From assembly GCF_009914755.1 (NCBI RefSeq), contig NC_060934.1: a stretch of 64,000 nt of DNA; one strand, 5' to 3'. This document shows positions 1 to 64,000 of this stretch, piece after piece. The position numbers were made by a program, and so were the translations under genes. Within the stretch, counting starts at the first letter, position 1, and each line of letters opens with the position of its first letter. A model generated the notes under the pieces. That model was not told where the DNA came from. It saw nothing but the letters and a program-made list of their open reading frames with translations, and ran no database searches. The DNA is from the human T2T-CHM13v2.0 reference genome, Homo sapiens.

Positions 1-880
1 AGTAAACAAAGAGTTATGAAAAAGAAAAAAAAAGACGTTTTAATTTCTATCACTGAGTGTGCACATGTTTTTAAAAAGTTTTTATTACTATAAACCAACC
101 AACAAAATGTTTGACCACTTAATATTTATCCTTTTCTGATAAATAACAATAGCTAATATTGCTGGGTGCTTATGTGCCTGGCACTCTCTAAGAGTTTATA
201 TAGACATAGAAACCTATCTTATGTTTATGTATAAATGTTCATATATACATATCTTATTTAATACCCTCATCAGACAGATGAGGCAGATGCCATTACCACT
301 CTCATTTTTCTGATGAGGAAACTGAGGCAGAGAGGTTAAGTAACTGGCTCCAGATCATGGAGCTGATAGAGGCAGAGCCAAGATGCAAACCCAGGCTTCT
401 TGTTGCAGAAACCCTGCTCCTAACCCAACGTTGTGCTACTTGTGAATTGGCAGAGTCCTGTGCTCATGGAAGACGCTAGGGAACACACTGTGTTATGGAG
501 TGCTCTCCACGGGTCAGCACTGTGTTCAGCCAGGACTATCCCACGTCCCTGTCTGTAGCTGATTGAACAATGATAGCTGTCACTTTGTTGCTTTCTTGGC
601 ATTTTTGCTAGAGGTGACACATGCTCCCTCTGAAGCTTGGGTCACCTCCTCGCAGAGGGTTGCTGTCCAGGCCTAACAGGGAAAGCAGGGACTTGAATCA
701 AAGCTTCTAATGTTGGGCCACCTAGAACCAGGCCCAAGAGAGGGGACTTGTTTACAGGGAAAGTTAAGTCTTGTTATAAAGTGCAGAAGATGAAACTGGA
801 TGATACTTACACAGATGATTCCTTGTCACAAAATACCTGAAGACCTGGTACAATGGAGATGTCCCCTCTCTCCTCTCTAG

Positions 881-1034
881 GACCCTCTTCAAATTGTGGT
901 GGCTTCTTATTCTATGCCAGTGGGACATTCTCCAGCCCATCCTACCCTGCATACTACCCCAACAATGCTAAGTGTGTTTGGGAAATAGAAGTGAATTCTG
1001 GTTATCGCATAAACCTGGGCTTCAGTAATCTGAA
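881..1034 (+). CDS. DMBT1: DMBT1 exon, CUB1 N-terminal half
   Basis: ctctag| acceptor and aa|gtaagt donor, phase 1/2. Encodes [51 protein letters not shown], a CUB signature. Confidence 0.95.
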
Positions 1035-1328
1035 GTAAGTAATGCCTGGTCATCTGGTGAGGGGTGAGTTCCTCTGCAGCACACCCACTGGTTTAGACTG
1101 TGTCCTGGGCTGGGATGCTTTTCACTCTCATGTGCCATGGACAAGCTTTTGGTGGCTTTGATTCCTACCATAAAGCATCAGGGAACACTGATGTCCTTTG
1201 ACTTAATTGAGGAAGAGCTAGAAGAAAAACCTGTATTCAATGGCATCCCTCGTAAAGTGCAAACTATTTATAAAATGGAGGGGCAATAGGAATTTCAATG
1301 TTGACTTGAATACATTTTCTCCATACAG

Positions 1329-1531
1329 ATTGGAGGCACACCATAACTGCAGTTTTGATTATGTTGAAATCTTTGATGGATCATTGAATAGCAGTCTCCT
1401 GCTGGGGAAAATCTGTAATGATACCAGGCAAATATTTACATCTTCTTACAACCGAATGACCATTCACTTTCGAAGTGACATCAGTTTCCAAAACACTGGC
1501 TTTTTGGCTTGGTATAACTCCTTCCCAAGCG
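1329..1531 (+). CDS. DMBT1: DMBT1 exon, CUB1 C-terminal half
   Basis: tacag| acceptor and g|gtaagt donor. Encodes [17 protein letters not shown]...[35 protein letters not shown], in frame with the previous exon. Confidence 0.95.
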
Positions 1532-1826
1532 GTAAGTGCACACTAGACCATGCCTATGAGGCTTGGTGGATTTACCCAGCTGCCTCTTTGGGGGCACCAT
1601 GGTTCCCCAAGGAAATCAAAGAAGGGCCTCAGCGATGCACGGCCCATTCTCTTTCTCTTGGCACTGACTGTGTGGGCAGGCCCTTGGGAAGGCAGCAAAG
1701 GGTGCAGACTGGGGGTTCCACCTGGCCTTGGGTCTGCCACCAACTCTCCAGGGGACCTGGTGACTCTCCTTCAGAGCCACCCCTCTCCGTCTGGAGGTGA
1801 GGGGATCTGAGCTTGGCGATGTCTAG

Positions 1827-2381
<555 letters not shown>

Positions 2382-2895
2382 TAAGGCCAGTGGCTGATGG
2401 TGTCTGTGGCCCAGGCAGGAGCTGGTCATTGTGTCCTCGTGGCCTGCGCACTCCAGAAGAGCATGCAGGGGGCTGCTTTATCTTTGGCCAGTTTCTGGAC
2501 CCAGGGCCATTATGCTGAACACTCATCTGACTAAAGGACCTCCAGCAATGATTTTACTTCTTTATGCTTCAGTTTCCTTGACTGTTGAGTCGGGGTGGCT
2601 ATGATAGTACTTGCTACTGGTGACAATTGGGATGGTTTTAGAACAATCATGGTCAAGGAGAGAGTGATGGGTGTTATGACCTCAGCTGTAATCCTGATGA
2701 CCACAAGTATGACGGGACTTAGGGAGCATCTGGGGAAGCTGGGAAGGCTTCTCAATAGCAATTGCTGGGTGGACCTGGGGACCCTCGCCGAGGGGGGTCA
2801 GGTTATGGGCCATGTAAGTGTATCTCTGTCTCATTCCGGCCCCTCCTCCAAGCCACATGTCTGTGACCTATGCTTTTTTTCTATTCCTTTTTCAG

Positions 2896-2916
2896 GAAAC
2901 CATCTATCGACACCTG
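2896..2916 (+). CDS. DMBT1: DMBT1 21-bp linker mini-exon (GNHLSTP)
   Basis: Long polypyrimidine tract, ttcag|GAAAC...CCTG|gtaagt; phase 1/1 preserves frame. Confidence 0.88.
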
Positions 2917-3901
2917 GTAAGTCCCTCCGATTTCCATTCCACTTCCCTGGTCTCCAGGTCTCTCCATTACTGCTGCCTAGACTGTGCAGGGCATGTTGCT
3001 CACTCTCCAAGGAGTTCATCTGTGGTACCATCCTCTACAGCCCCTGTCCCCTCCCCTGCCGGCCACCAGGATAGTGTGCCCCTCTCTGTGCTTCAGTGGC
3101 CTGACCCACCTAAGATTAGGATCTCCAGTCAGTCCCGAGGTGAGGCCCGCCACCTGTCAGATTTGACTGTCCTCACAGACACCAGACCCTGACCAGTGTT
3201 GGCCAAATGGGGCCCACTGCATCGCAGAGCTCCTCCCTGCCTGCCCCTGAGCTGCTCTGAGTGTTCCCAGCATGGCCCTGGCACCTCTCCAACACCCCCC
3301 ACTGCCCCGCCCCCTGCTTGCTTTGTCATCCCCTCCTGGCCTCCCATAGCAGCAGCTTCAGGCCTGTGCCCTCCCATCCATTCTCCACTGTGCAGCCCCT
3401 TCAAGAGATTCCTCAGGGTCTTCTGGTGATGACCCCGCTCCTCAGCACAGCATGACTGCCAGGGCTCCCCATGATCTGCTCCCTATGCTTGGTGCCCTCT
3501 CCCCATCCTCTGCCTGCTCCATCTACACGGAGGTTCCCAAATCTATTCCACCCAGGTGCAGTTGCACCTGCTGTTCCTCTGCCTGGGACACCCCGTTTCT
3601 ACCTCTTTGCCTGCCCCCTAATTACTGCCCTTTTTTCCCCACTCCATCTGGGGCAGGGGCCAGACTTCCAGGCTCCTCTCCTTCCCCAGGCTTTGGTCAA
3701 TCTCATCCTTTTCCCAGTGTGCTGGGATTCGCTCTCCTCCAGACCTCCCCAAAGGCAAGTGAGCTCCCCAAGGGCAAGGCCTGTGTCCAGCTCCTCCCTG
3801 TGGACTCAGGCTTGGCACAGCATCTGCACAGCTCATGAGCAGTCGACAGCTGTGTCAGGGATGCCAGAAAACTGATCCTGATCTTTTCTTTTTGTCAACA
3901 G

Positions 3902-3931
3902 CTCCTTTTCTCAACATCACCCGTCCAAACA
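3902..3931 (+). CDS. DMBT1: DMBT1 30-bp linker mini-exon (APFLNITRPN)
   Basis: tttgtcaacag|CTCC...AAACA|gtaagt; phase 1/1. Confidence 0.88.
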
Positions 3932-4231
3932 GTAAGTTCTGAGCTCCCTGACAAGTCTGTGGCAGAGTGGCCTGGAAATTCCCCTTCCCATTTCCTCAGT
4001 GACAATGGGGCTGGGGAGGAGATGGCTTCCCCCAAAGTGGTCTCCCTGCAAGAGTGCCCTGCCAGCCCTCAGTGGACGGTCCAGATCTAGGCCACCTCTT
4101 GCTCTTACTTGGTTTCTGTCTTGGGAATTATTTTATAAAATTTTAAAGTAATTTAAATTTAAAGTAGTCCGCAGGTAGACTGTGCAGTGTGCTCTGGGGG
4201 TCACCGACATTCCCACTTTTTGTCCTGACAG

Positions 4232-4382
4232 CAGATTATTCCTGCGGAGGCTTCCTATCCCAACCATCAGGGGACTTTTCCAGCCCATTCTATCCCGGGA
4301 ACTATCCAAACAATGCCAAGTGTGTGTGGGACATTGAGGTGCAAAACAACTACCGTGTGACTGTGATCTTCAGAGATGTCCA
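4232..4382 (+). CDS. DMBT1: DMBT1 exon, CUB2 N-terminal half
   Basis: acag|cag acceptor and ca|gtaagt donor. Encodes [37 protein letters not shown]. Confidence 0.94.
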
Positions 4383-4383
4383 G

Positions 4384-4513
4384 TAAGTGTGCGCCCAGAA
4401 GAATGCCTTGGGGCCCCACAGACCTTTCAAGAGGGAATAAATGGTGCTTAAGTGTGCGCCCAGAAGAATGCCTTGGGGCCCCACAGACCTTTCAAGAGGG
4501 AATAAATGGTGCT
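4384..4513. repeat. Perfect 65-bp tandem duplication
   Basis: taagtgtgcgcccag...aataaatggtgct, twice. Confidence 0.97.
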
Positions 4514-4892
4514 TAGAAAGCCAGGAGAGAAGTTTGCTGAGAGACATTTTTGACCTAGCCCAGAGGCATCCCGTGGAGAGTTGGGGAGGGGGCACGAGAG
4601 CCTTGGAGTGGACAAAAGCTCTGGTTTCAAGTCCTAGGTCTTTCACCAATTTGCTGTGTGACCACAGGAAGTCACTCAACTTTCCTGAGCCTCAGTCAAA
4701 AGAGGGGAATAAAATACCTGCTTTCCTCACCTCACTGTTTACTGGGAAGGTCACGAGAAACAGAGAGGAGAGAGAGGGAGAGAGATGTGAAAATATTTAC
4801 AAAATGTTGTCCAGTGGAAAAGATGGTTGTTAAGTAGTAATGATAGACTTAGGGGCAATAATAGCACTAATAATCCTATTAACAACCACACT

Positions 4893-5200
4893 GGCCAGGT
4901 ATGCTGCCTCAGGGTTGTAATCCCAACACTTTGGGAGGCCGAGGCAGGAGGATCACCTGAATGCAGGAGTTCAAGACCAGCCTGAGCAATATAGGGAGAC
5001 CCCCCATCTCTACAAAAAAGTACAAAAATTAGCTGGGTGTGGTGGCCTGCACCTGTAGTCCCAGCTACTAAGGAGGCTGAGGTGGGAGAATCGCTAGAGC
5101 CCTGGGAGTTGAAGGTTGTGGTGAACTATGATAGCGCCAGTGCACTCCAGCTTGTGGAACAAAACGAGACCCTGTCTCAGGAAAACAAAACAAAACAAAA
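4893..5200 (+). mobile_element. Alu (AluJ-like)
   Basis: Diverged dimeric Alu with an A-rich tail. Confidence 0.9.
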
Positions 5201-5336
5201 AGAACAATTGTATCTGTTTTGTGGAACCCTTTTTCTCCACCCATTCCTTTCTTCATGTGAGTTCCCCAGGGGTCGGGCAGAGATGGAGGAATTGCTGCTC
5301 CAGAGGGTAGGGTATCTGCTCTGCATCCAATCATAA

Positions 5337-5837
<501 letters not shown>

Positions 5838-6589
5838 TGTCAAAAGTACATTAATATATGATTTATCCAAGGAGGCGGGTGGCCCAGCTAACTGTGAAGA
5901 GGCACCAGTGTTTGCTAGTGTCCTGAACAAGGGGCTACACTAATTTCTTCTCTAACAGCCACTGTTGAACAAAATAGTTTTCCCTGTTGATTTCTGTTTG
6001 CAGTGGGCTTTGGAGTCTCTGCTTTAGTGATTCATTTGGGATTTTGCAAAAGATACATCATTTTATTCTCTTTGTCATTACAATACAAAGATTGCACTTA
6101 AAGCTGATGCAGTCCTATGGGAAAAGGTTGACCATGACTGGTTCTTTAACCAGCATCTTGATAGCAATGACCATCACCATTTGTGACATTTTACAAAGCC
6201 CTTTTCTGTATGTTGTTTTATTTGAGCTTCACCATAGCCCTCTTCAGTGTGCATGGATCAGATTACTTTGCCTTTGTAAATAGGAAAAGCTTTAGAGAGA
6301 TTATTTGACTTGCCCAGTATTTATTTATTCAATTATTTATTTCTCTCACTATGAATTCATGCATATTGATTTTATTCTGTGGGGGCACTAGGGACTTTTC
6401 GATGGAAGAAAAATGGTCTAAATCAGGATGCGAGCCCTTCCTTTCCTGATGTAAAGGGCTGACAGGTGAGGGGCTGTAGATTTCATATGTGTGATTGCAA
6501 AGGGCAGGACTAAGACCCAGGCATGGAGGTTGAGGGAAGATGAGACTCTCTTGATTTAAGGATACCTATGACTTTCTTTTGTTTCAATT

Positions 6590-6898
6590 TTTATTTTTCT
6601 TTTTATTTTTTGAGACAGGGCCTCACTCTGTCGCCCAAACTGGAGTGCAGTGGCACGATCTCGGCTCACTGCAACCTCTGCCTCCTTGGTTCAAGTGATT
6701 TTCCTGCCTCAGCCTCCTGAGTAGCCTCCCTCACCCTACAGGCTTGTGCCACCACGCCCGGCTAATTTTTGGATTTTTAGTAGAGACAGGGTTTCACCAC
6801 GTTGGCCAGGCTGGTCTCGAACTTATGACCTCAGATGATCCACCTGCCTTGGTCTCCCAAAGTGCTGGGATTATAAGTGTGAGCTACTGCGCCCAGCC
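6590..6898 (-). mobile_element. Alu (AluS-like)
   Basis: Reverse-complement Alu consensus. Confidence 0.93.
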
Positions 6899-7033
6899 AA
6901 GGAGACCTATGACTTTCATCGATGAACTTTGTCAGAGTTTCTGGCACAGAGGTGTGACCCCACCCTGAGATCTGACCCCCTGCGTCAAATTCTGGGAGGA
7001 AATGAAGCCAAATGGTGTGTCCTCTCTCTGCAG

Positions 7034-7242
7034 GCTTGAAGGTGGCTGCAACTATGATTATATTGAAGTTTTCGATGGCCCCTACCGCAGTTCCCCTCTC
7101 ATTGCTCGAGTTTGTGATGGGGCCAGAGGCTCCTTCACTTCTTCCTCCAACTTCATGTCCATTCGCTTCATCAGTGACCACAGCATCACAAGGAGAGGGT
7201 TCCGGGCTGAGTACTACTCCAGTCCCTCCAATGACAGCACCA
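7034..7242 (+). CDS. DMBT1: DMBT1 exon, CUB2 C-terminal half
   Basis: ctgcag| acceptor and ca|gtaagt donor. Encodes [29 protein letters not shown]...GFRAEYYS. Confidence 0.95.
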
Positions 7243-8170
7243 GTAAGTCCCCTTGTGGAAATGCTCTGTTGGGACTGGGGACATCCTGAGAGCATCTGTG
7301 GCTCAACTGTCCTGTTGTTGTGAAATAAGAAATGAAGGAACCCTTTCAGGTCACCAGGGCTTGATTTTCAGCTGAAAGGGACCAGGAGCAGTGGGACTTG
7401 GGACTCTGGCTGCCCAGAAATAAAGTCAGGGCTAGAACTGGCTGATGGGTGATGATTGGTCTTACTGTGGTCAGCAGAGACTAAGTAGAGGGTCCCAGAT
7501 GATGCTCTTCGTGGAGAGTGATGAGTCAGTGCCAAAGGCAGAGGTGACCTCTTGGCTTGAAACCTTGTGACCTTCTCAGAGTGTGGGACACTGTGGCCAT
7601 GGCCTGAGACCTAACACATTTGGTTTCTATCTGAAGATGGACTGAGCTGGGTGGCTGGAAGTGGCTGAGATAAGGTCACTCAGACACTTCCAGCAGAGCC
7701 TGTATGGCCATGATTTGAGTTGCTGTATGGACTGATATGTAGAATGGCCAAGGGCCAGGCAAGGTGACATCCAGGGTCTCTTATGCAGTCAGGATTAAAG
7801 ACTGACTTGCTTCATGGCTAAAAGACCTTGTTTCATGACATTCCCACAATTTGATCATACAGTTACTTTACTTTATAGATAAATGGTAACTTGGCCAAAC
7901 ATACCACTTATTTAAAAATCCTGCCTCCAATTCTCCATCAGAGAAATCCTGAGTCCACGTGCTCTCCTTGGGCTTTCATAAGGATGGGGCTGACTTGACC
8001 CTCGGGTCCTTGGGGGATTGCAGTGAGGTCTATGCCCACATCCTAAGTGCTGACCCTCCCTGTCAGCCACCCTGGTCTGTGCACTTTTTAAGTGGAAACA
8101 GCCTCTGGCCCCGTAGGACTTGTGGAGTCTGGGGCAGTGACTGAGTGCCTTATCTGTCCTTGTCTATCAG

Positions 8171-8355
8171 ACCTGCTCTGTCTGCCAAATCACATGCAAG
8201 CCAGTGTGAGCAGGAGCTATCTCCAATCCTTGGGCTTTTCTGCCAGTGACCTTGTCATTTCCACCTGGAATGGATACTACGAGTGTCGGCCCCAGATAAC
8301 GCCGAACCTGGTGATATTCACAATTCCCTACTCAGGCTGCGGCACCTTCAAGCAG
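8171..8355 (+). CDS. DMBT1: DMBT1 exon, start of ZP domain (ZP-N)
   Basis: atcag| acceptor and cag|gtaagc donor. Encodes [17 protein letters not shown]...[13 protein letters not shown], the ZP-N Cys pattern. Confidence 0.94.
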
Positions 8356-8922
8356 GTAAGCCTGGGGCTTCCCATTCCATTTCCCAGTGCACAAGCTTTC
8401 TTAGAGCGGTATGTCCTGTGCTTCTTGAATTCTGGGGATGAAGAAATTATGATTTTGGGATAATCAGGACATAATTGGAATAAAGGAAGATAAAAAACCT
8501 TTGGTGCTATGATATGGCTGCAGCTACTTCCAAATAGGAAGAAGGAAGCTGAGCAGAAAGAGTATCTCCAGCTGTGTCCAGCAGAGAGGGCTTCTGGCAG
8601 ACCGCCACTCCCATCAGCAATAACAACAGCAGCTCCTGGAGCAGCTCCAGATTTTGCAGGGCCTGAAGCTTATACAGTTAGGGTTGGGGGTGAGAGGCAG
8701 GTGTTGAGATGGGCAGGGGCCTCATTAAGTCAAAGAATGCAATATCTATGAACTTTTATAAACTTTGCAAAAACGTATGGCTGTGCAAACACATTGCTAG
8801 GCCTTGGAGGAGGCCTGCACATTGCAGTAGGCAGGGAAGAGGGGGCCCAAAAGCTTCAGCTTCATTAGCTCCATAGTCAGCTGGCCTCTGCAGCTACCAT
8901 TTGTTGAGCTATCACCATCTAA

Positions 8923-9040
8923 GATGGCCCCCTGCATCCAATTTTGGGTGAAAGTGAAGCCAATATGGTGTGTCCCTTCTCTACAGGCTTGAAGGTGGCT
9001 GCAACTATGATTATACTGAAGTTTTCAACAGCCCCTACCA
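8923..9040 (+). pseudogene. Truncated intronic duplicate of the CUB2b acceptor and first ~54 nt of that exon
   Basis: Aligns with 6969-7087: cag|gcttgaaggtggctgcaactatgattata(c/t)tgaagttttc. Confidence 0.9.
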
Positions 9041-9044
9041 CCGA

Positions 9045-9145
9045 TTTCTGTGGTTTGCCTGGGACTTTGCAGATTTTAGCATAGAAAGTCCCACGTTCCA
9101 GGAAACCCCTCACTCCCAGGCAAATGAGGACGGTTAGTCACCCTA
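9045..9145. mobile_element. hAT-type MITE (MER81-like)
   Basis: gtttgcctgggacttt...ggacggttagtcacccta resembles the recalled MER81 consensus. A related fragment lies at ~22440-22530. Confidence 0.6.
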
Positions 9146-9469
9146 CAAGTGGCAGATGCTGTGATTGGTCCTTGTCATACTCCCCCAGTGAAGGCCTGGC
9201 CTTAATTGTGTTGGGTTCTGGCTTGCTGTGAGTTTGGTCAGTGGAAGTCAGTCCACTGAAGGTGACCATTGTTCCTATGCCAAGTGAGCAGCCTGGAGAC
9301 TCCCTGAGCGGCCCCGCTGAGGGCCCTTCACACCCATTCACACCCATTCACACTCGTTCACACCCATTCACACCCGTTTGGAGCGGCCAGACAACTCTGT
9401 CAGCCCTGTTTCTTCTAACTTGGCTGATCATGAATAGCACACGCCACATTCTTATTCCTCCACTCATTT

Positions 9470-9786
9470 ATTTATTTTTATTTTATTTTAATTTTTTAAT
9501 GACAGGTTCTCATTCTGTTGCCCAGGCTGGATGCCCAGGCAGGGGTGCATCATAGCTCACAGCAGACTTGAACTCCTGGGCTTAAGCAATCTTCCAGCCT
9601 CAGCCTCCAGAGTAGCTGGGACTATAGGCATGCACCACCACACCCAGCTAATTAACAAATTTTTTTTTGTAGAGGTGGGATCTTGCTATGTGTCCCAGGC
9701 TGATCTCGAACTCCTGAGCTCAAGTGATCCTCCTGCCTTGGCCTCCCAAATGCTGGGATTACGGGCATGAACCACTGCTCCTGGCC
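9470..9786 (-). mobile_element. Alu (AluJ-like)
   Basis: Diverged reverse Alu. Confidence 0.9.
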
Positions 9787-10346
9787 TCCTCTATTTCTTT
9801 AAATAACCATATTGCCTATCACACTGAGTGCCTCAGGGGCAGGGCCAATGTTTTGTTCATCTTTGCAACCCCCAGTGCCCCTGGTCCTGAGCCTAAGAGT
9901 TGATATAGTATTATTAACAGCTCATACAGATATCAGACACTGAACTAAGTGTGCTATATAACTTTTAAAATTCTCAGGACAACTTTATTCCCACTTAATT
10001 ATGAGGCAACGGAGGCTTGCAGAAGGTAAGCCACTTGCCCAGAACCATATGGCCATGAGCTGCGGGTCTAAGACATAGAAGTAGGGCTGTGCCATCCATG
10101 GCTGGAGCTTCCCACAGCTCCACCAGGCTGGCCTGTGATAGTGAATTTTTATCTAAAATTAGAACTGCTTCTTCTGACCAAGAAATAAATCTGCACTCCA
10201 TGTTCATTATTTGGAGTGGATTCAGAATTTACCTCCATCGTAGGCACCACAGGCAAATGTGACATCCATGCAAATGATCATGTTAATGTACAGGGTTCAA
10301 TGGAAAGCACTTGAGAGCATCTTTGAAAGAGTAAGAAGGGTCATAC

Positions 10347-10713
10347 TGTCATGTGCGTCCATGTGAAAAGACCACCAAACAAGCTTTGTGTGAGCAATAA
10401 AGCTTTTTAATTACCTGGGTGCAGGTGGGCTGAGTCCAAAAAGAGAGTCAGCGAAGAGAGATAGGGGTGGGGCCGTTTTATAGGATTTGGGTAGGTAGTG
10501 GAAAATTACAGTCAAAGGGGGTTGTTCTCTGGCGGGCAGGGGCGGGGGTCACAAGGTGCTCAGTGGGGGAGCTTCTGAGCCAGGAGAAGGAATTTCACAA
10601 GGTAACGTCATCAGTTAAGGCAGGAACCAGCCATTTTTACTTGTTTTGTGATTCTTCAGTTACTTCAGGCCATCTGGATGTATATGTGCAGGCTTGGGCT
10701 CAGAGGCCTGACA
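10347..10713 (-). mobile_element. HERV-H LTR7-family solo LTR
   Basis: The reverse strand begins TGTCAGGCCTCTGAGCCCAAGC and ends ...CATGACA, with TATAAAA inside. Confidence 0.88.
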
Positions 10714-11082
10714 AAAGGGTTTATTGCGGTCGTATGGTTTAAGTCATACGGTTTATTGTGACAACTGTTGGCACTGAAATATAAAGCAAAAACAAATTTT
10801 TAAGACAGTTTAAAGTCAGAAAATGTACGCTAAGAGCAGGTGGACAAGGTAGAACCCCTTCCTGTGGGTCTTCCCCAGACCTGGACCCAGAGTGTAAGCT
10901 CTGGCACCCTGTGCTGGCTCATAGCCAAAGGATAGGCACGTGCCATGGCCATCTCTGAGTGGTTCTGGGAGGGGTGGAAGTCTTGTTGAGTCACGTCCCT
11001 CTCATTCACACCCAAATCAGCTATGGGATTCCCTTAGCAGGTGACATGTGCCTGACTCTGCTCTCTTGCCTGCCTCTCCTAG

Positions 11083-11492
11083 GCAGACAATGACACCATC
11101 GACTATTCCAACTTCCTCACAGCAGCTGTCTCAGGTGGCATCATCAAGAGGAGGACAGACCTCCGTATTCACGTCAGCTGCAGAATGCTTCAGAACACCT
11201 GGGTCGACACCATGTACATTGCTAATGACACCATCCACGTTGCTAATAACACCATCCAGGTCGAGGAAGTCCAGTATGGCAATTTTGACGTGAACATTTC
11301 CTTTTATACTTCCTCATCTTTCTTGTATCCTGTGACCAGCCGCCCTTACTACGTGGACCTGAACCAGGACTTGTACGTTCAGGCTGAAATCCTCCATTCT
11401 GATGCTGTACTGACCTTGTTTGTGGACACCTGCGTGGCATCACCATACTCCAATGACTTCACGTCTTTGACTTATGATCTAATCCGGAGTGG
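11083..11492 (+). CDS. DMBT1: DMBT1 exon, ZP domain middle
   Basis: cctag| acceptor and gg|gtaagg donor. Encodes [10 protein letters not shown]...[10 protein letters not shown]...YDLIRSG. Confidence 0.94.
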
Positions 11493-14164
11493 GTAAGGAG
11501 TGTCTTTATGCGATGGCCTTAAACCTTTACTTGATAACTCAAACATGAGTAGCCCCAAAGGCTTGAAGAATGCAAATTTTGATGAACTGCAGTTCCCAGT
11601 ACTTCCAGCTTAACTGGATCCCTTTCTACATGTAGTGATGTCCTGTAGCTTTCACCTTTGAGGTGCTTTTACTCTGTGTTCTGTATCACATCCCTGATTT
11701 CTCATCAGGTAGGATGACCATGTATCATCTCCAGTTAACATCTGGGGAGATGGGTTTCTGGAGAATAGAACAGCTCAGCAGTGTTCACTCAGCAGGTTAG
11801 CTGTAAACCGTGATCAGACTCTAGGTGACTGAACTCCAGCCATACGGTTAAAAAGACCTGCGTATAGTGGGAAAAGCATTGATTTGGAGCAGACCAAGGT
11901 TGAAATGCCAGCTCTGCCACGTGCCAGTTGCATGATTCTGGGCCAGTGAAAGCACCTCTATGGACCAGTTGCTCGCCTGTCAAGTGGGGATAATGACACG
12001 CACATTGTAAGGCTGTTGGGAGGATGGGATGAGAGAGAGTGGATGTGGCACTGAGCACAGAGAGTGTGCAGCAGGTGGTCCACCAGGAATGTGCACTGAA
12101 GATGGCAGGAGCCCTGCTGCCCTCCTTCAGCCTGGGAATAGAAGCTCTGGGAGTCCACGGGTTCCAGTCAAGCTCAGGAGGTGCAGAGGTCAGGCCAGAG
12201 ATGTCAGGCTGGGGCCAGAGGGTGTGCAGGCTGGGCTGCTCTACCATAGCCCAGCTTCCCTGGATGACTGCATGTGGGTGAAGTGGGGTTTGACTCTTCT
12301 GCACTCATGATGACACCATGATGTGCAACTCCAGCCCCCTCTGAAGTCTCTGTTGATAGATGTGTACCACACTTCTTGGCTTACAATATAGACCTGGACA
12401 CTTCAGTAGCCATTGCCTTCCAAGAGAATTTATACCAATAGGATAAAGAGTTCTACTAGGAATTAGAGGTGGGCAGATTCAATTCGACACCCTCTTGATA
12501 TGCTAAACGTAGCACCTCTTTCCAGGCACAGTGTGAACATATGTCAGTTCAGTAGGTAGGTGTTGAGGCTCACCTTGTTTACAGTCTATGCAGCTTGCTC
12601 AATTCACAGCAGCCCCCTTGGTGGCTGAGAGGAGGGGAGAAAGCTTAACCAGATTCCCGTTGTACAAATAGTCATAAGGTGACTTTTGAATTTGTGTGAA
12701 TTGATTGACATTAATGAAAATGAGTGGGTGACCTTAGTTCTTCCTTGCCAAAGGATTCTTTCTGGTCAAATCCTGCCATTTCTATATGACAATGCAATTT
12801 GCTGGGAAGACGGGGATGTGTGTGCAGGGGTAGATGTACCCTGGCTATACCTGGAGCACAGGGACTTATTGGCTACACCTGGCCATCAACAAGATCATCC
12901 ACCTGGAAGTCCATTAGAATGACCTGGGGCTCCAAACACACCCTGCCCAGGCCCTACCCATACATTCTCTGTTTGGCCTGGTGGGGCTTGGGCATGTTAC
13001 GTTTAAAAAATCTTGAGTGATTCTGAGGTGGAGTCATGGCTGTGGCTTCGCTGTGGCATTCTGGTCTGCGTGGAGCCCTGAATGGCAGGGTTTTACGGCA
13101 AATGCAATGACTGCCCAGGGGCTTCTAAGTGACCCTGACCTTTTTCCCAAGTGTCCCACCTCTGAACAAGCCTCTGGCTATTTTTGCTTCCTCCTTTGCC
13201 ACTAAGGGAGCTACTGTGAAAAAAAAAACAAAAACAAAAAAGAAAACTTGGTATTTGAGAGAATCTGGGTTGCCTATGGAGGAAGGAAGGAGGCTCTAGA
13301 AGACAGAAGGAGGGGAGCAGATCCTGGCCAGGTTCCCAGGCTGAGCCAGACTGCCCTGGAGACCACATCCACCACCCACGAGAAATGCCCATCCTAGGCC
13401 AGTGGGCCAGTTTTCCTGGCTTTTCTCTTTGCCATGCCCTTCAAAATCCCACCAATCTATAATAACTGGGTTAGTGTGAGCTGCTTCTTCCATCTTAGGA
13501 AAATTCCTGTAAGCATATCCTTAGGTTATTTTCCCTCTGACCCCTGCTGAGAGGAGGTGCCCCAGGGAATGAGGAGGGGGTTTATATCGGTATAGGGGCT
13601 CCTGGAGGGTTCGCAGGCCAGTGTGGAACGTACAGCTGCATGGGGCTCAGGGCAGGCTGAGGAGGGTCAGGAAAGAGAGGCCCTGGGAGAGGGAGGGTCA
13701 GGGCACTGTACTCAGAGTGCAGCCGAATGAGACCTTGCCTGGCCCTGACACCAGGTGAGAGAAGGGAAGGTCATTTACTTTTCTGCCCTGTCTCTGGGTC
13801 CCGCTCCTGGGCTCCAAACTCCAGCTACTTCCCTGACTCATCTGGTTTACCTGGGTGCATGGAGCATGTGGTCATTGTGGGATTAGGCCTCAACCCACTG
13901 TGCAGTATGGGACCTGCTTGTCTATCGGGAAAGCTCTCACAGGCTTTGCTGCCTAAGGATGGCGGTGAGGTACCGGAGCTGCCAGGATTTCTCTGCAGGC
14001 CCCTCAGTGAGTGTCTGATCCACACGTTCTGACAGAAGGAAGGTGAGGTGTGCAGGAGGCAGGGGCAGTGAGGACAGGCTGTGGAGTTCCTCACCTGGTA
14101 CAACTGAGTCATGAAGGAAGAATCGGGCCTTGGTGAGAGCTAAGGGGCTACTGTTCTCTTCCAG

Positions 14165-14441
14165 ATGCGTGAGGGATGACACCTACGGACCCTACTCCTC
14201 GCCATCTCTTCGCATTGCCCGCTTCCGGTTCAGGGCCTTCCACTTCCTGAACCGCTTCCCCTCCGTGTACCTGCGTTGTAAAATGGTGGTGTGCAGAGCG
14301 TATGACCCCTCTTCCCGCTGCTACCGAGGCTGTGTGTTGAGGTCGAAGAGGGATGTGGGCTCCTACCAGGAAAAGGTGGACGTCGTCCTGGGTCCCATCC
14401 AGCTGCAGACCCCCCCACGCCGAGAAGAGGAGCCTCGGTAG
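14165..14441 (+). CDS. DMBT1: DMBT1 last coding exon: end of ZP-C, furin-type site RSKR (14340-14351), hydrophobic patch VVLGPIQL, stop
   Basis: ccag| acceptor. Encodes CVRDDTY...[10 protein letters not shown]...[33 protein letters not shown], with TAG at 14439-14441. Confidence 0.95.
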
Positions 14442-14754
14442 GTGGTCGCTCTCAGACCCCACTGTCCACCGGGGCGCAGACCCCTGACTCGGGGACTTGG
14501 GATGTTCCTCTTGGTGTCATATTCCAACTCAGATTGAGCCCTACATTGTGCTGCACCTGGTCATACGGAGTTGAATCAGACCTGGTTCCCGCCTCCCCCA
14601 AGGCTCATGGTCCTTGGAGGACCCGTTGCAGGGTGAGGTCAAGAGAGTTCTGACCTGGATGGCCCATAGACCTGACGTCCCAGAATCCATGCTTCTCATC
14701 TGCAAAATGAAAATGTCAATACTTACTTCTTAGCACTGTTGAGAGGGTTACTTA

Positions 14755-14760
14755 CATAAA
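14755..14760 (+). terminator. Candidate non-canonical poly(A) signal CATAAA of DMBT1
   Basis: A known hexamer variant about 315 nt after the stop. I found no AATAAA between the stop and 16974. Confidence 0.5.
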
Positions 14761-15037
14761 GGAATTTTGGTGAAACTGCCTCAGCCTGTTCCTGGTGCAA
14801 GTCATTGAGTGCTTGGTAAATGGTAGTTTTTGTTACTCCTGTTGTTGTCACCCATGTTAACAACACCAATGATGACAGTATTCCTCACAACGATAATAAC
14901 TATAACAGCAGACGTGTTGACATCAGGGTCTAGACAGGGCCATGGGGACGCCAGCTGCATGGATTTGTCCTGATCGCTGGCAGGCTCTACTGGGCACAAG
15001 CTATGTCACTTTTCTTCTCCAGAACAGGGAGTGCATC

Positions 15038-15243
15038 TGCTGCTGTGCTGCTGTGTTGCTGTGCGGCTGTGCTGCTGTGTTGCTGTGCGGCTGTGATGCT
15101 GCGCTGCTGTGCTGCTGTCATGCTGTGCTGCTGTGATGCTGTGCGGCTGTGCTGCTGTCATGCTGTGATGCTGTGCGGCTGTGCGGCTGTGCGGCTGTGC
15201 GGCTGTGCTGCTGTGTTGCTGTGCGGCTGTGCTGCTGTGTTGT
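15038..15243. repeat. Compound (GCTGT/GCT/GCG)n simple repeat
   Basis: Directly visible. Confidence 0.93.
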
Positions 15244-16094
15244 GGGCATGGACGAGGGAATGAATGTTTGCAGAGTGATGCCCAGGATTTCTGGCCCAGT
15301 CTGGGGCTAGGTCAACAGATGTGGTGGCCATGGTGTTGGGGGTGGGTGGGGCAGCAGTAGTTGTCACAAGCCCTCTCCTTGGTCAGGGCGCTGCCCATGG
15401 GGCATCTTTGACAGCTCTTTCCTCTTGATTCCTATTCAGGCCGTCTTTATGTCCACCTGAGTCCAGACTCTTTCCTCACTTGTTCATTCATTCAATGCAT
15501 GTTTAATGAAGGACTGTTATGCACCAGGAGGCAGATAAAGTCTTGGAGGAAAAGATGCAATTCAGAATAAGTCTCATGAATGGTGCATGCAATGGGGTCG
15601 GAGTGAGGAGCAAAGGACATCAGGGCAGGGCGAAGGTGCCTGTGGGCACAGGCTCACTTCCCTCCTCTCCCTCCTGTTCCCTGCAGCTGCCGTAGTAGCT
15701 CACGTCCTGGGGGCCTCTTACCTGGGACTCTTGTAATCATTTCCCAGCTGGTCTAAAATGCCCAACTCTCTCCCCTCCCATTCATCTGGAGCCTCAGGCC
15801 AGATTTGTTCTCCCAAAGCCCAGTTCCCAGTTCCTGCTAAGAAAAACTTCCCTGACTCTCCTTGGCTGATAAACGTGAAATCTCTCTAGTCTGACAGTCA
15901 GCTGCCCATTGGGGTCTGGCCTCAGTTTCCCATTCAGCACTTCCTTCTCCAAGTTTTTTATCCTTTCCCACCAAACAGTTCTGATTGCCTTTACTATGCC
16001 CAGGGGGCCATGGCCTTTACTTGTCTTCCTCTCCTCCTCTGCCAGGCTCTGTCCTGGTGCCCTGTCTGTTATTGTGGTCTCCTCTCCTTCCCAG

Positions 16095-16255
16095 ACGTGT
16101 TGGTGGCTGATGTGGAGGAGACAGCCAGCACCCAGGGGAGGTATCACAGCACTGCCATCTCTTCTGGGGTCTTCCTGGCTGTGGTTCTGGTTGTGGCAGC
16201 CTTCACCCTGGGGAGGAAGGCACACAGCACCAGTGGCCGGCCTCTGAGCTCCTAG
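16095..16255 (+). pseudogene. Vestigial DMBT1 transmembrane/cytoplasmic-tail exon
   Basis: Strong acceptor ctcctctccttcccag|. Encodes DVLVADVEETASTQGRYHSTAISSGVFLAVVLVVAAFTLGRKAHSTSGRPLSS*, a hydrophobic helix followed by basic residues. Resembles the recalled rodent Dmbt1 C-terminus. Confidence 0.85.
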
Positions 16256-16596
16256 ATATGAAGCCCAGAGAAGGTGTTTAGATATTGGCTCTGCCAGCCC
16301 AGGCACCCGAGAGAGGATGGAAGAAACAAGGGTGCAGAGCTTGGCGCCCAGCAGCACCTGAACTCCATTTAGCTTGGCACAGGTGTATGGTGGGGTGGGT
16401 GGAGGTGGGGTGAAGAAAGATGGGGTGGGTAGAGGTGGGGTGAAGAAAGGTGGAGCGAGGTTTTCCCCAGATCCGAAGGCTCAGTGCTGGGTCAAAATGT
16501 CAAAGGTAAACAGGTGCTAACGTCTAAAGCCTCACCTGCAACTCTAAGCCAAACATTAGTAACAGCAGAGCTTTCTCTAGGTGGAATTTCTGAGCC

Positions 16597-16895
16597 TTTT
16601 TTTTTTTTTTTTTGAGACAGTGTCTTGCTTTGTTGCCCAGGCTTGAGTGCAGTGACACAATCTCAACTCACTGCAACCTCCGTCTCCTGGGTTCAAGCGA
16701 TTCTTCTGCCTCAGCCTCCCTAGTAGCTAAGATTACAGACAGGCTAGACCATGCCCAGCTAAGTTTTGTATTTTTAGTAGAGACGGGGTTTCATCATGTT
16801 GGCCAGGCTGGTCTCAAACTCCTGACTTCAAGTGATCTGCCTGCCTAGGCCTCCCAAAGTGCCGGGATTACAGGTGTGAGCCACTGTACCCGGCC
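16597..16895 (-). mobile_element. Alu (AluS-like)
   Basis: Poly-T followed by reverse Alu. Confidence 0.93.
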
Positions 16896-18159
16896 TCTTT
16901 TCTGACCTTTTATAAGCTCGCTTCTTAGGCCTGTAGCATAAATCTCAGCCTTTCCTTAGGGTAGAGCCAGCTGAATAAAGAACCTTTTTCAGAGTAAGTG
17001 TCAATTTGGCCACTGTTGCCTTCGTTTCTCCTAAGAACTAGATCCTTTCAAATTAAGCAGACAGGTGGGGTGGTTGTCATACAGAATGAGAAGGGGCAAC
17101 TCGTGTGTCTTCCCAGTGTCCTTGGAGTGTTGGTTCTTCCCAAAGCAGGATATGCAGGATGCAGCCTGGAGAAAGACAAGAATGCTAAATGCATTGTAAG
17201 TTTCAGTGGCTGTGATTGAAAATTAAAGATGATTGCCTCCATTTCTCTAGGGATCTGCCTCTTTTGGTTTTTGACACTTCATCTCCAGAACTATGGGCTG
17301 GGGCGGTTCAGGGAAAGAAGCAAACTCCTTAGGGCCCTTAGGAAGGGAGTCCTGTTTGCATGAGGTCTCCAGAGAGAAGGAGATTGACAGGTGACCCAAG
17401 GAGCTCAGAAGAAACAAAGGGATGAGCTGGGTTCCAAGGAAGCAGTACATTTGCCTAGAAAATCAGAGAGATATCAGGCTCAGGGCTCCTAGGTCAGGCT
17501 TGGCAGGAATGGGAGCTTTTGTGTACTGCCCTGGCAATGCCAGTGTTTGCCCCATGAAGCCAATCTCAGGACCCCTGTCCCAAGAGGGGACAGCTAAGAC
17601 AGCCTAACTCTGGATGTGTGAGTTGAGCTGCATGAGACCCCAGCAGGGCAATGGCTACAGGGGAAACCCCAGGACAAGGGGACAGAGAATTCCAGCAGAG
17701 ACTTGGCCATAGCTGCCAGCTCTGACTAGGGCTGCCCAAGAGCTGCCCACCACCGGCAGCTGTGGTGAGACGCCATGAGCCTCCGTGGGATTCAGAGTGC
17801 GTCCTGAGCCCTACCAGGAGTCAGAGGAGCTAGGGGGCCCCAGGGACTGTCTCTTGTTGGTTTCCATTCTCCTTGCCATCACCCCCAACACTCACCCTTA
17901 ACCTCCCAGGCTGGGGCAGTTAAGGAAAGCCTTAAGGGTTCCCCTGTGACCATGAGTCTGCCCTGAAAAGCAATGTCAATGCAGTGGAATGCAGGCACCA
18001 GCCCAGGACTGGATCTGAGCAGATGCAGAAGCAGCAGGAAGCTGGAGTGGTGTGCGGGTTTGAGGTACACATCAATCAGAGTAACAAAGTGGCAAGTCAG
18101 ACATCCGAGAATTCAAAAAAGTTCAGAGGCTGGGAACCCAACATGGAATCCCAACTCCA

Positions 18160-18220
18160 TCCATTCATTCGTTCGTTCATTCATTCATTCATTCATTCAT
18201 TCGTTCATTCACTCATTCAT
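18160..18220. repeat. (TTCA)n
   Basis: Directly visible. Confidence 0.9.
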
Positions 18221-21200
18221 GAATGTCTAAGTTGTACCCTGTGCTTGAGAAGGAGCAGTGGAGGCTGTGGGTCCCTGCTGTGAGGATGAGGGGGACCCTG
18301 GGGCTGGGGGCTCAGCAGGCTTGCCCTGAGTGGTCCCCATGAGCGCCAGCCCCAAGCCAGGCTCTGTACTTGAACCTGTGGATACAAAGAGGGGTCATGC
18401 AGGGGTCACCATTATAAGGGGAAATTTATTTCCACAGGAAACATTTCCACCTCCTGAAGTGTCCCCTCTCCTTAAAAATAGCCCCAGTAGCCAGTGCTTC
18501 TTCACAGATAACCACCACAGTGTTAGCCACTTGGCAGCCTCTCAAGGAAGGAGGTAATGGCCCCTTTATCAGCAGGGCCCAGCCAGGAGAGTGGCTAGTA
18601 GGGACAGATGAGTTTGGTAGCAAGAGGCAGTGAGGTCCAGGTGAAAGGTAGAGCAGAAGACAGGGCCACCGGTGACAGGGGCTCTGGACTAAAGCTGTCA
18701 GAGTGTGACTGAGGGTCCAGTCACAGGGGACACAGAGAAGTGGGCTTGCTTGGGAGCAGGGACCCATCCTCCCCATCCACACCACATCTCCACACTCAGG
18801 GAGGATTGGGCTGACACCAAGTGGCTGTGATTCCCAGCAACTGAGACTGTGGTTTGAGGCAAGGGTGCTCAACTCTACTGCACGTGAGAATGGCCCGGGG
18901 GCTTTTGAACCTGCTGCTGCCAGGCTGCACCCAAGCCAGTTAGATCAGAATCTAATCAGAGGGTAGGCCTGGACATTGGTGACCCACCAGACTCAGGTTG
19001 TTCCAAGATTGAGAGCTGCTGGTTTAGGACTCCTTAAATCCCTCTGAGAGAGTCCAGGTTGTGCCCTGTGCTTAAGAAGGAGCAGTGGAGACTATGGGTC
19101 CCTGCTGTGAGGATGAGGGGGACCCTGGTGCGGGGTTCTCAGCAGGCTTGCCCTGAGTGTTCCTGAAAGATCTACTTTCCAAGTCCCAAAAGACCGTATC
19201 AAAATCCCACTGACCTAAAGTGCCTCATTTCTGCTGATTCATATTTGCCCCAGCCTCTGCCATCCATAAGAACATGCCATGGAGGAAACACTGATTAAGC
19301 ATCTTCTGCCAGCCTGGCACCTTGGACATAATCCTCTAATCCTCCATGTGGCCAGGTATTATTCTCACCTGGCAGGGATGGAAACTGAGGCTGAGAGAGG
19401 CAAGTCAGCACAGAACTGCACAGGATTCAGGTAGCGAGTGGCAGAGTTGGGGTCTGAGTCGGGGTCACTGACTTCTGGTCCTAGGTTCCCTCCTCCCTGT
19501 TCCATCATCCCCAAGGCACCAGGAGCCCAGGAGCCCAGGAGGCCTGGCCTCACATTGAGTTTGCACAGAGAACTGCATCAGACACACTCCTGTCTGCAGC
19601 TCCTATGTAAGATGTGGTACCAGGTGCAAAAGGAGGGCTTAAAGGAGGGTTGTGATGTCTACACCACACCCACACCCCAGCTGGCCCCACGGGACTACTC
19701 ACTTGACCTGTGGTGGCTCCTCCAAGTTCTCCGCACCTCCAGTACCTGCTCATAGCCCGGTGATCCTGCTCCAGGCTCCACCTTCAGCAGAGTGACTGAC
19801 AACCAGGGGCCAAGAGAACACAAGGCCGGGCCACATGGCACCTGTTTTGAGCTGTCTCCTGTGACCTTGTAGGGACAGAGGCTGCCCTCCAGCCCCTTCG
19901 AACCACAGCATCTCACCATCCTCCTGTTATCCCACCTGCCAGTGCCAGAGGGCGCTGCAGAACAACCTTGGAGCTATTTTATTCCTGAAGAACTTGTTAC
20001 TGTGTTTACTGTGAGTGCCCGTGGTTGTCCATTACAGGAAGGGGTTCCACAGTTTTCAGCTCTAATAAAGGACTCCTGTGAAAGCCTGTCCTGGCTCCTT
20101 TCCATTACTTTAAGGGGACAGAATCCGATCTACTGTCTGACAACAGAGTGGATGGTAGCTCCCCTTTCTGCCTGGTCCCTACCACAGGCTGAAGGTGGCA
20201 TTCAGCAGCCCCTTGAGATCTTGTCCCCTCCAGCCCTGTTCCTGGCATCCAAATCCCTGCAGTGGCTAGTAAGGGGTTCTGCCCTGGGCAGGGGCTCTAT
20301 CCTCTGCAGGTTTGATGGCACCTGAATGGCTTCTGGTGTGTGGGAATCAGGGACAGCCCCAGCCAATGGTCGTTTCCTGTAGGGGATGAAACTTTGACCT
20401 CAGCATCTCTTCCCATTGCCTGTGTTGGCTGGAGTACTTAGTGTCCCGAGTGCTTGGCAAGGCCACTCAGGTGTGCACTGACTGGAGGGAGAAGGTCCTC
20501 TCGGGAAACCTGTGTCTGTGAAATGCTGCATTTTCAGAAATCATACAAGCTGGATGTTATGTGGCCATTATTAAAAATTAAATTGTAGAGTCTTACAATT
20601 AAATAAATATTATATTAAAAATAAAAATATTAAATACCAAAACTCAGCACTTTCTGGTTATTTGACTCCATTTTACTATTACCTGTGCCCAAGGATATTT
20701 ACATCACGTTGTGTCTGTCTGCTGGAAATACTGTCCCCCGCGGAGTGACTGCCCAGCTCTCCCAGCTCCACATGCAATGGCGTCTTATTGCTGGCATAAA
20801 ATGGCCATGGGGGGAGGATTCACACCATGGAAATCACGCTACAAAGGAAGCTTCCACCTTCCCAGAGCCTGTTGTTAAAGATTTCACAATGCCCCACTGC
20901 CTACAGCTCACCCAGAAAGGGGCAAATACACTAGGAGAGCTTGGAAAAAGGCTTCATTGGCCTGCCACCATGTTCAAGTTTCCTTCATTGGCATTAAATT
21001 TTTTTGGAAAGCGTCTGTGTTTTAGCAAGTGTGGAATCCAAAGCTACCTCGGCAGGGAGATGCCTTGGGAAGCTCCCACAGGCTCTGATGAAAGCAGTGG
21101 TTGTGGCACCTGGCCTACTCTTGGCCCCTGGGGAAGGGAAAGCTGTCCAGGTACAGGTTAGGGGCAGGCCAAAGACGGGAAGCCAGGTGGTGGAGGCTAT

Positions 21201-22233
21201 GGGATGGCACACGTCAGAGTCCTGCCTCATCTCCCTCTGCCTGAGTCCAGCACCAAATTCCCTCTCCTGCTCCTCTTAGCCATGAGGACGTCTGATATCC
21301 CTCAGCTCCATCTTTGGATATCTGGCCTGAGCCAACCTTCAGGTGACAGTTCTGTTTTCCCTGGAACTCTATACCTATAAGTGCCTGGGAGCCCATATGG
21401 TTTGTCCAAGCTTCGAAATGAGGAACAGCATCCCTGCTGAATCAGAGACAAAGATTTGTTTCTGTAACAGCATCTTCCAAGAGGCTTAAGCTCCAAGATT
21501 AAGTGATGGAGTCATGTGGGGGCACTGATGACTCCAAGGGCTTGGCCTGGGACAACTGCTCAGGACAAAGGAGAAGCCAAGGCAGAGTGAGGCCACCATG
21601 CTGGGTAATGACTCATCTGATTGAGATCTAAGATTTGTACAGAGCTAGCAGGGAACATAGAGGAGTGAACGCTTTCAAAATCTGCTCCATCCTCATTCAC
21701 AGCCTGCTGGGGAGCTCTCTATGGTCAAGGAGGCTTGGAATGGGTGCACAGCCACCCAGGCTTTCCTGTGTTCTGATGAGTTAGAATCTCTCCTCAACCA
21801 ACCCACCTCCACCCCATGCACCACTGCAGATTTCTACATATGGGACTACAGGTGGCAAAGATGGGGAGTCTGCTTCTTGATACCTGTCTTCTCCCAAGTA
21901 TGTAAATACTGGAGGGTTGAGTGTTGGCCTGGGGTGCCTAGGCATAGTGCCAAGCTCAGACTTTTGTATTGGAGGGGTGGGTGGGGGTGGAAAATTATGA
22001 AGAAACTCACAGGGAACACAGGATCAGTAACTTCTCAGGATAGAGACCCACAGTGACTGTCCCAGCTTGTCACCTTCTCCCAGAGGGATGCCTTCTGTGT
22101 GCTGTGAGGAGAGCAGAAGAGTTGGGGAGGGGGTATCAGGAAGCTACTGGAACTCTTAAATCTTTGTGGAAGCCTCACTGGTTAAGTTTGGTCAGGATGT
22201 GGTTGGCTCCCATTGTGTCAGGATGGATGCCTA

Positions 22234-22456
22234 GTTAATAAAATTGCTGTCTCTTCTTCCTTTCTCTGATCACCGGATTTTCCTTTAAATTACATGCAGA
22301 ATTTTGGTAGGGGAAACAATTCAGTACTATTTTCCTGGGACTTTGGTTAATAAAATCTCTGTCTCTTCTCCCTTCCTCTGATCACTGGATTTTCCTTTAA
22401 ATTACACCCAGAACTTTGGTAGGGGAACCAATTCAGTACTATTTTCCTGGGACTTT
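22234..22456. repeat. ~112-bp diverged tandem duplication
   Basis: gttaataaaat...cagtactattttcctgggacttt, twice. Confidence 0.9.
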
Positions 22457-22664
22457 TCCAGTTTTAGCACTGAAAATCTCAAGTTCTGGAACCCTTCGAT
22501 CCCAGACAAGCCAGAATGGCTGGTCACTCTAGAGCCTCTGGACAAGGCTACAGGGAAGAGGAGGTCCAGATGCTATAACAATCATCAAACACAGAAGACT
22601 GGAAACCCTTTAGCAATGAAATTTAGACTTTCACTTTTTTAGTCTCTTTTCAATTCAGTTTGAA

Positions 22665-24110
22665 TAATTCCTTTTAGCATTTCTTGTAGGGAAGGTCTAG
22701 TGGTTATGAACTGATGAACTCCCTTGGTTATGGTTAGTCTGGGAAAGTCTTTATATTTCCTTCGTTTACAAAGGACAGTTTTCCTGTCTAAAGTATTCTT
22801 GGTTGACTGACTTTTTGTCTTTTAGTATTTTGAATATATCATTATCCCAGTCTCTCCTGGCCTGCAAAGTTTCCGCTGAGAAGTTAACTCATAGACTTAA
22901 GGGGAGCTCCTTTGTATATGATAAGTTGCTTTTCTTGTCGCTCTCAAAATTCTCTCTTCGACTACTGAAAATTTAATTATATTGTGTCTCATTGTAAACC
23001 TTTTAGGATTCAACCTATTGGGAACCTTTGATCTTCATGAATCTGGATGTCCATTTCTCTGCCTAGATATCAGAAATTTTCAATTATGATTTTCTTAAAT
23101 ATGTTTTTCTCCCTTTTCTGTCTCTTTTCTGCATCTGGAATTCTCAGAATATGTACATTGGTTTACTTGATGGTATCACGTAAATCCCAGTCTTTTCCCC
23201 CTATTTTTCATCTTTCTTCTTTTTGTTTATCTAACCAGATGATTTCAAATAACCTGTTTGAGTTCACTGATTCTTTCTTCTGCTAATCAAGCTTACTATT
23301 GAAGATCTCTTGAGTTTTTCAGCTCAGTCATTGTATTCTTCAGCTGTAGGATTTCTGCTTGTTTCTTTTTTATGGTTTCTATTTTTTAAATGAACTTATA
23401 ATTTTTTTCATTGTTGTTTCATAGATTTCATGTAGTACTAAATCTGTTCTTTTCAGTGAACTTCAAGACAATTATTTGAATTATTTGTCAAGTAGTTAAT
23501 GGATTTCCACTTCTTTAGAGCTGGTTACTGGAGCCTTATTAGTTTCCTTTGATGGAATCATGTTTGCCTGATTCTTCATGGTCCTTGTAATCTTGCAATG
23601 GTGTCTGTGCATCAGAAGGAGCAGTCGCCTCTTCTGATCTTTAAAGACTGGATTTGGTAGGAAAAGATCTACTGGGTCTCAAGACAGATATGCCGCCTCT
23701 GGGACTGCAGTCAAGCTGGGATGGCCCTTGGTCATGGGGCTTCTTTCATGTCTTCAGTTGGGTCCATGGTTGGCAGTCCTGTTATCCTGGGTGTGGGTGA
23801 GTATAGTTTCTGTGGGGTCCCCAGAGAAAAGAGACTGCCTTTAACACTACAGAAACCAGGGCTAGAGTTGACTATGCAGGCTGGTTTTCAGTCTGGGGCT
23901 GAGTCTATGGTAGCTGACCTGTTCCTGGGACACAGGCATACCTTCTAGAAGCAGATTTCTATGCTCTTATGTTTCAGTGGTGTGTCACAACCTCCTACCT
24001 GGGTCCTGAAGCTTCCATAAAGGTATATGTGTCTGTGGATGGTTGCCAAATTGTTGTTTTGTGGAGAAGTGAGAGCTGGGGATTCCTATTCTGCCATCTT
24101 GCTCACATCA
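22665..24110 (-). mobile_element. Old L1 (L1M-like) fragment
   Basis: T-rich antisense L1-like sequence, e.g. tttagcatttcttgtagg and tctctcctggcctgcaaagtttccgctgagaag. Ends are approximate. Confidence 0.7.
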
Positions 24111-24289
24111 CCCTTCCCTCTGCCTTGGACATTTTTTCTTTAACCAAATAAATTCATCAGTTGGCATATAGCCTTGAACTGTATAAGCCTGGATAATTGT
24201 AATAAAAGTTTCTTGGGCCTACATTTGTGGGTGTACACAATCACCTTCGATATAAGGAGCAAGGTGAAAGTAGGTTGATGTTGATCCTT

Positions 24290-24385
24290 CCTTCTTTCCT
24301 TCCTTTCTTCCTTTCTTTTCTTTTCTTTTCTTTTCTTTTCTTTTCTTTTCTTTTCTTTCTTTCTTTCTTTTTTCTTTCTTTTTTC
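24290..24385. repeat. (TTTTC/TTTC)n
   Basis: Directly visible. Confidence 0.95.
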
Positions 24386-25641
24386 TATTGGAGACATAGT
24401 TACTAAGGTCATAATGTTTATCGTTTGGTAGCTATGAACCAGTTACTCATTAGGATGTAAATATAACTGGCTAACATTTAACCCCCACCTTACAAGCAAT
24501 AAATACTACCGTGACAGGAATGCTTTCTAACTCCTTAAAAGTCATGGTATTTCTCTTTGAAAGCATTTCATGTTTAAATAGAAAAAACTCCCCTATAAGC
24601 AGGAAAGAATATTTTATGCTCTCCATGTCAAAAATGGCTGAAACAACCTCTGATATGTGAGATGAATTGGATGGTCAAAAGCAGTGAATGAAAAGGATTT
24701 CCAGATAATGGCTGACTTGAAAGCTAAAAACTATACAACTCCTTAATAAGAGCAGTTACCGAATGACAAGTGATAGGCCAATTTGGAATGGAGTGAAATT
24801 CAGTGATGCATTTGGTATTTTTGTAGACTTTAAGTCCTAAGTGCTTCATCTCTCTGATGGCTATTACCACAGAATTAAAAAAAAAAAAAGAGAGAGAGGT
24901 TAAACAAAAGCATCAATTAATCTATATAGGAATTTGGATATTTTCATTGAAAATGAAGTCTTTTGAAATTTCTGGGTCTGTTTAATTTAAAGCATTCTGA
25001 GTCTGTACCAAAGATGAGCAATAATTGCTCACAAGGGTACTGGGGTTCTCTGTTGCATTGTGAATATGGAATTGTAGTGGTAGTTAGCAACATATAGTCC
25101 ACTGGTTCTAGCTATGTCCTCGTTTTCCATGGTTTAATTTTTGCAAGCCCTGTCAATATATTTTAAGATTAGGAAAGTCATTAAGAATCATTTTGTGTAA
25201 GCTGTCAGGATAGGTGTTTTCCAAGCATAGTATTTTTCATATTTCTATCTGATTATTTTTGATATTTATTTGGTTGTATTCTAGAACAGCTTTGACAGGA
25301 TTTTGGAGATTGGGGTGAAGCACTGAACCAAAGTCACAGATATGCACATATCCCTCTAAGAAGGTGAAGTTAACATTTGTCAGAGGGACCTGGAAGATTT
25401 CTTTGTAACCACCTGTCCAAGGAGTTTGGTATCTCTAAAAGTGAACAGGCAGAGCATGTCTGGTTAGTTTTGGAAGGGGCGTGACTAACAGGTGATGGAG
25501 TGTTGTTCTTACTGTTGAAAGATTTTCTTAAGGGGCAAGTGTTTTATTTTCTGGTATTCATGGGACATTGTAGGGGTTAGGATATTTTCAGCTTCATATG
25601 AAAGAAACCCACTCAAGTTGGCTTAAACAGCAAGGACAAAT

Positions 25642-26110
25642 ACAGTAGTTCCCCCTTATCCACAAAGTATACATTTCAAGACCCTAATGAATATCTGAAA
25701 TTGCAGATAGTGTTTTTTCCTATTCATACATACCTATGACAAACTTTATTTCATAAATTAGATGGTAAGAAATTAACAATGATAATAAAATAGAACAATT
25801 ATAAAAATATGCTATAATAAAAGTTATGTAAATGTGGTCTGCCTTTGTTTCTCAAAACATCTTATTGTACTGTAGATCTTAGCAACTTCACATACACATC
25901 TTTTTTCCTTATTAAGCCGAGAAGATTCACATTTTCACTTAAAGAAACCACTTCATGACTTCCCTATGGCATATCCGGATTGCCGTGATTCCATGTCCTG
26001 CACCTTAAGGCCAATTTTAAATAAAATAAAGGTTATTTGGATGCAAGCACTGCTATCCAACACACTCAATCTGGTAACCCAGATGGCTCCTAAGTGAATA
26101 ATGGGCAGGT
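25642..26110. mobile_element. Tigger-family DNA transposon (MER44/Tigger7-like)
   Basis: cagtagttcccccttatcc TIR-like start and the typical AT-rich body. Not seen in copy B. Confidence 0.65.
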
Positions 26111-28477
26111 GGGAAGTGGCAACTCAGGCCAGTTCTCAGACCTGAGTATGAGGTCAGTTGCCCCCTGGGCACATTGGGCGCATGGGGTGAGAATAGATAC
26201 ATGGACAAAATTGGGGTTCTATAAAAAAGGAGGGAAACTATGCTGGAGAAGAAACTTATGAAATGCCCACCAGATCCTTAAACTCTTCCTGGTAAAATAA
26301 AAGCAAGGGTGCTAGGGAGGTGAATGATGACAGACGCTGGGGCAGTGGCGAGACCAGTGCGACAGTTCTGAATCTGTGGGGGACAGACAGTCAGAGGGGG
26401 TCTTTGAACAAGATGTGGAGAATTACTAAACTCTCCTGGAGAAGCAGAGAGAAAAACTGCAGTGCAGAAGGCCATGAGGAAGGAACATACAAAGGGGAGA
26501 AATGCCGGTCTGCCTAGGACCATTTGGAAACTAGGAATTACCTGAAGGAACAAAGATCCAAGGGACATAACTCCTCAAAAGCTGGTGTGAACCCAGATCT
26601 TTCCTCCAAGAGGACACTGCTTGGGGTACCTAAGACATTGATTTCTGGGGTCCCCCAGAAAACAAGTTAGATAGTAAGAGATTAACTGCTTCTTCTTCCC
26701 ACGCAGCCGCAGCCATGCTGGGATGCTGCTGGCGGGGAGCACAGCTGCCCTGACACATTGGAGCCCATGGTAGCATCCTCAGCATGGACAACAAGAGGAA
26801 GGACGTATCCTCTCCATGGGCTCCCGCATTTGTTCCATGTGGGTATTCACATCCAATGGTGAGGAGCTTTGTCCTCCCCCAGCCCAGGGCCTGAAGAAAG
26901 ATGAATGAGGGGTAATGGGACAGGGTATCTGGAGTAAGAGGAGGAAGGAGAATTGTGAGGAAGCATTGCAGTTTACTTTGGTAATACCTGGGAGCTTAAC
27001 ACTAAAACGGCCTTAGCACTGAATTCTGAGCAGAGAGGAAACTTACCAACTTCGCTTCTGCCTCCCTTCCTCAGTTGGGATGCTATGAGTGGCTAGATGG
27101 CTCCTAGCCCAGAAGTGTCGGCCTGTTCTACTTGAGTTGGAAAGCTCCTTCACACTGTGAACCCATCAGGGCCTGTGCAAATAATTACGGGAAGGAAAGG
27201 ACAAGTGTGGCCTCTATGATTCATAAGAAGAAGAAGAGCAATGCAAGAGAAAACTGTTCTGAAGGCATGGACTGGCATTTCCAAAAGGGCCTCAGCTGGA
27301 GCAGAGACACTGAAAAGATGCCAGTCCCACTGGAATTCAGGAAAACACACATTTAATAAAGTTAGGTATTGTTTCTAGCATATTTGATCAGCAAGACACA
27401 TTAAAAGATTTGGTAAATAGTTCAGAAAAGTGGATACTCCTGTTGTCTTGGTTGTTGTATAAATTGGCAACAGTCCTTGGTAGGCACTGCAGCTCACATT
27501 CCTATTCATGGTAGAGGAACAGTCCATCTTAAGTCCATACCACGTTTTATTTACTTACTCATCAGCTGATGGACGCTTGGGTTGCTTCCACATGCTGGCT
27601 ATTATGAGCAATGCTGCTATGGAAATTCATGTACCAATTTTTGTGTGGGCTTATGTTTTCATTTCTCTGAAGTATATATCTGATGGAATTTATGGGCCAT
27701 AAGGGAACTCTCTGTGTAACCTTAAGGAAAACTGCCAACCTGTTTCCACAGAGGCTTGTGCTGTGTTATTTTAATCACAACCCTGCCCTGGGACTGAGCC
27801 GTGTAGGTCCTAGCATGACCCATGGATAATAAATACAGACACAGGTACTCATGCCATCCACCTGGACATTCGCACACAGGTGGACCTGCCCCTGCAGTGG
27901 CCCCACCATGACCCACTCACACCTCGAGCAGCTCAAGGGCCTGATTCTGTGCCTTTGTCCTCCACAGATACAGAGAGGGCGGTGGGAGCCACAGGCAGTC
28001 AGGAGGTTGGGACCTCGCCCTAGTGCCACCCCTGATGCCCTGTGACTTTGGGTAAGTCTCCTGCTCTTTGTGGGTCTTGGTTCCTTGCTTGTCCAAGGAC
28101 TCCTGGCCTGCCTCACCTCTCAGGTGTTATGAGACTTTTTCAATGTAACACAGGTGAAAGTGCTATGAGCTAAACCTAAGGCAGGTGGGCTGCCCAATCA
28201 GGAGGTCATGATGGTCTGTGGTCAACTTGTGATTCTTCCTCTGAGACCACCCAGAGAGGAAAAGAGGAGAACCTGATCATTATATCTCATTCTAGGTGAC
28301 AGAGGACTCTGAACCAGACTGAGAAGGAACAGTGTTCATTAGCAGCTAGCCACACCTCACGCCTCCCTCTCTAGACCACCCAGTGCTGCAGGTGATCCTG
28401 CAGCACACTCAGATCCTGCAGCTTGGACAGCCTTGGCTCCAGGTGAGAGGGAGGAGATCAGATTTCAGGAGCGGCTC

Positions 28478-28484
28478 TATATAG
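28478..28484 (+). promoter_or_regulatory. TATA-like box of the spermadhesin-type exon 1 paralog
   Basis: TATATAG 63 bp upstream of the ATG at 28541, the same spacing as the 43862 copy. Confidence 0.6.
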
Positions 28485-28540
28485 CTCCAAGCCACCAGAG
28501 CTGTGCTCACTCCTGAGGCTGGTGCCAGGCTCTGCTCAGG

Positions 28541-28586
28541 ATGAGGCTGTCCAGAGCCTTCGCTTGGGCACTGCTGTGCAGTACAG
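28541..28586 (+). pseudogene. Spermadhesin-type signal-peptide exon 1 (MRLSRAFAWALLCST); own exons 2-4 deleted
   Basis: Near-identical to 43925-43970 with an intact cag|gtaatg donor. Near 28945 the homology jumps from intron 1 to the 3' flank. Confidence 0.85.
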
Positions 28587-31500
28587 GTAATGTGTGGCCC
28601 CCGAGCCCTCTGTCCTGGGCTTCTCTTTGCTTTCCTGTTCCACTCTGAGGTTGTTGTAGTTTGCTTTTTGCATAGGAAGAAGCTCATGGCTGATTGGCTG
28701 TGAGATACTCTCCTCCATACAAAATGTGTCACTTTCCCCTTAGTACTGGAGGAGGAAGGGACAGACAGGGATTGTTCTGGTCACTAGGCTGATGTCAGCA
28801 TGATTTTTAATGTTTCTCAGCTCTTGGATCTATGGGCCTCTTCCTTGCCTTAAGCAACTTAGGCTGAGATTCTACGGGGGGCAAGCCAGAAGTGGCTGAG
28901 AGAATGAGACACGGTCTTGCTTTGGAGGCGTTCCAGGTGGTGTGAGCATCTGCCAATGCTCCCCTGGCTCATGCAAGCCTGGCTCTGCACATGTTGGGCA
29001 GAGGCTGCACCTGTGACTGCAGAAATAAGATTGAGCCACAGTTTTCCTGCATCAGCCTTGGGTGAGGGAGAAGGAGTATGACCCAGTAACCCTTCCAGAA
29101 ACATACATGGATTCTGTTCCAGCATTTCTGTACACCTACTTCTTTGGGGTCAGTAGGTCAGATGTGAAAACTATTCTATCGTTCCTGTCCTTTTGATATT
29201 GGAGCATGTGTCTGTTAGACTCTATCTTCTTCCTCTTTGTTGATCTTATTATAAGCCCTATGGCATTTCCCAATGTATTTATGCGAAATGAGTAGCATAT
29301 GAACTTTATAATATCAAGGATGTATAATACCCAATGTCTATATAAGATATATAATCCTGGAAAAAATATATAAAATAAAGAAACTCATAACTCATGGAAT
29401 GTGATGACAGTTGGTGCCCTATGAATTACTCTCTGTACTGAAACACACAGCACACATTCCCCATCCCTAAAAGGCTTGTATTCAATTGAGGACTGAAACC
29501 AGCTCACACAGAGTCAAATAGCAGCACAAGAAGCAATGGCCCCCGACACCCCCACCAGGCAGCCGTGGCAGCTGCAGACACTGTGAGGTCTGGGGTTCAC
29601 CCAGCTGTGCTGTTCACACCAGGCTTCCCAGTGAGGTGGAGCTCAGGTCTGGCCTCCAGCATGGGGAGGTCTGGAAAGGCCGGAATAGGACGTGCTGAGC
29701 AGGTGCCGTGAGCAGAGGTGGAGTCACCCGAATGGGGTGAATTTAGGAACAAAGAGAACACAGAGAAAGGTGCTCCCTCCTTAGTCTGAGTGTTTCAGGA
29801 AGGGCAAAGCTCACCCTGGGGCCTGGGTTAGGCACATTTGAGCATGTTCAACTGCATTTCAGGCACATTGCTGAAGTGGCCGCTTCTTGCTTCACTATGC
29901 GTGAGGTCTCTCTGGGGACAGAAGAGGGCTTGGCTCCTGGTCTTTGTTCTAGATAGGTCTGGGCTTTTTCCAAGACACTTGGTGGGCCTTGGGGAGGCCC
30001 ACAGTCCTCCATGAATGTGATTTGGGGAGAGGAAGACACAGGGTCAGGGACCTTCCAGAACTGACCTTGCAGAGTTTCCCTCCACTCATGAAGCTGGAAG
30101 GAGCGTTTGGATCCTGTAAACCTCACATGAAGCGAGCATCTCTGTCGTGTCGTCTAAGTTGTTCTGAATGTTTGTCCTGGAGCTTGAAGGATTGCCTGAA
30201 ATTCACTGACACGTTTGGAGAGGAAAAACAAATCCTACTTTTATTTGCCCTTTCTGATTTTTCTAAATTAACAGATACAGAGGTGCTGCAGGCAGGCCTT
30301 GTCCTCTAGCTCTGGCATGCAGCGCACGGTCCCCTGGGATTTAGTGAGAGCAGATCCAGGTCTTTGATGGTCCCAGAGCACCCTGGAGTGGAATAATATG
30401 ATGGAACCAGCTGAGTCCTAGCTTCTGCTTAGCACGCTGATGTCTTTGGCTGGAAAGGGTCTAGGGAAACCCTGGCCAAAAAGGAGCCAAAGAAATAAAA
30501 ATAACAAGGCGCCTATGTCCATTCTCCTGCTGACTGACATGCGGCTCCAGGTCAGACCTTTCACCTCTGTCAACCACGATTTTCTCATTTATGAATTGGA
30601 GATAGAAACAGGTAACAAAGAAATAATAATGGTGAAGACCATTAAACACTTATTCAACACTCAACATTCTGTAGGTACTACATCAATAATTTCATACAGG
30701 TTGTCTAATTTCACCATGATTGGAACTTTTTGAATAGTAATAATTTTCCCAAAATTTTTAGGGTTTGAGAAAGTAAATAAGTTGCAAACAGCTTCCCTAG
30801 AGGCACATGCTGTCATGCTAGCTAGGACTGTGATGAGGGCCATTCTGATGCAGAGGCTGGGCTCCTGCCGCCATGTCTGTCACGAGTGTGAACCACAGAG
30901 CCACGTCTCCTGAGGGAGGCCCTGCGACTGCACCCAGAGCTCCTGCATCCAAGTCCGTGACACGTCCCTGAAATGGTGAGCCTTCCATAAATAAACGTGT
31001 CATTTCCCTTCACTTAACAATGTTATTCAAGTTGATTATTGATTTTATTATGAAATTTACAATAAGAAATGTTTAGAAAAGGTTTAGTGTGAAAAACTCT
31101 CCAGTTTTGCCCAGGATGAAAGGTTTCATGGACAAGTGATCTTCCACGCTAAAGCAACAAAAATCATCAAAACTAGGACAAGACAGTCCCCTTGATCAGA
31201 GCAGTTTTTCAGACTGTGGTGTCAGAATGTGGACTTTGAGTCGAACCGAGCAAGGAGAAAGCAGCAGTGAGTGAGCTGGGCCGTGAGTGCTGAGAGCCAT
31301 TCCTTCTTTCCTTGGGATGCAGGGCTGCTCCAGGGATGGGGACAGCGATATCCCCTCCTCTCCCTGCCCAGCTCTGTCCCTTTGCACTCAAGCTCCTCTT
31401 CATAGTGTGGTCATTTTCCATTCTTCTCCCTTGACCCATTGGTAACTTCGGCTTTTCATTTTGCTTTTCTGTTTTCATGATTATTCAGGAATAATCCATT

Positions 31501-32475
31501 TACCAACAATGACAAGAAGTAAACATGAGCAATATATATTCACCCTTTCCCTCTCCTCACACAAGGACTATGTATTTCTGAGTTGGACACCATATGTCTC
31601 GACAGGAAGTGTAGGACCTGAGCCTTTTTCTGGGCCAAAAGAATGTGGTACATGTATCTGAATATCAGCTTCAGCACTGATACAACTTCAGCTCAATCCT
31701 GAAACTTCTCTCTCCACACATGGTCTTCCTCTGTGTGTCCCTCAACTCCTTCCAGCCCCATGGAGCCCCCCTCTTTTCCTGCCTTCTCTGTAGCCTCACT
31801 GTGCAGAGAAAGGAGCCACCTCTCCACAGAGCTGTGTCCCAGGAGAATGGGAGCCTCTTCTAAACACCTGGAGTCCTAGAGAGCTGAGGGGCTGCTCCAT
31901 CCTCGGAGTCAGAGATGAAAGCCTTGAAGGAACAGGGAAGAACTGCAGCGTGGAGAGGGTGGGTCGGAGGGAGGAGAGGTTTCCTCCTGCTGCAGGCAGC
32001 CTGTTGATGGATGGATTCATTTACTTAGTGCTTAGCCAGTTGCTGGGTACCTGCTGGGCACTTTACACACCCGAACACATTTGCCCCCTTATGCGAGGTG
32101 CTACTTTCATCCTCACTGAACAGTGTTCTGGAACCGCACCCTCAGGTCTTACAGTGACATGGATTCTCATGTATGGGGGTGGTTAGGCCTCTCTGGGGGC
32201 AGGAACACTGCCTATTTGCTATTTTTTCTGGCCTCCTTAGGAAAAGACAATCAGAGTGGTAGAAAGGAGGTGTTCGTGCTGACTTTCTGTTTTCCACTGT
32301 GGCGGTGGGGTAGATGATAAAGAAGATTTGGTGAGGGGTGCTAAATTTCTTCTATTTCCCAGTGATCTAAAAGAAATTATACTACAAATGGGTGTGATAA
32401 CTCAAAATCTCTGAGTGTATGAAACAGAAGCCACATTAGTTTTGGGGGAATGGCTATCTGGTCACCAATTTCCTT

Positions 32476-32800
32476 TTTTGTTTTTGTTTTGTTTTGTTTG
32501 TTGTTGTTTGTTTGTTTGAGACCAAGTCTGGCTCTGTCACCCAGGCTGGAGGGCAGTGGTGCTATCTTGGCTCACTACAACCTCCACCTCCTGGATTCAA
32601 GTGATTCTTGTGCCTCAGCCTCCTGAGTAGCTGGGATTACAGGCGTGCACAACCACACCCAGCTAATTTTTGTACTTTTTAGTAGAGATGGGGTTTCGCC
32701 ATGTTGGCTACACTGGTCTCAAACTTCTGATCTCAAGTGATCTGCCTGCCTCGGCCTCTCAAAGTTCTGGGATTGCAAGCGTGAGCCACCGCACCTGGCC
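32476..32800 (-). mobile_element. Alu (AluS-like)
   Basis: Reverse Alu flanked by TSD tcaccaattt. Confidence 0.93.
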
Positions 32801-32929
32801 TGATCACCAATTTTTCTGAGAACACCTGGAAGTTGAGAGTATCAACAACCATTTGCCCCAGAGATAGCAAAGTCCCTCAGCTCAGGAGATGCCCTGGAGC
32901 CACGGTGGTTCCTGATTCTCTGGTTGTAG

Positions 32930-33214
32930 GACCCGCTCAGTGTAGGAGTGTCCTTAGTGTAGGGGTGTCCTCAGTGTAGGGGTGTCCTCAGTGTGGGGGT
33001 GTCCTCGGTGTGGGGGTGTCCTCGGTGTGGGGGTGTCCTCGGTGTGGGGGTGTCCTCGGTGTGTGGGGTGTCCTCGGTGTGGGGGGTGTCCTCAGTGTGG
33101 GGGTTGTCCTCACGCATTCTCTGGGAAGGTTTTCAACTCAGGAACAAAACAGAATCTGTCTGGGCCATCCAGGTGAAACTAAAAGGAAATCTATCTGTTA
33201 TTTCCTTTCCTCAA
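32930..33214 (+). pseudogene. Spermadhesin-type CUBa pseudo-exon disrupted by a minisatellite and frameshifts
   Basis: ttgtag| acceptor and cctcaa|gtgagt donor in the same contexts as 47799-47934. Remnants QCGGVLT, SGKVFNSG and ESVWAIQVK lie in shifting frames. Confidence 0.85.
32936..33111. repeat. Minisatellite, 10 copies of 17-18 bp (ctcRgtgtgggggtgtc)
   Basis: Units counted directly. Confidence 0.95.
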
Positions 33215-35078
33215 GTGAGTGCTCAGGATGTGATTTCCTTTGTTGATGGTATAGTTTGCTGGGATGAAATCCACATGGCGTCTTGCCAGTTTACCCCCAC
33301 CCAACCCAGAGGCCTCTAAATAGAATTGGAGGCTTCCACTCCTGCTGCAAATGCATTTAGTGCCTCCCTGTCTTCCAGGTCAGGTGCTCTCTCCTTAGCC
33401 TGCATTGCAAAATACTTCCCAATGTGGCTCCTGGACCTCTCCTCCCCTCCACCCACTCCTGCCCTCGGCCCCCTCCACACTGGGGTTCCTGGCACCACCT
33501 GTGAAGCAGCTCCATGCCATTGCTCACACTGGGCTCTGATGAGAACGCCTACTTCTACCCCTGTCAGACTCATCTGCCCTATCCTTAGGGTCCTCTACGA
33601 GGATTTCATGATTCAGCTGGAGGCCCAGCTCTTCTGTAGTGTCTGCGTGACTCCTTCCCAGACGGGCAGAGCTCTTTCTTTTGCACCCTACTAGATACCT
33701 TCAGAAAAGGCCGAGTTGTCTTTTCAATGTACACCGACACTTGTTTCATTCTTTGACGCCACTGCAATGAAAGCTCTCTTTTGGGGTTCAAGGCAAAATT
33801 GTTAATGAATGAATACATGAATGAATGATTGAATGAATGAAAGCAGTGATAAGATCCCAGAAGGCAGAAAACCCTGTAGCATTTATACCCAAGACAGTCT
33901 GTTTTGATTGAGCATGGCAGCCACATTTCCATCAATTCCAGACAAAGCCAAACACAACCCAGGATGTGGATGAGAAAGATGATGGAATATATGTGACTAA
34001 GGTCCCCCTTTCCCTCCACACTGGCTTTTGGGCTGGGACCTCAAGGTTATGCAGGTGCTCTGTGTGACAAAGGACATCTTTTGGATGGCTGCCTCAGATA
34101 CAGAACTTAGACCATTTGCCCAACACGGGCTCCAGTGATTCTGAAAAAGGACTTGCAGCACAGGAGACCAAGATGGAGAAACAAGGAGAGAAGGAGGTTG
34201 GAGTTGGGAATTCCCTGTGCCACCATTTTTCCGGGCTCAGAAGGATTGGCAGCTCTGAACATTTTCCTGTATTGTCCTTTTGCCCTTTTCAAAGATTGGT
34301 TTTAGATCTCACTGTCCTTGGCATCAAGGAAGCACTCAGGCTGGGCCAAAAGCAAAACTAGTATGAAGTCAACCCTGTGTGTGTCCTAATGGGATATGTC
34401 TTAACTGTCTTCTCATACTTCAAATAAGCTGTAAACACTCTCCCATGTACATAAAGCTTGCTGGGGGCTAATTGAGGATGAGAGGTCAGGTTTGAAGACT
34501 GAAGGGGGTAAGAGGAGTGGGGAGACCCCTCAGGAGGGCGACATTCCATGTCCACAATATCTCACTGTAGGTAAGAAATGGAGGCCCCTCCCTGCCTTGA
34601 GTCAGGGAAGCCAAGCTTGGGCTGGGGACCCTTGTTGCCCCTCTATTTGCCAAGGGCAGGAATCACAGAGTGGCATCCACACACTCATGTCTGGAGCATC
34701 TCATCCTGACACAGAGGCTGTGGCTGAAAACACATGTCCCTGAGATGCAGATTTTGTAGCTTGTGGGGCCTGAAACACAGCTGGTGGCTGGAATTAAAAT
34801 TCCTGAGTGGTATTCCCATCCACAGGCAGGGCTTCCAAGGGCACTCGGAAGACGCCTGCAGTCCTGGTGAAGAAAACATTTATTTTATTCAGGGGTTATG
34901 GAAAGAGACTAATCTGTGTGCAGAAGAGCTGTTAGACTTTCCATTCCTTGCTCGCCCCGGGCCTTGCACTTCTGAGAAGTAAGCTAATGAGAGCTGGTGC
35001 CACTCGCTGGGGAGGAAGCTGCCTGCTGGAGTTAGGCTGATTCCAAATGCTGACACCTGTCAGTTCTCTGCCCCACAG

Positions 35079-35270
35079 CCTCACCTATGGGAGTGAACAG
35101 GTAGAAGTCTTGGATGGATCTCTGGGGTCCAGATCCCTGAGCAAAATGTGTAAAGATATGTCCCTGACCTACCAATCCTCTTCCAATATTATGACCATCA
35201 CATATAACAGAACTTTCAGCCAACCATCCACATTCTTTGTGGGATGCATATTACCATAGTGACTCAGAAG
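35079..35270 (+). pseudogene. Spermadhesin-type CUBb pseudo-exon
   Basis: cacag|; LTYGSEQVEVLDGSLGSRSLSKMCKDMSLTYQSSSNIMTITYNR aligns to 49890-50091. The conserved Cys is replaced by Tyr, there is a frameshift near 35240, and it ends at aag|gtaggt. Confidence 0.85.
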
Positions 35271-37094
35271 GTAGGTGGGGAAGGGGAAAACCTGCTGATT
35301 CTCCCCTTCTCTGTGGAAGCCAGCTGAGTGGCATGCTGCATATAGAGATGTTTCTGTGACTGCCAGAAAAAAAGGTGAGACCGCTTTCCAGTGGCCAAGT
35401 ATTGAGTACAGGTAGTACAAAAAATGCATTGGGACATACGATTATAGCCTGGAGCAACTCATGTTGACACATGAGTAGAATAATGCCCAGTCTGTATCCC
35501 CAGAGGCTTGTATTCAGTTGAGTACTGAAACCAGCTCACACAGAGTCAAGTGGCAGCACAAGAAGCAATGGCCCCCGACACGTCCACCAGGCAATGGGTG
35601 GAAGCTGCAGACACTGTGAGGTCTGAGGTCGGCCCCACATGCGCTGATCACACCAGGCTTCCCAGTGAGGTGGAGCTCAGGCCTGGCCTCCGGCATGGGG
35701 AGGTCTGGGAAGACTGCAAAGGACGTGCTGGGCAGGTTCCATGACCAGGAGTGGAGTCACCTGAGTGGGGCGAACTGAAGGACAAGGAGAGAGAGGCACT
35801 TCCTCATGGGCCCTGTAGGCATTGCTGGTGCAGAGATGTGTGCACTGGGGTGGTTTGGGGCAGGACGGCTGGGTGGAGCATTTGAGAGGCTCAGACATGA
35901 GGCTGGACCTCTTAGGGGTCTCCTTCCTGGAACATCCCCCCAGCTCTGTCAACTCCTCTCCAGCATGGGGGGCCCCTCTGCCCTCCCATCTGGGAAGCCT
36001 CACTGGGCAGGGAAAGGAGCTGCCTCTCCACAGAGCCTGTGTCCCATGGGGGACAGGAGCCTCCTCTAATCACCCAGAGTCTGGAGAGCGGACGGGCTGC
36101 TCCAACTTCAGAGTCAAAAGTGAGAGCTGTGAAGGAAAAGGGAAGAATCGCAGCATGGAGGATGCGGGCTGGGGGCAGGAGCAGTTTCCTTGTGATGCAG
36201 GCAGCTTATTCATTTATTTTTTACCAAGGACAGAGGACTTGCCAGGTACAGAACAAACCTTTTAAAATAGGAACATATTGGATCCTAGAACACCTCTTCC
36301 ATGCCACTTCTTTTTTAACTCCTCAGGTGACTGCGTCTCTCTCTCCTTTTGCCTCATCAGTCACCCCATGAAAATCTATAGTGGATTTTAGCATAAAATG
36401 TTACTTGCATTTTTATTTTTGTCTGCCACTATGGAAACTCTAACTTTGGGTTCAAGCCATATTTCCTAAATGAATGAATGTGTGACTAGTGTGATAAGAT
36501 CACGGAAGGCATTAGCAACATAGCAGTAAGTTACTGCCCTGCTATCCCAGGGCCATCATCATGGATTTTAACGTGGGAGTCACATTTCCATCAACTCCAG
36601 ACAAAGCCAAGGGCAGGCCACAGTAATGGATGAGAGACGTGATGAAATCTGAGTGACTAAGGGCTCCTCCCGCTCCAGAGGTGGAGTGGTGTCAGGACCC
36701 CCACTAAGTTTCTCGGGGCTTTCTAGGATGAAGGACACCTGGGAAATGGCTCTTACACGAGCAGTGCTACAACCCTCTACAAAACTTTGTTTTCATAAGG
36801 CAGCAAATAATGGTATGTTCATGAAGGTCATGATTCAGGGAACAGAGAGGAGTTTGAGGGGAGGACAGGGCTGAATGAGCCAGGCATTTCTTGTGTCGCT
36901 ATTTCTCCAGGGGTCAGAAGAGTGAGATGTTTGGAACATTTTCCTAAGGACCCTTTCCTTTTTCAAAGGTATTTTGGTTCTGACTGTCCCTGTCACCAAG
37001 AGGCTCAAGGTTCAGCCAGTAGGAAAACTCGTACAGAAGGTCCCCATATTTCTGCTGTTCTGAGATGTGCCCCTCTTATCTTCTTATCCTACAG

Positions 37095-37332
37095 AGCCTC
37101 TGGGCTCCCGCCTGGGAGCAGGAGATACACTGGGGGCTAAGTGAACACGAGGGGTGGTGGATCAGGCTGAAGTGTTGGCCTTGAAAAGTGCCTGGTCTGG
37201 CCAGGGCTGCAGGCCTTCTTCCTGGAGGACACGCTCTGCTCAGAACAGGGCTGCTCCTGTGGAGCTGCCCTAACAACAACTTGCTCTCCCATAACTGTGG
37301 CCATGGGTGAGGGGTTGGTGTTATCTGCTCAG
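37095..37332 (+). pseudogene. Degenerate SRCR exon of DMBT1 type
   Basis: The 3' part reads [29 protein letters not shown]...GVICS and ends atctgctcag|gtgggc, matching the end of the SRCR exon at 2322. The 5' part is decayed and its start is approximate. Confidence 0.8.
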
Positions 37333-37409
37333 GTGGGCTTCTAAGTCACTGGTCCTCTATTTTGTTTTGTAGTTTTCTTCAAGAAAGTGCTGAAAGGGCT
37401 CCAGTGCAT

Positions 37410-40003
37410 GGGGCCTTCTCACACATTTGGGCACATTTCCTTAATTTATGAGTACTCCTTTATTTTTAAGCCAATTTAGTACCTTCTGGCCACAACACAT
37501 AACAAAACAGATGTATGCACACATAAATACATCTGAGCACACATACACACTCATACAAAGATCCTATAGCTTTAACTTTGGAACTCTAGCCAAGAGATAT
37601 CTACACAAACTCACCAGCTTATCAAAAAATGGTTGGATGTAAGCAGTTGTTTTTATCTTAATACCAGTAGAATGGTCCTCTAAACTAGAAAAAATACATT
37701 TTCTTAAGCAAAAACCATATCCTTATGTTTTTGTTTCACCAAACACACATCTTATTCTCCTACTTCTCTAACTCCTAGTAACTCTAATTCCTAGTGAAAA
37801 TTCTAGGATTACTTAATTTAACATAACATGACTTTAAGATTTCAAATCAATAGAGAAAATTAAATTTACCAAATTAAACTTACCAAAGATGACCAAAGTC
37901 ATGTGAACTGAAAAGCCTCTGAACTAGTTTCTGTTAGTCCAATAAACACTTAGACTTTTCTTTAAGACAATTAATTAGAGTTCTTTAGACTTTAAGACAA
38001 TTAATTAGCGCTGTTTCATATAACTTGGTCGTGAAATATCACTTCACATGACACATACAGTTCTATAGACGGACACAGACAGAGGCAGATCTTAAACACT
38101 TTAGATTTTTCATTTGTGTGTTTTCAAAATTTTTCTGTCCCCTACTTCAGATTATTGGTCTCCTGATGATCTGTTCCAAGTCCAAAATAATTGTTAACGA
38201 AGCAACTCTAAATGTACAACTCCAAAGACATGACTTTGGTGAAATAGGGTAGAAAATGTACATCTCAAAGGCACAGACTTAGACCTAAACAAAGTCAAGG
38301 TCTGTTATGTAAACTTTAAGCCATTGTCTTCCCCCTAGTTAAGGTTCCTGGTGGTACAGATGCAGAGACAGAGATGCTCTTACAAAACGGAGATTTCCTT
38401 TAATGATGTAAATTTTCTTTACAAAATGTTTTTATTAAAGTGACTTAATTTGATAGGTGTTTTTATTTGTTTGTTTGTTTGTTTTTGAGACAGAGTCTCG
38501 CCCTGTTGCCCAGGCTAGAGTGCAGTGGCGCAATCTCGGCTCTCTGCAACCTCCGCCTCCTGGGTTCACGCCATTCTCCTGCCTCAGCCTCCTGAGTAGC
38601 TGGGAGTACAGAGGCCCGCCACCACGCCCAGCTAATGATAGGTGGTCTTTTAACTTAGCTTGATTAGATCACCGGCTTTAGGGTAAAGCTCTTTGGGGAA
38701 TGGGGCCAAGAATTCATGCATTTTTTAAGGACTAAACCACAATGTTCTTATTCAAATGTGTGAAGAAAAGAGTATCTCCCTGTAGTAATGACCATTTCCT
38801 GCCAACTGTCCTCAGCCACCCCTAAAATTGTAGCTATCTTCTGCCATTACACACACTAAAGTCAGATCCTCTCACAGTACAAGGTAATCTCTGGTACCCC
38901 CAAAAGCCAAAGAAACCAGGTAACGCAATACAAGACAGAAGAGCTTTAGACCTGAGAACAATCTGCCCATGACTGTTGAAACTCCACAAAGAAAGAACAC
39001 CCCTAAAAGGAGTGAGCGGTGCCTTTATCCTGAGCTCTTTAAGGGACCCAAATTATTAGAAGCCTTTCTAGATATGTTTTTCACTTGGTACTGAAGATGG
39101 CAACAGGGTGGAAGTAAGTGAAACAACAATTTTTAAGAAAGGAAGTGAACTGAGAAGCCAAGCACCTTTTTGTTTTTCTTTTTGCAGCTGTGGGGGATTT
39201 TAGCCAATTCAGAGGCCTCCATAATTTGGAATTCTTATCCGGATTTGACCAAGTCCAGTACAGTTGGTCAAATCCAATGGGAGAAAGACTGAAAAAAAAA
39301 CAGCGAAAAGCCAAACAATATGCTTATTCTTCTTATTCATATAGTTGTATTTTTTGGATGACTGAGGATGGCTATTTGGAGATTTTGGTGAGGTAGTAAA
39401 CTGAAGGAGCCAATATGTGCATGTTCCTCAGGGCCTCTGAGAAGTTGACATAGTCAGCATTTAGTCAAAGGGACCTTGAAGGTTTCTGTGTCACCACTTG
39501 CCCCACTGAACGCTCTAATGGTAAGGAGAAATTAAGACCAGCTGGTTATCAGTCTTAACTTTTAGTCATTAAGGAGACTTTTCAACACAATATCCCAATT
39601 CAGCTACTTACCTAGGAATGGGGCCCAGGCCGAAGATTGCTCTCTACCATCTTAGAAGCAGGAAAGAAACTCAAACTCACCTTCCCTTTTGCAAGTAAGC
39701 AGAGATTCCAGGAAGGACTTGCTCTCCTGTTTCCAATGTCATGGAAAGCAGGAAAACTTGCCTTCCCTGTTAGAAGTGAGTAAAACTCCAGAAAAGCAGT
39801 CGTATGGTGAAATACACCTTAGATCTCACCCAAGTTTGGGGGAGATCAGGGATTCTCTGGAGTGGGGAAGCTCCCAGGCCTCAGCAAATTGTCCCATTGG
39901 TTTGAGCAATAAAGATAGCCCAAGCCAGTACCAAGCACCCACAGGAGATTCATCAAAGGTCAGGGGCACCTCCACTCAGAGTCTCTTCAGTTGGTCGCCA
40001 ATT
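37410..40003 (-). mobile_element. ERV1 (MER4-group) internal sequence, degenerate
   Basis: Abuts the LTR through a PBS-like TTGGCGACC on the minus strand; non-coding. The left end is approximate. Confidence 0.6.
38460..38636 (-). mobile_element. 5'-truncated Alu (right monomer, young-type)
   Basis: Contains ttcacgccattctcc; TSD tgataggtg. Confidence 0.88.
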
Positions 40004-40702
40004 TGTAAACCAAAAGGTATCTGAGACAGGTCTCAATTGATTTAAAAGTTTATTTTGCCAAGGTTAAGGACATGACTAGAAATTGAAAAAACAAACACAC
40101 ACATGCACACACACACACACACACACAGAAAAAGCTTGTGGTCCCAAGAAGATTTTGTGGGCTTCAATACTTAAAGGGGAAAAGATGGCTGGAAGGGAAA
40201 GAGGGAGGGTATGGTCATCCACATGTCTACGCTGTGCCGCTTGGGCTGGAAGGCATAGGATTAAGCAACTTCTCTTGCATCTCTGTTCCTACATTTCATT
40301 GTGTTAATTTTTTTCCTTCCCAATCAATAATCCTGGCTGGAAGGCATAGGATTAAGCAACTTCTCTTGCATTTCTGTTCCTACATTTCATTGTGTTAATT
40401 TTTTTCCTTCCCAATCAATAATCTTAATTCAATTACTTTAAAAATGTTTCTAAGTCTTAAGAAAAGGAGCAGGTAGGGGATAGTCAATCATGAGTTTGTC
40501 TCACACTCAGTAAATAGGCATTTATATAAGATAAGGTGAACATAGAGTAACTACCTGTGGAGATATTTAACCTTTTATCTGTAGCTCTCTGCTTAGGAAC
40601 AAAAGGAAAGGCAGCTTCTTGCATGCCTCAGCTTTCAGCTTAGTTTCCTTTTTCCTTTTGGCATAGGAAATTGGAGTTTGGAGTTTTTATTTTTCTTTCA
40701 CA
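40004..40702 (-). mobile_element. MER4A-like LTR
   Basis: Termini tgtaaaccaaaaggtatctgagacaggtctc and ttttctttcaca (TG...CA). Confidence 0.75.
40244..40424. repeat. 91-bp near-perfect tandem duplication inside the LTR
   Basis: ggctggaaggcatagg...caatcaataatc, twice. Confidence 0.95.
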
Positions 40703-43700
40703 GAAGATAGATAACAAATAAGCATAGGAAAAGATACTGCCAAATGAAGATGGAATTTTTGTTGTAGTTACCAGCGTAAGGGCTTGGAGTTTAGCCATAG
40801 CCTGGCTTTCCATGATTTGATTTTCAGAAGCCCTGTCAATAGATTATGGTTACTTTACTCAATAACTACCATTTTATGTAAATCTTCAGGATGAGTGTTT
40901 CCCAAGCATAATGTTTTGCATATGTCCCTCTGCTTATTCTTGTAATTTAGATGGCTGTATTTTCTGATGGCTGTGGCTGGCTTCTGGAGACTTTGGTGAG
41001 GCAGTAAATAGAAGGACCCACATGCACATGTGCCTCAGGGCCTCTGAGAAGTTGACATAGTCAGCATTTTGTCAAAGGGACGTTGGAGGTTTCTGTGGCG
41101 CCACCTGCCCAAGCTGTTTGGAATCTCCCAAATGAGGTGCCATGGCAGGTCTGCTCAGCCTGGGGGATTTTAGCAGGTGATGGATGGTTCTCATTCTTCT
41201 AAGACTCTCTAAAGAGCAAGCACTTTAATTTCTGGTATTCAAGGGGCCTTGAAGAGCTTAGGATATTTTCAGCTACATGAACAAAAACCTCATCTCAAAT
41301 TGACTTAAACAATGAGGACAGGGATTGATGCCTGTGTCTGGACAATGCAGAGGCTTTAGGGCTGACATCAGCAGCAGCTCTGGTGTGGCCTTCCCACCAT
41401 TGCCTTGCTCTGCAGCTCTGCCAGTTGGCTTCATCCTCATCCTGGTAGCAAGGGGGAGCAGCCATGTCTGCCTCCCTCTGAGTCACACCTTCCTTTGATG
41501 CCATTGGACCAATCTGGGTCACATACTCAAGTCCGCATCCATCACTGATGCAGAGGGTGAGCCTTCTGTCACCATCCATGCCACCTTCCTACTCTACTCA
41601 GGCCAGCATTTGGAGCTAGGCTTGGAGCCAGTTGCTCCTAGGACACATTGGGTATGCTGGGTGAGAATAGATACCTGGAAAAAGTTGGGGTTTTTTGTTT
41701 CCAACTGGGAAATCATGCTAGGGAGACAACACAAAAAATGCCCATCAGACCCTAAAATTCTTCCTGGTAAAGTAAAAGTAAGGGTGGTGGGGAGGCAGAT
41801 AATGGCAGACCTGGAACAGAGGAGACCAGTTGGACAGTTCTGACACTGTGGATGGCATCAGTCACAGGGGTCTTTGAACAAGGTGCAGAGAATTACTAAC
41901 CTCTCCTGGAGAAGCAGAGGACAGGTCTGAGTGCAGCAGGCTATGAGAGAAGAACATACAAAGGGAAATAAACAAATCCACTTAGGGCTAGATAGGAGCA
42001 AGGGACGACCTGGGAGGATAAAGATCTGAGGGACGCAAATCCTCAGAAGCTGGTGCTAACCCAAATCTTTCCTCCAAGCTGACATCGTGAGTTGGGGCAC
42101 CTAAGACTTTGGTTTCCAGGGTCCTCCAGAAAAGATACTAGGTCTTTGTTCCTTCAGACAGCCACAGCCATGCGGGGACGATGCTGGAAGACATGTAGCC
42201 ATCCTGACACATTGGAGCCCATGGCAGGATCCTTGGGCTGGGGTACAAGAGGAAGGAAGCATCCTCTCCATGGGCTCCAGCATTTGCTCCATCTGGGCAT
42301 TCACATCCAATTGTGGGGAGCTTTGACCTCTTCCCAGCCCAGGGCCAGGGGTAGGGTGAATGAGGGGTAATGGGACAGGGTATCTGGAGTAAGAGGAGGA
42401 AGGAGAATTGTGAGGAAGTATTGCAGTTTACTTTGGTAATACATGGGGACTTAACACTAAAACAGCCTTTTTCAGTGACTTCTGAGTAGGGAGAAACAAC
42501 TGGGCTCCCAGCCCAGCAGTGTCGGTCTGTTCTACTTGAGTTGGAAAGCCCCTTCACACTGTGAACCCATCATGGCCTGTGCAAACAAAGTTGTGGGAAA
42601 TAAAGGCCGAGGGTGGCTTCTTTGATCCATAAGAAGACGAGTGATGCAATACAAGATTGCCCTGAAGATATGAACAGGCATTTCTGAAAGAGCTGTAGTG
42701 GGAGTGGAGGCATTGAAAGGGTGCCAGCCCCACTGGACTTTGGGGAAATGCATTTTATAACATTAGGTATTATTTCCATCATATTTGATTACAAGACATA
42801 TTAAAAGATGTGACAAAATCAGGAGTTGGTTAGAGTTTAGGAAAATGGGTCCTCATGAAGTCCTGGTTGTTGTATAAATTGGTCACAGTCTTTGGTTGAC
42901 AAATTGGCTTGCATTCCTTCATATGGCTGAATAAATTCCCATTATGGCTATACCAAGTTTTCTTCATCTGTTTCTCAGTTGATATTAGATAGTTTCCCTC
43001 TTTGGCTAATATAAGCAATGTTACTATGAACATTCATGTACAAATTTATATCTAGACATATGCTGTTAATTCTCTTTAGCATACAGCTAGTGGAATTGCT
43101 AGACCATAAAGGAACTCTCTGTGTAACCTTCTAAGAAATTTCCAGCCTGTTCTCCACAGAAGCCTCTTTTAACCATGACCCTGCCCTGGGACTGAGCCAT
43201 GTGGATCCTGGCATGACACATGGGTAATACAGGCAGACACAGGTACTCATGCCATCTACCTGGACATTCCTACATGGGTGGGCCTATCCCTGCAGTGGCC
43301 CCACTGTGACCCACTCACACATTGATCTGCTCAAGGGCCTGATTTCATGCCTTTGCTCTCCTGTGACACAGAGAGGGCTGTGGGAGAGATGGGCAGTCAG
43401 GAGTTCGGGACCTCACCCTGGTTCTGCCCCTGATGCCCTGTGACTTTGGGAAAGTCTCCTGGTTCTCTCTGGGTCTCGGATCTTCAGCTTTCCAAGGACT
43501 CCTGGCCTGCCTCACCTCTGGGGTGTTGTGAGGCTTCCGCAACATAATACAGCTGCAGATGCTACAAGTTAACCCAAAGAAAGAGGGCTGCCCCAGTAGG
43601 AGATCACAGATTGAGGCCAGCTTGTGATACTTCCCTTGAGTCTGCCTGGGCGGAAAGGAGAAGGAGCACCTGGCCATTATATCTCTGTCTAGGTGAAACC

Positions 43701-43861
43701 TGGAACCTGGCTGAGAAAGATCAGTGTTGATTAGCATCTAGCCACACCTCATCCCTCCCTCTCTAGACCACCCAGGTGATCCTGCAGCACCCTCAGATCC
43801 TACAGCTTGGCCAATCTTGGCTCCAGATGGGAGGGAGAAGATCAGATTTCATGGGTGTTTC

Positions 43862-43868
43862 TATATAA
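43862..43868 (+). promoter_or_regulatory. TATA box of the spermadhesin-family gene
   Basis: TATATAA 63 bp upstream of the ATG at 43925. Confidence 0.7.
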
Positions 43869-43924
43869 CCCCAAGCCACCAGAGCTGAGCTCACTCCTGA
43901 GGTTGGTGCCAGGCCCTGCTGAGG

Positions 43925-43970
43925 ATGAGGCTGTCCAGAGCCTTCGCTTGGCCGCTGCTGTGCAGTATAG
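43925..43970 (+). CDS. SPADH: Spermadhesin-family gene exon 1, signal peptide MRLSRAFAWPLLCSI
   Basis: aggATGA start context and tag|gtaacg phase-1 donor. Resembles recalled ungulate spermadhesin leaders (MKLxSAIxWALLxST). Symbol recalled from memory. Confidence 0.82.
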
Positions 43971-46683
43971 GTAACGCATGGCCCCAGGCCCTTTCTTCTG
44001 GGCCTCGCACTGTTTTCCTTTTCAACTGCAGAGATTTTAAAATTTGCTTATTGCCAAGGAAGAAGCCCATGGCTGATTAGCTGAAAGATACTCTCTTCCA
44101 TACAGAATGTTTCACTTAGTGCTGGTGGAAGAAGAGACAAATAGGAAAATATCTATGTCATTGTGCTGATGCCATCGTGATTTTTAAACATTTCTGGGTT
44201 CCTGAGTTCCCGGTCTTGATGTGTTCTGTGACCCTCCTTCCTGCCTTAAGCAATGTATGCTGAGATTCTGCAGGGCTCACCCAGAAGTGGCTGAGAAAAT
44301 CAGACATGGTCTTGCTTTCGAGGCTTTCCAGGTGGTCTGACGGCAGGCAGTGTCTTGGTGAGGGTGCCCTGCATTGAATGTGTCTGGGGACTTCTGAGGG
44401 GGTAACTGTGGCCCTTGGGGGAGCCCACAGCAGGAGGGAGCTCTGCATCTGCCCAGCGGGTTGTCACATGGCTGCTGCAGCAACTTCGGGAGGAGCAATA
44501 ACCAGCAGCTCCCACCGCTGGCTGGGAGTGCCTGGAAGAGGGGGAGTCACTTGCCCTCTAGAGGGCTGGACCCTGGGAATTGTGTCAACTGCATGAGGAC
44601 TGGCCAACTGATTTTGAATGCAGGCAGGAAAGGAAGAGGGTATAGATTTCCTCAGGGAGATGTCTTCGTCTCTATGTCTCTCTTCCCCTGGCTTCCTGTT
44701 TCCCTCATTCTCCCCACCTTCTTTCTTTGTATCCTCCTCTTTCTCTCCCCTTTCCTTCCTGAGCTCCTTGTTTCCTACTCTCGTCACTTCTTTCTCCTCT
44801 CTTGCCCTTGCCGGGTCCTTTCCAACCTTGCCCATTTCTCCTGCGCTGCTCCACTTTGCTGACTGCACACTCACGTCAGGGGCTGCCCCATCACCGGGTG
44901 CTCTCCTCCCCTGCCAGGATTTCAGCCTCACTGTAGGCCCCAGCTCCACATGGCTGCCTCTGGCTAAAGCTTCAGATGCCCATCTACATTTCCAACTCAG
45001 ATAACAGCTTACAGCTTCTGTCTAAATTAGGGCTACAGTGAGGCCTTAGGGCAACTGGTCATAGGAACCCTAACAGCTTGGTGGAAAAATTTAATATGCT
45101 TGACATTTGGTTTCCTCATCCTTGGTGAAATCAAGAGACACAAAGACAACTTGATGAAAAAGAGGGAGAGGTGCTGAGCTTAAATGCAGAAACTAATGAG
45201 TGCTGCATAGGCTTGGCCAAGTCACCCAACCCCTCTTAACCTCAGCTGTAGAATCGGGGTGCCTCGACAGGGCTGTTGTGAGGAGTTAGTGAAGCAAAAG
45301 TTTCCATTCAAGCAAATTTAGAAAAGTTCATTACTAAAGCTCCCTGGAGTGATCACTAGCCTCACAGCCTGAAAGCTTGTGTGGTTAGTGATTGTTAAGT
45401 AGCAGCTTCTTCCCCATGCCTCAAGGCCTTTGCCTAAGAATCTAGATGAAAGGAATTTAAGGTAGATGTGGTTACAGTACAGAAATGTCACTCAATATGA
45501 CAGGCATGTTCAGGATTTGCACTTGAGGTCTGCTTTCTGGGGAATCGTGATTTATTTCTTCCAGAGCCAACTTGATAGAGGCCCCAGCTGTGGGGAGACT
45601 CTTCTTTGCACCCACAAAGGACCAATATAGTCTCAGGCTCAGGAAGGACAACTAAGATGTCCTGGTTGACTTTCTTGTCAGAATAGGTTGTGTAGCATTA
45701 TGAGGATTGCTAATTTACTTAGTAAAGAAACATCATCTAATTTGGAAAACGAAGCAACTGTCTTGAAAGCGTTAGAGTGACAGATCAGGTGTATGCCAGG
45801 CTACCCTGTGCTGGGCATTGGGCCATGGGCTCGTGCACCCAGCTTCATCCTGTAAGGTAGTTAAAATCAAGATGCCCATTGTATAGATGAGTGACTGAGG
45901 CTTAGGGAGAGTTAAAAACTTTGTCCAAAGTCGTTCAGCTCTAGGCTGCTGGGACAGTTAACCAGGGACATCTGATTCTGAACCCGTGGGCCTGCCCGCT
46001 AGATCATAGCCTGACAATGATCCCAGTGTCACGTGCACCGTGGGACGTATGAGATTGTGTGCAGGGCTGGCTTGGATCCCGTTATCTAACTCCAGTCCCT
46101 GAATAGTGAAATTTCCATAAATAAACATGGCTCACTTCTACTCACTTAAAAATTTTAGTCAACAGATTTATTTCAAATTCAAATTAATCACTGGTTTTGT
46201 TATAGAATTTACAAGGAGAAGTGTTTATATCAGAGTTAAGGTAGCTGACTTTTATTTTTTCCCAGGAAAGTGGGACGTGAGACCTTTAGCTAAAAAATCA
46301 GGAATGTCTCGGATAATTCAAGATAAGCTGACTACTCTATCAGAGCAGTCATTTCTGACCATGGCTCCAGAGTGAGACAATTGAACTTTAATTGAGTGGA
46401 ATGGGAAAAACAAGAATGCTGTGAGTGAGCTGGTTTGTGAATTTGTGAGTGCTGAGAGCCGATGCTTCCTTCCATCCTTCTCTCTGGGTAACCCAGGGCT
46501 GTTCCCATAAATGGGGACAGTGACGCCATCTCTTCTTCCTGCTTAGCTCTGTCCCTTTGTGCTCAGCTCTGTCCCTTTGCACTCAAGCTCCTCTTCACAG
46601 TGTAGTCATTTTCCTTTCTTCTGCTTTCACCCATTGGTAAGTTCAGATTTTCATGGTTTTTTTTGTTTTGTTTTGTCTTTCAG

Positions 46684-46713
46684 CCACAACTGTTAAAGCT
46701 CCATTTGCCACAG
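46684..46713 (+). CDS. SPADH: Spermadhesin-family gene exon 2 (ATTVKAPFAT)
   Basis: T-rich tract, ttcag|CCAC...ACAG|gtaaat; 30 bp, phase 1/1. Confidence 0.78.
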
Positions 46714-47798
46714 GTAAATGCAGACAAGACTGTTACCCTCTTTCCCTTGCCTCACACAGAGACACTGTTTTGGGGTTGAAATCCAAATGGATCAATGAGA
46801 AGGGCACGTACCAGGGATAATTCTTGTCCAAAAGGACTTGGTAATTGGATTCAGCCTTCATAATCGCTAATTCCCCCTCCCACCCTCTCAGTGCTCCCCT
46901 CCATGAGACTCCTCCCAACTTCCCCAACACCTCCAAGCCCCCCCGAAGTCTCCTCTGCCCTCCTGTCTGACCAGCCTGCTGGGCAGGGAAAGGAGCCACC
47001 ACTCCACAGAGCCTGTGTTCCTGGAGGTTGGGAGCCTCTTCTAAACACCTGGAGTCTGGAGATCTGAGGAGCTGCTCCATCCTGGGTGTCAGAAAACTGC
47101 TCCTCCCTCTAACCTGCTTCCTCCAGGGTGCAGTTCTTCCCTCTTCCTACGAGCTTCTCCGTGAGGATGCAGGCTAGAGGGAGGAGCAGTTTCTTGCGAT
47201 GCAGGGTGGCTTGTTGATTGATTGGTGGATTCACCTAGTGTTTAACCAGTTGCTGGGCACAAGCTAAGTGCTTTAGAAACTGGAACACATTTGACCACTC
47301 AAGGAAAGTGCTCTTTTCATCCTCAGTCACACTTTCGGAGCCTGAGGCATCATTGAACCTCAAGGAGATGGATTCTCATTTGTTCAGGGATTGGGCTACT
47401 ATTGGGGCAGGAGCACTGCCTATTTGTTATTTGTCCAGCCTGCCCTAAGAAAAGATCTGTAGGGAAATGGAAAGATAGTGTTTGTGCTGATTTTCTGTTC
47501 ACTAATCGGGCAATACGATTGGTGAGAAAGTTTTAGTAAGGGGAGTTAAGTTCCTCTATTTCCCACTGGTCATAAACAAATTGTACTTTAAAATAAGTGT
47601 GGGTCACCTAATAAAGTCTGAAACCAAAAAGCCCACCTTGTTTGTGGAGCCATCAGACTGGGCCATTAAGGTTGAATTTTCTTCCCAAGGATGGGAAGTT
47701 GGGAGAATCAGTAATAACAGGGGCCCCTGGAATGACACAAGCCAATCCCAGACCTAGAGCATCCCTGCAGTGCCTGGGCCCCGTTTCTCCTCTTGTAG

Positions 47799-47934
47799 CA
47801 CCCAGTGACTGTGGGGGCCACTACACAGATGAATATGGCAGGATCTTCAACTACGCTGGGCCGAAAACTGAATGCGTCTGGATCATCGAGTTGAACCCCG
47901 GGGAGATAGTCACGGTGGCCATTCCAGACCTCAA
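47799..47934 (+). CDS. SPADH: Spermadhesin-family gene exon 3, CUB N-half
   Basis: ttgtag| acceptor and aa|gtgagt donor. Encodes APSDCGGHYTDEYGRIFNYAGPKTECVWIIELNPGEIVTVAIPDL, with the YxGPKTxCVW spermadhesin signature. Confidence 0.9.
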
Positions 47935-49889
47935 GTGAGTACTGGGGTTGTGAGTTTTCTTTGATGTTGTTGGTATTTCTAGGAAAGATCCCATCTTGAC
48001 CTCATATGGTTCACCTTCCACCCTATCCATGACAGCCATTTGACACACAATTTGACGACATTTTCACTTCCTGTTGAAAGCTTTTCACTGGCTCGTTTTC
48101 TCCAAATAAAGTTGATTTTCTTGTCATGCCTTTCTCATTCCTCACAACTGGTTTCTCTTCTCTGCTCACTTCTGATCACTTCTCCTCTCTGGACCCTGCT
48201 ATGGGCTGTGCCATTACACTGAGTTTCCTGGACACACCAGAGTCCAGCAGCTCCTTGCCTTTGCTCACACCTGCCCTCTGCCTGGAATGCATCCTTCAAT
48301 CCCTGCCAGACTCATCTGCCCTCTGCAAAGGGTTTTCATGTTGTATTTCATGAGTTAGCTCAAGGACAACAACCTCCATAACAATAAAACCACTTTCCTG
48401 ACTCTCTGCAGAGGAGGAGAGATCTTTTTCTCACAGGGGTTTACATAATACCCCTGGAAAGCTCTACACTGAATTTATAGTGTAATATTACTCTTGGCTA
48501 TGACTTTGTTTGTGTCTACTAGGAGTCTGTCTTTGGATTGCAGGTATTTTTCTTAAATGAATGAATGAATGAAGTGATAAAGCCACAGAAGGCATTTCCA
48601 ATGCAGCCTAAGTTACTGCATTGATATCCCAGGGCAGTGTTCACAGATTTCAGCATGGAAACCACATTTCCATCAATTCCAGACCAAGCCAAACACAGCC
48701 CACAATGGTGGATGAGACAGATGGTGGAACTGTGTGACCCAGAGGTCCTGTCCCCTCCAGACAGCCTATGGGCTCAGAATCCCACTACGTTATGCAGGAG
48801 TTCTATGGGATCAAGGACACTTCGAGACACCTGCCTCAAATACGGGGCTTAAACTGTCTACCCAACCTGAGGCCCAGGGATTCAAAAAGGATGTGTGGCC
48901 ATGAAGACCCAGATGGGGAAACAAGGAGAGAAGGAGCTTGAGGAGGGACCTGGAATGAAAGAGTCGTGCACTTCCTGTGTCATAATTTCCCCAAGGCCAG
49001 CGGGATGGGCGGCTGTGGACATTTTCCCATATTGTCCCTTTGTCCTTTTCAAAGTTGATTTTGAATCTGATTGTCCTTGGCACCAAGGAGGGACACAGGC
49101 TGGGCCAAGAGCAAAACTAGTATAAAGTCAGCCCTGTGTGTGTCCTGGTGGGGTGTCCCCTTGTTGTCTTATTATACCCCAGAGAGGCTCCAGCCCCTCC
49201 TTGTGAACTGAGACCTGCTGGGGCCTGAGGATGAGGGGTGGAGATTAGGACTGGAAAAGCACAGGGAGGAGAGGGAAGTAGGGAGGTCTCCTAGGACTGA
49301 GAACTTCCATGTGCAGCTTGTCTCTCACAGGATGGAGATAGAGACCCCTCTCTCCTCTGCAGTGAGTAAGCAAGGCCAAGCTTATGCTAGTGGGGGGTCA
49401 TGCTTCACCTCTTCCTGTCCCATCTGCCAGGGGAAAGGAAGGCAGGAACCAGGGAGTGGTGTCCACACACTCATTTCTGGTGATTTTTGTCCTGACACAG
49501 AGGTTGTGGTTTAAGGAAACATACCACTCTGCTGGCTGCATTCCCTGTTTGGGGAACTTGAAACACAGCTGATGTTTTGACTAAAATTCCTGGGTTGGAA
49601 TCCTAGGGCCATGGGCTGGGCTCCCTGGAAGACATGGAAACCATGAGACTGGGAAGCCACCTGCTGCCCTGGTGGAGGTGAAGTTTTCTGGGAAGATGGA
49701 GGGGGTGCTCGGGCCCCTGCTTGCGTTATTGAAGAACTGACAAACTTTCCTTCTTTCGTTCTCATCTGTCCTTGCACTTCTCATGAGCAAAGCTGTTGGG
49801 ATCTAGTGTGGATTCATTGGTGGAGGGAGGTGGCAGCCTGGCTGGAGGACAAATCCAAATGCTGATGGTTGCCTTTTCTTCTGACCCAG

Positions 49890-50091
49890 AGGATTCGCAT
49901 GTGGCAAAGAATACGTGGAAGTGCTGGATGGACCTCCAGGGTCTGAGTCCTTGGACAGGATTTGTAAAGCCTTCAGTACATTCTATTACTCTTCTTCCAA
50001 CATCATCACCATCAAGTACTCCAGAGAACCCAGTCATCCACCCACCTTCTTTGAAATATATTACTTTGTTGACGCTTGGTCAACACATTAA
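49890..50091 (+). CDS. SPADH: Spermadhesin-family gene exon 4, CUB C-half and stop
   Basis: cccag| acceptor. Encodes KGFACGKEYVEVLDGPPGSESLDRICKAFSTFYYSSSNIITIKYSREPSHPPTFFEIYYFVDAWSTH*. Spliced CDS is 46+30+136+202=414 nt, 137 aa. Confidence 0.88.
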
Positions 50092-51754
50092 TAGGAAGAT
50101 CGGGGGAAGAGGCACCTGCTGATGCTCCCCTGCTCTGCCTGAGCCTGGTTCTGCATATGTTGGACAGAGGCTATACCTGGGACTGCAGAAATAAGATTGA
50201 GTCATAGTTCTCCTGGATCAGCATTGGGTGAGGGAGAGGGAATGTGACCCTGTGACCCTTCCAGAAAAAGGTACGGGTTCTGTCTCAGCATTTCTGTACA
50301 CCCACATCTTTAGTGTTAGAAGATCATATGTGAAAACTTTATCTTTCCTGTCTTCTTGATATAGAAGTGGGTATCTCTGAGAAGCCATCTTTCTCTCTAT
50401 TGATCTTATTATATGCCCTGTAGCATTTTCTAGTGTATTTCTGCAAAGTGAGTAGTATATGAACTATATACTATAAGGAATGTATAATACACATATTCTA
50501 TATGAATATATAATCCTAGAAAATATATATAAACAAGAAATATATATTATATATACATAAAATATATATAAATAAGAAACTTGTGCCTCCTGGACTGAGA
50601 TTATACTTGGTGCCCTATGAGTCTCTGGACACACTGAAATACACAGCACACACTCCCCATCCCTAAGAGACTTGTATTCAGTTGAGGACTGAAACCAGCT
50701 TGCATAGAGTCAAACAGCAGCACAAGAAGCAATGGCCCCTGACACCCCCATCAGGCAGTGGGTGACAGCTGCAGACACTGTGAGGTCTGGGGTTCACCCA
50801 GCTATGCTGTTCACACCAGGCTTCCCAGTGAGGTGGAGCTCAGGTCTGGCCTCCAGCATGGGGAGGTCTGGAAAGGCCGGAATAGGACATGCTGAGCAGG
50901 TGCTGTGAGCAGAGGTGGAGTCACCCGAATGGGGTGAATTTAGGAACAAAGAGAACACAGAGAAAGGTGCCCCCTCCATCTTTCTGAGTGTTTCAGAAAG
51001 GGCAGAGCTCCCAGTGGGGCCTGTGTTGGGCACATTTGAGTGCATTTCAGGCACATCGCTGAAGTGGCTACTTCTTCCTTCACCATGGGTGAGGTCTATC
51101 TGGGGACAGAAGAAGGCTTGGCTCCTGGTCTTGGTTCTGGATGAGTCCAGTTTTTTTTGTTGTTTTGTTTTTTTTTCCCCGGGATACTTGGTCAGTCCCC
51201 AGGAGGCCCACAGTCCTCCCTGAATGTGACCAGGGGAGAGGAGGACACAGGGTCAGGGACCTTCCAGAGCTGACCTTGTGGAGTTTCCCTCCACCCTTGA
51301 AGCTGGAAGGAGCATCTGGACCCTGTAAACCTCACATGAAGCAAGCATCTCTGTCTGTCATCTAAGTTGTTCCAGAATGTTTGTCTTGGAGCTTGAAGGA
51401 TCACCTGAAACTCACATGTTTGAAGAAAAAAAAAAACAAATCCTAGTTTTGGTTGGCTTTTCTGGTTTTTCTAAATGTACAGATATGGAGACACAGCAGG
51501 AGGACTTGTCCTCTAGCTCTGGTGCACAGCACACGGTAGCCTGGGACTTTGTGTGAGCAGGTCAGGTCTTTAATGTTCCAAGAGCATCTTGGAGTAGAAT
51601 AATACAATGTGACCAGCTGAACATGACTTCTGCTTAGCGTGCTGATGTCTTTGACTGGAAAAGGTCCAGGGAAACCCTGGACAAAAAGCAGAGTCAAAGA
51701 AAAATAACAAGCTACCTGTGTCCATTCTGTTGCTGAGTGACGTGCGGCTCCAGG

Positions 51755-53171
51755 TCAGACTTTTTACCTCTGTCAACCATGGTTTTCTCATGTGTGAACT
51801 GGAGATAGAAACATCAGACCTTTTACCTCTGTCAACCATGGTTTTCTCACGTGTGAACTGGAGATAGAAACATCAGACCTTTTACCTCTGTCAACCATGG
51901 TTTCCTCACGTGTGAACTGGAGATAGAAACATCAGACCTTTTACCTCTGTCAACCATGGTTTCCTCATGTGTGAACTGGAGATAGAAACATCAGACCTTT
52001 TACCTCTGTCAACCATGGTTTTCTCACGTGTGAACTGGAGATAGAAACATCAGACCTTTTACCTCTGTCAACCATGGTTTCCTCACGTGTGAACTGGAGA
52101 TAGAAACATCAGACCTTTTACCTCTGTCAACCATGGTTTCCTCATGTGTGAACTGGAGATAGAAACATCAGACCTTTTACCTCTGTCAACCATGGTTTTC
52201 TCGTGTGTGAACTGGAGATAGAAACATCAGACCTTTTACCTCTGTCAACCATGGTTTCCTCGTGTGTGAACCGGAGATAGAAACATCAGACCTTTTACCT
52301 CTGTCAACCATGGTTTTTCTCATGTATGAACCGGAGATAGAAACATCAGACCTTTTACCTCTGTCAACCATGGTTTCCTCACGTGTGAACTGGAGATAGA
52401 AACATCAGACCTTTTACCTCTGTCAACCATGGTTTTCTCATGTGTGAACTGGAGATAGAAACATCAGACCTTTTACCTCTGTCAACCATGGTTTTCTCAT
52501 GTGTGAACTGGAGATAGAAACATCAGACCTTTTACCTCTGTCAACCATGGTTTTCTCATGTGTGAACTGGAGATAGAAACATCAGACCTTTTACCTCTGT
52601 CAACCATGGTTTCCTCGTGTGTGAACGGGAGATAGAAACATCAGACCTTTTACCTCTGTCAACCATGGTTTCCTCGTGTGTGAACTGGAGATAGAAACAT
52701 CAGACCTTTTACCTCTGTCAACCATGGTTTTCTCGTGTGTGAACTGGAGATAGAAACATCAGACCTTTTACCTCTGTCAACCATGGTTTTCTCGTGTGTG
52801 AACTGGAGATAGAAACATCAGACCTTTTACCTCTGTCAACCATGGTTTCCTCGTGTGTGAACTGGAGATAGAAACATCAGACCTTTTACCTCTGTCAACC
52901 ATGGTTTTCTCGTGTGTGAACTGGAGATAGAAACATCAGACCTTTTACCTCTGTCAACCATGGTTTTCTCGTGTGTGAACTGGAGATAGAAACATCAGAC
53001 CTTTTACCTCTGTCAACCATGGTTTTCTCGTGTGTGAACTGGAGATAGAAACATCAGACCTTTTACCTCTGTCAACCATGGTTTTCTCGTGTGTGAACTG
53101 GAGATAGAAACATCAGACCTTTTACCTCTGTCAACCATGGTTTTCTCATGTGTGAACTGGAGATAGAAACA
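51755..53171. repeat. VNTR, 24 x 59 bp
   Basis: Unit tcagaccttttacctctgtcaaccatggtttYctcRYgtgtgaactggagatagaaaca; total 1417 bp. Confidence 0.98.
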
Positions 53172-53329
53172 GATGACAAAGGAATAATAATAGTGAAAAC
53201 CATTAAATGTTTATTCAACACAACATTCTCTAGGTACTACCTTAATAATGTCATACAGGTTGTCTAATTTCATCATGACATGAAGTCTTTTGGGGTAGTA
53301 TTACTATCCCTAGTTTACTTAGGATTTGA

Positions 53330-53659
<330 letters not shown>

Positions 53660-55049
53660 TAGGATTTGAGAAAGTTAGTTGAAAATAACTTCTCCAGAGG
53701 CACACACTGTCATGCCAGCTAGGACTGTGACGAGGGCCATCTGATGCAGAGGCTGGGCTCCTGCCAACACGTCCATCATGAGTGCGAGCCACAGAGTCAT
53801 GTCCCAGAGGGAGGCCCTGTGACTGCACTCAGGGCTCCTGCATTCAAGTCCATGACAGGTCCCTGAAATGGTGAAAATTTCATAAATTAAGATGGCTTAT
53901 TTCTCCTAACTCCAAAAAAAAATCGTATTCAATAGGTTTACTTCAACATTAGGTTGATTATTGGTCTCATTACAGAATTTAAAACAAGAAATATTCAGGT
54001 GAGCATTAGATTGGCTGATTTTTCTGGTTTGCCCGGAATAAGAGGTTTCAGGGACAGGAGAATTTCAGTCCTAAACAACAAACGTTATCAAAAACTAGGA
54101 CGTGAAGGTTGCCTTGGTCAGGGCTGACTTTTCTGTCTGTGGCTCCAGAGTGGGGATATTGTACTTTGAGTGGAATCAAAGAAACAAGAAGAAAGCAGTG
54201 AGTGAGCTGGTCTGTAAATGCTGAGAGCCAGTCCTTCTTTCCTCCCTGCCCCTGAGGGACCCAGCGTTGCTCCCAGGGATGGGGACAGCGATGCCACCTC
54301 CTCTCCCTGCTCAGCTCCATCTCTTTGCACTCAAGTCCCTTTTCACAGTGTGGTCATTATTGATTCTCCTGCCTTGACCTACAGCTAACTCCCAGCTTGG
54401 CATTTTGTTTTTTGTTTTGTGTCCTTTTATGGAAAATCAATTAGCCAAGAAGGATATGAGGTAAATGTGGGCAATCTAATTTCATGCTTTCATTCTTCTC
54501 ACAAGGAGGCTTTGCATTTTCAGGTTGGAATCCAAACAGCTCACCCCTAAAAATCATGTTCTGAGACATGTTCTTGGCCAAAGAAAAGTGGAATAAGTAA
54601 CTGACTATCTGCTTAAGCACTTCACAATCCCTAGATCACCCTCCCTACCAGGTGCTCACCACTATTTCCTCCCTGTTCCTCCTCCCCTCTCCCTCTGCAA
54701 CTCCAAGTCCTAGGGACCTTCCTCTGCCCTCCCTTCTGGGCAGCTTCCTGGGCAGAGAAAGTGGCCACCTCCTCCAGAGCCTGTTCCCAGGAGAGGAGAC
54801 TCCTGTAAACCCCTGAAGTCTGGAGAGCTGAGGAACGGCTCCATCCTCAGTGTCAGAGATGAGAGCATTGAAGGAAGAGCGAAGAACTGCAGCATGGAGG
54901 GTGCTGGTTGGAGGGAGGAGAGTTTTTCTCAGGATATAGGGGACTTCCAAAGTGTTTATCCACCTAGTGCTTAAAAGGCAGAAATTATGGGCTCAATTAT
55001 GGGCTAAGTGCTTTACAAATAAGAACACAATTGATCCTAGATCACCCAC

Positions 55050-56056
55050 TGTGATAGGTACAATTATCGTGACAATTTAAACTTATCTGAGACTAATCCT
55101 CCTTATCTGTGATAATGGAAAACAACAAGGTTAAGGAAAGTTCTCCACCATTTTTGTTCTGGAGAATGGCTTACTAGAAAGACCACCCTCACCTGTATGA
55201 CTTAGATAAGACTCATATGATCCCACATTTTCCTTAGGCAACCTGGACACCCCAAATTCTCACTCATTTTCTCTTCAATGATTAGCTGAACTATTTTCCT
55301 TCCTTATCAATTGAAATGAAATGCTTGCCAAATTGACCTAACCAAACTTTAGTTAAGCTGGTCTCCCACCACAGCTTCCCCACCTTTGATTCATCCCTCA
55401 AGATAAACAAGCACTGCAAAGCAGAATAATCCTCCCAAAGACCCTTCTGGAAATGAGCTGACCAGGAGACACAAATTCCTGGTCACCTGTCACACTACCT
55501 GCTCATCCCATCTCCCACCCTCAGTCCTTCTAGCTTCTGTCATCCTCCCTAGAAACCAAATTCCTTTCTCTCTGACCTCTGAGATCCTTGCCAATCCTCT
55601 GGTTGGAGCATTCTCAGTACTGCTATAAGCATTTTGAATAAAGTCTTTGTATTAGTCCATTTCTACACTGCTCATAAAGACATACATGAGACTGGGTAAT
55701 TTACAAAAAAAGAAGTTTAATGGACTTACAGTTCCACATGGCTGGGGAGCAGCCACAATCATGGCAGAAGGCAAGGAGGAGCAAGTCACATTGTACATGG
55801 ATGGTGGCAGGCAAAAAGAGAGCTTGTGCAGGGAAACTCCCATTTATAAGCCATCAGGTCTCATGAGACTCATTTGCTATCATGAGAACAGCATGGGAAA
55901 GACCCACCCTCATGATTCAATTACCTCCCACTAGGTCCCTCCTACAACACATGGGAGTTATGGGAGCTACAATTCAAGATGAGATTTGGGTGGAGACACA
56001 GCCAAACCATATCAATCTATTTAAAGCTACGTTGGGATTTGGTTTATTATTTGACA
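55050..56056 (+). mobile_element. Probable ERV1-type LTR interrupted by THE1
   Basis: TG...CA ends and aataaa near the 3' part. It interrupts homology with 32080-32110 and 47300-47320. Family not identified. Confidence 0.5.
55648..56014 (-). mobile_element. THE1 (MaLR) solo LTR
   Basis: tgtattagtccattt...gccaaaccatatca. Confidence 0.88.
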
Positions 56057-56979
56057 ATCTTCCTATCACACTTTGGGGACCTGGGCATCACTGAGCATGA
56101 TCGTGCAGCCTCTTCTGACCTGTCTTTAAAATAAGATGGATTCTTGTTTGTCTGAGGTCTCTCTTGAGGCAGGAGAACAGCCTATTTGCTATTTCTCTCC
56201 CCTGTACTGGGAAAAGACCTGTAGGGACACACAATTGAGAAGGTGCCGGCTTTCTGATCACCATTCTGCCAATGTGGTGATGCAGTATGCTATGATGATG
56301 GTGTTAAAGTTCTACTATCTCCCACTGGTCAAAAACACATTAGACTACATATGGAACTGGGTCCCTTAAAAACCTCTGCATGGAGTAAAACAAAAAGCCC
56401 ACCTTGTTTGTGTGATCATCACACTCCAGTTACCTATGTTGTTTTCAGCTGTCACATAACATTTTAAACAGACGTTGGTATCTCTATGAATATACCCAGC
56501 TAAGGTTTTTCTGTGAAATGTAGAGATTAAGGAATAGAAACCTCTTCAATCATAGTTCAAATGTGCATGACCATATGTATAGTCAACTCTCCATAAAACC
56601 AGTAGTTCTGTCTTGCTCGTGATAGTAGTTGGCCTACAAATGATGCTTAAGTTCCTGCTATGTATAAAATGAAACTTTCGATAATATTTATGGATGAGAA
56701 TCAGTTAAATGCTCTTTGCTTTGAGTGGAAAGTTGACTTCAAATGCTATCTTGGGTGTTTGAGGTGGGATCTAACCTTTTTACTCCTCACTTACAGGCTG
56801 GTGCCCTTCTCCAATTGCTGTTGGGTTAACTTGACATCTTTGAAGGCTCCTGGAACCATTTTCTACTGAAAAATATCTGTGGCCTTCTGGGAAGACATCC
56901 TCTCCTAACGAGATGAAAGTTCAGTGTTTTAGTGAACTGACTTAATGGCTATTACTATACCATAATCTAGCTGGGTTAG

Positions 56980-57398
56980 TGGGTTGGGCCATTCTTGCAT
57001 TCTTATAAAGAAATACCTGAGACTGGGTAATTTATAAGAAAAGAGGTTTAATTGGCTCATGGTTCTGCAGGCTATACAGGACGCATAGCAGCATCTGCTT
57101 CTGGGGAGGCCTCAGGAGGCTTCCAATCATGGCAGAAGGCAAAGAGGGAACAGGCACTTTACATGGCAAAGCAGGAGCAAGAGAGAGAGAGTTGGGGAGG
57201 AGGTGCCACACACTTAAACAACCACATCTTGTGAAAACTCACTCACTATTGTAAAGACAGCACCAAGGAGATCGTGATAAAGCATTCATGAGAAATCCAC
57301 CCCCATGATCCAATCACCTCCCAGCAGGCTCCACCTTCAACACTGGGGATTACATTTCATTGTGAGATTTAGAGGGAATACACATCCAAACTGTAGCA
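56980..57398 (-). mobile_element. MST (MaLR) solo LTR
   Basis: ataaagaaatacctgagactgggtaattt...catccaaactgtagca. Confidence 0.85.
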
Positions 57399-57444
57399 GT
57401 CAGGGACCCGACTGATTGGCTGGCCAATCTGATTCAGTACTTCC

Positions 57445-57844
<400 letters not shown>

Positions 57845-58220
57845 TAAACCAATATATTAATATATCTATTTATCTACCTCCATTTACCTGCTTCTTCCAG
57901 GTTGACTGAATGCTGAGAAGAATCACTTGCTATTACCTTAGTGAATGTCCTTTTTGTTACAAGTAACAGAAATACACTTTAGGTAGATTGAGCAAAAAAT
58001 GAGGAAATTTACTGAAGGATTCTAGAGTAAGTCTCAGAACTGAAGGGGCGGTGTAGACAGGGAAGCAATTTGGGAAGCTACCCTCACCTCTCTATTTTTG
58101 ATGCCATCTCACCTGACCCTTGTGTTTCATTCTCCTCCCCTCCAGCCTGGCGACATCCTCTTCTCTGTGCACATTGTAGAGGACAGCTGCCTTACAGCTC
58201 AGCTCCCAAGCGTGTCTGTT

Positions 58221-58903
58221 TGTGTTAGTCCATTCTCACGTTGCTATGAAGAAATACCTGAGACTGGGTAACTTACAAAGAAAAGAGGTTTAGTTGGCTC
58301 ACAGTTTCACAGGCTGTACAGGAAGCATGGCGCTGGGATCTGCTCAGCTTCCAGAGAGGGCTCAGGAAGCTTCCAATCATGGCAGAAGGCAAAGGGGGAG
58401 CAGACACTTCACAGGGCCAAAGCTGGAGCAAGAGAGAGGCAGGGGGTGGGGGGTGTCACACACTTTCAAATGACCAGATCTCAAGAGGACTCGCTCACTG
58501 TCACGAAAACAGCACCGAGGGTATGGTGCCAAACCATTCATGAGAAACCCTCCTCCATAATCCAATCACCGCCCCCCACCAGGCCCCACCTCCAACGCTG
58601 GGGAATAATCCAATCACCGCCCCCCTCCAGGCCCCACCTCCAACGCTGGGGAATAATCCAATCACTGCCCCCCACCAGGCCCCACCTCCAACGCTGGGGA
58701 ATAATCCAATCACCGCCCCCCACCAGGCCCCACCTCCAACGCTGGGGAATAATCCAATCACCGCCCCCCTCCAGGCCCCACCTCCAATGCTGGGGAATAA
58801 TCCAATCACCGCCCCCCGCCAGGCCCCACCTCCAATGCTGGGGAATCGGGGGGTGCAATTTGACGGGAGATTTTGTGAGGGGACGCAGATTCAAGCCATA
58901 TCA
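58221..58903 (-). mobile_element. MST (MaLR) solo LTR with internal minisatellite
   Basis: tgtgttagtcc...gccatatca; 5-bp TSD ctgtt. Confidence 0.9.
58557..58844. repeat. Minisatellite, 6 x 48 bp
   Basis: Unit ataatccaatcaccgccccccaccaggccccacctccaacgctgggga. Confidence 0.97.
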
Positions 58904-59759
58904 CTGTTCATAGTTCAAAACGACAGCAAAGATTCGCTTGCACCTCTGATTTCTGTCTGGAAATTTCCAGGGAGAGACTGATTTGTGTGAATTCGGTTGA
59001 GGATCCACCTCTGGTTGGATGGCTGATCACCAGCAGGGGAGACTCATAGAGCACAAATGTGGGGGTGCCCATTCAGGCAGCACTGGGCTCAGGTTTCAGA
59101 GGGAGGTTGGTAGGGCCCCAAGGAGCAGTCATTCCAGAAACTATTACAGTGTCACCTGTCATGTCTGCCTGGCCGACATTTTTTTTTCCATATTGCTCTT
59201 GAATTTGAGTTTTTATGTTATCTTTACTGAATACTTCAGGTATCCAGTAGGAAATGAGTGCTTAAAGAGAAGAAATTAAAAAGGGAAAGTTACGATAAAC
59301 TGAACATGACCAGTGGAAAAGTGAATCCAGCAGAGGAATGAGGAAACTGTCTTTGCCCATCAAATATTCTGCCTTTTGGGGACATATTGTTGACCTTGGC
59401 AATCATCTGTGGGTGAGGGAAGATCAGCAAAGACCATTTGTTCTGTCGTGCTGACGAAGACCAGATATATTAAGCATTCAGTGACCTCTGTCTCTGGAGA
59501 GGTGACATTTCGGCCAAAATGTGCAGCCAGCTATCTGCAGAAAGAGCATTCCTGCAAGCGCAGAGGATCTTTAGCAAGAGCAAACTAGGCTTGTTCTGGG
59601 TGCTCAAAGAGGTTCAGTGTTGCTCAAGTGAGTGAGGGTGGGGGAAGAGGAAGAGGTGAGAGCAGAGAAAGGACCAGGGGACAGACCAGGGGAGGTTTTG
59701 TAGGCCACTGTTAGAATCTTGGATCCTGTTTAAGTGCAAGAGGAAGCATGGAAGGGTTT

Positions 59760-60195
59760 TACATTCATTTCCTGCTGTAACAGAGCACCACCAGCTGGAT
59801 GGTTTAGAACAACAGAAACTTCTCTCACAGTTCCAGAGGCTAGAAGTCCAACAGCAAGCTGTCAACAGGGCCACACTTCCTCTGACGGAGCTAGAAAAGA
59901 ATGTGTCTCAGGCTGTTCTCCCACCTTCTGGTAGCCTCTGGTGTTCCTTGACTTGTAGATGGCCATCTCATCCCCATGTTTCTTCACATCCTTTTCCCCC
60001 GCAAGTGTCTGTGCCCAAATTCCCCCTTGTTATAAGCACACCAGTTATATTGGATTAGGTTCCATCCTCCCAACTTTGTTTTAATTTAACTACCTCTGTA
60101 GAAACCCTATTTCCAAATAAGGTCACATTCTGAGGTACTGGGATTAGAACTTCAACATATCTTTTGCAGGGAGGGAGACACAATTTAACACATAG
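59760..60195 (-). mobile_element. MLT1-type MaLR LTR
   Basis: ctgctgtaaca...tctcacagttccagaggctagaagtcc...ttccaaataaggtcacattctgaggtactggg. Confidence 0.75.
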
Positions 60196-61067
60196 CAGTT
60201 TTAAACAAGGAAGTAACATAATGTGTTTAAAAATATCACTCTGGCTGCTAGGTGGATTGTGAGTTATAAGAGGGTCCTTTTGAAGAGCCTCCTGCATTAG
60301 TCCAGGTGAAAGATGGTGGTAGTTTGGATGGAGAGAAATGGCTGTCTGGCTGTAGCCTTGGCTTGAGCTTGCGGTACAGGCAGGAAGTGAGGCAGCTTGA
60401 AGCCAAAGATAATAATAGAGATTCAGATATTATAAACTCTTAGCTAACATGAAGTAACTATGAAGTACTCACTAAGCCTCATGCTCAATTAGCTGTTCTT
60501 ATTCTTTCCCATGAATTATCTCATTTAATCCTCCAACTACCTATGATGTAGACACTATAATTGCCTCTACTCACAGATGGGGAACATGAAGCTGAGCACT
60601 GCCTAGAAACCTGGCTGAGATCCCACAGCTCACCTGATATTGAAGCAGCTATTCCCACCCATGTCTGCTGCTGCCACGTCCAGGCTCTTGGTGACGTCTC
60701 AGCACTCTATTTCAGAACACGCTGAAGGCTTGTTTGCTGAGACTGGAGATTTACGGCACAGAGGGAGATAACGTTGGTTAGGTGGGGCTCCTATTTTAAT
60801 TATTTATGAGTATTTGTCTCATTCTTCAACTATTTATAAGCTTGTTGATGGTAGAGTCCAGGCTCTCTCTCTCTATATATATATCCATATAGAGGTAGAC
60901 ATGGGTGTGTATATACCCATATATAAGTATATATATAGTCTGGACTCTACCCTTAACAAGGGTGTATATATATTCCCACACCCATATATAGATATATAGA
61001 TATTCAGCTATCTATCTATATCAATGCTAATATTGAGCTATTATCATGTTCTGGGCCTCGTTCTGAA

Positions 61068-61261
61068 TCAGGTTTTCTTAACCTCAGCGATATTGGCATT
61101 TTGGTCAGGTCGTTCTTTGTCGCAGGGCTGTCCTGTGCATTGCAGGATGTTTAGTAGCATCTCTACCCTCCGCTAGATGCCAGTTGTGACAACCAAAAAT
61201 ATCTCCAGACATTAACAAATACCTCCTGAGGGACAAAATTCCCCCTAGTTGAGAATTACTG
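61068..61261 (-). mobile_element. MER20-like DNA transposon
   Basis: gttgtgacaaccaaaaatatctccagacatt...gttgagaattactg. Confidence 0.75.
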
Positions 61262-63919
61262 TCTAATACCTCACATTTAACATATCCAGGAGCCCCATTA
61301 GGCAGCTACTCTTCTGATTCCATTTGTGGGAGAGGAACTCGAAGCTCAGAGATGTTGAGATAGATGTCCTAGATGATACAGCCAGGGTTCATATAACCCC
61401 TCCAACATCTGAGCTCATGGCAGATGTTGACAGGACACCTGCTGGATGGATTGCAGGTAGCTTTGACATTGAGGCAGAGATGTTTATGCATGGCTAAGCA
61501 TTATAGGAAACCATGAAAGGTTTTTGACCAGCGTAGTGATCTGAGAAAAGCAGAAGTTTACAGAAAACTCAAAGACTCCCTCCCATCTTCAAAGATAACT
61601 TCATATTTGGGATCTTTGGGCCTGGGGTCAGAAGGGATTAGAGGGTAACCTCATCCAGGAAGGGAAATGTTCCAAAGATCACCGATGCTTTTCTGCTTCC
61701 TCCTTTCCTCTTCTCTTATGAAATTTTCTTTCTACCAAATTACATAAGATCCTCTAGGCATCCTGCTTCTTGTCACTCCCCAGACATTTTGGTAATAAGA
61801 GCATAAGGATTAATTACAACCCCCTGTGAATGTTTAATGCAATTACTGTTCACTGGCTCCCAGTAATTTCCAAAACATAAATGGGCAGTGAACAGACAAA
61901 ATCTCCATTTGCCAACAAAGCTACAACTTGGCATTTAAATTAAATAAAAACCACCTACCATTTTTTTGACTTTTATTTGAAGGTCGGGGGTAGCATCACT
62001 GCATGATCAAACAGGAATCCAACGCATCCATTCAATTATTACTGGTTGACAAAATTGTATGAGACATAATGAATGCCAATTGATTCCACTATAGTCACAT
62101 TAAAACTGACATAGCATTAAAAAAAGAAACACTTACTAAAAATCCAGGAAAGAGACAAAAGAGGAAAAATAGGCACTCAACTTCTTCATGATCTCCTTTC
62201 CAATAAAATATCTTGTGTGTAGTATGTAGAGTGTTCCTCATAAATTCATCAGAAGAAATCATTCTTCTTCCTTTTTGATGCAGCTCTGGATTTGGGGAAC
62301 TCAAGAGGTTCTCCTTTGCTTAATCTATTTCTCCTTACAGTCCAAGGCATCTAATCCCCTTGTCTATGGGCAGCCCTTAGTGCTCCCTTTTATCTCTCAC
62401 ATTGTCAAGGTTTTGGTGACAGCATTACAGATAGACATGACCACTGTGCCCCACCCTGACTCACTCATACCCTTTTAATTTAGATGTTCCCATCCCCCAG
62501 AGCAGAAGGCACTTCATTCATATTAACTTTATTTTCTAACTACTTTGATTACTATTCTATCAACTCCAAAGTGGTCAAGTTTAAGTTTAAAGCCTTCTAG
62601 TCTCTTAACCCAGTGCAGTGCATTCTCAGTGTAAAGTGGTCATGTGCAGGGCAAACAGTAGCTCATTCCAATGCCACTGGGGCTGCTCTCCAAGAGCCAG
62701 GTGAGAAACCCATCCTGACCAGAGCAAGGTGGACTTGGGGCCAATTCTTCTACAAAGGGAACCATCTCTGAAAATGGTATAATATGGTAACAAATGGCGG
62801 TCTTGTTCTGTGTTCATGGTCAGCTGACTAGAGCAAATAGCTGGGTGACTGAGATAATGTATGGCTAACTCAATATTCAAGCTGCCTGCATTTCTAAGCA
62901 CCTATATTTTTCATTCACTTATTCATTCATTCATTCAGTCTGTAACCCCAAATCTAGCTTGAGCTCACTGGCTTCTTAGGCTCTGGAGGAGGCAGGCTCC
63001 ACTTCTCAATTTCCCTCTGGTTGAAGTTCAAAGCCTTCTTTGGGATTTCTGCAAACTGCCAGCAGGCTGTAGGACACCATTTCCACACATGCTGTCTCTC
63101 TTCTGAACTCTCTGCCTGATATGAAACTCAGCCCTGTCGTCAATTCACAAACGCCAGTCCCCGAAGCTCATTCATACAACGTACTCATGAATTTAATGGG
63201 CTTTTCTGATGGTGAGGGTCTCAGGGAGTAATCTCTGGAGCTCTGCATAGCAAACAACTTACAACAACATGTTAGGTACTTCTCGTCTCAAAAGCCCACA
63301 GCCTCCTTGATACGTGGGGTTTTACATGGCTGTTTATCCCCATGCAGTGGGGTACATCTCACTAGTGGCTGTCTCTTCTTCCTCCCTTCTTCCTTTTCTT
63401 TTTAAGAGAAAAACAAAATTCCTCTCATTTCCTCATGCAAAGAGGCTAACCATTCTTTCATTGTTAGGAGGCTTCTCAAGTATCCCCTTCCAGCCCCAAA
63501 TAAACTGTAAGGTATTTTTCCCCAAGAAAAACAATTTACCTTAAGATAATTTTGGGTGCCAGCTCTTAAGGAATATAAATGCTGCCTCATTATGATTTTA
63601 AAATCATTTATTGAAGTACATACAGTATGTTAGGTACTAGGGATACTAGAATGATTAAATTGGGCTTATGCACTGGCTACAGAAATGGCTTGTCATCCAG
63701 TGGGTTATACATGAGACAGATGGCATGTGGAAGGAGGAAGGCAGTCAGTGAGAGGGAAGAAGCAGAGTCAAGTTGCTATGGGATCCCTGAAGAGGGCAAT
63801 GGATTTGGTTTAGGGATGAATTATAGAACGAGTGCAGTGTCTCTTCAGGAAATGGAGGTAAATGTCTGGTCATATCCAAATTGTTAGCCAGATGTTTTAC
63901 CTCAGGATTCTCCAGCTTG

Positions 63920-64000: not shown

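What the first reader, a model, noticed from the sequence alone, without database searches (positions are those of the whole stretch)
32930..37332. Fossil CUBa-CUBb-SRCR array: a possible link between DMBT1-like genes and spermadhesins
Seen: two spermadhesin-type CUB pseudo-exons whose introns are homologous to those of the intact gene, followed by a DMBT1-type SRCR pseudo-exon. This is the same order and splice phases as DMBT1 CUB1a-CUB1b-SRCR at 881-2322. Corrected for a frameshift, the CUBb relic reads FF..DAYYHSDSE and ends in a phase-1 donor aag|gtaggt (35270). At the aligned position the intact gene has TAA and no donor, and the downstream sequences still align (aacctgctgattctcccc vs cacctgctgatgctcccc). 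Inference: spermadhesins arose by truncation of a multi-module CUB/SRCR gene, with former intron becoming 3' UTR.
Basis: partly seen in the sequence, partly recalled or inferred. Interest (0 to 1): 0.75.

Follow-up and report, generated by a model that had tools for sequence, protein, structure and literature searches.

The report
Decayed spermadhesin CUB units plus SRCR fragment
This stretch of human chromosome 10 holds the dead remains of extra spermadhesin-type CUB modules next to half of a DMBT1-type SRCR exon, and together with a rabbit six-CUB gene model it suggests that the single-domain spermadhesin gene SPADH is the cut-off first module of a once longer multi-CUB gene.

Summary
The CUBa relic (33113-33214) and the CUBb relic (35079-35270) are real. 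They are collinear with SPADH from exon 3 to past its stop codon (nhmmer E 2.5e-212).

The SRCR relic is real only for its 3' half, 37173-37332, plus about 55 nt of intron (E 3.3e-33). The claimed 5' part and its acceptor are SPADH-intron-3-like DNA from a third, exon-less spermadhesin unit (35908-37172). So CUBa-CUBb-SRCR is a juxtaposition across a rearrangement joint, not one preserved exon order.

- The relic donor AAG|GTAGGT lies exactly at the conserved end of CUBb exons.
- Predicted rabbit proteins join six spermadhesin-type CUBs in frame at that point.
- SPADH carries a 14-nt insertion and GA in place of the donor GT there.
- Units 2 and 3 have no signal-peptide exon of their own.

The lost downstream partner was therefore most likely another CUB unit, not an SRCR exon.

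In trees, spermadhesin-type CUBs are sister to the first CUB of DMBT1L1 orthologues. That gene is an intact SRCR/CUB gene in many mammals. Interest is moderate.

The parts
28541..28586 (+). Relic of SPADH exon 1 (signal-peptide coding part) in copy A. ATG, open frame and donor GT are kept. Exons 2-4 of this first unit are deleted at 28945|28946.
   Evidence: tblastn 13 of 14 residues, E 1.8e-4. 93% DNA identity over 141 nt, including a TATA-like motif. The deletion follows from blastn: 26122-28945 matches 41596-44340, then 28946-30610 matches 50112-51813. Only two exon-1 copies occur in the window.
28946..30774 (+). Copy-A version of 'F', the DNA that follows SPADH exon 4 (3' UTR and flank). 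In the multi-CUB reading this is the former intron between units 1 and 2.
   Evidence: blastn 80.7% to 50112-51813 and 81.8% to 53113-53335. K80 distance 0.18.
31489..31518 (+). Relic of the 30-nt mini-exon (SPADH exon 2 type) of unit 2. Acceptor cag, donor gtaaac, the 30-nt length and an open frame are all kept.
   Evidence: Alignment; coordinates and translation.
32936..33112 (+). 17-bp minisatellite (10.2 copies) that replaces the 5' half and the acceptor of the CUBa relic. Its unit resembles the CUBa stretch that encodes SDCGG.
   Evidence: Tandem Repeats Finder; alignment to SPADH exon 3.
33113..33214 (+). CUBa pseudo-exon (3' part) of unit 2. One frameshift. Donor CTCAA|gtgagt kept, as in SPADH exon 3.
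   Evidence: nhmmer collinearity with SPADH; alignment; frames. Protein-level signal alone is not significant.
33215..35078 (+). Homologue of SPADH intron 3.
   Evidence: blastn 33830-34836 matches 48558-49625; nhmmer; 71% identity, K80 0.37.
35079..35270 (+). CUBb pseudo-exon of unit 2. Phase-2 acceptor kept. A 4-nt insertion shifts the frame, and the first conserved Cys is replaced by Tyr. Ends in a phase-1 donor AAG|GTAGGT.
   Evidence: tblastn E 2.7e-14; Pfam CUB E 0.02; frames and ends. One of only 2 AGGTRRGT sites on the + strand of 64 kb.
35271..35900 (+). F', homologue of the SPADH 3' UTR and flank. A former inter-unit intron in the preferred reading.
   Evidence: nhmmer 35208-35409 matches 50022-50231, 35483-35888 matches 50646-51042, and 35488-35828 matches 29455-29799.
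35908..37172 (+). Unit 3 (A3). It holds pieces homologous to SPADH intron 2 and intron 3. The 1.1 kb that would hold CUBa is deleted at about 36306|36310. The unit is cut off inside intron 3.
   Evidence: nhmmer 35908-36306 matches 46884-47307 and 36310-37192 matches 48393-49263 (E 4e-71). It also matches unit 2 and B2.
37173..37332 (+). 3' half (160 of about 321 nt) of a DMBT1-type SRCR exon. It holds one in-frame TGA and reads [25 protein letters not shown].
   Evidence: SRCR DNA profile E 3.3e-33; 70-78% identity to 9 DMBT1 SRCR exons; tblastn E 1.45e-4; Pfam SRCR E 0.014; translation.
37333..37386 (+). Start of the intron that follows SRCR exons in DMBT1 (donor GT kept).
   Evidence: The profile alignment runs to 37386. 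Beyond that, global alignments fall to 40-53% identity.
50089..50096 (+). SPADH stop codon TAA (50089-50091) and the former exon end 50094|50095, where GA stands in place of the donor GT. A 14-nt insertion just upstream sets the frame in which TAA is read.
   Evidence: Five-way alignment of CUBb exon ends; sequence.
54431..54460 (+). Dead mini-exon relic of unit 2 in copy B (B2). The acceptor is lost and there are in-frame stops. No CUB relics were found downstream of it.
   Evidence: Alignment; translation. blastn 46095-47093 matches 53859-54857. tblastn with the rabbit protein finds no further CUB relic in the window.

Best explanation
The interval is part of a decayed tandem array of spermadhesin-type CUB units. 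Each unit consists of a 30-nt mini-exon, a CUBa exon, a CUBb exon and inter-unit DNA ('F').

Before a roughly 15.7-kb segmental duplication, the locus read: promoter and signal-peptide exon, unit 1, F, unit 2, F', unit 3. The duplication made copy A (about 25.1-40.7 kb) and copy B (from 40.7 kb).
- Copy B kept unit 1, which is the annotated SPADH gene, and lost the CUB exons of unit 2.
- Copy A lost unit 1 and kept unit 2 as the CUBa and CUBb relics of this finding.
- Unit 3 of copy A has no exons left. A rearrangement fused it, inside its intron-3-like DNA, to the 3' half of a DMBT1-type SRCR exon at 37172|37173.

Units 2 and 3 never had a signal-peptide exon. The unit-2 CUBb exon ends in a strong phase-1 donor at the conserved CUBb exon end. 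I therefore infer that the ancestral locus was one multi-CUB gene, as still predicted in rabbit. SPADH then became a single-CUB gene when its CUBb donor was lost (GT to GA, plus a 14-nt insertion that brings TAA into frame), and former intron became 3' UTR.

Shown: the homologies, the junction, the splice-site states and the tree positions. Inferred: that the units were once spliced together, and the order of events.
For: Collinearity of unit 2 with SPADH:
- It runs from intron 1 to 0.95 kb past the stop codon.

Unit 3:
- It is collinear with SPADH introns 2 and 3 and ends at the SRCR joint.
- The SRCR profile matches only from 37173 onward. It finds nothing in SPADH intron 3 or in unit 2, even with filters off at E up to 1000.

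Signal-peptide exon:
- The exon-1 region matches at only two places in the window, 28311-28716 and itself.

Mini-exon of unit 2:
- It keeps both splice sites, its 30-nt length and an open frame.

The relic donor:
- It aligns column for column with the donors of DMBT1L1 CUB-A and DMBT1 CUB1b. SPADH has GA there and a 14-nt insertion upstream.
- AGGTRRGT occurs only twice on the + strand of the 64-kb window (7 on both strands, against 10.9 expected from shuffles). A chance hit within 10 nt of the exon end is therefore of the order of 0.001.

Rabbit proteins:
- P0001 (727 aa, from nr) and P0007 (562 aa, from UniRef) come from two sources. They join spermadhesin-type CUBs in frame, with linkers of 0 or exactly 10 residues and one N-terminal signal peptide.
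- The third rabbit CUB ends DAYYHSDLKE and then runs into the next CUB. The human relic reads DAYYHSDSE and then its donor.

Trees:
- SPADH groups with rabbit CUB1 (99/90).
- All spermadhesin-type CUBs, including the relic, form one clade (99/87).
- That clade is sister to the CUB-A clade of DMBT1L1 orthologues, with joint support 100/99.

Distances:
- Copy A against copy B gives K80 0.18-0.29.
- Unit against unit gives 0.37-0.65.
- This fits unit duplication before the A/B duplication.
Against: - The rabbit multi-CUB proteins are gene predictions. I could not see the rabbit genome or transcripts, and tandem single-CUB genes can be fused by annotation pipelines.
- From passages read, spermadhesins in pig and cattle are described as seminal-plasma proteins, with duplications in ungulates (PMC10850435, PMC3434135). 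From recall, they are separate single-CUB genes. The multi-CUB state could therefore be derived in rabbit.
- The position of the relic among rabbit CUB2-6 is unresolved, so 'unit 2' cannot be matched to a particular rabbit module.
- Both A1 and B carry a promoter-like region and exon 1, as a cluster of separate genes would.
- The database search for further multi-CUB spermadhesin-like proteins found only rabbit: 2 of 11 hits, the rest being DMBT1, CUZD1 or cubilin-like at 27-37% identity. That search is word-limited.
- The 4-nt frameshift correction makes the phase argument partly circular.
Confidence: 0.62

Rival explanations
1. The three relics are consecutive exons of one ancestral DMBT1-like gene (CUBa-CUBb-SRCR), and spermadhesins arose when that gene was truncated after CUBb. 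On this view the third unit and the half-exon state come from a later tandem duplication of the CUB unit, followed by a deletion that ran from intron 3 of the second copy into the SRCR exon.
For: - All three relics are on the same strand and in the order CUBa, CUBb, SRCR.
- The SRCR piece keeps its donor and the start of its intron.
- The nearest relative of spermadhesin-type CUBs, CUB-A of DMBT1L1, is followed by an SRCR domain. This holds in human DNA (exons at 143144-143290, 145791-145981, then SRCR at 148792) and in the mouse and opossum proteins.
- A duplication followed by a deletion would give the observed joint.
Against: - Only the 3' 160 nt of the SRCR exon is present. The supposed acceptor lies in DNA homologous to SPADH intron 3.
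- 1.26 kb of a third spermadhesin unit lies between F' and the SRCR piece.
- The SRCR piece is 71-75% identical to the repeated DMBT1 SRCR exons upstream of SRCR14. It is only 60% identical to SRCR14 and 56% to the SRCR after DMBT1L1 CUB-A. It does not look like the cognate partner of this CUB.
- Copy B has no counterpart of the SRCR piece.
- In the rabbit models the module after each CUBb is another CUB or mini-exon, and no SRCR is present.
Confidence: 0.15
2. The relics are ordinary dead copies from a cluster of independent single-CUB spermadhesin genes, as in pig. The donor-like site after the CUBb relic is a by-product of decay, the rabbit multi-CUB proteins are annotation fusions, and the SRCR fragment is unrelated debris from the neighbouring DMBT1 repeats.
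For: - A passage in PMC10850435, citing Haase et al. 2005, states that inactive copies of boar spermadhesin genes exist in the human genome.
- A passage in PMC3434135 reports spermadhesin duplications in ungulates and pseudogenes in dog.
- Two promoter and exon-1 copies exist in the window.
- The SRCR piece sits at a rearrangement joint.
Against: - Units 2 and 3 have no exon-1 copy. They begin inside intron-1-like or intron-2-like DNA.
- The donor lies at exactly the conserved exon end and is a rare strong motif.
- Reading through the relic donor finds no nearby in-frame stop codon (reading).
- The rabbit joints fall at the same position, with 0- or 10-residue linkers that match the mini-exon length.
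Confidence: 0.15
3. An SRCR exon was an original part of spermadhesin intron 3 (order CUBa-SRCR-CUBb). It is best kept in unit 3 and has decayed in SPADH and in unit 2.
For: The homology of unit 3 with SPADH intron 3 runs right up to the SRCR piece, and the two nhmmer alignments overlap by about 20-35 nt.
Against: - The SRCR DNA profile finds nothing in SPADH intron 3 (48990-49900) or in unit 2 (34250-35080), even with filters off and E up to 1000.
- After the joint, SPADH and unit 2 go on aligning with each other while unit 3 departs from both.
- No known CUB gene carries a domain exon inside the CUB split (general knowledge).
Confidence: 0.03

Closest known systems
SPADH (spermadhesin family member, AQN-1-like), window 43893-50537
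   Same: - Same exon types: mini-exon, CUBa, CUBb.
- Same splice phases.
- Homologous introns and 3' flank.
- 60% protein identity in CUBb.
- Same clade in the trees.
   Different: - The relic unit has no signal-peptide exon of its own directly upstream. The nearest exon-1 relic lies 2.9 kb before its mini-exon, across a copy of the SPADH 3' flank.
- CUBa is half replaced by a minisatellite.
- CUBb has a frameshift and has lost a Cys.
- The relic ends in a donor where SPADH has a stop codon.
Rabbit predicted six-CUB protein ('cubilin isoform X2', P0001; also UniRef A0A5F9CDK0, P0007)
   Same: - Built only of spermadhesin-type CUBs.
- CUB1 is the orthologue of SPADH (99/90).
- The joints between CUBs fall where the human relic has its donor.
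- The 10-residue linkers match the mini-exon length.
   Different: - It is an open, multi-module prediction, whereas the human units are dead and rearranged.
- Its reality as one transcript was not checked.
DMBT1L1 / 'putative DMBT1-like protein' / Cdcp3: first CUB (CUB-A), human exons at window-relative 143144-143290 and 145791-145981
   Same: - Sister group of spermadhesin-type CUBs (100/99). An AU test rejects grouping it with the other DMBT1L1 CUBs, p 0.011.
- Two-exon CUB with phases 1/2/1, and its donor is in the same alignment column as the relic donor.
- Shares motifs such as ILDGPP and the YY(Y) end.
   Different: - It is an internal module flanked by SRCR domains in a large gene conserved from marsupials to placentals (80 hits).
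- It evolves slowly.
- No intron homology with SPADH was detectable.
DMBT1 CUB1a-CUB1b-SRCR14 (window 881-2322)
   Same: Same exon phases and the same position of the CUBb exon end. The SRCR piece is of DMBT1 type.
   Different: - The CUBs are only 30-39% identical to the relic or to SPADH, with no DNA-level similarity.
- The SRCR piece is nearer to the repeated DMBT1 SRCR exons upstream of SRCR14 than to SRCR14 itself.

Membership tests
Spermadhesin-type CUB unit (as a pseudogene) | Sequence homology of both CUB half-exons to a spermadhesin CUB | tested here: met
   CUBb: tblastn E 2.7e-14, 60% identity. CUBa: DNA collinearity only, within a match of E 2.5e-212. Pfam CUB is below its cut-off for CUBb (E 0.02) and absent for CUBa.
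Spermadhesin-type CUB unit (as a pseudogene) | Groups with spermadhesins and not with other CUBs in a tree | tested here: met
   Clade of SPADH, two primate orthologues, rabbit CUB1-6 and the relic, support 99/87 (53 rows). SPADH plus relic 98/95 in the 15-row tree.
Spermadhesin-type CUB unit (as a pseudogene) | Two-exon CUB with intron phases 1, 2 and 1, and homologous introns | tested here: met
   Phases. The CUBb length is 3n+2 only after discounting a 4-nt insertion. Introns are homologous.
Functional spermadhesin gene | Open reading frame with a signal peptide, both conserved Cys pairs and a stop codon after the CUB | tested here: not met
   Frameshifts in both relics, CUBa 5' half lost to a minisatellite, Cys to Tyr at the start of CUBb, and no stop codon before the donor.
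DMBT1-type SRCR exon | Homology to SRCR group B exons of DMBT1 | tested here: met
   37173-37386: DNA profile E 3.3e-33. 70-78% identity to 9 of 9 other matches, all DMBT1 SRCR exons. Pfam SRCR E 0.014, below its cut-off.
DMBT1-type SRCR exon | Complete exon of about 321 nt with its own acceptor | tested here: not met
   The match covers profile positions 209-427 only. 37095-37172 is homologous to SPADH intron 3.
One DMBT1-like gene with consecutive exons CUBa-CUBb-SRCR | The exons are separated by single introns, and the SRCR is the cognate partner of the CUB | tested here: not met
   A third spermadhesin unit lies between them. The SRCR piece is 71-75% identical to the repeated DMBT1 SRCR exons upstream of SRCR14, against 60% to SRCR14 and 56% to the SRCR after DMBT1L1 CUB-A.
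Multi-CUB spermadhesin-like gene (rabbit type) | CUBb exons spliced in frame to the next mini-exon or CUBa; one leader exon for several units | tested here: inconclusive
   For it: a donor at the right place, intact mini-exon splice sites, and no extra exon-1 copies. No transcript evidence exists, and the rabbit models are predictions.

The most novel reading that the evidence does not exclude
Spermadhesins are fragments of a once larger secreted multi-CUB gene. That gene was born from the first CUB module (CUB-A) of the SRCR/CUB gene DMBT1L1 (Cdcp3), and rabbit still carries a six-CUB version. Human SPADH is its first module, cut off by loss of the CUBb donor so that former intron became 3' UTR. 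The relics at 31.5-37.2 kb are its later modules.
Probability: 0.45. Interest if true: 0.55.

Novelty: new member of a known kind. Interest (0 to 1): 0.42.

Why it matters
Spermadhesins are textbook single-CUB seminal-plasma proteins, and their origin is not spelled out in the papers I could search. If the reading holds, this locus is a worked example of gene birth by cutting a module out of a multi-domain gene. It offers three preserved stages:
- an intact SRCR/CUB parent type (DMBT1L1 orthologues);
- a predicted multi-CUB intermediate (rabbit);
- a truncated single-CUB gene (SPADH), with dead sister modules beside it.

It also refines the annotation of the DMBT1-SPADH interval. That interval holds an exon-1 relic, a mini-exon relic, two CUB half-exon relics and half an SRCR exon, none of which is in the RefSeq table supplied with the finding. 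The practical importance is modest, and no new mechanism is involved.

Tried and rejected
1. SRCR as an original part of spermadhesin intron 3. Rejected: the SRCR DNA profile gives no hit in SPADH intron 3 or in unit 2, with filters off and E up to 1000.

2. Using intron similarity to argue that the SRCR piece is a recent copy of DMBT1. Dropped: beyond about 55 nt the intron aligns at only 40-53%.

3. Further spermadhesin-type CUB relics. Searches with SPADH, the DMBT1 C-terminal part, the rabbit six-CUB protein and several DMBT1-like proteins found none in the window beyond SPADH and unit 2.

4. Assigning the relic to one particular rabbit CUB. Unresolved: it falls in a polytomy, with CUBb identities of 46-54% to CUB1-5 and 40% to CUB6.

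5. Homology of SPADH exon 2 to the 30-nt DMBT1 exon at 3902-3931. This was only an impression from the translations ('APF'). No significant match was obtained, and I make no claim.

6. Fetching the CUZD1 region and the rest of DMBT1L1. A single CUZD1-region CUB from an already fetched locus (L036) served as an outgroup instead.

7. Homologue search with the whole spliced SPADH protein.

9. Haase et al. 2005 (Gene 352:20) is not held. I know it only through a citing passage in PMC10850435, so it may already describe these human relics or discuss the origin of the family.

10. Literature searches found no paper that links spermadhesins to DMBT1L1/Cdcp3, or that describes a rabbit multi-CUB spermadhesin. 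The searches were: 'spermadhesin'+'DMBT1'; 'spermadhesin'+'pseudogene'+'human'+'evolution'; 'spermadhesin gene family'; 'spermadhesin'+'CUB domain'+'exon'+'ancestral'; 'spermadhesin'+'rabbit' (only 15 of 95 listed and seen by title and abstract start); 'DMBT1L1'/'Cdcp3'/'DMBT1-like protein'. The library lacks most subscription journals.

Full report
**Setting**

The window is human chr10 (T2T-CHM13). It holds the 3' end of DMBT1 (to 14779) and SPADH (43893-50537). I rebuilt the SPADH coding exons and their phases from the supplied table:
- exon 1 carries the signal peptide;
- exon 2 is a 30-nt mini-exon (phase 1 to 1);
- exon 3 is CUBa (phase 1 to 2);
- exon 4 is CUBb (phase 2, ending in TAA).

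DMBT1 CUB1a, CUB1b and SRCR14 have phases 1/2, 2/1 and 1/1.

**The CUB relics are real**

- tblastn with SPADH finds the CUBb relic at 35089-35238 (60% identity, E 2.7e-14).
- The CUBa relic is not significant at protein level (E 1.1; no Pfam hit).
- At DNA level, SPADH 47810-50231 aligns in one piece with 33096-35409 (nhmmer E 2.5e-212). That piece covers CUBa, the whole intron, CUBb and 140 nt past the stop codon.
- The CUBa relic keeps the donor CTCAA|gtgagt. Its 5' half and acceptor are replaced by a 17-bp minisatellite of 10.2 copies at 32936-33112. The repeat unit resembles the CUBa stretch that encodes SDCGG.
- The CUBb relic starts after a good acceptor at 35079, in phase 2. It has a 4-nt insertion near its end and a Tyr in place of the first conserved Cys. 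It ends at 35270 with AAG|GTAGGT.
- Pfam CUB matches it at E 0.02, below the gathering score.

**The SRCR relic is only half an exon**

- tblastn with the DMBT1 C-terminal part matches 37245-37364 (47.5% identity, E 1.45e-4). The frame reads [25 protein letters not shown].
- A search of the whole genome with 37000-37420 returned 10 places. One was the query itself. The other nine were DMBT1 SRCR exons at 70-78% identity, all covering only query positions 187-353, which is window 37186-37352.
- I built a DNA profile from eight of those exons plus SRCR14, with flanks. It hits the window twice: at SRCR14 and at 37173-37386 (E 3.3e-33). The second hit covers profile positions 209-427 of 469, which is the last 160 nt or so of the exon and about 55 nt of the following intron.
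Window 36310-37192 aligns with SPADH intron 3 at 48393-49263 (E 4e-71) and with the unit-2 intron at 33671-34503.
- With all filters off and E up to 1000, the SRCR profile finds nothing in SPADH intron 3 or in the unit-2 intron.
- After the joint, SPADH and unit 2 continue to align with each other while this copy departs from both.
- There is therefore a rearrangement joint at 37172|37173, between spermadhesin intron-3-like DNA and the middle of an SRCR exon.

**What lies between and around the relics**

Self-comparison shows a nested repeat structure. I use these labels: copy A is about 25.1-40.7 kb and copy B starts at 40.7 kb. A1, A2 and A3 are units 1-3 of copy A, and B1 and B2 are units 1-2 of copy B. 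'F' is the DNA that follows SPADH exon 4 (3' UTR and flank).

- Copy A matches copy B from the upstream region through exon 1: 26122-28945 matches 41596-44340. The exon-1 relic has its ATG at 28541 and matches 13 of 14 residues. Promoter and exon 1 are 93% identical, and the donor is kept.
- At 28945|28946 copy A jumps to the DNA just after the SPADH stop codon (28946-30610 matches 50112-51813). The first unit's exons 2-4 are therefore deleted in A.
- After this F segment, both copies continue with a second unit that starts inside intron-1-like DNA. A 30759-31986 matches B 53660-54930, and both match SPADH 46095-47093.
- In A this second unit is the one with the relics. It has a mini-exon relic at 31489-31518 with cag/gtaaac splice sites, 30 nt and an open frame, followed by CUBa, CUBb and a second F copy (35271-35900).
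- In B the second unit has a dead mini-exon at 54431-54460, and no CUB relics were found.
- In A a third unit follows. 35908-36306 matches intron 2 and 36310-37192 matches intron 3. The 1.1 kb that would hold CUBa is deleted, and the unit ends at the SRCR joint.
- The exon-1 region has only two copies in the window, so units 2 and 3 have no leader exon.
- K80 distances are 0.18-0.29 between A and B, against 0.37-0.65 between units. This fits unit duplication first and the A/B duplication later.
- Converting these distances to years would need an assumed rate. I only say that all of these events are old. The tree agrees: SPADH and rabbit CUB1 are orthologues to the exclusion of the relic.

**The donor after the CUBb relic**

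I aligned the ends of five CUBb exons.
- The relic's AAG|GTA, DMBT1L1 CUB-A's AAG|GTA and DMBT1 CUB1b's GCG|GTA fall in the same columns. Each lies five codons and one base after the YY/WY motif.
- SPADH has TAG|GAA there, with GA in place of GT at 50095-50096.
- SPADH also has a 14-nt insertion just upstream. That insertion sets the frame in which TAA (50089-50091) is read.
- Downstream, the relic and the SPADH 3' UTR still align.
- AGGTRRGT occurs only twice on the + strand of the 64-kb window: at 12554 and at this site. A chance strong donor within 10 nt of this point is unlikely, of the order of 0.001 by my estimate from that count.
- Reading through the relic donor gives no nearby stop codon.

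**Evidence from other species**

- A database search with SPADH exon 4, given by reference, returned 6 proteins. They were the human protein, four primate 'AQN-1-like' or CUB proteins, and a rabbit 727-residue prediction named 'cubilin isoform X2' (P0001).
- The rabbit sequence has one signal peptide and six spermadhesin-type CUBs. They are joined with linkers of 0, 10, 0, 10 and 10 residues, and 10 residues is the size of the mini-exon.
- Its third CUB ends ...TFFDAYYHSDLKE and runs straight into the next CUB. The human relic reads ...TFF..DAYYHSDSE followed by the donor.
- A second rabbit entry from another source (P0007, 562 aa) is also multi-CUB.
- Both rabbit entries are predictions. I could not check transcripts or the rabbit genome.
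- No other species gave such a protein in that word-limited search. The other 9 of 11 hits were DMBT1, CUZD1 or cubilin-like proteins at 27-37% identity.

**Where spermadhesin-type CUBs come from**

- In the human genome, the third-best match to SPADH CUBb, after itself and the relic, is an exon inside the transcribed pseudogene DMBT1L1 (44% identity, E 1.4e-5).
- That exon lies at window-relative 145791-145981. It has a phase-2 acceptor, a phase-1 donor and one in-frame TAA.
- Its CUBa partner lies at 143144-143290 with a GTAAGT donor. The pair sits between SRCR exons at 139083 and 148792.
- A search with this exon returned 80 proteins at E up to 0.001. Nearly all of the named ones are large DMBT1-like proteins with SRCR and CUB domains, many also with a ZP domain. 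They come from primates, bats, carnivores, ungulates, rodents (mouse 'putative DMBT1-like protein', rat 'DMBT1 like 1', 'Cdcp3'), elephant, manatee and two marsupials, at 63-98% identity.
- In the mouse and opossum proteins this first CUB is followed by a linker and an SRCR domain.

Trees:
- CUBb exons only, 29 rows: SPADH plus relic 98/86, with the DMBT1L1 exon as sister 100/96.
- Whole CUBs, 15 rows: the same grouping, 98/95 and 100/99.
- 53 rows, adding the rabbit CUBs, two primate orthologues and the CUBs of ten DMBT1L1 orthologues. Spermadhesin-type CUBs form a clade (99/87), sister to the CUB-A clade (87/92, marsupials included), with joint support 100/99. SPADH groups with rabbit CUB1 (99/90). 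The relic is unresolved among rabbit CUB2-6.
- Forcing all DMBT1L1 CUBs together costs 21.9 log-likelihood units (AU p 0.011). I named that group after seeing the tree.
- The spermadhesin branches are long, so attraction between long branches cannot be fully excluded. The CUB-A branches are short, however.

**Affinity of the SRCR piece**

Over its 160 exonic bases, identity is:
- 71-75% to five of the repeated DMBT1 SRCR exons that lie upstream of SRCR14;
- 60% to SRCR14;
- 52-60% to four DMBT1L1 SRCR exons, including 56% to the one that follows CUB-A.

So it is not the obvious partner of a spermadhesin-type CUB. Concerted evolution of the DMBT1 repeats weakens this argument. Copy B has no counterpart of the piece.

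**Conclusion**

- The array CUBa-CUBb-SRCR is not one fossil gene. A third, exon-less spermadhesin unit lies between CUBb and the SRCR piece, and the SRCR piece is a half exon at a rearrangement joint.
- The best-supported reading is a decayed multi-unit spermadhesin locus, probably once a multi-CUB gene. SPADH is its truncated first module.
- The idea that former intron became 3' UTR is supported.
- The link to multi-module SRCR/CUB genes is supported too, but through CUB-A of DMBT1L1 and not through the local SRCR fragment.

**What is in print**

- A passage in PMC10850435, citing Haase et al. 2005, says that inactive copies of boar spermadhesin genes exist in the human genome and that the region is lost in mouse and rat.
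- A passage in PMC3434135 mentions duplications in ungulates and pseudogenes in dog.
- I could not read Haase et al. 2005.
- Six searches found nothing that links spermadhesins with DMBT1L1/Cdcp3 or that describes a rabbit multi-CUB form.

Noticed in passing
window 62535-62764 (+): Relic of the last coding exon of a DMBT1/CUZD1-type gene, on the same strand as SPADH, between SPADH and C10orf120. Against the human DMBT1 C-terminal part it covers residues 568-645 in two frames, E 4.8e-7. Against a turtle DMBT1-like protein it gives E 8e-9. No DNA-level similarity to DMBT1 exon 14165-14441 was found. It hints that a further DMBT1-like gene once ended here.
   Followed up: partly
window 51755-53171 (+): 59-bp tandem array of about 23 copies (85-98% alike) about 1.7 kb downstream of the SPADH stop codon. 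Copy A has a single unit, at 30552-30610.
   Followed up: no
window 29455-29799 vs 50646-51000, and 28476-28615 vs 43860-44000: Two pieces are much more alike between copies A and B than their surroundings. A 345-nt part of the SPADH 3' flank is 94% identical (K80 0.064), against 84% for the whole flank and 77% upstream. The TATA-like promoter plus exon 1 is 93% identical. This points to gene conversion or constraint. A third copy of the flank piece, at 35488-35828, abuts the RefSeq 'enhancer' 35738-36238.
   Followed up: no
window 8958-9041 (+): A short CUB2-like relic inside a DMBT1 intron, after the first ZP exon. It matches DMBT1 C-terminal residues 281-311 at 55% identity, E 4e-5.
   Followed up: no
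G000 chr10, window-relative 100-174 kb (loci L021-L028): The DMBT1L1 region carries SRCR exons well upstream of the annotated span (from about 100.5 kb). Within and after the span the exon order is: SRCR, CUB-A, SRCR, SRCR, CUB-B, SRCR, CUB-C, SRCR, SRCR. Human CUB-A has one in-frame TAA.
   Followed up: partly
protein P0006 (Piliocolobus tephrosceles, UniRef): A 145-residue model that starts as SPADH (CUBa and most of CUBb) and ends with the C-terminal stretch of DMBT1L1 CUB-A (NFIAYYYSAPK), then reads through its donor. It is probably a chimeric gene model.
   Followed up: no
window 39318-39505 (+): A third copy of a 185-bp piece that otherwise marks the start of copies A (25247-25420) and B (40929-41112). 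It lies just before the A/B boundary and may mark the duplication junction.
   Followed up: no
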